This document shows, piece by piece, positions 1-32,000 of a stretch of 32,000 nucleotides of DNA. Source of the DNA: Candidatus Saccharimonadota bacterium (GTDB lineage Bacteria > Patescibacteriota > Saccharimonadia > Saccharimonadales > Saccharimonadaceae); assembly GCA_049296095.1 (NCBI GenBank), contig JBAQRV010000001.1, forward strand, positions 30,001 through 62,000, written 5' to 3'. The position numbers and the translations under genes are program-made. How positions within the stretch are numbered: position 1 is the first letter of the stretch; every line of letters begins with the position of its first letter. The notes beneath the pieces are model-generated. The model did not search any database. It had not been told where the DNA came from and saw nothing but the letters and a program-made list of their open reading frames with translations.

Positions 1-378
1 TGCTAAGAGCTTTACGAGTGGCTCGAGTATTCGGCAATAGTCATTTATAAAATGGCGTAAAGCAGGGCTTAGGTCATAGGTGGTGAAGCTACTATCTCCA
101 GTCGAGCCTTTTGTACGAGCGTAAGGTCGGATACTTGCTTTCTCTGCGGCAGAACTAAAGTCATTCTCACCGTAGCCCTTTTTTACAAATTCTAATGCCA
201 GAACGCGCTCTCGATGCAAGTGCCCCGTAACCTGCTTAGTTGAAGACTCGAAGTCTTCCCGACGAAAGAACATGCCATTTAGATTGCCTGCGTTGTGCTT
301 TCCAGCACCGTTAAGCTTACCTGTAATGTAATTGAGTGTTGTGTATCTTGTTGTCACTGAGATGGTCTCGATTCTCAT
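1..378 (-). CDS. hypothetical protein, C-terminal part cut by window edge
   Basis: Not in the supplied track because it runs off the edge. The reverse-strand ATG at 378-376 opens an uninterrupted frame down to base 1 (126 codons, MRIETISVTTRYTTLNYITGKLNGAGKHNAGNLNGMFFRRE...). No motif recognised. Confidence 0.4.
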   Translation of the reverse strand, partial: MRIETISVTTRYTTLNYITGKLNGAGKHNAGNLNGMFFRREDFESSTKQVTGHLHRERVLALEFVKKGYGENDFSSAAEKASIRPYARTKGSTGDSSFTTYDLSPALRHFINDYCRILEPLVKLLA

Positions 379-496
379 TGGCTAATTATACAACTTGCTT
401 GACCGAAGAAGTAACTTGGTTCTGTAGTGTGTGTATTGAGATTACATTTGATTAAGACACTTAGCAACTTTTTCTTTAGTAGAATATAATTAAATC

Positions 497-1315
497 ATGA
501 CCCTAATATCACTTGCATATAATAGATTCGTTGTTGGTGTATCCACTGATACTCAACTAACTTACATTGATAGCGGAACTTCAGCTGGAGATGCGATAAA
601 AAGCCTTTCTTTTCGCTGTGCAAATGGTAAGTTCCTCGCTGCATATACTGGTAATAACATTTTCCTCGAAGATGGGGTACATGTTGTCGATTGGGTGACT
701 AACCTTCTAAGTAACGCTGACATTGGTAGTAAGAAAGTTGATGAAGTTATACAAGAAATAGTTCAAGGCTTGAACGAAAAACATTATATTAGCCAGCCAG
801 CAGCGTTAATAATTCTTATCGCTGGTTGGCGAGAAAATAATAATATTGTCTATCGGATTACGAACATCGGGGAGGATGGAGACCTATCTCCTAAGCAAAC
901 TTTTGAAGTATTTATGAGTGAAGACGAGAGTGGTGTTATTGTCGATGGCTCTATCAAGATAGGTATGGACGATAGTTTTGACACTAAGGTTGAGGCCGTA
1001 AGGGAATTGCTAAAATCAACAACACCAGAGAATTTCAGAGACATTATCGGTCCTGAGCTTTACAGTCTTAATCAGATTGCCCACAATCACCCAACCCAAG
1101 GTAAGTACATCGGTGAAAATACAATGTTCACGTTTATTCAGCCTGTGGGCGATGGGATGGACGCTTGGAGGTATCCTGAAGGACAAACAAAGTATATGCT
1201 ACCTAATTTCAGCAATGCAGCGATGTCAGTCAAGGGAATTGTCGTTCACAATGACCCCGTAGAGGGTGGAACAATACAGATGGACATCAAGGGCTGGCCT
1301 CCCCGTAAGGGTTAA
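497..1315 (+). CDS. HslV/proteasome-beta-like Ntn-hydrolase candidate with C-terminal extension
   Basis: 272 aa. The N-terminus MTLISLAYNRFVVGVSTDTQ matches the recalled HslV [20 protein letters not shown] (Thr2, Asp18, Gln20). Lys35 and NGKFLAAYTGN correspond to HslV NDKVIAGFAGG. TATAAT at 485-490 lies 6 nt before the ATG. Confidence 0.5.
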   Translation: MTLISLAYNRFVVGVSTDTQLTYIDSGTSAGDAIKSLSFRCANGKFLAAYTGNNIFLEDGVHVVDWVTNLLSNADIGSKKVDEVIQEIVQGLNEKHYISQPAALIILIAGWRENNNIVYRITNIGEDGDLSPKQTFEVFMSEDESGVIVDGSIKIGMDDSFDTKVEAVRELLKSTTPENFRDIIGPELYSLNQIAHNHPTQGKYIGENTMFTFIQPVGDGMDAWRYPEGQTKYMLPNFSNAAMSVKGIVVHNDPVEGGTIQMDIKGWPPRKG

Positions 1316-1317
1316 TA

Positions 1318-1968
1318 ATGGATTACTCATGGAAGCCTGACGGCCATAAGATTAAAGTTCAGGGTGTACCATATCAATGGCCATTAGCACTTAGAAACTT
1401 CGTACTACCTGTTAGACATCAGGATGGTTGGATTGAAAACAGTAAAAACGTGACCAATACTGGTTTGAGTGCGAGAGAATGGTTTGGACTGGTGGTACAC
1501 GCCGTAGCAATGTCAGATGTTAGTGGCGACGAGATTCTTGTGGCAACTGAAGACACGGGTGGCGATGGTGCTGTCGTTAGTGTCGAGAATGGTGAAAATA
1601 TGGCAGTGCTTGTTGAGCAAACCCTTGCGACCCACAAAGAAGATGGTGACTTACTTGATGTCATTAGGCGGAGGGTTAGAGCGAAGTCTTCTATGGGTGA
1701 AAATTATGCAGAGAATAAACATTTAGTTATTCTTTGTAATAACAACGGTGATTTAATCGAGAAAAAGTTAGCAAAGATTGTATCTATAGGGATGTTTGAT
1801 ATCGTGAATATCATCGGATTCCAAGATAATGAACAGGGAAGACACTTTTTGAGTTATATTTTTGATAAGGACGTGCCCAATAAAGCAATTCACAGGATGG
1901 TTATTGATGACAGTAAGCTATGGCAAGCTGCGATTGATATATTTGAAGAAGAACAGAAAGTAAAATAG
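1318..1968 (+). CDS. hypothetical acidic protein, coupled partner of the HslV-like ORF
   Basis: 216-aa ORF starting 2 nt after the upstream stop. No recognisable motif. A weak PD-(D/E)xK-like stretch (GDGAVV...LVEQT) is not convincing. Confidence 0.5.
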   Translation: MDYSWKPDGHKIKVQGVPYQWPLALRNFVLPVRHQDGWIENSKNVTNTGLSAREWFGLVVHAVAMSDVSGDEILVATEDTGGDGAVVSVENGENMAVLVEQTLATHKEDGDLLDVIRRRVRAKSSMGENYAENKHLVILCNNNGDLIEKKLAKIVSIGMFDIVNIIGFQDNEQGRHFLSYIFDKDVPNKAIHRMVIDDSKLWQAAIDIFEEEQKVK

Positions 1969-2186
1969 CTTTAAATTACACCGAGTCAATGTACGTCAAT
2001 CCTAATAAATGATAGTTGTATTTTCTGTTGATTTTTTAGCGAGTATGCCGTTACTCGTTATTGCCAACTCGGACGGATTATCAATTCTATAGCCCAAGAG
2101 TTTAAGAAGATTCTGTAAATGTGCACCAATTTTCGTTATACATATAAAAGCCCTAGGACAGGTGGTTTCTTTGCTATTATTAAACG

Positions 2187-2777
2187 ATGATTGATGAACG
2201 CTTTGTTTTTGTTGCATTTGCACTCGCCCTGGTTGGTACAGCTATGTACATCAAGGGTATCCTACAGGGTAAGGTGAAGCCTAATATTGTGACCTGGGGT
2301 TTGTGGGCAACAGCACCCCTCCTTGCGGTTGCTGCGCAGATCGATGAAGGAGCAGGGCTTCGTGCTGTCCATACATTTAGTACTGCTTTCGGCCCAATGC
2401 TCATTATCGTGGCGGCATTGATTAAGCGAAATGCTTTCGCAAAGATTAAAAAGTCCGACTACATCTTTGGGGCGTTAGCGATAACCGGCCTCGTATTATG
2501 GCAAATTACAGGGCAAGGCTATCTGGCAATTATATTTGCAATTGCAGCTGATGGTTTTGCTGCACTCCCTACTATCTTGAAACTTTATCGAGAGCCGAAA
2601 ACTGAAAATGGCGTGATTTTTGGTTTTGGTATCCTTGCTTCTACTATCACATTGCTTACAATTAGTGACTGGAGATTTGAAGAGTTTGGTTTCACGTTAT
2701 ACATTCTCATTATCACTATTATTATGTTCCTGCCGACAGGCGTTCGCTTCACTTCGAAAATCCTAAGAAAGAAATAA
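2187..2777 (+). CDS. polytopic membrane protein, unknown function
   Basis: 196 aa with about six hydrophobic segments. It has the conserved-looking N-terminal motif GILQGKVKPNIVTWGLWA. TGcTATTAT at 2172-2180 lies 6 nt before the ATG. Confidence 0.6.
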   Translation: MIDERFVFVAFALALVGTAMYIKGILQGKVKPNIVTWGLWATAPLLAVAAQIDEGAGLRAVHTFSTAFGPMLIIVAALIKRNAFAKIKKSDYIFGALAITGLVLWQITGQGYLAIIFAIAADGFAALPTILKLYREPKTENGVIFGFGILASTITLLTISDWRFEEFGFTLYILIITIIMFLPTGVRFTSKILRKK

Positions 2778-2846
2778 CAGTAAGCTTCAGAGGCTCCTGG
2801 TAAAAACAAGCATCTTGTGTACATGTTTCTTTGGTATGATTAGTTT

Positions 2847-3863
2847 ATGAGAATATCCATTGAAGAATTAAGAGAAAAAGTAAACACCTATCTGAAGCTG
2901 AGCGGACTTAACGGCAAAGACGCATCGACGCTGGGTGATTTGATTATTGAACAAGAACTGGTCGGAAACCAGTTTAGTGCTGTCGGCGAATTGCCCGGAA
3001 AGCACGCTCGATTGATTGAAAGTATTCAAACTGCCCAACCAGAAATTGAGGTGACAAAGCCAGCTCTTCGCCTCGTGAAGGGCGACGGTCAATTGGCACC
3101 AATTATAACTGCCGATCACTTAGATGATGTTATAGCAAAGGCAAAAGAACAAGGAATCTACGCCTTGGGTATTTACGACAGCACCTATAATGATTTCTTC
3201 GACGTTTTCTGCCGTCGAGTGGCCGCTCAGGATTGTATCGCTATTATTGTTGAGAACGGTGGACCGCAAGGAGTTGTTCCTTTTGGTGGACGCAAAGACA
3301 TTACGGGTACGAACCCAATTGCTTACGGTATCCCGACGAACAAGTATCCGATTATTTTTGACGCTGCAACGGCAATGCATGCCTACGGAAGAATTAGGCA
3401 GGCGAAAGAACGAGGTGAACAGCTACCAGATAACGCATATGTTGACGAGAATGGTGATACAACAACCGACCCGAATGTTGCATATGCCGTTCTGCCATTT
3501 GGTGGGTTCAAAGGATTCGGCATTAACCTACTCATTGATGTTTTGAGCGGTAGTCTGGTGAAGGGTAAGAGTGGACTAGACCAGCCACTAGATTCACAGC
3601 GGTACATTGGAACGCTGATGATCGTCATTGACCCAGCAGCGTTTGGCGATATTGAAACTTTCAAAGAGTCTACGACGAAGCTCGCCGAAGATATACTGGC
3701 CGTACCGCCAGTTAACCCGAACGAACCAGTTAGGGTACCAGGCTATAGAGGGTCTGAGCGTAGAGAACGATTTACAAAAGATGGCTTTATTGAGATTGAA
3801 GATGAAGAGTGGGATAAGTTTGCTATGGCATTAGACAGTCTAGAGCAATCAGCTAGTAAATAA
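2847..3863 (+). CDS. Ldh_2 family (malate/L-lactate/sulfolactate dehydrogenase type 2) oxidoreductase
   Basis: 338 aa. Family-typical motifs are FGGRKDITGTNPIAYGIP and PFGGFKGFGINLLIDVLSG. Confidence 0.75.
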   Translation: MRISIEELREKVNTYLKLSGLNGKDASTLGDLIIEQELVGNQFSAVGELPGKHARLIESIQTAQPEIEVTKPALRLVKGDGQLAPIITADHLDDVIAKAKEQGIYALGIYDSTYNDFFDVFCRRVAAQDCIAIIVENGGPQGVVPFGGRKDITGTNPIAYGIPTNKYPIIFDAATAMHAYGRIRQAKERGEQLPDNAYVDENGDTTTDPNVAYAVLPFGGFKGFGINLLIDVLSGSLVKGKSGLDQPLDSQRYIGTLMIVIDPAAFGDIETFKESTTKLAEDILAVPPVNPNEPVRVPGYRGSERRERFTKDGFIEIEDEEWDKFAMALDSLEQSASK

Positions 3864-3938
3864 TCATCGTAATTCTTTACTGTCTGGTATTGGAAGCTCG
3901 GATAAGTTCTGTGAATGTGTACCAAATCTTGCTCATGC

Positions 3939-3968
3939 TTGCAAAAGTGGTCCGAACCCTTCATAACT
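3939..3968 (+). promoter_or_regulatory. candidate promoter TTGCAA-N17-CATAAC(T), conserved with the 26800-26829 locus
   Basis: GCTTGCAAAAGT (3937-3948) and CATAACT (3962-3968) are identical, with the same 13-nt gap, to 26798-26809 and 26823-26829. Confidence 0.5.
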
Positions 3969-4035
3969 AATGGCAGTCACCACACCGTGTGGGGCCTCGA
4001 GTAATCGAGTGAGCCCCTAGGAAGGGATGAAGTTA

Positions 4036-4200
4036 ATGTACTCAGTTGGTCCCGGTTCACTGCCAAGTATCGAGCTGACTATTCGCAAGGTCGATGACAA
4101 GCTGATGCTTCGTGTCGGCCCGACCAAGCGCGAAGCGAAACGACTCGCCGACATGAAGCGCAGTCGTCTCGCTCGAGCCAGACGAAAACGCCGGCGTTAG
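4036..4200 (+). CDS. small Arg-rich protein candidate (54 aa; 57 aa if ATG 4027 is used) in a GC-rich island
   Basis: Below the track cutoff. GGAAGGG (4020-4026) lies 9 nt upstream of ATG 4036. Product MYSVGPGSLPSIELTIRKVDDKLMLRVGPTKREAKRLADMKRSRLARARRKRRR. A hairpin at 3991-4017 (GGGGC-CTCGA-gtaa-TCGAG-tga-GCCCC) sits just upstream. Confidence 0.35.
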   Translation: MYSVGPGSLPSIELTIRKVDDKLMLRVGPTKREAKRLADMKRSRLARARRKRRR

Positions 4201-4224
4201 CTAGCTAAGCCCGCACCTGCGGAT

Positions 4225-4290
4225 GAAAAGACCCGACATACCAACCTGTCGATGAGTCATTCATCTACAGGCGTCGGGCTCTTTTCATGT
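4225..4290 (+). terminator. compound hairpin with flanking A-run and T-run (intrinsic terminator candidate)
   Basis: GAAAAGACCCGAC (4225-4237) pairs with GTCGGGCTCTTTTC (4273-4286). An inner stem joins CCTGT (4245-4249) and ACAGG (4267-4271). Confidence 0.45.
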
Positions 4291-4350
4291 TAGTGTACTT
4301 TCCACCGTCTTTAAGAAGTCAATTTGGCTTCTTTTTGTTACTATTAAGTT

Positions 4351-4758
4351 ATGAACATACGAAACTATGCGCCGTCGGATTACGGGCAGTTAAAGACTTT
4401 GTACCTCGATAGCTCCTTCTATGGTGGTCAATTTGACGAAGCTCGGGATTCTGAAGAACGATTAAGAAAGATTGGCCATGATTCAATCCTCGTAGCAGAA
4501 GATAACGGTATGATTTTTGGCACAGTTTCCCTCATTGATGATGGTAGGGTCGCTTGGCTGTTTCGTTTTGCTGTTAAAGACAATGATCTAAAGGTTGCTC
4601 GTGCGTTAAAGGAGAAGGCGATCGAGGTTCTTAAGTCAAGAGGTCATACACAGGTCCTCGTATACTCTCCTATAGATAACAAACAATTAGATCGTCGCTA
4701 TCTTGACCTAGGCTTTAATAAGGGTGGAGACTACACTGCTTATTGGCAGGAAGTGTAG
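4351..4758 (+). CDS. GNAT-family N-acetyltransferase
   Basis: 135 aa with typical GNAT layout: MNIRNYAPSDYGQLKTLY..., a beta-bulge region WLFRFAV, and ARALKEKAIEVLKSRG in the acetyl-CoA-binding helix position. Confidence 0.65.
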   Translation: MNIRNYAPSDYGQLKTLYLDSSFYGGQFDEARDSEERLRKIGHDSILVAEDNGMIFGTVSLIDDGRVAWLFRFAVKDNDLKVARALKEKAIEVLKSRGHTQVLVYSPIDNKQLDRRYLDLGFNKGGDYTAYWQEV

Positions 4759-4761
4759 TAT

Positions 4762-5346
4762 ATGAAATCAAGGTACATACCTTTCGTCCAGCAACCCTAC
4801 TGTTGTGTTGCTGCTTGCTTCCAAATGGTTATGTATAGGAATGATATTCCGCTTATTCCACAAGACGAACTTGCTTATAAATTAGGACTAACTGTCCCAG
4901 AGAATGACGCTCATCTATTCGAAAGAGTTCGGACTGGTTCAAAACCACCTTCAGGTTGGGGGACGCAAATTAGTAAACCTGAATATAATCCTAACGAAGT
5001 ATTTAAAGAGCTGAACATTCCATTAGGCCTCGAACAATTCTTTATGAGGGATTTTATTGACATTACAGGACTCAAAAAACTACTCACGACTATTCAAGCA
5101 GAGGACGGAGATGCATTACTCTGCTTTGATTATGGTAAGTTATGGGGGCTTCCGCAAAAAGGCGGTCACGTCTGCGTATTCGACCGCATTGAAAACGATA
5201 CCATTTATATAATTGATCCAGAGCGGAACGTGCCCAAGTATAGGAATGTCTCACTAGGGGCGTTATTTAAGGCGATGAACTTTCATGGAGACGCTAATTC
5301 TACTGGGGTATGGAAAATCGTTCCAACTGATTCATCTGCTAAGTAG
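4762..5346 (+). CDS. papain-fold cysteine peptidase, C39-like
   Basis: 194 aa. It has Gln/Cys (FVQQPYCCVAACFQMVM) and His/Asp (GGHVCVFDRIENDTIYIIDPE) arrangements as in C39-like peptidases. It starts 4 nt after the GNAT stop. Confidence 0.55.
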   Translation: MKSRYIPFVQQPYCCVAACFQMVMYRNDIPLIPQDELAYKLGLTVPENDAHLFERVRTGSKPPSGWGTQISKPEYNPNEVFKELNIPLGLEQFFMRDFIDITGLKKLLTTIQAEDGDALLCFDYGKLWGLPQKGGHVCVFDRIENDTIYIIDPERNVPKYRNVSLGALFKAMNFHGDANSTGVWKIVPTDSSAK

Positions 5347-5447
5347 CTTATATGATACGTTGAACACATTTACAAGTCCGCCTAGCTCATAGCTGGGACT
5401 TTTTGTTTATGCTTGCTTATGTTATCGGCGGCTCATAAAATAAAAAA

Positions 5448-6023
5448 ATGACACAACCAGAGTCCAAAGAATCTCGATCATTCAACCTCCGGGACTTTAA
5501 CGAGTGGATGTTAAATGATGCGGGAGAATTAGAAATATCTACACAATTTCGTCACCCGATTCAAATTTTGGCTGGTGATAATAAATTAGAGTTTACTCGA
5601 ATCTCTATCTCGGGAGAATTTACAGAGCGGTCGCCTAGGGTTCCAGAGAGCTTGTTTGTATTAAGGAATATGACATCTGCACGTGGGGATGCTTTGGTTG
5701 TTATGGATAACACCATGGGGATTGATACGGTAGTGTTGCATAGTACAGAATACTCGATTAGGCGTGGCAAGTCATACACAATAGGAACCGAAGCAACGCC
5801 TGAACTTGATCTATCAGACACCGCTAACCCTGAACATCTTTTTATTCGAATCGGTAATCTAGCAGGAAATCTTCATTTTTCCGATCTTTATACTAAAAAC
5901 GGAACAATTGTAAATGTCCACCCCGAAGACAACTGGTCACTTTCGCATCCTCGAAGGTCGGGCATTTACCAAGATGGAAAATTTCTCTCTGACGAATATC
6001 AACGCCAACAATGGTTACGATAG
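5448..6023 (+). CDS. FHA-like domain protein
   Basis: 191 aa. The C-terminal half YTIGTEATPELDLSD...PEHLFIRIGNLAGNLHFSDLYTKNGTIVNV follows the FHA pattern (G-x...H-x-x-I...DL-x-S/T-x-NGT-x-VN). The phospho-Thr-binding Ser positions are substituted (N, T). Confidence 0.45.
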   Translation: MTQPESKESRSFNLRDFNEWMLNDAGELEISTQFRHPIQILAGDNKLEFTRISISGEFTERSPRVPESLFVLRNMTSARGDALVVMDNTMGIDTVVLHSTEYSIRRGKSYTIGTEATPELDLSDTANPEHLFIRIGNLAGNLHFSDLYTKNGTIVNVHPEDNWSLSHPRRSGIYQDGKFLSDEYQRQQWLR

Positions 6024-6194
6024 ACCCTAGTAAGCTAAAAGAATTCTCGAAAAGGTACTTAAATTGATTGAGAAGATTCTGTTTTACCACTCCAAATTAG
6101 CTCAACTCAGACGCCCCAGCGTGTCTTATCTTGCCGCCTAACTCCCTAAGTACTAAAATGAATAAGGATAACCTTAATAAAAAGGAGTATAAGA

Positions 6195-6575
6195 ATGGCG
6201 AAATATATCGATGGTTTTGTACTAGTAGTTCCAAAAGGCAAAGAAGCCGAATACCAGAAAATGGCAGAAATGGGCCGGGATTCTTGGATGAAGCACGGTG
6301 CGCTTCAGTACTTCGAGTCTAGAGGAGATGACCTCAAGCCGCAGGAAATGGGTGAGGAAAAATCACGAGCTTTTAATGAAATGGCTGGTGCTAATGAGGA
6401 TGAAAATGTTTGGTTTTCATTCATTGTTTTCGAATCGAAAGAACACCGCGATGAAGTAAACAAAAAGGTCATGGATGAAATGAATGAAACATATAAAGAC
6501 CAAACTGATTTTGAAATGCCTAGTGACATGAAGAAGATGGCCTATGGGGGGTTTGAGGTTGCGGTTGAAGGATAG
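6195..6575 (+). CDS. DUF1428 family protein
   Basis: 126 aa. The N-terminus MAKYIDGFVLVVPKGKEAEYQKMAE...HGALQYFE is characteristic of DUF1428. SD AAAAGGAG lies upstream. Confidence 0.75.
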   Translation: MAKYIDGFVLVVPKGKEAEYQKMAEMGRDSWMKHGALQYFESRGDDLKPQEMGEEKSRAFNEMAGANEDENVWFSFIVFESKEHRDEVNKKVMDEMNETYKDQTDFEMPSDMKKMAYGGFEVAVEG

Positions 6576-6627
6576 ATCAAGATACTAAAAGATTGTATAT
6601 TCTGATCATCAAGCTTATGATAAACCT

Positions 6628-7392
6628 ATGACCAAACCAACCACAAAAGGCCTCAGAATCTTTAACTTTATCATGGCCGCCTTCCATGGTATTCAAGGTG
6701 TTATCATATTAATTATCAGTCGAAGCTTCGACGTCCCCATCACCGGTAGCTATCTGACGTTCGATAAGGCGACGCAGACGCTGGAGCCGGCCACGACTCA
6801 TCTGTTCGATCTGTCAATTCCGCTGTTGGTTGCACTGTTCTTCTTCTTGTCGGCAGCAGCGCATCTGTTTATCGCGACCGTCTATAACAGAAAATACAAC
6901 CAGGATCTGGCCAAGGGTATCAACAAGATTCGCTGGATTGAATATTCAGTTTCAGCCAGTCTTATGATGGTGGCTATTGCCGTGCTTGTTGGTGTGTATG
7001 ACTTTACGAACTTGTTGATGATCTTTGTCCTGATCGCTCTCATGAATCTCTTAGGTCTAGTGATGGAAGTTCACAACCAAACGACCAAGAAGACTAACTG
7101 GTTGAGTTACTGGCTGGGGTGCTTGGCGGGGATTGTGCCGTGGTTTGTGATTGGCTTTTACTTTTGGCTATCGGCCGAGCAGGGAAGTGCGCCTCCAGAC
7201 TTTGTCTATTGGATCTTCGTCTCGATCTTTGTCTTCTTTAACCTCTTTGCGATTAACATGGTGCTGCAGTACAAAAAGATTGGTCCTTGGAAAAACTATT
7301 TGTACGGCGAACGTGCGTATATCATCTTGAGTCTGGTCGCAAAAACTCTGCTGGCTTGGCAAGTATTTGCTGGCACGCTCCAACCTATGTAG
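6628..7392 (+). CDS. heliorhodopsin
   Basis: 254 aa, 7-TM. It aligns throughout with recalled HeR 48C12: FHGIQ (His23 equivalent), AAAHLF (His80), RWIEYSVSAS (counterion Glu107), CLAGIVPW, GERAYIILSLVAKTLLAWQVFAGTLQP. The Schiff-base Lys is K239 (codon 7342-7344). Confidence 0.88.
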   Translation: MTKPTTKGLRIFNFIMAAFHGIQGVIILIISRSFDVPITGSYLTFDKATQTLEPATTHLFDLSIPLLVALFFFLSAAAHLFIATVYNRKYNQDLAKGINKIRWIEYSVSASLMMVAIAVLVGVYDFTNLLMIFVLIALMNLLGLVMEVHNQTTKKTNWLSYWLGCLAGIVPWFVIGFYFWLSAEQGSAPPDFVYWIFVSIFVFFNLFAINMVLQYKKIGPWKNYLYGERAYIILSLVAKTLLAWQVFAGTLQPM

Positions 7393-7415
7393 CTATCGAG
7401 AATACATGATTTTAT

Positions 7416-7432
7416 ATACCCCTAGGGGGTAT
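7416..7432. promoter_or_regulatory. CsoR-family operator palindrome overlapping an extended -10
   Basis: ATACCCC-TAG-GGGGTAT is a perfect 7-bp inverted repeat of the GC-tract type bound by CsoR/RcnR-family repressors. It abuts TGaTATACT (7432-7440). Confidence 0.65.
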
Positions 7433-7447
7433 GATATACTTGGTACT

Positions 7448-7726
7448 ATGAATAGTACAGATATACCGAAAGCTCAAATTATAAAACGACTCAATCGTGC
7501 CGAAGGCCAGGTACGGGGTATTGCCCGTATGGTGAGCGAGGATCAGCAGTGTATTGATGTGCTGACTCAGATTAATGCCACCAGAGCAGCACTGGATAAG
7601 GTTGCGATCGAACTTGTGAGGGAATATGCCCAGCAGTGCTTTACCAATGAAGCTTTGACAGAGAAACAGATGAAGCAAAAATCAACCGAGCTAGTCGGGG
7701 CGATGAGCCGCCTGTTTTCTCGGTAA
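7448..7726 (+). CDS. CsoR/RcnR/FrmR-family (DUF156) metal- or persulfide-sensing repressor, CstR-like Cys pair
   Basis: 92 aa from ATG 7448. The track start 7367 overlaps the heliorhodopsin gene and the operator. Family motif KAQIIKRLNRAEGQVRGIARMV. Sensor positions are Cys35, Tyr60 (in place of His) and Cys64. Confidence 0.8.
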   Translation: MNSTDIPKAQIIKRLNRAEGQVRGIARMVSEDQQCIDVLTQINATRAALDKVAIELVREYAQQCFTNEALTEKQMKQKSTELVGAMSRLFSR

Positions 7727-7748
7727 CTTGAATACTTAAGGAGGGAAT

Positions 7749-8012
7749 ATGAAGGATTACATTATTATCGATGTTCGCGAACCAAGGGAGTTTGCTAATG
7801 GTCACGTTAAAGGTGCGATTAATATTCCGCCAACTGAACTAATGTCTGGCTCGCCAAAGTTAGCTGGCGTTGCAAAAGATGCCCCAATTATGCTGTATTG
7901 CATTAGCGGTAGCCGTTCGAATATGTCGATGCACATATTGAGTGGACTAGGGTATACCAACCTCACAAATGGAGTTAATCGACAACGGGTTGAGGCGCAA
8001 TTGCGGGCGTAG
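7749..8012 (+). CDS. single-domain rhodanese sulfurtransferase
   Basis: 87 aa. It has IIDVREPREFANGHVKGAINIP and the active-site loop CISGSRS. SD AAGGAGG lies upstream. Confidence 0.8.
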   Translation: MKDYIIIDVREPREFANGHVKGAINIPPTELMSGSPKLAGVAKDAPIMLYCISGSRSNMSMHILSGLGYTNLTNGVNRQRVEAQLRA

Positions 8013-8127
8013 TATCTATTATCGGGATGAGGGCTACCAATAAGTTAGTATTCTGTCACATAAAGATCATAGACTCGATCACTAATAAGAGGTAAAATAG
8101 GCACAGATTCATAGGGAGATTCAGTCC

Positions 8128-9684
8128 GTGCCAGAAGACCAAAAGAAACAATTGCAGACACAACTTTGGAGTATTGCCAACGATCTTCGCGGCAAGATGG
8201 GTGCTGATGAATTCAGGGACTATATTCTTGGATTTATTTTCTATAAATATCTTTCTGAAAAGATGGAGCTCTATGCTGACGACCTACTTGAAACAGATGG
8301 TCTGAAATATGCTCAGATTGATGAAACTACTCCGAGGGCCAGTGAAATCATCGAAGCTGTTCAAGAAAATGCTGTCGACAAATTAGGTTATTTCTTAAAA
8401 CCAAACGAGCTGTTTACCCGAATCGCCGCGCATGGAACGGCGAGTGACAACTTAATTGAGGAGCTTGAACGAATCCTTAATAACATTCAAAACAGCACGA
8501 TGGGTCATGATAGTGAAGATGATTTTGAAAGCCTTTTCTCAGAGCTTGATCTTAACTCGCAACGTTTAGGAAAAACAGTCTCACAACGAGCAGAGCTGAT
8601 TGGTAAGGTCTTGGTACACTTGGATAAGATTGATTTTCAGCTACAAAATAGTACCATTGATGTCCTAGGTGATGCGTATGAATATCTCATCAGTCAGTTT
8701 GCATCGGGTGCGGGTAAAAAGGCTGGTGAATTTTATACTCCCCAGGAAGTCTCGACGGTCCTCGCGCGTATCGTGACAGATGGCAAGAAGAAATTAAAAA
8801 CCGTCTATGACCCGACGGCCGGATCGGGTTCCTTGTTGCTCCGTGTTGCTCGCTACGTCGAAGAAGTTGGTATGTTTTACGGACAAGAACTCAACAATAC
8901 GACCTACAACCTAGCACGTATGAACATGATTCTTCATGACGTGAATTACGATCGTTTTGATATCAAGCAAGAAGATACACTAGAACACCCACAACACCTG
9001 CAGTACAAATTTGAGGCGATTGTGGCTAACCCTCCATTTAGTGCTAACTGGTCGGCTGACCCAATTCACTTACAAGATGATCGCTTTAGTGGGTATGGTA
9101 AGTTAGCTCCAAGCAGCAAGGCGGATTATGCATTTATTCAGCATATGATTTATCAGCTTGATGAGAATGGCACGATGGCGGTGGTTATGCCTCATGGCGT
9201 ATTGTTCCGTGGCGGGGCAGAAGGGGTCATTCGTGAGTATCTGATTCGAGAAAAGAATTATTTAGATGCGGTGATTGGTTTGCCCGCAAACCTTTTCTTT
9301 GGAACTTCGATTCCTGCGACTATTCTAGTATTTAAGAAGTGCCGAAAAGATACCGGTCATATATTGTTTATTGACGCTAGCAAACATTTTGAAAAGGGCA
9401 AGAATCAGAATCGACTACGACAAGTTGATATCGATAAAATTATTAACACACTTGAATATCGCAAGTCTGTAGATAGATATAGTTACGTAGCGCCACTCAG
9501 CGAGATAAAAGAGAACGATTATAATCTAAACATTCCACGCTATGTTGATACATTTGAGGAAGAAGAAGAGATTGATCTGAATGCCGTGACAGAGGAAATC
9601 CGTAAGCTGGATACGGAGTCTTCAGAGTTAGATGCAAAGATTGCTAAATATACAAAGGAACTCGGCATACAGTCGCCGTATTAA
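8128..9684 (+). CDS. hsdM: type I restriction-modification system, DNA methyltransferase subunit M
   Basis: 518 aa. GTG start preceded by AGGGAG. N-terminal LWSIANDLRG helix, AdoMet motif VYDPTAGSGSLL and catalytic NPPF (IVANPPFS). Confidence 0.92.
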   Translation: MPEDQKKQLQTQLWSIANDLRGKMGADEFRDYILGFIFYKYLSEKMELYADDLLETDGLKYAQIDETTPRASEIIEAVQENAVDKLGYFLKPNELFTRIAAHGTASDNLIEELERILNNIQNSTMGHDSEDDFESLFSELDLNSQRLGKTVSQRAELIGKVLVHLDKIDFQLQNSTIDVLGDAYEYLISQFASGAGKKAGEFYTPQEVSTVLARIVTDGKKKLKTVYDPTAGSGSLLLRVARYVEEVGMFYGQELNNTTYNLARMNMILHDVNYDRFDIKQEDTLEHPQHLQYKFEAIVANPPFSANWSADPIHLQDDRFSGYGKLAPSSKADYAFIQHMIYQLDENGTMAVVMPHGVLFRGGAEGVIREYLIREKNYLDAVIGLPANLFFGTSIPATILVFKKCRKDTGHILFIDASKHFEKGKNQNRLRQVDIDKIINTLEYRKSVDRYSYVAPLSEIKENDYNLNIPRYVDTFEEEEEIDLNAVTEEIRKLDTESSELDAKIAKYTKELGIQSPY

Positions 9685-9687
9685 GCC

Positions 9688-10866
9688 ATGGGCCTCATCT
9701 CACAAGCTAAAGATATCTATATACCTAAACTACGCTTCTCCGAGTTTTATGATAAGTGGGAGGTTAAATCACTCTTAAGCGTAGTATCTTTTAGAAATGG
9801 CAAGCCTTTCGAAACTTTCGTCGAAGAGAACGGTAAGTATAAACTGATTACAATAGACTCAGTAGATATAAACGGTAAATTAAAGACAAAGTTCAAAACA
9901 GTAAATCAAGCAGACGGTTCTTTAAGTAAGAACGATATCATTATCGTGCTTAGTGATATCGCTCACGGCTACCTATTGGGGCGCTCATGTTTAATACCTG
10001 AAAATGATACTTTCGTGCTTAACCAACGAATGGGAAGGTTGAGGCCTAAGCAGAAAGATTCAGCCGCTTTTATCAGTTTGTATATAAATAACCACCAATA
10101 CTTTTTTAGAAGTAGAGGCCAGGGAACCTCGCAGAGACATATATATGAACGCGATATTAATCAATTTGAAATTAAATTACCATCGACTATTGAACAACAA
10201 AAAATTGCTGCATTTTTAACGACCATAGAGGATAAGCTGACAGTAGATGAGAATCAGTTAGACCTATTAAGGAAGTACAAAAAGAGTGTAGTAAAAAAAA
10301 TCTTTAGGCAAGAAATTCAGTTTATGAACGATGCAAATCAACCTTACCCTAAATGGGCTGAAGTAAAGATCGGTGATATAACACAGAATTATGATAATAA
10401 ACGAAAGCCTATATCTTCAGAATTACGTACGGCGGGCGAGTTTCCTTATTACGGCGCAAATGGCGTAGTTGATTATGTAGAGGATTACATATTCAATGGT
10501 GAGTATGTATTAGTGGCGGAAGATGGAGTGGTCGATATTTCTAAGTATCCAGTCCATTTTGTAAGGGGAAAATTCTGGGTTAATAATCATGCTCATGTTC
10601 TGCAAGGCAAGGATGTCGATAATATATTCTTGTACTATGTTTTGCACAGCACCAGGTTTGTAAAGTATATTACAGGTTCAGCGCAGACCAAGTTAAATAA
10701 TCAAATATTAAGAAGTATTAAAGTTACCATACCGATTGATGAAGGTGAACAGCGCAAAATAGCTGATTTTTTGTCTACGATAGACGCCAAGATTCAAATC
10801 GAAGAAGCAAAGCTGAGGGAATCAAAAAAGTTTAGAGCGGCCCTCGTGCAAAGGATGTTTGTATGA
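9688..10866 (+). CDS. hsdS: type I restriction-modification system, specificity subunit S
   Basis: 392 aa. Two variable target-recognition halves are each followed by the conserved spacer helix (EQQKIAAFLTTIEDKL and EQRKIADFLSTIDAKI). Confidence 0.9.
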   Translation: MGLISQAKDIYIPKLRFSEFYDKWEVKSLLSVVSFRNGKPFETFVEENGKYKLITIDSVDINGKLKTKFKTVNQADGSLSKNDIIIVLSDIAHGYLLGRSCLIPENDTFVLNQRMGRLRPKQKDSAAFISLYINNHQYFFRSRGQGTSQRHIYERDINQFEIKLPSTIEQQKIAAFLTTIEDKLTVDENQLDLLRKYKKSVVKKIFRQEIQFMNDANQPYPKWAEVKIGDITQNYDNKRKPISSELRTAGEFPYYGANGVVDYVEDYIFNGEYVLVAEDGVVDISKYPVHFVRGKFWVNNHAHVLQGKDVDNIFLYYVLHSTRFVKYITGSAQTKLNNQILRSIKVTIPIDEGEQRKIADFLSTIDAKIQIEEAKLRESKKFRAALVQRMFV

Positions 10867-11363
10867 GCAATGTTCAGCACGTTCTCTTCTATTCTCAAAT
10901 CACATTTGCAATGAATGCTGCACGGATACATAAATCATTGGCAATGGATAGAGAATTCAATAGAACAGAGCGCGAATTAATCACATACTCACAGGGTGTG
11001 ATGATTATTAACGCTGCAAAAATATGGGATAGAACAGGATATAATATAGAGAAATTTATACGCCAATCGAACGCGAAGGACGACGAGAAGGGTAGGCTAT
11101 TAAAAGGAGCATTGAAGATAAAAACGGGCCATCGGGTAACGATCGATAAGGTGAAATTGTGGCGAAATAAACTTATTGCTCACCTCGATAAAGATATGAA
11201 TACTACGGAGCAATTTAACGAATTTGACGGAGATGTTTCTGATATACAAATGATGATACAGGATGTTGCCGACCTTGTATCAAGCGCGAGTTGGTATCCT
11301 GAGAAGAATAGACCAATGACATTTCTCGACTATGACCAGATAAAAAGTGAGTTAAAACTATGA
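10863..11363 (+). CDS. small HEPN-motif protein (AbiU2-like) embedded between hsdS and hsdR
   Basis: 166 aa, predicted all-helical. The Rx4-6H motif is R101-NKLIA-H107 (WRNKLIAHLD, codons 11163-11183). ATGA overlaps at both ends (10863-10866 and 11360-11363). Confidence 0.55.
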   Translation: MSNVQHVLFYSQITFAMNAARIHKSLAMDREFNRTERELITYSQGVMIINAAKIWDRTGYNIEKFIRQSNAKDDEKGRLLKGALKIKTGHRVTIDKVKLWRNKLIAHLDKDMNTTEQFNEFDGDVSDIQMMIQDVADLVSSASWYPEKNRPMTFLDYDQIKSELKL

Positions 11364-14218
11364 CCACCCAATCCGAACAGTCCCTTGAAAACGAACTTCT
11401 TACCCAACTCCAGGGCTTGAAATACGAGCGTATCATCATTTCGGACGAGGCGAGCCTGGTTGCCAATCTTCGTACTCAAATAGAAAAGCACAACAATATT
11501 ACACTTACCGATAAAGAATTCACAAAAATTCTCAACCATCTCAGCAAGGGTAATGTCTACGAACGTGCTAAGATCCTGCGTGATAAATTTCATCTCATTC
11601 GCGATGATGGAAAGACGCCGCTCTACATAGAATTCTTTAATTCTCGTGACTGGTGTCACAACGAATTTCAAGTTACCAATCAAGTAACTGTCGAAGGAAG
11701 CTACAAGAACCGCTACGATGTCACTATTCTCATCAATGGTTTACCTCTTGTACAAATAGAGTTGAAGCGCAACGGACTTGGTTTAAAAGAAGCGTTCAAC
11801 CAGACGAATCGTTACCAGCGCCATAGCTACGATGCAAGTTATGGTCTTTTCCAATATATTCAAATGTTTGTTATTAGTAACGGCTCTAATACCAAATACT
11901 ATGCCAATAATCGAAAGCAAGATTTTAAGTTTACTTCATTCTGGACGGACGTAGATAACAACAAGATTACAGAACTTCATGAGTTTACTGATGTTTTCCT
12001 CGATCGATGTCACGTTGCAAAAATGATCGCCAAATATACTGTGCTGACAGAAGCAAGGACATTAATGTTGCTTCGGCCATATCAATACTACGCAGTGGAG
12101 AAAATTGTAGATCGAGTAAAGAATAGCACCAAAGGTGGTTATATATGGCACACCACAGGAAGTGGGAAGACCCTTACCTCCTTTAAAGCTAGTCAGATCC
12201 TGGTTGACCTTCCCGAGATTTATAAAGTAGTCTTTGTCGTTGACCGAAATGACTTGGATACCCAGACCATACGTGAATTTAATGAATTCCGAAAAGACAG
12301 TGTCGATAGCACTGACAGTACGCGTAACCTAGTGAAGCAGTTCGGTGATCCGGATACGAAGCTTATTGTCACCACGATTCAAAAACTCAACAATGCAATC
12401 ACAAACGACCGACACGCTCTAAAAATGGATAAACTGCGTGACGAAAAGGTAGTATTTATCTTTGATGAATGTCATCGTAGCCAGTTCGGTGAGACACATA
12501 AAAAGATCACCGAATACTTCACTAATCATCAGCTATTCGGATTCACGGGGACGCCTATCTTTGCCGAGAATGCCAGTGGTAACGGCCTGGGTAAGCGCAC
12601 GACAGCGGACCTATTCGGAGAAAAGCTCCATAGCTATGTCATTACTGACGCAATTGGAGATGAGAATGTCTTGAAGTTTGCAGTGGAGTACGTAGGTAAA
12701 TATAAATACAAAGACGGGAGTGCGAATAATGTTGATATTGACGTCGAGGCAATAGACAAAAAAGAATTAATGGAATCACCGCAACGGCTTGAGAAGATAG
12801 TTGATTATATTTTGGATTATCACGCGGCCAAGACCTATAACTGTGATTACTCGGCCATCTTTGCAGTCAGTAACGTCGACACCCTTACTAAATATTACGA
12901 GATTTTTAAGGCCAAACAAGCAGGACTCGATCGACCACTCCGTATTGCAACTATCTTTAGCTATGCAGCAAACGAGGATGATAAAGACGCTAACGGTATG
13001 CTCGATGCTGATATCGATATAACGACAAGCGGTCCGATCAATCAACATTCTCGCGATAAGTTAGAGAGTTATATTGCGGACTATAATGCGCAATTCGGGA
13101 CAAACTACACAACGAAAGATAGTAAGAGTTTTTATAGCTACTATCGAGACATTGGGCAGAAGCTAAAGAATCGTGAGAAGACTGACTTACCAGAAGATCG
13201 AATAGACATCCTACTGGTGGTCAATATGTTCCTGACGGGATTTGATGCGAAAAAAGTAAATACGCTCTACGTTGACAAGAATTTGCGTTACCATGGGTTA
13301 TTGCAGGCTTACTCACGGACAAATCGAATTATTAATGAAACGAAATCCCAGGGTAATATTGTTGTATTCCGTAACTTAAAAGAAGCGACTGATGACGCCC
13401 TTGCGTTGTTTGCAGATAAGAATGCGAATGAGACGATCTTCATTGAGCCTTACGAGCACCACATTGTTGCCTTTAATGCTGCGCTCGCACATCTCCTCCA
13501 ACTGACTCCTTCTCCGGCCGATGTCGATAGATTGGTAGGGGAACAGGCAGAGCTTGATTTTGTGACTGCATTCCGTGAGTTACTGCGACTCAAGAATACA
13601 CTTATTACTTTCGCGGATTTCACCTTTGATCACACTGGCATATCAGAGCAAGTCTTCGAAAGCTTTAAGAGCAAGTATCTCGATATCTATGCCAAGGTTC
13701 GTCATGAGCATGAACCCGAGAAAGTCTCTATCTTAAATGATGTTGACTTTGAGCTAGAGCTTATTCGTCGTGACGACGTGAACGTCGATTATATCCTAAG
13801 GCTCTTAACGCAATTAGTCGGCGCGTCAGGCGAGGACAAGACTCGCTTAATCCGTAATATTTTCTCAACCATGTCCGGTGACCCTGTACTGCGAAGTAAA
13901 CGAGACTTAATTGAAAAGTTTATTAACGGGACAATTCCTAAGATCAGCGACAGAGAAGAGGTTGAGAGTGCATTCGAAAACTTTTGGTCAGTGGAGCGTG
14001 CCGACGCTTTAAAACGTATAAGTGATGAAGAGGGTGCGGTCAGTGAGAAATTAGAGAAGCTGGTAGAAGACTATATATTTACCAATCGAAAGCCACGACG
14101 GTCGGATCTTGTGAATGCGCTGGTCAAGAAGCCAGGCATTTTGCAAATAAATGGCATCCTCAAGCGACTTAATGCAAAATTTAGTGACTATCTAGAGACG
14201 TTCGTAGATGGTGCTTAG
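11360..14218 (+). CDS. hsdR: type I restriction enzyme, endonuclease/translocase subunit R (EcoR124-like, type IC by recollection)
   Basis: 952 aa. N-terminal PD-(D/E)xK core YDVTILINGLPLVQIELKR, Walker A TTGSGKT, DEAH-type FDECHRSQ and FVISNGSNTKYYANN. Confidence 0.92.
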   Translation: MTTQSEQSLENELLTQLQGLKYERIIISDEASLVANLRTQIEKHNNITLTDKEFTKILNHLSKGNVYERAKILRDKFHLIRDDGKTPLYIEFFNSRDWCHNEFQVTNQVTVEGSYKNRYDVTILINGLPLVQIELKRNGLGLKEAFNQTNRYQRHSYDASYGLFQYIQMFVISNGSNTKYYANNRKQDFKFTSFWTDVDNNKITELHEFTDVFLDRCHVAKMIAKYTVLTEARTLMLLRPYQYYAVEKIVDRVKNSTKGGYIWHTTGSGKTLTSFKASQILVDLPEIYKVVFVVDRNDLDTQTIREFNEFRKDSVDSTDSTRNLVKQFGDPDTKLIVTTIQKLNNAITNDRHALKMDKLRDEKVVFIFDECHRSQFGETHKKITEYFTNHQLFGFTGTPIFAENASGNGLGKRTTADLFGEKLHSYVITDAIGDENVLKFAVEYVGKYKYKDGSANNVDIDVEAIDKKELMESPQRLEKIVDYILDYHAAKTYNCDYSAIFAVSNVDTLTKYYEIFKAKQAGLDRPLRIATIFSYAANEDDKDANGMLDADIDITTSGPINQHSRDKLESYIADYNAQFGTNYTTKDSKSFYSYYRDIGQKLKNREKTDLPEDRIDILLVVNMFLTGFDAKKVNTLYVDKNLRYHGLLQAYSRTNRIINETKSQGNIVVFRNLKEATDDALALFADKNANETIFIEPYEHHIVAFNAALAHLLQLTPSPADVDRLVGEQAELDFVTAFRELLRLKNTLITFADFTFDHTGISEQVFESFKSKYLDIYAKVRHEHEPEKVSILNDVDFELELIRRDDVNVDYILRLLTQLVGASGEDKTRLIRNIFSTMSGDPVLRSKRDLIEKFINGTIPKISDREEVESAFENFWSVERADALKRISDEEGAVSEKLEKLVEDYIFTNRKPRRSDLVNALVKKPGILQINGILKRLNAKFSDYLETFVDGA

Positions 14219-14294
14219 GTGAGTCTATTATGTTTGACTTGCTCAAGACGGCACGCTATGGGCATTTTGGCCACGAAGGATTCAGCTGGGAAAA

Positions 14295-14690
14295 TTAGTT
14301 ATCCTTAAAAATCGAATAAAGTATAACCACCACAATACCACCAAGAACAATCCAGCCCCAGTCGAATCCGTCATCTGAATCTGAACTCGAGCTATAGTCA
14401 GAGTCATCGTAAGAGTAGCTACTATCGTATGACTCGCTATCATCATAGTCGGAAGAATAGTCGTATTCAGAAGGGAGCGATTCACAAGCTACCCCGTCAT
14501 CATCACCATCGAGGTAGTTAGGGTCTCCATAATTACTTTCGTACTCGTCTTGCGCTTCTTCCTGGGTAGAGAAGTCGTCGCAGTTATATTGGTTGTAGGC
14601 AGATGCGGGCGTCGTCACAGAGAGGGTGGTCAGCGTTAAGGCAAACACTATAGCAATAGACAATAGGAACGTGCGGCGCAGTATCTGCAT
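14295..14690 (-). CDS. secreted/anchored Excalibur calcium-binding domain protein
   Basis: 131 aa. It has a signal peptide, the Excalibur motif [12 protein letters not shown]...[15 protein letters not shown], an Asp/Ser/Tyr-rich tail and a C-terminal TM segment [18 protein letters not shown]. Confidence 0.75.
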
Positions 14691-14792
14691 GATGACGCTA
14701 TTATACGCTTTGGAACTGTCAAACTGAAAAGATAAACGATACTTAATTTAAAACAGGTCACAGAGCATAAGCTAGAAAACCAAAAAGTAAAA

Positions 14793-14801
14793 TGGTATAA
14801 T
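14793..14801 (+). promoter_or_regulatory. extended -10 (TGgTATAAT) 6 nt upstream of the vbhA-like start codon
   Basis: TATAAT lies at 14796-14801 and the ATG at 14808, with no usable SD spacing. This implies a leaderless transcript. Confidence 0.55.
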
Positions 14802-14807
14802 GAGGGC

Positions 14808-15008
14808 ATGATTACGTCAAAAAATGCACGTAGAGAAAAAGCGGTTTCGGCAGCAATTTGGTCAGTCAAAGCTGAGGGGTTACGTTCTTCAAAAAGTGCC
14901 AGCCGCAATCTAAAACAATACGCATCTGGCAAGATATCCGCCAAACAACTTCGCACTAATACGACACTCCATGTCCAGTCTGTTGTTATGCGCCACACCG
15001 TTAAATAA
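14808..15008 (+). CDS. VbhA-type antitoxin (Fic inhibitory module)
   Basis: 66 aa. It contains the inhibitory motif [S/T]xxxE[G/N] as S-VKA-E-G (WSVKAEGL; compare VbhA SQRLEGL). It ends 3 nt before the Fic gene. Confidence 0.7.
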   Translation: MITSKNARREKAVSAAIWSVKAEGLRSSKSASRNLKQYASGKISAKQLRTNTTLHVQSVVMRHTVK

Positions 15009-15011
15009 CTT

Positions 15012-15632
15012 ATGACGTACGATGTAGAGAACGATCCTTATATCGATAAGGATACTAAAATTCTTCGGAATATCTTTGGTCTCGCCGACCAGAAAGCATT
15101 AGATGAAGTTGAATTCTCTATAACCTCGACTGAAATTGCTATCCTTGAAGAATATATTATTGATGGTGGCTTTGATCTTGATCATTTGTGTAGGATTCAC
15201 AAACAAATATTTGGCCAGTTATATGATTGGGCGGGCGAAATTCGGACTGTTGATATGGCAAAGGATAAAACTCGTTTCGCTCACGCTGAGCATATCGTGG
15301 CCTATGCGAGCGACTTGTTTACACAACTCGAACAAGAGAAGTATCTCAAAGGATTAGTAGAGGGTGATTTTATTGAACGGTTCTCCCATTATTACTCTGA
15401 GGTAAATATTTTACATCCGTTTCGTGAAGGTAACGGTCGTACGCAGAGGGCATTTTTTACATTACTGGCTAGATATAATGGTTACCACGTAGCCTGGGAT
15501 CAAATGAACCAGAATGATAATATAGCCGCCAGTATTGCAGCATACAACGGTGACGAAGGCCCTTTGATTGAAATACTGTATCCATTACTAGAATGGGTCC
15601 ACGAAGAGTATTGGAATATACACCCGCATTAA
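15012..15632 (+). CDS. Fic-domain toxin (class I, FicT/VbhT-like AMP-transferase)
   Basis: 206 aa. Canonical Fic motif HPFREGNGRTQR, with the upstream FGQLYDWAGEIRTVDMAK region. Confidence 0.88.
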   Translation: MTYDVENDPYIDKDTKILRNIFGLADQKALDEVEFSITSTEIAILEEYIIDGGFDLDHLCRIHKQIFGQLYDWAGEIRTVDMAKDKTRFAHAEHIVAYASDLFTQLEQEKYLKGLVEGDFIERFSHYYSEVNILHPFREGNGRTQRAFFTLLARYNGYHVAWDQMNQNDNIAASIAAYNGDEGPLIEILYPLLEWVHEEYWNIHPH

Positions 15633-15682
15633 TCTCGCCATTTTTCAAAGATTTTAGCATAAGGGGATTATAATGAACCACA

Positions 15683-16663
15683 ATGAGACCTTTCATCGAA
15701 CGCAAAACCAACACCAATAACTTCACCTACTACAGAAAGGGCCGCAAGGTTACGGATGAGTCGACACTCAAGCGGATCGAGTCATTTGCGATTCCTCCTG
15801 CTTGGTCCGATGTTCAGATCGCGGTCAATCCACGCGCTAAGATCCAGGTCGAGGGGCGCGACGCTGCAGGAAAAAAGCAATATATTTACAGTCACCACCA
15901 CATTGCCCAGCAGCACGCCGCCAAGTTCGATCGTACCGTTCAGTTTGCTTTGAAGCTGCCGACCATGCGTCGTAGAGTTAAGAAAGATTTAAAGAATCGA
16001 AAGTATAATAAGGACAAGATCCTGGCCTGTACGGTCGCCTTACTCGACAGGACCTACCTACGAGTTGGCAATGAAAAGTATGCCAAAAAGAATGCTAGCT
16101 ATGGCTTGACAACACTTCGACGCAAGCACGTCTCAGTGAAAGATGACCGAGTCGTGTTTGATTTCATCGGCAAGAGCGGCAAGCACCAGCACACCGAAGT
16201 GAAGGATAAGGAGATCGCGCGTATCGTTAAGAAACTCGACGACATGCCTGGTTATGAAATCTTTCGTTACTATAATGAAAAGAACGAACTGGTCGATTTG
16301 AAGAGCGATGATGTCAATGAATACATCCGAACCATCATGGGGCCAGATTTTTCTGCCAAAGACTTCCGTACCTGGGGCGGGACGATGCTGGCGGCACTCG
16401 AGCTTTCCAGTACCGTTCGACCCGATGACGCGGCGACCCGTAAGCGCATGATGATCGATTGTGTCGAAACAGTTGCGCGTGAACTAGGCAATACACCTGC
16501 AGTTGCGCGCAGCTCTTATATCGACCCGTATATCTTTACTCAATATGAAAAATCTAATGACATTGCGAGGGTCTTTAGTCGCATCAAGAAGCTCCGAAAG
16601 ACGCAGTATCTTAGTAAGGATGAGCAGTGTGTGATTAAGTTGCTCAGTAAAAAACAGGCCTAG
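15683..16663 (+). CDS. DNA topoisomerase IB (poxvirus-like bacterial type)
   Basis: 326 aa. N-terminal FAIPPAWSDVQI, a catalytic region with AKDFRTWGGT, and the active-site Tyr motif ARSSYIDP. Confidence 0.8.
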   Translation: MRPFIERKTNTNNFTYYRKGRKVTDESTLKRIESFAIPPAWSDVQIAVNPRAKIQVEGRDAAGKKQYIYSHHHIAQQHAAKFDRTVQFALKLPTMRRRVKKDLKNRKYNKDKILACTVALLDRTYLRVGNEKYAKKNASYGLTTLRRKHVSVKDDRVVFDFIGKSGKHQHTEVKDKEIARIVKKLDDMPGYEIFRYYNEKNELVDLKSDDVNEYIRTIMGPDFSAKDFRTWGGTMLAALELSSTVRPDDAATRKRMMIDCVETVARELGNTPAVARSSYIDPYIFTQYEKSNDIARVFSRIKKLRKTQYLSKDEQCVIKLLSKKQA

Positions 16664-17808
16664 ACTGGCGCATTCGGTCCGTGGTGCGGAATGGGTTGAT
16701 TTAATAGATTAAACATATGACGTTCTTGGGCCATCATCTGTTGCAGATGGGGGCCGATCTCAGCAAAGGTTTGTCTATATTCCTCGGCACTTTCCTCGGG
16801 TTTGGTGTGAACAGCGTTCGGGCTATTGGCAATAATACAATTAAGCCCAGCGTTTAAAGCGTATCGGCAAAAATTATCGCCCGATGTTTTGTCATCAACC
16901 ATGGAGTCATATCCACCTTCGCCAGTCCCGATATAAGCAAGTGTGGGGTTTAGAAGGCTAGGGCTATATTTGTCAGTCATGTCCGAAATAAGATCTTCTA
17001 AATCAATATTCTCAATAGCTTGGATCTGGTCATAGAGTAACTTGGTGCTTGGGAACTTCTTTCGACCCAAATCTTCAAAGATCTTTGCCATTGTCTCGTT
17101 GAATTTTACAATGTCGATACCGCCATCATCATTTGTGTAGTTTGCTTGGCGGAGCATGGCCTCTCCGATGAATCGAGCAGGATCATAATAAGCAAGCAAT
17201 GGAACCTGACCTAATATTTCGAGATATGTTTGAACCATATCTTTAATTTCTTCGCGCAGATTCTCTGAGCCGTCTGGCGTCGAGATGCCCATAATAAGCG
17301 GTACTTCGATTGAGCTGGTTGCTCGAATCTCGTCATTAACCGCTACAGCGACCTCCCCACCAGCGCTGTAGCCAACGAGATTAATCTCTTGAACATCGTA
17401 TTTCTCTGTCATAGTAATGATTCGACTTGCGATCGCATCTATACTCAAAGGTGCATTCCCGTAATTAACGGACCAGAGCTGGCTGTCCTGAATATGCTCT
17501 TGGAAGCCCTCGCCAAAAACGTGAACTAGATTATTGGCATCATAGGTGCCGAAGCCATTAATAAAGATGGTGGCCTTGTTATTATTATCTGGATCGAGTG
17601 CTTCGCCGCGCTGATCAATATTAATGCGAGCATTCTCAGCTATCTCAATATTTTCATTAATGTTATGAACATTCCAGGTATGGAGTGGCATGATCAGTGA
17701 TGTGCCAACCATTACTTTGCTAATAATTCGATTAGCGACGAATTGCCATCGTTTCGGATGATTCGGTGCAGTATACTGCTCGTAGGAATGAGACAGCCGC
17801 TCGGTCAT
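16660..17808 (-). CDS. alpha/beta-hydrolase-fold protein (lipase/esterase-like), N-terminal TM segment
   Basis: 382 aa. The nucleophile elbow GYSAGG (GxSxG) sits in INLVGYSAGGEVAV. Hydrophobic N-terminal segment VMVGTSLIMPL. Confidence 0.45.
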   Translation of the reverse strand: MTERLSHSYEQYTAPNHPKRWQFVANRIISKVMVGTSLIMPLHTWNVHNINENIEIAENARINIDQRGEALDPDNNNKATIFINGFGTYDANNLVHVFGEGFQEHIQDSQLWSVNYGNAPLSIDAIASRIITMTEKYDVQEINLVGYSAGGEVAVAVNDEIRATSSIEVPLIMGISTPDGSENLREEIKDMVQTYLEILGQVPLLAYYDPARFIGEAMLRQANYTNDDGGIDIVKFNETMAKIFEDLGRKKFPSTKLLYDQIQAIENIDLEDLISDMTDKYSPSLLNPTLAYIGTGEGGYDSMVDDKTSGDNFCRYALNAGLNCIIANSPNAVHTKPEESAEEYRQTFAEIGPHLQQMMAQERHMFNLLNQPIPHHGPNAPV

Positions 17809-17834
17809 ACATTCTAGTATAACCTCTTGCTGTA

Positions 17835-19472
17835 CTATTTAGCGCCAATAGTTAAGACATTACCGCTGAGCTTATCTCTAAAGTAGCCATCGTGACTAAC
17901 ATAGATGACGGCGCCTGAATATTTGCCGATTGCCGTTTCTAACTCTTCGATACTTGGGAGGTCCAAGTGGTTGGTTGGCTCGTCGAGGATGAGCAGCTGC
18001 GGGTCGTTGGCGAGCATGGTAATCAATTGGAAGCGAGCTTTCTGCCCACCAGATAGCCGTTTGATCGGTACCTTGCCATCGCCCTCAGAGAAGAGGTAAT
18101 CACTCATAAGCGAGCGGATCTTTGTCGTACTAATCGGCAGCCCTCGGGAGAGATACATTTTTTCGATCGCTTCCTCGAGGGGAAGATCAAAGTAGGTAGG
18201 GGACACTTCTTGCTCGTAGACACCGAAGCGGACTTGCTTATCCAAAGTTAATTCACCACCGAATTGCGTGACACTATCATCACCGAGGATCTTTTTAATG
18301 AGGGTTGTTTTACCTGCACCGTTTCGTCCGCGGAATTCGATCGATTCGCCTTCACGCAGGTCGATGTTTACGCCCTCAAATAATGGTTTGTCATAGCCGA
18401 GTGAAAGATCACGGGCCGACAATAGAACATGCTTGCTGCGTGATTCATCAGTGCTGAGATTGATGCGAACATTCTTGGCCTTGAACTTGTCATATTGCGC
18501 CGCTGTTTTGTAGTTTAGGTTTGAAGCTGATTCTTTATCAATCCAGAAGGTCGGCCGCGAGCGTGTTTCGAGCTCCTTGAGTTCTTTACGAGATTCTTCT
18601 TCGAGGCGTTTGAATCGTTGGATGGTGCCACCGTGTCGAGACTTCTCTTTAAACCGCTGGTATTCAATCACCTTGGCTTTGAGATTCACGATTCGTTTTT
18701 CGATCATCTCGAACTCATTCATTTGTGAGCCGGTGCTAACGGCATTTTGCTTTAGGTACGCATCGTAGTTACCTTTAAAACTAGCCGAGCCCCCGTCTTT
18801 GATTTCAATGATGCGATCGACTTCGCGCAGCACGTCACGGTCGTGAGTAATGACAAGGACGGCTTCGCGGGCCTGTTTGAGCCAGTCGATAAACTGTTGC
18901 TTGGCAATGTAGTCCATGTGGTTGGTTGGCTCGTCGATGAGAGCTAGGTGGGCATCGGAGTGCATAATCTTGACGACCTCAACCAGTCGTTTTTGACCAC
19001 CAGACAGGGTTGAGAATTCGCGGTGAGCGATGCCGTTTAATTGGAAGTTATCCAGCTCGCGCTCAATCTGTTCCTCGATTTGGTAGAAACCTTTGTCATC
19101 GAAACGTCCGAGAGCTTCGCTGTAGGTGTGGATCTTTTTCATATCATCGCCCATCGTCAGGGGATAGGTTTCGATGATATGGCTGAGTTCGGCGTACTCG
19201 GGCAATCCTTGGAGGATATATTGTAGGACGGTTTTGTCGCCGACATCGTGGTATTCTTGTTGGGTTGCAACGATAACACCACCTGGTTTGTAGATGATGT
19301 CGCCGGTGAAGTCTTTGTCTTTTCCAGTCAGGATATCAAAGAGGGTAGATTTGCCAACACCATTACGACCGATGAGGCCAATCTTCTCGCCATCATTAAT
19401 AGTCAGCCTCACATTAGACATGAGGGATTTTGGTCCAAAGGACTTTTCGGTGATGGTGATATCGGCGATCAT
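17835..19472 (-). CDS. ABC-F family ATPase (two ABC cassettes, no TM domain)
   Basis: 545 aa. Walker A GRNGVGKST and GRNGAGKTT, signatures LSGGQKRL and LSGGQKAR, and a charged inter-domain linker. Confidence 0.9.
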   Translation of the reverse strand: MIADITITEKSFGPKSLMSNVRLTINDGEKIGLIGRNGVGKSTLFDILTGKDKDFTGDIIYKPGGVIVATQQEYHDVGDKTVLQYILQGLPEYAELSHIIETYPLTMGDDMKKIHTYSEALGRFDDKGFYQIEEQIERELDNFQLNGIAHREFSTLSGGQKRLVEVVKIMHSDAHLALIDEPTNHMDYIAKQQFIDWLKQAREAVLVITHDRDVLREVDRIIEIKDGGSASFKGNYDAYLKQNAVSTGSQMNEFEMIEKRIVNLKAKVIEYQRFKEKSRHGGTIQRFKRLEEESRKELKELETRSRPTFWIDKESASNLNYKTAAQYDKFKAKNVRINLSTDESRSKHVLLSARDLSLGYDKPLFEGVNIDLREGESIEFRGRNGAGKTTLIKKILGDDSVTQFGGELTLDKQVRFGVYEQEVSPTYFDLPLEEAIEKMYLSRGLPISTTKIRSLMSDYLFSEGDGKVPIKRLSGGQKARFQLITMLANDPQLLILDEPTNHLDLPSIEELETAIGKYSGAVIYVSHDGYFRDKLSGNVLTIGAK

Positions 19473-19555
19473 AGCTGCTCTATTTTAACACCTTACGACC
19501 TCTAAGTGTGAGATTCGCGAACTGAGGTGGCGATTTCTGCTATAATATGCGGGAT

Positions 19556-19629
19556 GGCGCCTTGGCCGAGAAGTTAGGCAACACTCTGCAAAAGTGTGAA
19601 GACGGGAGCGTTACCCGTAGGTGCCTCCA
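19556..19629 (+). tRNA. tRNA-Cys (GCA) with atypical D and T loops
   Basis: 74 nt. Acceptor GGCGCCT/AGGTGCC, discriminator U73 plus encoded CCA, anticodon arm ACACT-CTGCAAA-AGTGT. The D-loop AGAAGTT lacks GG and the T-loop AGCGTTA lacks TTC. TATAAT at 19541-19546 lies upstream. Confidence 0.6.
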
Positions 19630-19651
19630 TAATAATACTTGACAAAAGTAC

Positions 19652-19738
19652 GCGCGGGTGGTGTAATCGGTAGCCACGAGAGACTTAAAATCTCTTGATC
19701 GAAAGATCGTGCGGGTTCAAGTCCCGCCCCGCGCACCA
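19652..19738 (+). tRNA. tRNA-Leu (UAA)
   Basis: 87 nt. Acceptor GCGCGGG/CCCGCGC, anticodon loop CTTAAAA, long variable arm TGATCGAAAGATCGT, T-arm GCGGG-TTCAAGT-CCCGC, A73 plus encoded CCA. Confidence 0.93.
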
Positions 19739-19743
19739 AAGAT

Positions 19744-19766
19744 AAAAGCCCTCAAGGGGCTTTTTG
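19744..19766 (+). terminator. rho-independent terminator after the tRNA pair
   Basis: AAAAGCCC-tcaag-GGGCTTTT followed by T-rich sequence. Confidence 0.75.
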
Positions 19767-19909
19767 TATGCCGACTATAAAACAGTCGTTATCTGGTGTC
19801 GAGCCTTCGCTGTCACTTTCGCAACCTCAGAGCTGAAATAGGAAACGGAATTCTCATTCTACCCCCGATTTGCTATACTAGAAGTATTAGTTAGAAAAGG
19901 AGTTATAAG

Positions 19910-20473
19910 ATGGCACTTGTGTGGATTATTGTAGGAATTGTCGTACTGCTCGTTATCATTGTGGTTGCTTTGTACAACAGCCTTGTGACGCTCAGAGTAC
20001 GCGTAGATGAAGCGTGGAGCGATATCACCGTTCAATTAAAGCGTCGTGTTGATTTGATTCCAAACCTTGTTGAAACCGTTAAAGGCTACGCCAAGCACGA
20101 AAAGGGTGTCTTTGAGGCTGTGACTGAAGCTCGAGCGAGCGTCATGAATGCGAAGGGTGTCAAAGAGACTGGACGAGCCGAGAATATGCTCGAAGGTGCC
20201 TTGAAAAGCCTCTTCGCGGTCGCCGAAGCATACCCAGATCTTAAGGCGAGTCAAAACTTTGTTGAGCTTCAGCAAGAGCTCGTAGATACCGAAGACAAGA
20301 TCCAGGCATCGCGTCGCTTCTATAACACTGGTGTGCGTGACCTTAACACCAAGATTCAGACCGTTCCGACCAACATTATTGCTGGAATCTTTGGCTTTAA
20401 GAATCGTGAATTCTTTGAACTCGACGAAGCAGAACAAGCTGCTGCCGAAAAACCAACTGAAGTTAAATTCTAA
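19910..20473 (+). CDS. lemA: LemA family membrane protein
   Basis: 187 aa. N-terminal TM segment, then YNSLV...[34 protein letters not shown] and [11 protein letters not shown], typical of LemA. SD AAAAGGAG. Confidence 0.9.
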
Positions 20474-20493
20474 GATCCTTCTAGCCGACGGCT

Positions 20494-21771
20494 ATGGTGG
20501 ATATTCTCTCCTCGCTCCTCTCATTGATTGATCTGTTTGCTATTGCTGGCGGAGGTGGGTCCAGCAGCGGAGGTGGCGGAGGAGGTGGTTCTAGCGGTGG
20601 TGGAGGCAGCTCATTCTCTGGCGGTGGCTCGTCGGGGAGTGGTGATGGCTCATTTAGTATCCCAATTCTTCTGATAACTGTCCTTATATTTACGGTCATA
20701 TCGGTTATCATTGCACTTGGGGCTCGACAGGCTGCCAAAGCGATCCAAGCGCGCCGAGCCAGGATCCGCGCTGAACTTCTTGCTCTAGCTGCCAAAGATA
20801 AGGTTTGGGAGCCGGATGAAATGGTGACGCGGGCCCGTGAGACGTTCATGCAATACCAAAAAGATTGGTCGTCTTTTAATCTCGATTCGATGAAGACCTA
20901 TATGACGCCCGAATATTATCAGCACAATCTCCTCATGATGGGTGCCTTAAAGCTAGCTGCGCGCCAGAATGATGTCCAGAATCCAGTAGTGACGTTAGCG
21001 CATATTCACGAGTACAGCGATGATACGGATAATTCAAAAGATACCTACACGGTCCAGATGGCGGTACAGGTATTTGATGTTCTCAACGATACGCAGGATC
21101 AAAAGAAACTATTTAGCCAGTACTTAACCGCTTCTGAATTCTACAAATTTAAACGCGTTGGTTCAAAATGGCTGTTTGCAGGAATTGATCAGGCAACCGC
21201 AAATCCAGCCCTGCATAATCAGCAGTTACAAGACTTCGCGACAAAAAATAAATACTTCTATTCACTCGACTGGGGCTATTTACTATTGCCGCGTCGTGGT
21301 CAATTATTTAGCTCTGGTCGATTCGGTGTCTCAGACATTAATAATCATGTCATTGGTCTATCCAAGCAAACTATCGTGCAATTTTACACTTACGTACCAA
21401 CCCCGCAGCAACCAGCCGATAGCTATCTTATCGCGCAAGTAGCGGTTCCTAAAAAATATGGCAACATCGTCGTCAGACGGAAAAAAGGCTTCTGGGGTCG
21501 GGTCAAAGGACTGCGAAAGATTCAGACTGAATGGGGTGATTTCAATAGCATGTATGAGGTCTTCGCGAGCGATAGTGAGCTCGCGACAAGTTTTGAATTG
21601 CTACATCCGCGTTACATGGAGCAACTGCAGGCGCTTGATTTCGAGGTCAATATCGAAGTCGTTGATAACCTTATATATTTCTATACGGCCGAAAAAGGCA
21701 TTGTGAAGCCAGAGCACTACGAAGTTATGCAGAGCTTGCTCGATCGTGCTTTTAAAGAGATGAGGATGTAG
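20494..21771 (+). CDS. membrane protein with Gly/Ser-rich linker, Tim44-like domain and DUF3137-like C-terminus
   Basis: 425 aa. It has a GGGGSSSGGGGGGGSSGGGGS tract, one TM segment, a Tim44-like segment (WEPDEMVTRARETFMQYQKDWSSFNLDSMKTYMTPEYY) and C-terminal YEVFASDSELATSFELLHPRYMEQL. It is the usual kind of LemA neighbour. Confidence 0.5.
   Translation: MVDILSSLLSLIDLFAIAGGGGSSSGGGGGGGSSGGGGSSFSGGGSSGSGDGSFSIPILLITVLIFTVISVIIALGARQAAKAIQARRARIRAELLALAAKDKVWEPDEMVTRARETFMQYQKDWSSFNLDSMKTYMTPEYYQHNLLMMGALKLAARQNDVQNPVVTLAHIHEYSDDTDNSKDTYTVQMAVQVFDVLNDTQDQKKLFSQYLTASEFYKFKRVGSKWLFAGIDQATANPALHNQQLQDFATKNKYFYSLDWGYLLLPRRGQLFSSGRFGVSDINNHVIGLSKQTIVQFYTYVPTPQQPADSYLIAQVAVPKKYGNIVVRRKKGFWGRVKGLRKIQTEWGDFNSMYEVFASDSELATSFELLHPRYMEQLQALDFEVNIEVVDNLIYFYTAEKGIVKPEHYEVMQSLLDRAFKEMRM
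20548..20652 (+). repeat. low-complexity GGN/AGC coding tract (Gly/Ser-rich)
   Basis: Runs of ggc/gga/ggt/agc codons. They generate the spurious Pro-rich antisense ORF 20481-20849. Confidence 0.7.
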
Positions 21772-21809
21772 TTTTTTCCTCAAGAAAACGCTATAATTAA
21801 GACAGTATT

Positions 21810-22685
21810 ATGTATAAATCTATCGCCGCTAATAAACGAAATACCTTCTTGATCATGATTGTCTTTGTGATCCTGATTAGTGCTATCGGCTATTTGATCA
21901 GTGTCTATTTCGGTAACACCACCATCACCTACTGGGTGATTGGAGGGGCGGCTCTGTATGCTATTTTGCAGTACTTCATCGCCAGTAAGTTAGCCCTGGC
22001 TGTCTCTGGAGCGCATGAGATTGAGAAAAAAGATAACCCACGGTTGTATCGTATCGTCGAGAACCTGGCGATCACTCTTGGCTTGCCAACGCCAAAGGTC
22101 TATTTGATTGATGATAAGGCGCCAAATGCCTTTGCAACTGGCCGTGATCCTCGGCATGCAGTTGTGGCCGCAACGACCGGTTTATTGGAAGTGATGGATG
22201 ATCGTGAGCTTGAAGCAGTGATGGCGCACGAAATGGGCCATGTTCAGAACTACGATATTCGCCTTAGTATGATTGCCTTTGGTCTCGTCAGTGTCATCGG
22301 TATTTTAGCGGATGTTGCGATGCGTATGATTTTCTTTGGTAACAACCGTGATAATAATACAAACCCGATTGTTATTATTGTCGGCTTGGTGGTAGTCATC
22401 CTGGCTCCTATTATCGCGACGATTGTGCAACTCGCTATCAGTCGCCAACGCGAATATTTGGCCGACGCCTCTGGGGCGATGACGACCCGTGATCCGGAAG
22501 GTTTGGCGAGCGCTCTCGAAAAGCTCGAAGCCTACGGCCAACCGATGAAACGCCAGCATACTTCAACCGCCCACCTTTTCTTTAATAATCCTTTAAAGCC
22601 AGGCGCCTTTGCGAAGCTCTTTAGTACCCATCCTCCACTTCAAGACCGTATTAACAGGCTCCGCGATAATGCCAAAAAATTCTAA
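21810..22685 (+). CDS. htpX: HtpX-family M48 zinc metalloprotease
   Basis: 291 aa. HEMGH zinc motif, N-terminal TM pairs, and a C-terminal STHPPLQDRI motif. Confidence 0.92.
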   Translation: MYKSIAANKRNTFLIMIVFVILISAIGYLISVYFGNTTITYWVIGGAALYAILQYFIASKLALAVSGAHEIEKKDNPRLYRIVENLAITLGLPTPKVYLIDDKAPNAFATGRDPRHAVVAATTGLLEVMDDRELEAVMAHEMGHVQNYDIRLSMIAFGLVSVIGILADVAMRMIFFGNNRDNNTNPIVIIVGLVVVILAPIIATIVQLAISRQREYLADASGAMTTRDPEGLASALEKLEAYGQPMKRQHTSTAHLFFNNPLKPGAFAKLFSTHPPLQDRINRLRDNAKKF

Positions 22686-23712
22686 GACGATCGTCCAATC
22701 AGCGAAACAGTCGTTTTCTCGAGCGCGGGGTCGTGTTCATGCTTACAAGGATCGTCGTCCACACCGCAGCTTTCGACTAACGCGGCGGCGCGACTATATG
22801 CGTAGCCTAAAGCTGCCTGGATACTTCGCTTTTACTGGGTACGTGAATCGTACATTGTGGAAACACCGCAAGATCTTTGCGATACTTGGCGTGATGTATG
22901 CCGTGCTCTCGATAGTGCTGGTTGGTATTGGCTCGCAGGAAACCTATACGACACTTACTACGACATTGAGTGAAACAAGCGCTGAGGTCTTTGAAGGAAA
23001 TGTTGATCAGCTCGGCCAAGCTGGGCTGCTGTTTTTGACTATCGGTATCAGTGGCTTGTCTGGGACTCTGACCGAAGGACAGCAGATCTATGCAGCCTTG
23101 CTCGGGTTGCTCGTATGGTTAACGACTGTCTGGTTGCTTCGTAATCTCTTGGCGGGCCATAAAGTCAGGACGCGTGACGGTTTGTATAACGCTGGCGGTC
23201 CATTGGTCTCGACGTTCCTAGTAGCGTTGTTGCTAGTTGTTCAGTTGTTGCCGATTGGACTGGCAATTATTGGCTACTCGGCTGCTACTGCTTCAGGGCT
23301 TCTCGATGGAGGAGTCGAAGCGATGCTGTTCTGGATTGCAGCGGTCTTGCTGGTTGCGCTGTCACTCTATTGGATGACCAGTACATTCTTTGCCATGATC
23401 ATGGTGACACTGCCAGGTATGTACCCAATGCGGGCAGTCCGCACGGCTGGGGATATGATACTGGGTCGGCGACTAAGGGTCTTGGCGCGATTGTTATGGA
23501 TGCTTCTGAGTATGTTCGTCACTTGGGCAGCTGTCCTTATCCCAGTTATTTTGTTAGATACATGGCTGAAGAGTGTATGGCCACAAATTCAGTGGCTGCC
23601 CGTTATTCCAGTGGTCATTTTGTTGCTGAGCACATTTACCATTATATGGTCGAGTAGCTATGTCTATTTATTGTATCGAAGGGTTGTCGACGACGATGCC
23701 CAGCCAGCCTAA
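22669..23712 (+). CDS. polytopic membrane protein, unknown function
   Basis: 347 aa from ATG 22669 (MPKNSKTIVQSAK...). The track start 22609 lies deep inside htpX. Basic N-terminus followed by about 6 TM segments. Confidence 0.55.
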   Translation: MPKNSKTIVQSAKQSFSRARGRVHAYKDRRPHRSFRLTRRRDYMRSLKLPGYFAFTGYVNRTLWKHRKIFAILGVMYAVLSIVLVGIGSQETYTTLTTTLSETSAEVFEGNVDQLGQAGLLFLTIGISGLSGTLTEGQQIYAALLGLLVWLTTVWLLRNLLAGHKVRTRDGLYNAGGPLVSTFLVALLLVVQLLPIGLAIIGYSAATASGLLDGGVEAMLFWIAAVLLVALSLYWMTSTFFAMIMVTLPGMYPMRAVRTAGDMILGRRLRVLARLLWMLLSMFVTWAAVLIPVILLDTWLKSVWPQIQWLPVIPVVILLLSTFTIIWSSSYVYLLYRRVVDDDAQPA

Positions 23713-25711
23713 TACCCGTATTCAGGAACTGCGTGACCTCCTGTCGATCTACAGCTATCAGTATCATGTCCTTGATAAGCCTGCGGTGAGTGATGCGGTC
23801 TATGATAGTTTGTTTGGCGAGCTAAAGCAGCTCGAAGCTGCACACCCGGAATTAGTGACCTCGGACAGCCCGACGCAGCGTGTTGGTAACGAGCTACTTG
23901 GTGGGTTTAAGAAAGTTGCCCACAAGTCACGGATGCTGAGTTTGAATGATGTTTTTGACCGCTCAGAAGTGGAAGCCTGGGTGGTGCGCATGGATAAGCT
24001 CTTGCCAGGCTCGAAGCACGAATTCTTTGCCGATATTAAAATGGATGGTTTGGCGTGTGCCTTGATCTATCAAGATGGGATGCTCGTTCAAGCGATTACT
24101 CGCGGCGATAGTTTTGTTGGTGAGGATGTCACGATGAACGTGCGAACTATCAAGAACGTCCCACTGCGACTACGCGAAGCTGACGGTTTTGAGAAGTTTC
24201 TGAAAGGTCGAACCGAGGTTCGTGGTGAGATTGTGATGTACAAAAAGGATTTTGAGGCGTTAAATCGACGCCAAGAAGCGGAAGGTAAGCCGGCCTTCGC
24301 TAACCCGCGCAACCTAGCGGCGGGGACGATTCGTCAACTTGATCCAAAATTGGTAGCAGAACGGCCTTTGGCATTTCGAGCTTATGACTTGATAAGAGAC
24401 GATCCCGAGGATATTCCTACTAATATGTATGCCTACGAAGCACTGTCAGAGCTTGGAATTAGTCGTAATAAACAGGCCAGTGTCTTTACGAGTCTCGATG
24501 ACGTGATGCATTTTGTTGATGAGTGGGACGAGAAACGACATGACCTACCGTTTAATACCGACGGCTTGGTGATTAAGGTGAATAATCGCGCACAGTACGC
24601 TGAACTTGGCGTGGTTGGCAAGCAGCCGCGGGCTGCCGTTGCTTATAAATATGCAGCTGAACAAGCGACGACGATCGTTAAAGATATCGTCATTAGTATT
24701 GGACGTACTGGCGCAGCGACACCCGTCGCGGTATTTGATCCTGTGGTGGTGGCAGGGACGACCGTGCAGCATGCTAGTCTGCATAATGCCGATGAGATTG
24801 CCCGACTCGATGTCCGCATCGGTGATACGGTGGTGATTTTTAAGGCTGGTGACATTATTCCGCAAGTCGAGAGTGTCGTTACGGAGCTTCGTCCTAAAAC
24901 AGCTAAGCCGTTTGATTTTATTCACGCCTTGAAAGCTCAGTATCCTGAACTTGAGTTTGTCCGTCCCGAAGGGGAGGTGGTCTACCGAGTAAAGGGAGCG
25001 ACCGGACCTCTTCTGCTCACCAAAGCGGTTGAGCACTTTGCATCTAAGGGCGCACTTGATATTGATACACTTGGTGAAAAGAATGTGGTGGCTCTGGTTG
25101 AATCAGGTTTGGTGAAGGACCTCGCTGACATATATACGCTCACCAAAGAACAGGTTTTGTCTCTCGATCGGTTCGCCGAGATATCTGCCAGCAAGCTCGT
25201 CGCTGCTATTAAGGACAAGAAGACACCGCCACTTGAGCGTTTTGTGTATGGTTTGGGCATTCGACATGTTGGTACTCAGACGGCTATTGATCTGGTGAAT
25301 GCTTTTGGATCTTTGAAGGGCTTGCAGTTAGCGACGATTGATGAGTTAAAATCCATCGAGGGTGTCGGAACAGTTGTTGCCGAGAGTGTTATTGCCTGGT
25401 TTGCCGATCCTGACAACGAAGCGTTACTTGAAAAGTTTGATGAACTAGGCGTCAAGCCTCACTTCAAAAAGAAGACAGGTAAGTTGCTTGGGATGAACTT
25501 TGTTATCACTGGGACGCTCCAGGATATGTCACGTGACGAGGCGGCTGATAAGATCCGCGCACTCGGCGGGACATTTCAAACCGCGGTGGCGAAAGATACG
25601 ACCTATCTTGTAGCGGGCGGAAAAGTTGGGGGCAGCAAATTGCAGAAGGCGACCGAGTATGGGACGAAGATTATTGATGAAGCAGAGTTGAAGGAGCTCA
25701 TTAAGGAATAA
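23696..25711 (+). CDS. ligA: NAD-dependent DNA ligase LigA (zinc-finger cysteines absent)
   Basis: 671 aa from ATG 23696 (MPSQPNTRIQELRDLL...YHVLDKPAVSDAVYD). KxDG motif IKMDG, OB fold, HhH GLGIRHVG and a C-terminal BRCT (NFVITGTL...YLVAG). Confidence 0.93.
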   Translation: MPSQPNTRIQELRDLLSIYSYQYHVLDKPAVSDAVYDSLFGELKQLEAAHPELVTSDSPTQRVGNELLGGFKKVAHKSRMLSLNDVFDRSEVEAWVVRMDKLLPGSKHEFFADIKMDGLACALIYQDGMLVQAITRGDSFVGEDVTMNVRTIKNVPLRLREADGFEKFLKGRTEVRGEIVMYKKDFEALNRRQEAEGKPAFANPRNLAAGTIRQLDPKLVAERPLAFRAYDLIRDDPEDIPTNMYAYEALSELGISRNKQASVFTSLDDVMHFVDEWDEKRHDLPFNTDGLVIKVNNRAQYAELGVVGKQPRAAVAYKYAAEQATTIVKDIVISIGRTGAATPVAVFDPVVVAGTTVQHASLHNADEIARLDVRIGDTVVIFKAGDIIPQVESVVTELRPKTAKPFDFIHALKAQYPELEFVRPEGEVVYRVKGATGPLLLTKAVEHFASKGALDIDTLGEKNVVALVESGLVKDLADIYTLTKEQVLSLDRFAEISASKLVAAIKDKKTPPLERFVYGLGIRHVGTQTAIDLVNAFGSLKGLQLATIDELKSIEGVGTVVAESVIAWFADPDNEALLEKFDELGVKPHFKKKTGKLLGMNFVITGTLQDMSRDEAADKIRALGGTFQTAVAKDTTYLVAGGKVGGSKLQKATEYGTKIIDEAELKELIKE

Positions 25712-25716
25712 TAGAT

Positions 25717-26085
25717 ATGGCCTTTCATCACCACGTCCGTCGTCACACGAAGCGAATCCTCACCGGCATTATAGGGGCGTTGGTGGTGCTGGTTGGTATC
25801 GTTATGATTCCTTACCCGGGTCCTGGGTGGTTGGTTGTTTTTGCTGGGTTTGCAATCCTCGCTACCGAATTTGAATTTGCTTCTAAAACACTCGAGTGGT
25901 TGAAAGATAAATATGAGACCTGGGTGAACTGGTTGAAACGTCAGCACGTTTCTGTACAAGTAACCGTTTTGGCATTCACGGGATTGGTGGTGTTGGTCAC
26001 AGTCTGGTTATTGAACGGTCCTGGCTCACTTAATAATATCCTGCATCTCAACCAGGAATGGCTCATATCTCCATTATTTAGATAA
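25717..26085 (+). CDS. PGPGW-motif small transmembrane protein
   Basis: 122 aa. Signature IPYPGPGWLVVFAGFAILATEFEFA. Confidence 0.7.
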   Translation: MAFHHHVRRHTKRILTGIIGALVVLVGIVMIPYPGPGWLVVFAGFAILATEFEFASKTLEWLKDKYETWVNWLKRQHVSVQVTVLAFTGLVVLVTVWLLNGPGSLNNILHLNQEWLISPLFR

Positions 26086-26116
26086 AAAAATAACCCCCGT
26101 GAGGAGGCTATTTTTT
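26084..26116. terminator. bidirectional terminator candidate between convergent genes
   Basis: An A7 run, an imperfect GC hairpin (CCCC/GGAGG around GTGA) and a T6 run. Confidence 0.45.
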
Positions 26117-26127
26117 AAAAGGTGTTG

Positions 26128-26436
26128 TTACCAGCTACGCTGACGGAATGATCCGCCTGCGTTGTCGCCGCCACGTGGACGGTCCTCTTTAGGTCGGGCT
26201 AGGCTAACGTTAATTGGACGTCCGTCTAGTTCCTTCCCATTGAGCTGATCAACTGCTTTTTGGTTGTTAGCTTCGTCGACAAATTCAACGAAACCAAAAC
26301 CCTTTGAACGACCGGTTTCGCGGTCAGACACAACACGTGCGCTGGCGACTTCGCCGATAGTTTCAAAGAAAGCCTTCAAGCTGTCATCGTTAGTTGCGTA
26401 AGCAAGGCTACCGATAAATAGATTTTGTGATGCCAT
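26128..26436 (-). CDS. RRM-type RNA-binding protein with Gly/Arg-rich tail
   Basis: 102 aa. RNP-2 is LFIGSLAY and RNP-1 is KGFGFVEF. Confidence 0.9.
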   Translation of the reverse strand: MASQNLFIGSLAYATNDDSLKAFFETIGEVASARVVSDRETGRSKGFGFVEFVDEANNQKAVDQLNGKELDGRPINVSLARPKEDRPRGGDNAGGSFRQRSW

Positions 26437-26605
26437 TATATAGATTTTCTCTTCTTCTTTTCTTTACTTGTTGTCAGATCGACCATGACGACAGTATTAC
26501 AGTGTTGAAGAGAGAGATTATCGTGGTGAGATAAGCGCTCGCCGTCCACTTTGGTACGCGTTGTGCTTCTGAACACGCTTAGTTAAGCATATCCGTGCAT
26601 ATAAT

Positions 26606-26785
26606 ACTAGTAGCGACCCCCGCAAACTACTTGTGCTTAAAGCAACTATGGTGCATACTGTTGCTATGCTGATGCGCATGGGGCGACCCCTGCGTGGCAA
26701 AACAAACATTACCAAACATGTGTGCGGCCCCGGGTGGGCGCGCAGCAGCACAAGAGCTCGTCCTTGATAGTAGGGGCGAGTTTTT
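26606..26785 (+). ncRNA. candidate structured small RNA (unassigned family)
   Basis: TATAAT at 26600-26605. Long-range 8-bp pairing CTTGTGCT (26630-26637) with AGCACAAG (26747-26754). Hairpins at 26641-26665, 26674-26695 and 26724-26741. An A/C-rich single-stranded stretch. Terminator CTCGTCC-ttgatagta-GGGGCGAG-TTTTT (26757-26785). Confidence 0.35.
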
Positions 26786-26799
26786 GATGCTATTTAAGC

Positions 26800-26829
26800 T
26801 TGCAAAAGTATATAGTTTCCTGCATAACT
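26800..26829 (+). promoter_or_regulatory. candidate promoter TTGCAA-N17-CATAAC(T), second copy
   Basis: GCTTGCAAAAGT (26798-26809) and CATAACT (26823-26829) are identical, with the same 13-nt gap, to 3937-3948 and 3962-3968. Confidence 0.5.
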
Positions 26830-26887
26830 GGATTATCACTTATTCGGTAGTACCAACAAAGGCTCTATGCCAAGAAGGGTGAAGTAC

Positions 26888-27160
26888 ATGACAAGACAAT
26901 CAAGGTCGATTGGTCCAAACAAGGCACGCTCGACCTACGTCGATGGACCGGTAGTCAGTGAGCTGTTCGATGCACCAACAGCGCAGGCGGTCCGCCCGAG
27001 CTCGCATCCCCAGTCCTTCGATCAGCTCATCACACCCGACATGGAAGTTGGGGGTATGTGCTTTGAAGACAGCAGCTCGGTGCTCACACCGTGGCGATCA
27101 GCTGAAGCGCCGAGGTTCTCGTCGCCCCGACACGCTCGGGATCCCAAGCGTATCGGCTAG
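26888..27160 (+). CDS. GC-rich small ORF candidate (90 aa), possible paralogue of the 4036-4200 ORF
   Basis: AGAAGGG followed by GTGAAGTACATG mirrors GGAAGGG followed by ATGAAGTTAATG at 4020-4038. High third-position G+C. The product is Ser/Pro/Arg-rich (MTRQSRSIGPNKARSTYVDGP...). Coding status is uncertain. Confidence 0.3.
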   Translation: MTRQSRSIGPNKARSTYVDGPVVSELFDAPTAQAVRPSSHPQSFDQLITPDMEVGGMCFEDSSSVLTPWRSAEAPRFSSPRHARDPKRIG

Positions 27161-27237
27161 CCCTCACTTGTGGGCGGAGTAGTTCAAGCCTTTGGCTCAG
27201 AACGCTCCGCCCCAGGTAGAGGGCTTTTATTATTTTT
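27159..27237 (+). terminator. long compound hairpin plus T-rich tail
   Basis: The outer stem AGCCCTC (27159-27165) pairs with GAGGGCT (27219-27225). It encloses GGGCGGAG (27172-27179) paired with CTCCGCCC (27205-27212), and the inner stems GTTC/GAAC and AGCC/GGCT. TTTATTATTTTT follows. Confidence 0.55.
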
Positions 27238-27254
27238 GTGGCATAATAAAGCTA

Positions 27255-28538
27255 ATGTTCAAATTTATCATCCGCAGCAAATTAGAAGGCTATGTTAAAA
27301 AGTATTTTAAAAAGCACCCCGAGGTGAAACTTGTTATTGTCACGGGGAGTGTTGGTAAGACGAGTACGAAAATCGCTATCGGTACGGTACTGGCCGAGCG
27401 CTTTCGCGTGCGCCTCCATGAGGGTAATCACAACTCAGAGATCAGTGCACCACTGGCAATGCTAGGGATTGATTTTCCAGAAAGCCTTCGTAGTTTTGGC
27501 TCGTGGTTGACTGCCTTCAAAGCCGCTAAACAGCGCATCAAAGATCCTGCAGACGTCGATGTGATTATCCAAGAGGTTGGGACGGACGGTATTGGTCAGG
27601 TTCCGCACTTTGGTAAATACGCCCATCCTGATGTGGCGGTTGTGACCGCGGTGTCACCCGAGCATATGGAATTCTTTAAAACGCTCGATGCCGTAGCCGC
27701 CGAAGAACTATCGGCCGCTAACTTTAGCAAAACGGCTCTTATCAATCGTGATGATATTGACGGAAAATACGCGGCAGACTTAACAAATCCAAACATTTCC
27801 ACCTATGGAACGACCGACGCAGCTGAATACCATTTTATTGAAGAGGATTTCTCAATCGAAGATGGTTTTAAGGGAAAGCTCGTTGCGAAGGAATGGGAAG
27901 AGCCGCTCGAAGTGACCCTCAAAGTTATGGGGGAGCACAGTATTCGCTCGGCCGTAGCTGCAGCCGCTGTCGGTGTAAAGATTGGCTTAACTTACGATGA
28001 GGTAAAACGAGGTCTAGGCAAGATTCGAGCGGTCAAGGGGCGCATGAACATGCTGCGAGGCTTTGAGAAGAGTATTATTATAGACGACACTTATAACTCG
28101 AGTCCACTTGCGGCTGTATCGGCCCTGCAGACACTGTACAGTTTGGACGCACCGGCTCGCATTGCGGTGCTCGGGACGATGAATGAGCTTGGTGCAACCT
28201 CGGCAGCTGAACATGAAGTATTAGGGAAACTATGTGATCCGAATCTTTTGACACACGTCGTGACGGTTGGTGAGGAGGCTGAAAAGTATCTTGCCCCTGC
28301 CGCTCGGGCAAATGGCTGCCATGTCGTGAGCTTTCGCTCGGCACTCGAGGCTGGTGCTTTTGTGCATAAATCTCTCGAGCCAGGCGCGGCGATCTTGTTT
28401 AAAGGTTCTCAGGGTAACGTTTACCTAGAAGAAGCGGTCAAGATGGTGCTCCACTCAACCGATGATGAATCACAATTGGTTCGACAATCAGCGCATTGGA
28501 TGAAGATTAAGCAAAAATTCTTTGATTCCCTCCAGTAG
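27255..28538 (+). CDS. murF: UDP-MurNAc-tripeptide--D-Ala-D-Ala ligase MurF, short N-terminus
   Basis: 427 aa from ATG 27255; the track's TTG start at 27192 lies inside the terminator. P-loop TGSVGKTSTK, GNHNSEISAPLAMLGI, GEHSIRSAVAAAAVG, DDTYNSSP, GTMNELG and FKGSQGN all parallel E. coli MurF. Confidence 0.8.
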   Translation: MFKFIIRSKLEGYVKKYFKKHPEVKLVIVTGSVGKTSTKIAIGTVLAERFRVRLHEGNHNSEISAPLAMLGIDFPESLRSFGSWLTAFKAAKQRIKDPADVDVIIQEVGTDGIGQVPHFGKYAHPDVAVVTAVSPEHMEFFKTLDAVAAEELSAANFSKTALINRDDIDGKYAADLTNPNISTYGTTDAAEYHFIEEDFSIEDGFKGKLVAKEWEEPLEVTLKVMGEHSIRSAVAAAAVGVKIGLTYDEVKRGLGKIRAVKGRMNMLRGFEKSIIIDDTYNSSPLAAVSALQTLYSLDAPARIAVLGTMNELGATSAAEHEVLGKLCDPNLLTHVVTVGEEAEKYLAPAARANGCHVVSFRSALEAGAFVHKSLEPGAAILFKGSQGNVYLEEAVKMVLHSTDDESQLVRQSAHWMKIKQKFFDSLQ

Positions 28539-28565
28539 TCAGTCTCTGGTATACTAGTACCCGAT

Positions 28566-31496
28566 ATGCAGCGATATAATCCGGCCGAAATTGAGCCGAA
28601 GTGGCAAAAAGTTTGGGAAGACCAAAAAGCCAATGAGGTAACGAATGATACGTCTAAAGTGAAGACGTATGTTTCGGGTATGTTCCCGTATCCTAGTGGC
28701 GCTGGTATGCATACTGGGCACGCTTTCTCTTGGGCGATCGTTGATGCGATTGCTCGTTTCCATCGCCAACACGGCGAAGCAGTCCTCAACCCAATTGGCT
28801 GGGACACGTTTGGATTACCAGCTGAAAACTATGCCATTAAAACTGGGACAGCACCTGCCAAAGTAACCGCCGAGAATATCGCCAACTTCAAGAACCAATT
28901 CAAACGGATGGGTGTCAGTATTGATTGGTCCCGTGAGATTAATACCAGCGATCCTGAATACTATCGTTGGACGCAGTGGGTATTCACGAAATTATTTGAG
29001 CGTGGCCTCGCCTACCAAAAGGAAAGCTTGCAATGGTGGTGCCCGGTAGATAAAACTGTCCTGGCTAACGAGCAAGTCGAAGGCGGTCATTGTTGGCGCT
29101 GTGGCAGTTTGGTTGAAAAGAAATCGATGAAGCAGTGGTTTTTCAAAATCACTGAATATGCCGATGCTTTGTTGGATGAAATTGAAGACCTCGATTGGCC
29201 GCAGAAGATCAAGACGGCTCAGACGAATTGGATTGGAAAGTCTGTGGGTGCTGAGATTGAATTTGCACTCTCGGAAACGGCTTCGCTCCCGGAATCTGAC
29301 GATTCTGGGGCTGCAGATGCTTCCTCAACTGTAAATTCAATCCCAGCTATCACAGTCTTCACCACACGACCGGATACAATCTTCGGGGCTACTTTCTTAG
29401 TATTAGCTCCCGAGCATCCACTAGTTGAGTCTTTAGGTGTGGGGGATTTTAAGGAATTCACCGAAAAGTATGTCAAAGAGGCAATTAAGAAATCTGAGAT
29501 CGAACGTACTAATGATACCAAGGAAAAGACAGGTGTCTTTACGGGTAGCTATGCAATTAACCCAGCGACGGGCGAGAAGGTACCGATTTGGGTAGCTGAC
29601 TATGTGCTCGGGGGTTATGGTACTGGCGCGATTATGGCCGTTCCTGGACACGATGAGCGGGACTTCGCCTTCGCCGAGAAGTATAGCTTGCCGATTGTGA
29701 CTGTTGTTGAACCAGTCTTTGGTGAGCCGCAAGGTGATGAAACGCATAAGGTTGGCGTCAATGTGATTGTGCGTGATCCTCGGACTGACAAAGTGATTGT
29801 TCTGGACTGGGGTCCACGCAAGGAGCGTTTTGGTGGCCGTATGTTGATTGGCGGTGGCGTTGATGGCGATGAAGACGTCGTCGAATGTGCGATTCGTGAA
29901 ATTGCCGAGGAAACTGGGTATACGGACGTGCGCTTGGTTTCGCGATCTGATGTTATTGGCCATGGCTATTTCTATTCAAACGTCAAAGAGAAGAACTATT
30001 CGATCGATGCTCATGGATTGTATTTTGAACTTGTCAGTGATGCTAAAGATGCGACCAATATGGACGACGGTGAAGTTGGCAAGTTCGAGGTGACGTGGCA
30101 GCCAACTAACCAGGTTGCGGCTCAGCTCGATGATGGCATTCACCGTTACTTCTTTGAAACGCTTGTCGAGAAAAAGATTTATCACGGCGAAGGACTGCTT
30201 GTGAATAGTGGCGAGTTTGACGGCATGCCAACCAGCGATGCGCGTGAAGAAATTGTTGCTTGGCTTGAACAGCAGAAACTTGGCCGCAGCAAGACTACCT
30301 ACAAGATGCGCGATTGGCTGATTAGCCGTCAGCGCTATTGGGGTGCGCCGATTCCGATTATTCATTGTCCAGAGCACGGTGCGGTGGCGGTACCTGAAGA
30401 TCAGCTTCCTGTCATCCTGCCTGAAATTGAAGACTACGCACCAAAAGGTGATGGTCTGTCGGCACTGGCTCGGGCAACAGATTGGGTCAATACGACTTGT
30501 CCTGAATGTGGTGGTCCTGCAAAGCGCGAAACCGACACGATGGACGGCTATGCATGTAGTAGCTGGTATTTACTTCGGTATACCGACCCGCATAATGCAG
30601 CGCGGGCTTGGGACCCTGAAGTCGCTAACTACTGGAATCCTGTCGACTTTTACGTTGGTGGTGACCACGCGGTGGCTCATTTGCTCTACGTTCGTTTCTG
30701 GACGCACGTTTTCCACGAGATGGGACTGGTGAACTTTAAAGAACCAGTCAAAAAGTTAATTTATCACGGCTATATTAACGCCGAAGATGGCTCAAAGATG
30801 AGTAAGAGCAAGGGTAATGTGGTGGATCCACTTGATGTGATCGACCAGGGCTATGGCGCTGATGCACTGAGAACTTATTTGCTCTTCATGGGCCCGATTG
30901 AACTCGATGCTAGCTGGGATTCTCATGGTATCGCTGGTGTCTACCGATTCTTGAACCGTATCTGGACACTCGCTCAGCAGTATCAATCTGCCGAGAAGAA
31001 TATTACCAAGAATGATGCCGCGATCCGCGTTGCCCAACACAAAACGATCAAGAAGGTGACTGATGATTTCCGTCGGCTGAGTTTTAACACGGCAATTTCT
31101 GGCCTGATGGAATATGTGAACGATCTCTACAAGTTTAAGATCGATGGATTTTCCGAAGAAGTCTGGACTGAAGCATTAAAGACCCTCGTCCAGTTAGTGG
31201 CGCCGTTCGCACCACACATGGCTGATGAGTTGTGGAGTCAATTTGGTGAGCAAGGCCTCGTCCAAAATGCCGCTTGGCCACAGTGGGATGATGCCCTGAC
31301 AACCGAGGATATGATCACGATTGCTGTCCAGGTGAATGGTAAATTGAGAGGCGAGATTTCAATTGCCAAGGATCTCGACGCTGAAGCAGTGAAATCACTT
31401 GCCCTGGCACATGAGAATGTCGCTAAGTTTGTTGGTGAACAAAAACCGACCAAGGTGATTTATGTTCCTGGTCGGTTGGTGAGCGTTGTACTGTAG
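28566..31496 (+). CDS. leuS: leucyl-tRNA synthetase with an inserted Nudix domain
   Basis: 976 aa. HIGH-type PYPSGAGMHTGHAF, KMSKS, and CP1 editing motifs TTRPDT and GTGAIMAVPGHDERD. RDWLISRQRYWGAPIP is present. A Nudix box lies at 29853-29921. Confidence 0.95.
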   Translation: MQRYNPAEIEPKWQKVWEDQKANEVTNDTSKVKTYVSGMFPYPSGAGMHTGHAFSWAIVDAIARFHRQHGEAVLNPIGWDTFGLPAENYAIKTGTAPAKVTAENIANFKNQFKRMGVSIDWSREINTSDPEYYRWTQWVFTKLFERGLAYQKESLQWWCPVDKTVLANEQVEGGHCWRCGSLVEKKSMKQWFFKITEYADALLDEIEDLDWPQKIKTAQTNWIGKSVGAEIEFALSETASLPESDDSGAADASSTVNSIPAITVFTTRPDTIFGATFLVLAPEHPLVESLGVGDFKEFTEKYVKEAIKKSEIERTNDTKEKTGVFTGSYAINPATGEKVPIWVADYVLGGYGTGAIMAVPGHDERDFAFAEKYSLPIVTVVEPVFGEPQGDETHKVGVNVIVRDPRTDKVIVLDWGPRKERFGGRMLIGGGVDGDEDVVECAIREIAEETGYTDVRLVSRSDVIGHGYFYSNVKEKNYSIDAHGLYFELVSDAKDATNMDDGEVGKFEVTWQPTNQVAAQLDDGIHRYFFETLVEKKIYHGEGLLVNSGEFDGMPTSDAREEIVAWLEQQKLGRSKTTYKMRDWLISRQRYWGAPIPIIHCPEHGAVAVPEDQLPVILPEIEDYAPKGDGLSALARATDWVNTTCPECGGPAKRETDTMDGYACSSWYLLRYTDPHNAARAWDPEVANYWNPVDFYVGGDHAVAHLLYVRFWTHVFHEMGLVNFKEPVKKLIYHGYINAEDGSKMSKSKGNVVDPLDVIDQGYGADALRTYLLFMGPIELDASWDSHGIAGVYRFLNRIWTLAQQYQSAEKNITKNDAAIRVAQHKTIKKVTDDFRRLSFNTAISGLMEYVNDLYKFKIDGFSEEVWTEALKTLVQLVAPFAPHMADELWSQFGEQGLVQNAAWPQWDDALTTEDMITIAVQVNGKLRGEISIAKDLDAEAVKSLALAHENVAKFVGEQKPTKVIYVPGRLVSVVL

Positions 31497-31579
31497 GAGA
31501 CTATTTGTCACTGTCTGGTGAATTTTTTGCCTCTGGGGAATTAATCAAGACATCTTTAGTGGCTGGGACCGTAGTTCCG

Positions 31580-32000
31580 TCAGCTGGTAGTATTGGATAC
31601 TCTTTGCGCTGAGAGAGCGGCCTGAGACAACTCAGTTTCATGTGATTCAACAGAGGTAGTCGGTAACTGTACGTCTGGCTCGGCGTCAATAACGTAACTT
31701 GTCCCGATATTGATAAGTTCAACTTTAATACCCGTTCCAGCAGGAATAACTTCGGGTGACTCTGGATGCATTGCAGCGATTTTGTTGCTCACACCTTGGG
31801 CAAGTTCAGTGATCGCTGAAAAGTTAACATTACTTGGGTCAACTGCCGCGTCGAGGACAAGCTCATGAGCCGCTTTATCAATTGTGGATGTAATATCACT
31901 TTCTACTGAAACTACTTTCTCAGCAACAACTTTGTCAGCGGTCAGCATATCAACCGCCCCATCACGTATCTCTGGTGCGAGAGCCGCTCCGCCAGCGACA
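31580..32000 (-). CDS. hypothetical protein, N-terminus beyond window edge
   Basis: The frame of track ORF 31580-31948 stays open upstream to base 32000 (...VAGGAALAPEIRDGAVD-MLTADKVVAEK...). No motif recognised. Confidence 0.4.
   Translation of the reverse strand, partial: VAGGAALAPEIRDGAVDMLTADKVVAEKVVSVESDITSTIDKAAHELVLDAAVDPSNVNFSAITELAQGVSNKIAAMHPESPEVIPAGTGIKVELINIGTSYVIDAEPDVQLPTTSVESHETELSQAALSAQRVSNTTS

Follow-up and report, generated by a model that had tools for sequence, protein, structure and literature searches.

The 32,000-nucleotide stretch of Candidatus Saccharimonadota DNA analysed here (hereafter, the window) contains two adjacent genes, ORF A and ORF B, the first of which very likely encodes an N-terminal-threonine hydrolase without an AAA+ partner, as judged from residues that are conserved among its homologues and from profile alignments that place these residues onto Thr1, Asp/Glu17 and Lys33 of proteasome subunits, alongside a predicted fold. 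We put at roughly 0.6 the probability of the overall explanation, in which ORF A is an orphan N-terminal-nucleophile (Ntn) hydrolase of the proteasome-beta/HslV type, ORF B is a separate accessory protein, the pairing of the two is lineage-specific, and a role in conflict is plausible. The general idea behind the new lineage of self-compartmentalising proteases that had been suggested is not new, because 22 orphan subfamilies of proteasome homologues were described in 2021, none of which has an established function or gene neighbourhoods that hint at one (Fuchs, Alva and Lupas 2021, PMC8665760). ORF A adds to these known orphan homologues and is not a new two-gene machine.

Both ORFs are present exactly as the sequence-only reading had placed them, with the second beginning 2 nt after the first, and both products are acidic (pI 4.77 for ORF A and 5.25 for ORF B, whose acidity had also been pointed out). 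Only the two letters ‘TA’ separate the TAA stop codon of ORF A (1313-1315) from the ATG of ORF B at 1318. An in-frame stop codon at 491-493, 3 nt upstream of the ORF A ATG, leaves 497 as the sole possible start, so that the N-terminus (MT...) is unambiguous. The TATAAT hexamer that had been proposed as the promoter of the pair is real as a sequence and, together with the upstream TTAGCA, forms the top sigma-70-like site in positions 1-2900 (10 of 12 matches); by itself, this site is weak evidence, because 9 such sites were observed in the same region compared to 7.3 expected by chance. The box recurs in the family: in 9 of the 11 independent loci, a -10-like sequence precedes the ATG by 6-9 nt. 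The mRNA of ORF A, probably transcribed from its own promoter, is likely to be leaderless, because only 6 nt separate the end of the -10 box from the ATG and no Shine-Dalgarno sequence lies between them. For ORF B, the combination of a Shine-Dalgarno-like sequence within the end of ORF A and the 2-nt gap suggests that translation of the two ORFs is coupled. No intrinsic terminator was found downstream of ORF B. The coordinates of all features are given in Table 1.

Table 1. Features of the ORF A-ORF B region, in window positions; residue counts refer to 45 homologues of ORF A.
Feature	Position	Strand	Description	Assignment
ORF A	497..1315	+	272 aa, begins MTLISLAYNRFVVGVSTDTQ	proteasome-beta/HslV-like N-terminal-nucleophile (Thr) hydrolase candidate, rare unannotated family
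ORF B	1318..1968	+	216 aa	conserved alpha/beta protein, enzyme-like, independently mobile accessory gene
Promoter-like site TTAGCA-18 nt-TATAAT	461..490	+	TTAGCA 461-466, TATAAT 485-490	putative promoter
Shine-Dalgarno-like TAAGGGT	1306..1312	+	inside the 3' end of ORF A, read from the sequence	putative Shine-Dalgarno of ORF B
Thr2 codon	500..502	+	T 43/45, S 2/45	predicted N-terminal nucleophile after Met removal
Asp18 codon	548..550	+	D 44/45, E 1/45	equivalent of proteasome Asp/Glu17
Lys35 codon	599..601	+	K 45/45	equivalent of proteasome/HslV Lys33
Codons 49-52 (A-Y-T-G)	641..652	+		putative equivalent of the Gly47...Gly/Ala50 oxyanion hole, from the alignment
Gly151-Ser152 codons	947..952	+		putative counterpart of the Gly128-Ser129 turn in proteasome subunits, from secondary-structure position

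Conservation was assessed across 45 homologues of ORF A, with identities down to about 18% and a mean column identity of 20%. Met1 is the first residue in 45/45 of these sequences, and nearly all matches of an exhaustive search align from residue 1. The three residues that had been matched to Thr, Asp and Lys of HslV are conserved throughout (Thr or Ser at position 2 in 45/45, Asp or Glu at position 18 in 45/45, and Lys at position 35 in 45/45); Gln20, which had been taken to coincide with HslV as well, is not conserved, and 32 of the 45 homologues have Arg at this position. Thr2 of ORF A aligns with Thr2 of HslV (Thr1 of the mature protein), Asp18 is placed opposite Glu17 in T. acidophilum beta and opposite Asp in HslV, and Lys35 falls on Lys33 in the alignments with T. 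cruzi beta, HslV and T. acidophilum beta. Within the putative oxyanion-hole segment, Gly52 is invariant (45/45) and position 49 is always occupied by a small residue. Gly151 is likewise kept in 45/45 homologues; conservation of Ser152 is confined to the Saccharimonadales clade, and equivalents of proteasome Ser129, Asp166 and Ser169 show no family-wide conservation among the 45 sequences.

Searches of ORF A against Pfam, NCBIfam, PADLOC, PHROGs and PDB sequences returned nothing significant. The proteasome profile PF00227 did not match ORF A, and one of the 45 family members reached E = 0.029 with it. When a deep profile of the family (A3) was compared to PDB, a sub-threshold match to a proteasome beta subunit of T. 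cruzi was obtained (E = 0.43), in which Thr2, Asp18 and Lys35 are placed on Thr1, Asp17 and Lys33 of that subunit. In pairwise hhalign comparisons with reference sequences that were validated against PDB, A3 scored 29.8 with T. acidophilum beta over 106 columns (12.9 ± 2.0 for shuffled controls, with 0/150 reaching 29.8) and 24.9 with E. coli HslV (12.7 ± 2.4 for shuffled controls, with 0/150 reaching 24.9), the latter alignment placing residues 1-53 of ORF A on residues 1-50 of HslV. These scores are 5 to 8.5 standard deviations above the shuffles, at E-values of 1e-3 to 5e-3 and with hhalign probabilities of 7% and 22%. A usable signal was obtained only with the deeper A3 profile, the comparison of a shallow profile (A1) with HslV giving a probability of 0.4%. 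The E. coli HslV N-terminus that had been quoted in the sequence-only reading is correct, and the full HslV sequence used here is identical to PDB 5ji3_A at 175/176 residues.

The AF2 model of ORF A is of low confidence (pTM 0.62 and mean pLDDT 57, with values below 50 for the C-terminal 46 residues) and shows its strands and helices in the same order as in the proteasome fold, a four-layer alpha-beta-beta-alpha sandwich. When this model was compared to PDB with Foldseek, the top 48/48 matches were to proteasome chains, for the most part beta subunits, or to Anbu or HslV; 32 matches were found at E ≤ 1e-3, the best of them at E = 1.8e-5. Structurally, proteasome beta matches best (target-normalised TM of up to 0.60), Anbu chains occupy ranks 8-9, and the HslV chains 4ho7_A and 3ty6_C were also matched. 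Because the model is of low confidence, the Foldseek result needs independent sequence evidence. The match to Ntn hydrolases was found at the level of structure, where the top 48 matches all belong to the proteasome family, and not among the curated sequence profiles, none of which was significant. The excess size of ORF A is accounted for by a larger core and a tail of ~45 residues past the last core strands, and not by the C-terminal extension of roughly 100 residues that had been described. We consider it highly probable that ORF A belongs to the proteasome-like Ntn hydrolases and that its catalytic triad is intact.

ORF A resembles HslV (ClpQ) in that it starts with Met-Thr without a propeptide, in that its T2, D18 and K35 correspond, with equal spacing, to T2, D18 and K34 of HslV (numbered from Met), and in that it contains a G-x-x-G segment after strand 4. 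It differs from HslV in length (272 vs. 176 aa, the ~45-residue tail and longer loops being absent from HslV), in having no significant profile match (NCBIfam, Pfam), in the lack of hslU or any other gene for an unfoldase in its vicinity, and in the patchy, island-like occurrence of its family, whereas HslV belongs to a conserved heat-shock operon. The beta subunit of the 20S proteasome (PF00227) provides both the best structural match and the best profile alignment of ORF A, with the catalytic residues in register; unlike this subunit, ORF A has neither an alpha subunit nor a propeptide, and the equivalents of Ser129, Asp166 and Ser169 are not conserved. By their description, the orphan homologues (Anbu, BPH and the 22 subfamilies; PMC8665760) share with ORF A the stand-alone occurrence, the Thr/Ser1-Asp17-Lys33 triad, the lack of a propeptide and of an AAA+ partner, and a narrow or patchy taxonomic range, and they often have C-terminal extensions, as does ORF A. 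ATP-independent clearance roles have been proposed for such proteins (Fuchs et al. 2021, PMC8665760). Saccharibacteria or Patescibacteria are not mentioned in PMC8665760, and the public accessions of one homologue of ORF A (P0113; OGI61000.1 and others, from Ca. Nomurabacteria) are absent from its list of representatives, which covers named subfamilies such as DAH, RPC, WPH, PMI and PHD. In contrast to the subfamilies of Fuchs et al. (PMC8665760), which have no informative contexts, the A family is found in defence-type islands and, in one relative, in an operon with a retron reverse transcriptase (RT).

The A family is rare, with 55 clusters in 1.84 billion representatives and, at 90% identity, 17 clusters in 5.8 billion proteins, and its distribution is very patchy. 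The closest relatives belong to Saccharimonadales, one remote member comes from Ca. Nomurabacteria, and the remainder are metagenomic proteins; scans for further loci in genome contigs and in metagenome contigs yielded one locus each. A tblastn search of A and B against 50,697 phage and 72,556 plasmid records gave no match, so that nothing points to carriage of either gene by phages or plasmids.

The accessory location that had been proposed for the pair agrees with its base composition, GC content being 0.37-0.46 over 1-16 kb of the window vs. 0.47-0.51 in the housekeeping part. No AAA+ unfoldase gene was found across the 32-kb window and the 10 kb that precede it, which extends the earlier observation that none is adjacent; the sole nearby AAA+ gene is of the MgsA/RarA type and lies 2.4 kb upstream on the opposite strand. 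The genes closest to A-B in the window (Ldh_2, GNAT, DUF1428 and heliorhodopsin) are metabolic or unknown and include no known defence gene. A type I restriction-modification (R-M) operon with HEPN AbiU2 begins 6 kb downstream of the pair, and a Fic protein in the context of the window matches PDC-S04. In relatives, A is accompanied by a KAP NTPase, a HEPN-Toprim protein, a Hhe/Mokosh-like helicase, a SLFN-like helicase, recombinases, a retron RT that overlaps A by 4 nt, and a second retron-like RT. By an informal tally, a recognised defence-type gene is located within 3 kb of A in about 6/10 distinct loci. The position of the A gene differs between related genomes, and a single remote member is embedded in a gcvT-gcvH-gcvP (glycine-cleavage) operon. 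Both families occur in variable, lower-GC islands in which defence genes are frequent. Involvement of the A family in defence or conflict is a tentative assignment, to which we give somewhat less than even odds.

The two genes had been put forward as a coupled pair. Adjacency of A and B is limited to the window genome, a relative with 80% identity (L009, with a 1-nt gap) and, probably, a third contig (5,197 bp, carrying P0003 and P0020). Using tblastn and profile searches, we observed co-occurrence at 0 of 8 other distinct A loci and at 0 of 3 other distinct B loci; the A homologues at 51-55% identity and the examined B homologues at 49-67% identity all have other neighbours. Elsewhere, A genes are solitary (several of these with their own promoter), paired with a MauJ-like protein, or located directly downstream of a retron RT, and B genes close unrelated operons, one of them being the last gene of an hsdR-hsdM-hsdS (type I R-M) operon. 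Two candidates for cryptic counterparts, namely a 197-aa protein upstream of a B homologue as a relative of A and the MauJ-like partner of A homologues as a relative of B, were both rejected on the basis of an hhalign probability of 0.2% and a profile search of all loci. On this evidence, the A-B pairing is probably not a conserved feature of either family, a judgement in which we have good confidence. The operonic coupling is present only in a narrow Microsaccharimonas lineage, so that the pair is lineage-specific and does not define a two-component machine.

Among its homologues, ORF B has 35 invariant positions; it is conserved like an enzyme and probably is one. Its predicted model is confident (pLDDT 89). 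Foldseek, which had been suggested for both proteins, was informative for ORF A (see above); the comparison of the ORF B model with PDB and BFVD gave no match below 1e-3, the best (E = 3.4e-3) being an unrelated acetyl-CoA carboxylase domain. Searches of ORF B against Pfam, PADLOC, NCBIfam, PHROGs and PDB sequences returned nothing significant. The predicted order alpha(52-69)-beta-beta-beta-alpha-beta is reminiscent of restriction-endonuclease-like PD-(D/E)xK nucleases, as are two invariant acidic residues spaced by 17 positions, Asp83 ahead of beta-2 and Glu100 within beta-3, and weak, scattered matches to BsmI, SwaI, Cdn1, Cas4 and other PD-(D/E)xK proteins. Unlike these nucleases, ORF B has the motif E-Q-T in beta-3, without the Lys of (D/E)xK, and none of the matches is significant; that ORF B is a nuclease is, in our estimate, a rather doubtful proposal. 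A nitrilase-like Glu-Lys-Cys arrangement (E100, K123 and C140, with weak formamidase matches) was rejected because spacing and size do not fit and the rmsd is 11-12 Å. In one variant of ORF B, an N-terminal HTH-like segment replaces residues 1-59.

In the explanation that we favour, ORF A would be translated from its own leaderless transcript. An initiator Met that precedes Thr is removed by methionine aminopeptidase, and this enzyme would expose Thr2 of ORF A as the N-terminal nucleophile. Together, Thr2, Asp18 and Lys35 (the equivalents of Thr1/Asp17/Lys33) would hydrolyse amide bonds, most likely peptide bonds, in a presumed oligomeric state and without an AAA+ unfoldase partner. ORF B would represent a separate accessory family that is joined operonically to ORF A, and might interact with it functionally, only in the narrow Microsaccharimonas lineage. 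The Thr hydrolase would be the constant catalytic module, with B, the MauJ-like protein or the retron RT as interchangeable partners, and the most likely role of the A and B families would be in conflict with phages or mobile elements.

The close spacing of the two genes could also reflect a true two-component module, along the lines of the two-gene effector or defence module raised in the sequence-only reading, in which the Thr peptidase processes, activates or degrades a latent nuclease-like toxin B as part of a toxin-antitoxin or abortive-infection unit. Such a module would be consistent with the 2-nt gap and the Shine-Dalgarno sequence for B within the end of A, with the adjacency kept in the 80%-identical L009 (1-nt gap) and probably on the 5,197-bp contig, with the second gene, encoding the MauJ-like protein, that closely trails A homologues elsewhere, and with the enzyme-like conservation of B; we nevertheless consider it unlikely, given that A and B do not co-occur at the 8 other A and 3 other B loci, that several A genes are solitary with their own promoter, and that B homologues close unrelated operons. 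In another reading, which we hold to be equally unlikely, A would serve these reduced-genome epibionts as a housekeeping or nutritional peptidase, an ATP-independent degrader of unfolded proteins or peptides that takes no part in defence and has incidental neighbours. The patchy distribution (17 clusters at 90% identity in 5.8 billion proteins), the variable position of A between related genomes within a low-GC island, and its recurrence beside retron RTs, defence-type helicases, NTPases and recombinases would all be atypical of such an enzyme, even though the 22 orphan homologues lack function-suggesting contexts and have been linked to ATP-independent clearance (PMC8665760), a remote A member lies inside the gcvT-gcvH-gcvP operon, and the neighbours in the window are metabolic or unknown (Ldh_2, GNAT, DUF1428 and heliorhodopsin).

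Two further readings concern the chemistry of A itself. If A were not a proteasome-type hydrolase at all, its resemblance to one would have arisen from a low-confidence model combined with a short N-terminal motif, and the mean pLDDT of 57, the lack of a significant database profile and the hhalign probabilities of 7% and 22% are in line with this view. It is very improbable, however, in the face of top Foldseek matches that fall 48/48 into one superfamily, of a nucleophile, acid and base at exact proteasome spacing in 45 divergent Met-Thr/Ser sequences, and of alignment scores 5 to 8.5 standard deviations over those of shuffled controls. Connectase, a monomeric archaeal proteasome homologue with the same N-terminal nucleophile chemistry, is a transpeptidase/ligase (PMC7980362, PMC8665760), and A could by analogy be a sequence-specific transpeptidase or protein ligase that modifies a partner such as B and is not degradative. 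Beyond the shared chemistry, the variable neighbour genes would provide possible substrates; no likeness to connectase is prominent among the Foldseek matches, however, the helical insertion between S3 and S4 that defines connectase is absent from the predicted secondary structure, and no substrate partner is conserved, so that we regard this reading as most unlikely.

Under the preferred reading of ORF A as an orphan proteasome-like hydrolase, the A family is one for which Pfam, NCBIfam, PADLOC and PHROGs have no model and whose named members are Patescibacteria. Unlike the subfamilies described in 2021, it has suggestive contexts, comprising variable islands, a putative leaderless promoter of its own and, in a relative, translational coupling to a retron RT, and it offers a tractable entry point to the role of stand-alone proteasome-like enzymes. 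Should the link to defence be true, a Thr-Ntn peptidase would be a new catalytic type among defence-associated proteases; should it be false, two families of ‘hypothetical protein’ would gain a correct annotation.

We also considered whether the A family is an unrecognised anti-phage class, consisting of a proteasome-like Thr peptidase that acts by itself or together with one of several exchangeable partners (B, a retron RT, or a MauJ-like protein that has an Rx4H motif), and we think this improbable on present evidence. If it were true, relatives would contain a new type of retron effector, the window would hold a peptidase-plus-nuclease-like abortive-infection pair, and a biological role would be assigned for the first time to any orphan bacterial proteasome homologue. 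As in retrons (Mestre et al. 2020, PMC7736814), the A homologue of relative L001 starts 4 nt inside the end of an RT gene, which is the usual position of an effector, and this RT gene matches PADLOC RT_VI over its full length (1.1e-72). RT genes were found near A only in relatives L001/L002 and L020/L021; no retron RT (RVT_1) was detected among the window ORFs scanned or upstream, and, unlike retron effectors, most A genes are not beside an RT. The retron link therefore applies to relatives and not to the window locus. No Ntn, proteasome or MauJ effector is listed in the retron classification (PMC7736814), and Rfam identified neither a known retron msr RNA nor any other family in the vicinity of A homologues. 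Immediately upstream of the L001 RT gene, we identified a 12-nt perfect inverted repeat.

The window derives from the genome of Candidatus Microsaccharimonas sp. (Saccharibacteria/TM7). The NCBI proteins with 100% identity to the two ORFs are 'MAG: hypothetical protein WAV04_03270' for ORF A, the candidate proteasome-beta/HslV-like Thr hydrolase, and WAV04_03275 for ORF B, its proposed partner. Both genes lie where the sequence-only reading had placed them, and 2 nt separate the stop codon of A from the start codon (ATG) of B. Because an in-frame stop occupies positions 491-493, the ATG at 497 is the sole possible start of ORF A, and the N-terminus is therefore MTLI.

No significant match to ORF A was found in Pfam, PADLOC, NCBIfam, PHROGs or the PDB sequences. 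Among 5.8 billion proteins, a word-indexed search yielded 17 clusters of homologues (51-100% identity), the two of which with an organism-bearing source name both come from Saccharimonadales. When 1.84 billion representatives were searched exhaustively with an HMM, 55 homologues emerged, almost all with their own residue 1 aligned to profile position 1; A homologues are rare. Across 45 of these in an alignment (20% mean column identity, extending to ~18% identity with A), Met1, Lys35, Gly52, Asn123 and Gly151 do not vary; position 2 holds Thr in 43 sequences and Ser in 2, and position 18 holds Asp in 44 and Glu in the remaining one. The spacing of Thr2, Asp18 and Lys35 is that of Thr1, Asp/Glu17 and Lys33 in the proteasome and HslV, and we read this conservation pattern as the signature of a propeptide-less N-terminal-nucleophile (Ntn) hydrolase. 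Gln20, which had been cited as a further shared residue, is not conserved (it is mostly Arg among the homologues), nor, across the family, are the residues corresponding to Ser129, Asp166 and Ser169 of the proteasome; in the 'GS' turn, Ser152 next to the invariant glycine is retained inside the Saccharimonadales clade. The excess length of A over HslV consists of longer loops and a tail of ~45 residues that is strongly conserved inside the clade (PNF.N..MSV.G..VHNDP.EGG) and to which the structural model gives no confidence. A 77%-identical homologue on a JGI contig of 5,197 bp (P0003), called from an internal Met, is without the first 23 residues, Thr2 and Asp18 among them, and this truncated N-terminus could be a gene-calling artefact or reflect a degraded copy.

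The AlphaFold2 model of ORF A, built from a 16-sequence input, is of modest confidence (pLDDT 57, pTM 0.62), and its secondary-structure elements succeed one another as in the proteasome fold, with six strands at the N-terminus, two paired helices, four strands, another two paired helices and two final strands. Foldseek comparison of the model to the PDB gave 32 matches at E <= 1e-3 (best E 1.8e-5; target-normalised TM up to 0.60), and the top 48 matches were all proteasome subunits, beta in most cases, or chains of Anbu or HslV. Since a model of this quality may be misleading, we sought independent sequence evidence. Against the PDB, the 45-sequence profile gave a sub-threshold match (a T. 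cruzi proteasome beta subunit, E 0.43), its alignment opening at the mature Thr1 and placing D18 and K35 of A on Asp17 and Lys33; one family member touched Pfam PF00227 (E 0.029). With hhalign, the profile aligned in register to 106 columns of the T. acidophilum beta subunit (score 29.8) and to the first 50 residues of E. coli HslV (score 24.9), compared to 12.9 +/- 2.0 and 12.7 +/- 2.4, respectively, for 150 composition-preserving shuffles per target, none of which attained the real score. The Thermoplasma reference is 100% identical to PDB 3c91_H, and the HslV reference matches PDB 5ji3_A at 175/176 residues, in agreement with the HslV N-terminus quoted in the sequence-only reading. Conservation, Foldseek and hhalign thus uphold the structural intuition of that reading, and A is, with a probability that we put at roughly 0.8, an Ntn hydrolase of the proteasome-beta/HslV type whose Thr-Asp-Lys triad is intact. 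The absence of an adjacent AAA+ unfoldase, also proposed there, holds over the window and 10 kb upstream, where no HslU-, Clp- or proteasomal-type gene was found; the sole AAA+ protein near A is of MgsA/RarA type, encoded 2.4 kb upstream on the other strand. ORF A is not HslV proper.

The TATAAT at 485-490 that had been claimed as a promoter element is present, with a partner TTAGCA at 461-466 (spacing 18 nt). This is the top-scoring sigma-70-like site within the first 2.9 kb of the window, where such sites occur at least as often as in shuffled sequence. More informative than this single site is the recurrence of a -10-like hexamer 6-9 nt upstream of the A-family ATG in 9 of 11 independent loci; no Shine-Dalgarno was found between hexamer and ATG in that pattern, which therefore suggests that A-family genes are transcribed as leaderless mRNAs. 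The box is TATAAT- or TACAAT-like (window 485-496 and its equivalents in relatives' loci L005, L009, L010, L012, L016, L019 and L020). For ORF B, a Shine-Dalgarno-like TAAGGGT lies within the 3' end of A, and no terminator-like site was found downstream.

Features of the window and of the retron-like cassette in a relative (locus L001)
Feature	Sequence	Positions	Strand	Remarks
ORF A, 272 aa	window	497-1315	+	
ORF B, 216 aa	window	1318-1968	+	
Heliorhodopsin	window	6628-7392		Pfam E 2.4e-100
hsdM	window	8128-9684		type I R-M operon (8128-14218)
hsdS	window	9688-10866		type I R-M operon
HEPN AbiU2-domain gene, 166 aa	window	10863-11363		overlaps hsdS and hsdR boundaries
hsdR	window	11360-14218		type I R-M operon
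Fic/DOC protein	window	15012-15632		PADLOC candidate defence family PDC-S04, E 3.5e-74
Bacterial type IB topoisomerase	window	15683-16663		follows the Fic/DOC gene
Leucyl-tRNA synthetase, 976 aa	window	28566-31496		
12-nt perfect inverted repeat	L001	4842-4853 / 5083-5094		
52-codon ORF	L001	4937-5095		flanked by inverted repeat
Retron RT, 294 aa	L001	5120-6004		PADLOC RT_VI, E 1.1e-72, full length
A homologue	L001	6001-6831		starts 4 nt inside the end of the RT gene
MauJ-domain protein	L001	6867-7694		

We surveyed the genomic surroundings of A and B homologues in 24 loci, applying tblastn and family HMMs to all of them, and the proposed coupling of A and B proved not to be conserved beyond close relatives. 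Adjacency is limited to three places, namely the window genome, an 80%-identical relative (L009; A-B gap of 1 nt, followed by a KAP-family NTPase resembling QatA/PifA), and, by inference, the 5,197-bp contig that carries P0003 and the homologue P0020; the two genes are joined in an operon in a narrow Microsaccharimonas lineage only. Among the A homologues at 51-55% identity, those of L010, L016 and L019 are solitary, as is a remote member (L015) that adjoins a 1,697-aa helicase matching the PDC-S37, Hhe and MkoA models. In L005 and L001, A is followed by a 275-285-aa MauJ-domain (PF17419) protein with an RHASAH (Rx4H) motif, and in L020 the genes ahead of it encode a retron-like RT, a protein combining an HTH with an M78 peptidase, and a DUF4411/PIN-like protein. 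A remote subgroup with a C-terminal SEC-C motif is found between gcvT and gcvH (L013); this metal-binding-motif subgroup (~323 aa; L013:4832-8853, inside the glycine-cleavage operon) has a context very unlike the defence-type islands of the Saccharimonadales clade. Of the B homologues, one (65% identity) is fourth and last in the type I R-M operon hsdR-hsdM-hsdS-B, where it overlaps hsdS by 4 nt (L023:1-5666), another lies downstream of an unrelated 197-aa protein (L003), and a third is last in a NUDIX-Ham1-GrpB-NUDIX cluster (L022). Given these differing neighbours, each family is an independently mobile accessory gene. Abortive-infection add-on genes in R-M loci take positions like that of B in L023.

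ORF B has 25 homologues (49-100% identity) with 35 invariant positions, including WIENS, REW..L..H, DG, VEQTLAT, KS, N.HL and CN, conservation of a kind that is characteristic of enzymes. The predicted structure of B has high confidence (pLDDT 89, pTM 0.88), yet gave no significant fold match in the PDB or BFVD (best E 3.4e-3), and the family profile found nothing among PDB sequences. Residues 52-141 follow the alpha-beta-beta-beta-alpha-beta order of restriction-endonuclease-like nucleases, with an invariant Asp83 ahead of beta-2 and an invariant Glu100 in beta-3, 17 residues on, and several weak matches are PD-(D/E)xK proteins (BsmI, SwaI, Cdn1 and Cas4); however, these matches are non-significant and the motif in B is E-Q-T, so that a nuclease-like B is a lead only, and a rather improbable one. 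In P0031 (ENA contig, 1,123 bp), which shares 91% identity with B residues 60-216, B residues 1-59 are swapped for another segment and the first 105 residues differ; the difference could reflect either a genuine exchange of domains or a chimeric assembly. By eye, on this single ~1.1-kb contig, a stretch within the replaced N-terminal part resembles a Cro/C1-type HTH, which would be compatible with a nucleic-acid-directed activity.

GC content is 0.37-0.46 over window positions 1-16,000, compared to 0.47-0.51 in the housekeeping part (ligA, Mur ligase, leuS). A BipA-trehalase-MgsA block is conserved upstream of A-B in the window genome and L009, whereas the immediate flanks differ; the A-B site is a variable region. 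Downstream of B, a 56-nt stretch (window 2074-2129, L009:12997-13052; 87.5% identical) marks an insertion or deletion boundary, with the KAP NTPase gene and a 171-aa gene between it and B in L009. No known defence genes are among the immediate A-B neighbours in the window; the type I R-M operon, with the HEPN AbiU2 gene between hsdS and hsdR, begins 6 kb downstream. By an informal tally, a recognised defence-type gene lies within <=3 kb in roughly 6 of about 10 distinct A loci, which is suggestive of a defence link. The A and B proteins gave 0 tblastn matches in phage and plasmid collections.

Under the mechanism we envisage, A would be translated from a leaderless mRNA and lose Met1 to methionine aminopeptidase, which tolerates Thr in second position; Thr2 would then attack amide bonds with its free alpha-amine and its hydroxyl, in the manner of HslV and the proteasome. 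A is the constant element, with interchangeable neighbours (none, B, a MauJ-like protein or a retron RT). This constancy, together with the island-like loci, favours a role in conflict with phages or mobile elements, which we tentatively regard as the most likely reading; in it, A would be a catalytic module sufficient in itself and B a co-effector particular to this lineage. Of the two main rival readings, an obligate protease-toxin pair would agree with the near-contiguous genes of the window and L009 and is unlikely, the homologues elsewhere being solitary or differently accompanied. We consider it similarly unlikely that A is an ATP-independent housekeeping peptidase, a reading that the gcvT-gcvH locus favours and the variable A-B site disfavours.

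Fuchs, Alva and Lupas (2021) described 22 new prokaryotic subfamilies of proteasome homologues, which keep Thr/Ser1-Asp17-Lys33, are without propeptides or AAA+ partners, frequently have C-terminal extensions and lie in uninformative gene contexts; Saccharibacteria and Patescibacteria are unmentioned in that paper (PMC8665760). Compared by description only, ORF A matches these orphan homologues in kind.

The cassette in the relative (L001:4842-7694; Saccharimonadales MAG JAWVHA010000010.1), which is absent from the window, has no msr RNA detectable by Rfam. Because the retron classification of Mestre et al. (2020) lists no Ntn, proteasome or MauJ effector (PMC7736814), the combination of RT, A and MauJ-like protein may be an undescribed retron type or variant. 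A ~150-nt non-coding element occurs twice in L001 (4409-4558 and 3467-3617; 79% identity) and in another Saccharimonadales genome (L005:4482-4611; 75%), and a match to the Rfam LOOT RNA (L001:9027-9140, - strand; 58.4 bits vs. a gathering threshold of 46.4) lies 2.2 kb downstream of the A homologue. In the window, the heliorhodopsin gene lies 5 kb downstream of the A-B pair and adjoins a DUF1428 gene, and the leucyl-tRNA synthetase carries a NUDIX domain at residues 394-531 (Pfam E 2.2e-13), directly past the editing domain, an insertion that is unusual for this enzyme.

Follow-up and report, generated by a model that had tools for sequence, protein, structure and literature searches.

A predicted AbiU2-family HEPN gene at the hsdS-hsdR junction of a type IC-like restriction-modification cassette from Saccharibacteria

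The restriction-modification cassette and the gene embedded in it

The window, i.e. the whole stretch of 32,000 nucleotides that was analyzed, contained a type I restriction-modification (R-M) cassette on the forward strand. The hsdM gene (8128..9684, +) codes for a methyltransferase subunit of 518 amino acids, which was matched by the Pfam models N6_Mtase (365 bits) and HsdM_N and by the NCBIfam model TIGR00497 hsdM (457.9 bits), and whose translation displayed the NPPF motif (ANPPFS). It is followed by hsdS (9688..10866, +), coding for a specificity subunit of 392 amino acids with two target-recognition domains (Pfam Methylase_S, 158.9 bits in two stretches; PADLOC Specificity_I). The hsdR gene (11360..14218, +) codes for a type IC-like restriction/translocase subunit of 952 amino acids, with the Pfam domains HSDR_N, SWI2_SNF2, T1R_D3-like, and EcoR124_C (198.9 bits), and with an intact Walker A motif (GSGKT), DECH box, and D...ExK nuclease motif in its translation. 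Its best match in the PDB was the HsdR subunit of EcoR124I/II (2w00/4be7; phmmer, E = 2e-174, residues 3-755). This match and the EcoR124_C domain bear out the type IC-like nature assigned in the first-pass annotation. Judged from the gene content, the flanking R-M system is intact and type IC-like, with the order hsdM-hsdS-hsdR. The G+C content of the R-M region amounted to 0.37-0.43, versus 0.47-0.50 in the right half of the window. A VbhA-Fic toxin-antitoxin (TA) pair was located approximately 600 bp downstream.

Between hsdS and hsdR, a gene of 166 codons with an ATG start (10863..11363, +) was found, as annotated before. It is referred to below as the HEPN gene, its product being an AbiU2-family solo HEPN protein and predicted metal-independent endoribonuclease. 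Both of its junctions consist of an ATGA overlap, namely of the hsdS stop with the HEPN start (10863..10866, +) and of the HEPN stop with the hsdR start (11360..11363, +), because the hsdS open reading frame (ORF) ends at 10866 and that of hsdR starts at 11360. The sequence itself ('...tttgtATGAgc...' and '...aaactATGAcc...', respectively) agrees with the overlaps reported earlier, and a Shine-Dalgarno-like AAGGA is situated 7 nt upstream of the overlap at the HEPN start. The hsdS/HEPN overlap, which points to translational coupling, also occurred in the loci L012, L013, and L018, where the HsdS C-terminus (...QRMFV*) and the junction GGATGTTTGTATGA were kept too; similarly, the HEPN/hsdR overlap was present in L011, L013, and L018. 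The conservation of these 4-bp overlaps in orthologous operons backs the coupled expression that had been read from them. A scan of the operon for promoters returned as many candidates as expected from shuffled sequence, and all terminator-like matches fell within coding regions.

That ORF 10863-11363 is a real gene and no chance ORF was confirmed by its Pfam match, its homologues, the invariance of R101 and H107, and a pN lower than pS. Compared with a 69%-identical homologue, pN was 0.19 versus a pS of 0.90, dN/dS being limited to this contrast because the synonymous sites are saturated at such a pS; the HEPN gene is under purifying selection. Its product is 100% identical to the NCBI entry 'MAG: hypothetical protein [Candidatus Microsaccharimonas sp.]'. 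Two opposite-strand ORFs (11215-11466 and 11330-11683) were taken as shadows of the coding frames. The earlier designation as a 'mini' ORF does not hold, as 166 amino acids is a normal length for a solo AbiU2-type HEPN protein, given that the members of its subfamily count 149-201 amino acids and that the Pfam AbiU2 profile has 193 positions.

Assignment to the HEPN_AbiU2 family

The deduced protein matched Pfam PF18734 (HEPN_AbiU2) with 37.9 bits, against a gathering cutoff of 26.8 bits (E = 1.6e-9), its residues 48-144 spanning profile positions 54-170. The same profile was matched by all 27 homologues (E <= 0.01), so that the HEPN identity and AbiU2 likeness first suggested by the motif were corroborated by profile comparison. 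Relatives were few, with 22 representative homologues among 1.84 billion protein clusters. PADLOC and NCBIfam scans gave no match to any model, a PHROGs search gave just a weak match (E = 0.015) to a functionally uncharacterized family, tblastn found nothing in plasmids or phages, and a search for related loci in genome and metagenome contigs, started from an 8-sequence alignment, gave no confirmed relatives. By its profile score and conserved residues, the protein is assigned to HEPN_AbiU2 as a true member, belonging to a divergent and rare subfamily.

The motif WRNKLIAHLD, read earlier as R101-x5-H107, was traced to the codons 11163..11183 (+; R101-N-K-L-I-A-H107), with R101 encoded by cga (11163-11165) and H107 by cac (11181-11183), which makes it an Rx5H variant of the HEPN catalytic motif. 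In the alignment, R101 and H107 were invariant among the 27 homologues, at a mean column identity of approximately 33%, and the spacer between them counted five residues in every subfamily member. Residue 102 was polar, as expected for HEPN proteins (N in 14 homologues, H in eight, S in two, K in two, and D in one). Upstream, the acidic residue D56 (11028..11030, +; context AKIWD) was kept in 26 of the 27 homologues and K53 in 24, the context of D56 in the homologues being AK[IL][WF]D instead of the typical Ex3[KR]. Anantharaman et al. (2013, PMC3710099) describe for HEPN proteins a further conserved acidic residue, N-terminal to Rx4-6H, and the predicted active-site residues of the ORF (R101, H107, D56, and residue 102) match the HEPN description given there.

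The structure model obtained with AF2 was all-helical (pLDDT 89.5, pTM 0.86); an earlier model from a 3-sequence alignment (pLDDT 59.9) was set aside. Foldseek returned no match with E <= 1e-3 in the PDB or BFVD. Its top-probability PDB matches were the HEPN toxins HepT (6m6u_H) and SO_3166 (5yep_C), which were not significant (probability 0.66-0.77, TM 0.46-0.57, E ~1). A profile search yielded one meaningful structure match, the HEPN structure 3jrt, which was marginal (E = 0.013, approximately 56 aligned positions) and in which the R/H motif was aligned ('KKLRNHCVAHVSDK'). This protein, Vpc_cass2, is listed among the HEPN families by Anantharaman et al. (2013, PMC3710099). Of the solved structures it is the closest one found with the profile, and its R-N-x4-H motif is identical, as is the immediate context of the motif (KKLRNxxVAH). 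However, it originates from an integron cassette instead of an R-M operon and was not among the Foldseek top 50. De novo coiled coils and fibrinogen, atop the profile search, were rejected as compositional or coiled-coil artefacts, and the sole phmmer match of the ORF among PDB sequences, spectrin, was spurious.

Genomic context of the homologues

The context was readable for nine close homologues, a small sample mostly from short metagenomic contigs. Orthologous cassettes carried five of these in the same slot between hsdS and hsdR, three were located directly downstream of glyS, without R-M genes and with their catalytic residues kept, and one adjoined a type II R-M system. This survey contradicts the idea that the gene is always nested at hsdS-hsdR junctions. 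The copy in the window and four further copies (P0006, P0010, P0004, and P0002) immediately followed hsdS or preceded hsdR, overlapping with them through ATGA. Across the operons of these five copies, the HsdR proteins were 70-75% identical, versus just 36-47% for the HEPN proteins. In a neighbour-joining tree, the glyS-linked and type II-linked copies interleaved with the R-M-linked ones. Distant HEPN_AbiU2 relatives were not found inside type I R-M operons. The close homologues without R-M genes argue, on the evidence of their neighbourhoods, against an obligate dependence on R-M.

A further survey of the slot covered reference genomes, in which 66 orthologous cassettes were compared. The slot was empty in ten of them and filled with other cargo in 52 (approximately 79%), whereas the HEPN gene of the window was found in none of the 66, so that the slot can be considered a cargo hotspot. 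Its cargo includes the HEPN families Abi_2, Abi_C, and HepT-like, in addition to PIN, Fic, ABC ATPases, and PD-(D/E)xK nucleases. Cassettes of this family move horizontally between phyla.

Such mobility would fit a selfish addiction toxin that hitch-hikes with the cassette and stabilizes it post-segregationally, without a direct anti-phage role. The classic TA toxins PIN, HepT, and Fic in the same slot, the VbhA-Fic pair downstream, and the lower G+C content of the R-M region are consistent with such a role, which is nevertheless very unlikely. Indeed, no cognate antitoxin gene was found, neither MNT nor a small upstream ORF. Type I R-M systems taken alone are not known to be strongly addictive. 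Moreover, roles in defence and addiction are not mutually exclusive.

Comparison with known HEPN systems

The best-known occupant of this position is PrrC of the EcoprrI locus (prrA-prrB-prrC-prrD). As proposed earlier, the gene order places the HEPN gene in the same slot, and both are HEPN-superfamily RNase genes (predicted in the case of the ORF) inserted at the hsdS-hsdR junction of a type IC-like operon, with an R...H catalytic pair and a plausible role in second-line defence. By analogy, the HsdM2S1(R2) complex might bind the HEPN protein and hold it latent until a phage anti-restriction factor disables the type IC enzyme and thereby releases its anticodon nuclease or other RNase activity, which would make it a minimal, ATPase-less PrrC analogue. 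We regard this as doubtful. In its favour are, besides the slot and the five close homologues that share it, the two-sided translational coupling kept in orthologous operons, which favours stoichiometric co-production, and the consideration that a toxin without a visible antitoxin requires a silencer. However, the regulation of PrrC relies on its own ABC ATPase domain, and such a domain is absent from the ORF, in line with the first-pass annotation: HEPN_AbiU2 was the sole domain matched and no P-loop motif was present. The ORF belongs to the AbiU2 family and not to PrrC/RloC, without any match in PADLOC or NCBIfam. In addition, PrrC is nearly always embedded in type I R-M systems (Payne et al. 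2024), whereas the subfamily of the ORF also occurs beside type II R-M genes and beside glyS, in the latter case with intact catalytic residues and no R-M genes, and the distant family members lie outside type I R-M operons. Furthermore, TgvAB, another system embedded in type I R-M, works without dependence on HsdR. Finally, the dozens of unrelated cargo types in the slot imply that position alone does not signify physical gating. PrrC-like gating of the HEPN protein by HsdMSR is possible but unsupported.

A variant of this arrangement is suggested by locus L011, in which a gene for an AriA/PtuA-like ABC ATPase lies immediately upstream of the HEPN homologue, a pair that resembles PrrC split into two genes. 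L011 also carries a PD-T7-4-like DUF4145 gene between hsdM and hsdS. The HEPN protein could dock in an inactive state on HsdM/S(R) and be freed by an anti-restriction protein, with the L011 ATPase and glyS as alternative holders; in that case, the coupling with glyS would hint at a tRNA-directed activity. Such a minimal guardian of R-M is considered unlikely. An ATPase-HEPN pair as ancestral state, with the copy in the window as its decayed remnant, was rejected, because the ATPase-less operons (the window, L013, and L018) as well as L012 keep the catalytic residues and overlaps, and because the tree places P0004 within the members that lack the ATPase.

The family takes its name from the AbiU system of Lactococcus lactis, reportedly described by Dai et al. 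in 2001. Its HEPN component, AbiU2 or AbiUii, was classed as such by Anantharaman et al. (2013, PMC3710099), who also listed AbiU2 genes in 'R-M operons' (Table 1). The ORF belongs to the same Pfam family above threshold, represents a solo HEPN protein of the usual size (roughly 170-200 amino acids) with a conserved Rx4-6H, and is likewise paired with a DNA-targeting, restriction-type nuclease. It differs in being part of a divergent, rare subfamily (37.9 bits; 22 clusters in 1.84 billion), in its host, a Saccharibacteria (CPR) MAG, and in its partner, which is a type IC HsdMSR enzyme instead of an AbiU1-type nuclease. Indeed, an AbiU1-type (DUF262/ParB-like) gene was absent from the window; this pairing is a feature of the Lactococcus archetype and not of the Pfam family.

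In Lactococcus, AbiUi, which resembles a restriction endonuclease, suffices alone, and addition of AbiUii lowers the resistance (PMC13064643). Such a reduction, in an archetype that is likewise paired with a DNA nuclease, raises the question of whether the HEPN protein tunes its DNase partner, either by cleaving or binding the polycistronic hsd mRNA to set the HsdR level or as a non-catalytic RNA-binding HEPN protein. The location of the gene immediately 5' of hsdR, with translational coupling, would suit this role; control of the HsdR level would amount to restriction alleviation or establishment control. However, the strictly kept catalytic set (R, polar residue, H, and upstream D) argues for catalysis and the glyS-linked homologues are without a nuclease partner. 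Furthermore, the cassette needs no HEPN gene for its regulation, as the slot is empty in ten of 66 cassettes and holds unrelated cargo in most others. Modulation of the R-M enzyme is considered highly improbable.

DNA-targeting immune operons are known to harbour other HEPN effectors, including HEC-08 (a DUF3644 HEPN protein embedded in Hma), PD-T7-4/DUF4145, and Abi_2 (AbiD/F) in R-M operons. Abi_2, Abi_C, and HepT-like genes share the very hsdS-hsdR slot of orthologous cassettes. HEC-08, PD-T7-4, and Abi_2 represent other HEPN families and architectures, HEC-08 moreover possessing zinc-ribbon domains, and HepT is usually accompanied by an MNT antitoxin, unlike the ORF. In HEC-08, mutation of the motif histidine abolishes the defence activity (Payne et al. 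2024). Gating by the system around them is not known for HEC-08, PD-T7-4/DUF4145, or Abi_2.

Proposed function and significance

Taken together, the HEPN gene codes for a solo AbiU2 HEPN protein that probably acts as a second-line RNase effector co-expressed with HsdMSR, as one of many interchangeable cargos of the slot. The protein would be a metal-independent endoribonuclease, as deduced from its motif, and may dimerize to form a composite Rx4-6H site, as other HEPN RNases do. It would be made from the transcript that also encodes HsdM, HsdS, and HsdR and, as an effector of the abortive-infection type, may cut host or phage RNA (tRNA, rRNA, or mRNA) once an infection has passed restriction. 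Residence in the slot may let the gene be transferred and expressed together with the R-M genes. Neither an antitoxin nor another regulator of the HEPN protein was visible, and the trigger probably lies in the protein itself or in the state of infection, without strict dependence on HsdMSR, since the gene also exists elsewhere, near glyS and near type II R-M genes.

The arrangement had been called undescribed in the first-pass annotation, which is incorrect. Besides recording AbiU2 genes in R-M operons, Anantharaman et al. (2013, PMC3710099) suggested an analogy with PrrC for 16 or more HEPN clades linked to R-M and set out a multi-pronged defence hypothesis, and thousands of genes embedded in RM, BREX, and DISARM systems were compiled by Payne et al. 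(2024), who generalized 'guilt by embedding'. The notion of HEPN RNases as a backup of R-M, proposed in 2013 and generalized in 2024, is not new; with the pairing of an AbiU2 HEPN gene and an R-M operon known since 2013, the present case is real but largely expected. In the literature searched, matches for HEPN, hsdR, and hsdS combined were strain genotypes only, and neither RNase activity nor phage resistance was shown for any AbiU2-family protein.

Because no AbiU2-family protein has been characterized biochemically in this literature, a member with a clean phenotype would fill a gap. Saccharibacteria episymbionts have few recognized defence systems and the study of their phage interactions is just beginning. 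If the predicted activity holds true, this Saccharibacteria genome (longest contig approximately 0.7 Mb) would express a compact, ATPase-less HEPN effector together with a type IC enzyme. In addition, this widespread cassette family may provide a ready natural library for finding genes through guilt by embedding, as variable toxin and defence cargo fills approximately 79% of its hsdS-hsdR junctions.

Position, family and structure of the HEPN gene X

The HEPN gene under study (X; 10863..11363, + strand) starts with ATG, encodes 166 amino acids, and is flanked by ORFs of 392 (9688..10866) and 952 amino acids (11360..14218). ATGA overlaps were read in the sequence at the hsdS/X junction (10863-10866, +) and at the X/hsdR junction (11360-11363, +), and the X ATG (10863) is preceded, at 7 nt, by a Shine-Dalgarno-like AAGGA. 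The protein contains the peptide WRNKLIAHLD with an Rx5H motif, formed by R101 (codon 11163-11165, +) and H107 (codon 11181-11183, +). The first-pass annotation had described the ORF, both overlaps and this motif correctly in every detail. NCBI has a protein identical to X (100%) in a MAG of a Candidatus Microsaccharimonas sp. (Saccharibacteria/CPR); of the contigs that carry it, the longest measures 710 kb.

Residues 48-144 of X matched Pfam family PF18734 (HEPN_AbiU2) with 37.9 bits (cutoff 26.8; E = 1.6e-9). The subfamily is rare: only three close relatives were retrieved when 5.8 billion proteins were searched by word matching, and 22 relatives at E <= 1e-3 when 1.84 billion cluster representatives were searched exhaustively with HMMER; the 22 were all solo proteins of 149-198 amino acids except for one 68-amino-acid fragment. 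All 27 homologues collected matched PF18734 individually. In their alignment (mean column identity of about 33%), R101 and H107 were invariant (27/27), while D56 was kept in 26 and K53 in 24 of the 27; the residue after R101 was N (14), H (8), S (2), K (2) or D (1). These residues constitute the HEPN active-site signature, in which the R of Rx4-6H is followed by a polar residue and an acidic residue stands upstream (Anantharaman et al. 2013, PMC3710099). Comparison with a 69%-identical homologue gave a pN of 0.19 and a pS of 0.90 (synonymous sites saturated); X is under purifying selection.

An AF2 model from a three-sequence alignment was poor (pLDDT 59.9). The model from 27 sequences was confident and all-helical (pLDDT 89.5, pTM 0.86), with long helices at residues 2-26, 34-53, 73-89, 91-107 and 125-140, and short helices at 62-67, 115-119 and 157-163. 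A Foldseek search of this model against PDB and BFVD gave no match at E <= 1e-3; the PDB matches of highest probability and TM score were the HEPN toxins HepT (6m6u_H, probability 0.77) and SO_3166 (5yep_C, probability 0.66), with TM scores of 0.46-0.57, and were likewise not significant. A profile search of PDB sequences retrieved 3jrt (E = 0.013), the structure of an integron-cassette HEPN protein, whose segment 'KKLRNHCVAHVSDK' aligned with the family consensus 'kklRnklvAHldkk'; coiled-coil matches in this search were discarded as artefacts. The HEPN identity proposed in the first-pass annotation is firm from sequence and weak from fold comparison.

Flanking restriction-modification system

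The operon comprises hsdM (8128..9684, +; Pfam N6_Mtase, 365 bits; NCBIfam TIGR00497), hsdS with two TRDs (9688..10866, +; assigned by Pfam, PADLOC and NCBIfam) and hsdR (11360..14218, +; Pfam HSDR_N, SWI2_SNF2, T1R_D3-like, and EcoR124_C at 198.9 bits). Among solved structures, HsdR best matched that of EcoR124I/II, the type IC archetype (E = 2e-174), and the label type IC-like, already given in the first-pass annotation, is therefore justified. Catalytic motifs were found in the translations of HsdM (NPPF) and HsdR (GSGKT, DECH, D...ExK), and the restriction system looks intact.

Just upstream of the operon, a heliorhodopsin gene (6628-7392, +; PF18761, 335 bits) is followed by genes for a CsoR-like repressor that senses metals and for a rhodanese. 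Some 600 bp beyond hsdR, a VbhA-type antitoxin (66 amino acids, PF18495) and, 4 nt further, a Fic/DOC toxin (206 amino acids, HPFREGNGR motif) are encoded (14808-15632, +), adjoined by a bacterial type IB topoisomerase (Topoisom_I and Top1B_N_bact; 15683-16663, +). Loci with three levels, i.e., R-M, HEPN and DOC, have been described (Anantharaman et al. 2013, PMC3710099). The left half of the window (1-16000) had a G+C content of about 0.40-0.46, the R-M operon one of 0.37-0.43 and most of the right half (16000-32000) one of 0.47-0.51, a contrast consistent with horizontal acquisition of the R-M/HEPN/Fic region. The window further contained tRNA-Cys and tRNA-Leu genes (19556-19738), a gene for a 102-amino-acid RRM_1 RNA-binding protein (26128-26436, -) and one for a LeuRS of 976 amino acids (28566-31496, +), whose residues 394-531 form an inserted NUDIX domain (PF00293, E = 2.2e-13) directly behind the editing domain, an architecture unusual for LeuRS.

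Genomic context of X homologues

The genomic context was read for 12 X homologues (P0003 and P0009 lay outside this survey), and cut flanking genes were verified by Pfam, PADLOC and NCBIfam. Within the close subfamily (35-69% identity), the order hsdS-X-hsdR with ATGA overlaps at both junctions occurred in the window and in P0006 (L013-15) and P0010 (L018); translational coupling is thus conserved inside an intact type IC-like cassette. The gene of P0002, the closest homologue, came after the end of an hsdS (C-terminal '...LLQRMFV*'), again with an ATGA overlap; on its contig (L012), no hsdR came after it, and a 213-amino-acid membrane protein was encoded instead (625-1266), with an N-terminal hydrophobic segment and no Pfam or PADLOC match, which may be a further embedded gene. 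The type I operon of P0004 (L011, 1-5790) had three genes embedded in it and the order hsdM, a DUF4145 HEPN gene (PD-T7-4-like), hsdS, a gene for a 465-amino-acid AriA/NsnB/PtuA/GajA-like ABC ATPase, and, after a 13-nt gap, the AbiU2 homologue and hsdR. This ATPase and HEPN pair resembles PrrC, the HEPN anticodon nuclease of the E. coli type IC prr locus, split into two genes, or alternatively a Septu/PARIS-like sensor with a HEPN effector. P0011 adjoined a CcrM-like methyltransferase and a Sau3AI/MutH-like endonuclease, and P0012 was on a short contig (L020) where no neighbouring gene was identified.

Three further homologues (P0005, P0007 and P0008) were encoded directly 3' of glycine--tRNA ligase (glyS), without R-M genes (L016, 5522-5995; L017, 1512-2051; JGI 3300041967 contig for P0005). 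They were 41-45% identical to X with intact catalytic residues; two of the three overlapped the glyS 3' end by 17-29 nt, and one had a YbaK/tRNA_edit protein among the next genes. This recurrent coupling could point to a tRNA-related target. Nesting at hsdS-hsdR junctions was not universal: five of the nine close homologues with resolved context were inside type I operons, six were beside some R-M system and three were glyS-linked. The latter were interleaved with R-M-linked copies in a neighbour-joining tree. Across the four X-bearing operons, HsdR N-termini were 70-75% identical and X 36-47%; these are cassettes of a single lineage, in which the middle gene evolves fast. None of three distant relatives (16-22% identity) was in a type I operon, one of them having an EcoRII/Dcm/Vsr cluster at a distance of about 3 kb. 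The distant homologue P0023 was preceded by a 192-amino-acid gene (L001, 2719-3297; also L002-L005) in which a DUF4145 (HEPN) domain is joined to a ROS/MucR zinc-finger region; the resulting pair of HEPN genes occurred on 14 contigs and has a divergent Fic gene on its upstream side.

The main rival explanation for X is strict, PrrC-like gating by HsdMSR. The overlaps at both junctions, the enrichment in type I operons (5/9), the lack of a visible antitoxin and the ATPase immediately 5' of the P0004 gene speak for it, but the glyS-linked copies keep the active site without any R-M genes, and PrrC regulation needs an ATPase domain, which X lacks; such gating is rather unlikely.

The hsdS-hsdR slot as a cargo hotspot

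Probing with the conserved N-terminus of HsdR yielded 80 orthologous cassettes (L021-L100; 62-77% identity) in species-representative genomes from Bacteroidota, Cyanobacteria, Patescibacteria, Acidobacteriota and others. Upstream hsdS was visible in 66, of which 10 had it directly adjoining hsdR, 52 carried at least one same-strand ORF of at least 100 amino acids in between, and four had a gap without such an ORF. The 80 inserted ORFs included Abi_2 (7), DUF3800 (7), PIN (5), Uma2 (4), AAA_15/AAA_21 ATPases (4), UvrD helicases (3), Abi_C (3), and two each of HepT-like, Fic (in two cassettes), two PD-(D/E)xK families and Schlafen/AlbA_2, as well as integrases and IS200 transposases; about half had none of the 25 Pfam families seen most often. 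Many loci also carried inserts between hsdM and hsdS. The slot habitually houses toxins and defence genes, several of other HEPN families, in a widely transferred cassette family with variable cargo. None of the 80 cassettes contained an X homologue (best match E = 0.2), which makes X a rare kind of cargo there. The many unrelated cargos also argue against gating, and a purely selfish stabilising toxin is an improbable reading of X.

Possible role of X

X is probably an effector that gains from R-M linkage while being autonomous or loosely coupled. It would be a metal-independent endoRNase, produced together with HsdMSR, and may act as a second-line, abortive-type effector. Thousands of genes that sit inside RM, BREX and DISARM systems have been catalogued; in embedded HEC-08, the HEPN motif histidine is required for defence, and PrrC is embedded almost exclusively in type I R-M systems (Payne et al. 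2024, bioRxiv 10.1101/2024.01.29.577857). TgvAB, which lies within a type I operon of Vibrio, defends independently of HsdR. No characterised AbiU2-family protein was found in the literature searched. In Lactococcus, AbiUi alone gives resistance and the HEPN protein AbiUii reduces it (PMC13064643); an AbiUii-like modulator role for X is the least probable of these readings.

At least 16 HEPN clades have been linked to R-M systems, AbiU2 genes being listed among those of R-M operons, with the proposal, by analogy to PrrC-PrrI, that R-M restrains the HEPN RNase until restriction is neutralised (Anantharaman et al. 2013, PMC3710099). The mechanism in the first-pass annotation is this standard hypothesis, and its term 'undescribed' is untenable given this literature; its observation is confirmed and its interpretation partly supported. 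X is a divergent, rare HEPN gene of AbiU2 type within an R-M operon of a CPR bacterium, a further example of a kind already known. The finding would carry greater weight if the type IC complex were shown to hold X in check physically, with no ATPase sensor involved.

Follow-up and report, generated by a model that had tools for sequence, protein, structure and literature searches.

The window analysed here is a 32,000-nucleotide (32 kb) stretch of a Candidatus Saccharimonadota bacterium genome in which an earlier note had described two copies of a GC-rich small-gene cassette with a common promoter, ribosome-binding site (RBS)/start and terminator layout and diverged interiors. The first copy (W1, locus 1) lies between an Ldh_2-family gene and a GNAT gene, and the second (W2, locus 2) has a conserved non-coding block on one side and a Mur ligase gene on the other. 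The cassettes are flanked by chromosomal housekeeping genes (Ldh_2, DNA ligase, Mur ligase, LeuRS). The mean G+C content of the whole window is 0.45, and the maxima, taken as the top 200-nt windows of the 32 kb, fall at 26901-27220 (0.59-0.64) and 3981-4280 (0.57-0.58), that is, within the two interiors that had been called GC-rich. Extension of the genome sequence by 10 kb on either side of the window (L110 and L113, about 52 kb altogether) revealed another cassette, C0. The features are as follows.

About 8.8 kb upstream of the window, same genome: C0 cassette, directly after tRNA-Val and its terminator
2847-3863: Ldh_2-family gene
3937-4290: locus 1 (W1) cassette
3937-3968, + strand: W1 promoter module, GC-TTGCAA (3939-3944)-N17-CATAAC (3962-3967)-T
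3975-4019, + strand: W1 leader, opening with CAGTCACCACAC, a 12-mer identical in C0, followed by a GC-rich hairpin
4020-4038, + strand: W1 translation-initiation module, GGAAGGGATGAAGTTA-ATG
4036-4200, + strand: W1 cargo ORF, 54 aa (57 aa from the ATG at 4027), pI 11.9, C-terminal RARRKRRR
4211-4288, + strand: W1 terminator module, a short hairpin (4211-4222) and a 66-nt compound hairpin (4223-4288) with a U-run on its 3' arm
4313-4333: second, ordinary predicted terminator after W1
4351-4758: GNAT gene
26128-26436, minus strand: RRM-protein gene
26437-26797: conserved non-coding block, a putative small RNA, upstream of W2 and adjoining the RRM-protein gene
26798-27237: locus 2 (W2) cassette
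26798-26829, + strand: W2 promoter module, GC-TTGCAA (-35, 26800-26805)-N17-CATAAC (-10, 26823-26828)-T
26836-26872, + strand: W2 leader, with a predicted transcription start near 26836
26873-26890, + strand: W2 translation-initiation module, AGAAGGGTGAAGTAC-ATG, comprising the Shine-Dalgarno sequence and start codon
26888-27160, + strand: W2 cargo ORF, 90 aa, 59% GC, rich in Ser, Pro, Arg and Ala, of doubtful coding status
27159-27237, + strand: W2 terminator module, a 67-nt compound hairpin (27159-27225) and a T-run (27226-27237), with the stop codon TAG (27158-27160) at its base
27255-28538: Mur ligase gene

Expression modules of the cassettes

The boundary elements that had been reported as common to the 5' ends of W1 and W2 are specific to these two places in the window. 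The string GCTTGCAAAAGT has its sole exact copies at 3937-3948 and 26798-26809, and for TTGCAA-N17-CATAAC there are exactly two sites, 3939-3967 and 26800-26828, compared to 0.02 occurrences expected from shuffles. Likewise, GAAGGGATGAAGTTAATG (4021-4038) and GAAGGGTGAAGTACATG (26874-26890) are the sole matches to GAAGGG-N0-1-TGAAGTNNATG, with 0 expected. The cassette promoter is predicted from the sequence to be of a near-consensus sigma-70 type (TTGCAA, 17 nt, CATAAC), and across the roughly 635 kb of Saccharibacteria DNA scanned the relaxed pattern TTGCAA-N16-18-YATAAY is confined to cassette heads. All 7 aligned cassettes have invariant -35 and -10 elements 17 nt apart, a purine-rich Shine-Dalgarno sequence stands 5-9 nt ahead of the ATG in every family member (7 cassettes), and the leaders measure 40-60 nt. 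The 5' module can be summarised as GCTTGCAAAA..CATAAC..GAAGG(G)TGAAGTACATG. The probable start codons are the ATG at 4036 in W1 and the ATG at 26888 in W2; these starts give ORFs of 54 and 90 aa, in agreement with the lengths previously assigned. In the W1 transcript, 3972-3977 (GGCAGU) is predicted to pair with 4059-4064 (ACUGCC), with the Shine-Dalgarno sequence and start codon enclosed between the two strands; the z-score of the fold is -2.9 for region 3972-4070 and -3.45 for the leader plus ORF. The fold of the W2 leader is unremarkable (z 0.06).

At the 3' ends, the earlier note had placed the stop codon within GCTAGC, followed by a long compound hairpin and a T-run. GCTAGC does overlap both stop codons (4200 and 27156), and both loci carry a long hairpin with a T-run, but the two hairpins cannot be aligned with each other. 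The W2 terminator has a predicted folding energy of -47.6 kcal/mol (z -6.8) and the W1 terminator one of -39.3 kcal/mol (z -6.3). The terminator hairpins of all family members have z-scores between -3 and -9 and are unusually long, about 25-33 bp. The 3' module can be summarised as CTAGC..GCCCGC/GGGCGGAG hairpin..GGGCTTTT. The genes downstream of the cassettes have predicted promoters of their own, of the extended -10 type, which lie 7 nt ahead of the ATG and abut the cassette T-run.

Between these ends, similarity of W1 to W2 fades out. The short ordered strings that had been listed as common to the two interiors are present where they were said to be, but similarity beyond chance was not established: in both local and global alignments, the bodies, leaders and 3' ends scored no better than dinucleotide shuffles, the observed scores being reached by 121/500, 168/500, 294/500 and 101/500 shuffles. 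Word counts gave marginal results, with 15 common 7-mers compared to 6.2 ± 3.3 expected (z = 2.6) and a colinear chain of five 7-mers that was equalled by 6/200 shuffles. The longest word common to both, CAAGGTCGAT, sits in differing reading frames of the two ORFs, and BLASTP of the W1 ORF against the W2 ORF detected no similarity.

C0 ties the two loci together. Its promoter (GCTTGCAAAA..CATAAA) and the start of its leader (CAGTCACCACAC) match W1, and with nhmmer its 5' module matches the W1 region (3931-3986) with an E-value of 0.005 in 665 kb. Its initiation module, GAGAAGGTGAAGTACATGA, resembles that of W2, to which it is nearly identical, as is that of the relative L021 (see below). Its terminator is a hybrid, in which the outer stem is W1-like (AAGCCCGC..CGGGCUUUU) and the inner stem W2-like (GGGCGGAGU.GUUC..CUCCGCCCC). 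Correspondingly, the outer motif AAGCCCGC..CGGGCU(C/U)UUU of the W1 terminator and the inner stem GGGCGGAGU..CUCCGCCCC of the W2 terminator are each common to C0. The C0 cargo, of 162 aa, is unrelated to the other cargo. Hence three copies are found in the source genome (C0, W1 and W2) within the approximately 52 kb covered, with modules held in common in a mosaic fashion around non-homologous cargo. No further copies were detected by nhmmer searches of the 665 kb with the 3' modules. C0 and W1 precede unrelated genes.

Cassettes upstream of the Mur ligase gene in relatives

We fetched 80 loci around homologues of the Mur ligase gene. A cassette lies directly upstream of this gene in 4/4 close relatives with enough upstream sequence (L021-L024), in which the Mur ligase is 75-90% identical, and none occupies this slot in relatives whose Mur ligase is 73% identical or below. 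Together with C0, these four same-position cassettes strengthen the original proposal of a repeated cassette in which promoter, RBS/start and terminator follow a common layout around an interior that has diverged. Many cassette-free relatives have just 16-40 nt between the conserved upstream RNA and the Mur ligase gene; elsewhere among them this space is occupied by a tRNA, pilin-like genes or other genes. These differences make the site upstream of the Mur ligase gene a variable slot, with the cassette acquired in one sub-lineage and the more distant genomes devoid of it. The non-coding block at 26437-26797 is itself widely kept across the relatives in these 80 loci. This conserved small RNA has a promoter of a type similar to that of the cassettes (TTGTGC-N17-CATACT), and it did not fit SRP RNA, 6S RNA, RNase P RNA or a known riboswitch by Rfam search or inspection. 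For locus 1, a comparison with 16 related genomes showed that the Ldh_2 surroundings are not kept and that the element is absent; contigs of the same species are identical across the locus at the strain level.

Only L021, whose Mur ligase is 90% identical, gave a nucleotide match to W2 among the fetched loci, and the match is restricted to the ends. Identity is 82% over the 5' 101 nt and 80% over the 3' 96 nt, while the bodies (273 nt in W2 vs 573 nt in L021) cannot be aligned. Between the two genomes, identity at third codon positions of the adjacent gene is 49%, compared to 80-82% in the end modules, and the latter are therefore under purifying selection. The first ~25 nt of the W2 leader (AUCACUUAUUCGGUAGUACCAA) are kept in L021, and base changes on both arms of the terminator, which is 80% identical, keep the outer and innermost stems paired. 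The breakpoints of the similarity are the ATG on one side and a position roughly 6 nt ahead of the W2 stop codon on the other, in a comparison between species whose synonymous sites are nearly saturated. In each of L022-L024, with Mur ligases 75-78% identical, TTGC(A/G)A-N17-(C/T)ATAAC and a Shine-Dalgarno sequence with its ATG lead into a GC-rich ORF, which is followed by a long hairpin. The cargo at this slot varies: a 190-aa acidic protein in L021, a 66-aa basic protein in L022, and 82-aa two-transmembrane-helix proteins in L023 and L024 that are 33% identical to each other.

Cargo ORFs and their composition

The W1 ORF is a called gene in NCBI assemblies, and the W2 ORF is absent from the gene calls of the source assembly. 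AF2 predictions from the single sequence gave, with confidence, a beta-hairpin plus a basic helix for the W1 product (pLDDT 83), and an AF2 model that is all coil for the W2 product (pLDDT 58). Foldseek found no match to the W1 model below E = 1. In the W2 ORF, the GC content is flat over the three codon positions (.58/.56/.63), with no codon-position signal, and the ORF at the same position in L022 shows weak in-frame similarity to it (E 0.05). Coding of W1 is thus plausible and that of W2 doubtful. For W1, a small basic peptide that binds nucleic acids or ribosomes is the probable product; that of W2 may be disordered or lack a function, and W2 itself may be a decaying or non-coding member of the family.

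No homologue of either the W1 or the W2 ORF was found among 5.8 billion clustered proteins, nor was a true homologue of the W2 ORF found in an exhaustive search of 1.84 billion cluster representatives, which was carried out for W2 only. Protein searches with the W1, W2 and L021 cargo returned just the query itself or one spurious low-complexity match, the sole protein-database match of L021 being itself, and Pfam and PHROGs profile searches of the cargo ORFs gave no significant match. The cargo ORFs are mutually unrelated (basic, disordered, acidic helical, two-helix membrane), none has a homologue, and the suggestion that they form a family of small basic proteins is not supported. A type I toxin was also considered and rejected: neither W1 nor W2 is hydrophobic (GRAVY -0.92 and -0.66; maximum 19-residue hydropathy 0.35 and 0.44), and membrane-like cargo is found only in L023 and L024.

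The C0 and L021 cargo have clear coding signatures, with GC contents at the three codon positions of.61/.34/.79 and.66/.38/.79, respectively. Their GC3 of 0.79 exceeds the.35-.60 of 24 resident genes, among them those for S16 (.38) and the RRM protein (.43). Since the S16 and RRM genes reach only these values, codon optimisation is rejected as the cause of the high GC3 and the cargo is compositionally foreign. A horizontal origin of the cargo, as suggested in the earlier note, is therefore supported, base composition being the evidence for it. No donor of the cargo was found among the proteins, phages, plasmids and viral contigs searched. The sequence scanned gave no phage, plasmid or IMG/VR match, the few motif matches in viral contigs being chance occurrences inside coding sequence, and no phage gene families were detected within about 52 kb around the cassettes.

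Known systems and competing explanations

Mobility in the transposon or integron sense, which had also been raised, is not supported: there are no terminal repeats, target duplications or attC core sites, and no recombinase gene lies within about 52 kb (no recombinase Pfam family among the genes called on L110/L113). Like integron cassettes, the elements are compact single-ORF units with a long imperfect 3' palindrome and variable, often ORFan cargo. Unlike integron cassettes, each unit has a promoter, there are no R''/R' core sites (both RYYYAAC and GTTRRRY are absent from the 3' modules of W1, W2 and C0), the units are dispersed and form no array, no intI or recombinase is nearby, and the hairpins end in T-runs. 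A MITE or REP-type repeat was likewise rejected, as there are no flanking direct repeats, nhmmer found no further copies of the 3' modules and the W1 and W2 hairpins are unalignable. Simple scans revealed no convincing antisense promoter at the loci.

A phage moron, in the sense of Hendrix and Juhala, is one small gene with its own promoter and a factor-independent terminator, inserted between unrelated genes and deviant in base composition. The cassettes, known from sequence, resemble morons in being single-gene units of deviant composition with a predicted promoter of their own and a predicted intrinsic terminator; they differ in lying among housekeeping genes and not in a prophage, and in that several units have homologous promoter, RBS and terminator modules. 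In T4-like phages, PeSL motifs, consisting of a conserved terminator stem-loop and a promoter, flank variable small ORFs in hyperplastic regions, and PeSL-mediated ORF shuffling has been documented (PMC4122927). The cassettes share with PeSLs (PMC4122927) the presence of homologous promoter and terminator motifs around unrelated ORFs at several sites of one genome, but they reside in a cellular CPR genome, have no sequence kinship with PeSLs and include the RBS and start codon in the module, and any recombination at their modules is inferred from mosaic patterns and the W2/L021 breakpoints. They are closest to phage morons in function and layout and also close to PeSLs, and fail both on genomic context. 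The tandem lpl paralogue clusters of Staphylococcus aureus contain conserved '3' end - intergenic - 5' end' evolutionary units (PMC2568036). In both cases, the gene ends and expression signals are kept, the ORF centre is variable and the unit of evolution is not the ORF; the cassettes, however, are dispersed and not tandem, and their bodies are unrelated and not divergent paralogues.

The cassettes form a small family of self-contained mini-genes confined to one lineage; they are unusual, but they do not amount to a new structured RNA. Their modules are conserved and mosaic, and their cargo turns over and is compositionally foreign. Our preferred reading, which we hold to be probable, is that W1 and W2 resemble morons: each would be an autonomous cassette, in a Saccharibacteria chromosome, that expresses a small accessory ORF from conserved, recombining modules. 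Transcription would start at the predicted promoter and pass through a 40-60-nt leader and a strong Shine-Dalgarno/ATG to a GC-rich orphan ORF, which would be translated, and then to the long compound hairpin. The presumed roles of this hairpin are to end transcription, to stabilise the 3' end and to insulate the next gene, which has a predicted extended -10 promoter of its own. Selection keeps the promoter, initiation and terminator modules, which the cassettes of one genome share as a mosaic; the cargo, from the ATG to the stop region, is replaced or has diverged beyond recognition. The mosaicism and the sharp W2/L021 breakpoints suggest that the modules may act as recombination arms, and recombination between modules would then be the mechanism of exchange; selection on expression alone, with no role in recombination, could also explain the conserved modules.

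The earlier note had offered structured RNAs as the alternative to proteins. If the loci were structured non-coding RNA (sRNA) genes, the ORFs would be incidental, GC-rich DNA having few stop codons and yielding long opposite-strand ORFs too; the absence of codon periodicity and of a homologue for W2, together with its predicted coil, would fit. Whole-transcript folds also beat shuffles at the two loci (z -4.7 and -5.0), but the terminators (z -6 to -8) account for most of this signal, together with the W1 leader; taken alone, the ORF bodies have z-scores of -1.5 to -1.6 against an ordinary-gene baseline of 0.05 ± 0.4. Rfam searches found one tRNA only in the window, noise only (mir-485, bxd_5, snoRNAs) at E up to 10 for both loci, and tRNAs only in 20 related loci. 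Moreover, the interiors are not kept between species, whereas the Shine-Dalgarno sequence and ATG at the right spacing are kept in 7/7, and sister cassettes hold clearly coding bodies, with the protein architecture maintained between L023 and L024. We thus regard the sRNA explanation as quite unlikely and the claim of structured RNAs as not upheld. Less probable still is a cis-acting, translation-coupled attenuator made of ORF plus terminator that would control the downstream gene (the Mur ligase at locus 2, GNAT at locus 1). In its favour, five genomes have the cassette immediately ahead of the Mur ligase gene and in the same orientation, and in W2, L023 and L024 the base of the terminator stem contains the stop codon, so that a terminating ribosome could open the stem. 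Yet stop codon and hairpin are separated by anything between 0 and 32 nt, the ORFs, at 54-190 aa, are long, unrelated and unlike leader peptides, and the downstream genes carry their own predicted promoters; in addition, most Saccharibacteria have no cassette at the Mur ligase gene, and C0 and W1 precede other, unrelated genes. Least credible of all is a chance or generic resemblance in GCTTGCAAAAGT and GAAGGGTGAAGT between two ordinary genes with near-consensus promoters and ribosome-binding sites. The promoter of the neighbouring small RNA does indicate that TTGnnn-17-CATAAY is a local consensus, and the interiors are unalignable, but identity runs past the functional hexamers (GC..AAAGT, TGAAGT), composite motifs are expected 0-0.02 times, the third copy is significantly similar and no occurrence of the motif outside cassette heads was found in 635 kb.

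Integrase-free gene capture differs from the preferred reading in making the 5' and 3' modules portable homology arms, in a PeSL-like manner, with which a naturally competent Saccharibacterium would swap in and express foreign ORFs beside tRNA and sRNA genes. This analogy is attractive in several respects. The modules of C0, W1 and W2 are mosaic, the W2/L021 similarity ends sharply at the ATG and just ahead of the terminator, the GC3 of the cargo is foreign, the cassettes directly follow tRNA-Val, tRNA-Ala or the conserved small RNA, and PeSL shuffling provides a precedent (PMC4122927). We nevertheless consider it unlikely as an alternative: there are three copies only in the portion of the genome covered and no donor was found, strain-level contigs are identical and show no polymorphic swaps, the near-saturation of synonymous sites blurs replacement and extreme divergence save in the W2 vs L021 comparison, and selection on expression alone predicts conservation of the modules as well. 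In its most developed form, in which natural transformation and homologous recombination would exchange foreign ORF bodies, of high GC content and possibly derived from hosts or host phages, at tRNA/small-RNA slots between modules serving both as expression signals and as homology arms, such 'plug-and-play' capture in Saccharibacteria is a speculative proposal that we think improbable.

CPR/Patescibacteria genomes are tiny, and the new genes that they gain and express presumably serve in dealing with their hosts and phages. Should the modules be a mere expression consensus, the finding shrinks to ordinary lineage-specific small genes; should the capture reading be true, it would represent a functional parallel to integrons or to phage PeSL shuffling in an ultrasmall episymbiont. 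The family flags small orphan ORFs, one of which (W2) is missed by current annotation, and supplies candidate strong promoter, RBS and terminator parts for emerging Saccharibacteria genetic tools, such as those described in PMC10633639. With its mosaic modules and interchangeable orphan cargo, it offers a concrete handle on accessory-gene turnover in CPR bacteria.

A putative small RNA and the adjacent RRM-side block

Immediately upstream of W2, the cassette that precedes the Mur ligase gene, lies what appears to be a conserved small RNA missing from the annotation (window 26630-26790, plus strand). The predicted transcript is approximately 120 nt long, with its 5′ start near GCUGAUGCGCA, and is bounded by the following elements.

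26634-26662, plus strand: predicted promoter, TTGTGC-N17-CATACT
26756-26790, plus strand: predicted intrinsic terminator

We found 41 distinct homologues among Saccharibacteria loci. The 3′ strand GCCCCGGGUGGGCGCGCAGCAGC is invariant, and an A/C-rich linker, AAAACAAACA, lies within the RNA. The proposed structure is backed by covariation, with 94% of cells paired and 12 pairs changed on both sides, values that were reached by none of 500 shuffles. No matching Rfam family was found in a search of the window and 20 related loci. In most cases 16-40 nt separate the RNA from the Mur ligase gene downstream of it, and sometimes the interval contains a tRNA-Ala, pilin genes or a cassette. Candidate identities for the RNA are a new sRNA and a riboswitch-like leader.

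A second non-coding block of approximately 170 nt (26441-26612) lies on the leader side of a minus-strand gene coding for an RRM-domain RNA-binding protein (26128-26436), and many Saccharibacteria share its nucleotide sequence in conserved form. This block is separable from the adjacent small RNA: the two stand apart in three related loci (L059, L065 and L069). A role as a 5′ leader, autoregulatory or responsive to stress, is possible for the block.

Cassette stops and the starts of the genes downstream

In W1, the cassette upstream of the GNAT gene, the stop region TAGCTAGCTAA (window 4198-4208) carries, in the space of 11 nt, a stop codon for each of the three forward frames, and it directly precedes the terminator module. 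Related CTAGC strings occupy the equivalent position in W2, in C0 (the third cassette of this genome, which follows tRNA-Val) and in L021, a close relative's locus.

The start regions of the Mur ligase gene (27239-27257) and the GNAT gene (4336-4353) suggest that both are leaderless or nearly leaderless. The Mur ligase gene has an extended −10 element, TGGCATAAT, at 27239-27247, the ATG lies 7 nt after its end, and the upstream terminator takes up the −35 position. This layout recurs in relatives lacking the cassette (L062, L022 and L023).

Other genes of the window and orphan genes beyond it

A type I restriction-modification operon (8128-14218, plus strand) lies within the window, together with several other genes.

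6628-7392: heliorhodopsin gene
8128-9684, plus strand: HsdM
9688-10866, plus strand: HsdS
10863-11363: HEPN AbiU2-family gene, squeezed in between the genes for the S and R subunits
11360-14218, plus strand: HsdR-like
15012-15632: Fic/DOC-family gene
15683-16663: type IB (eukaryotic-like) DNA topoisomerase gene

In the leucyl-tRNA synthetase (28566-31496, plus strand), the editing (CP1) domain is truncated, matching profile positions 2-150 of 185, and directly behind it is inserted a domain of the NUDIX hydrolase type (residues 394-531, E 2e-13).

Four more small orphan genes lie approximately 3.4-7.9 kb past the 3′ end of the window, in the stretch of the same genome designated L113.

L113 16438-16629, minus strand: orphan gene, 63 aa
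L113 17444-17833, minus strand: orphan gene, 129 aa
L113 18047-18295, minus strand: orphan gene, 82 aa
L113 20602-20952, plus strand: orphan gene, 116 aa

Their GC3 is raised (.62-.70), each has a predicted near-consensus promoter of its own (TTGAC-N17/18-TAnnnT), and none of the four has a Pfam or PHROG match. In addition to the GCTTGCAAAA subfamily, the genome seems to carry an abundance of mini-genes that are atypical in composition and expressed independently.
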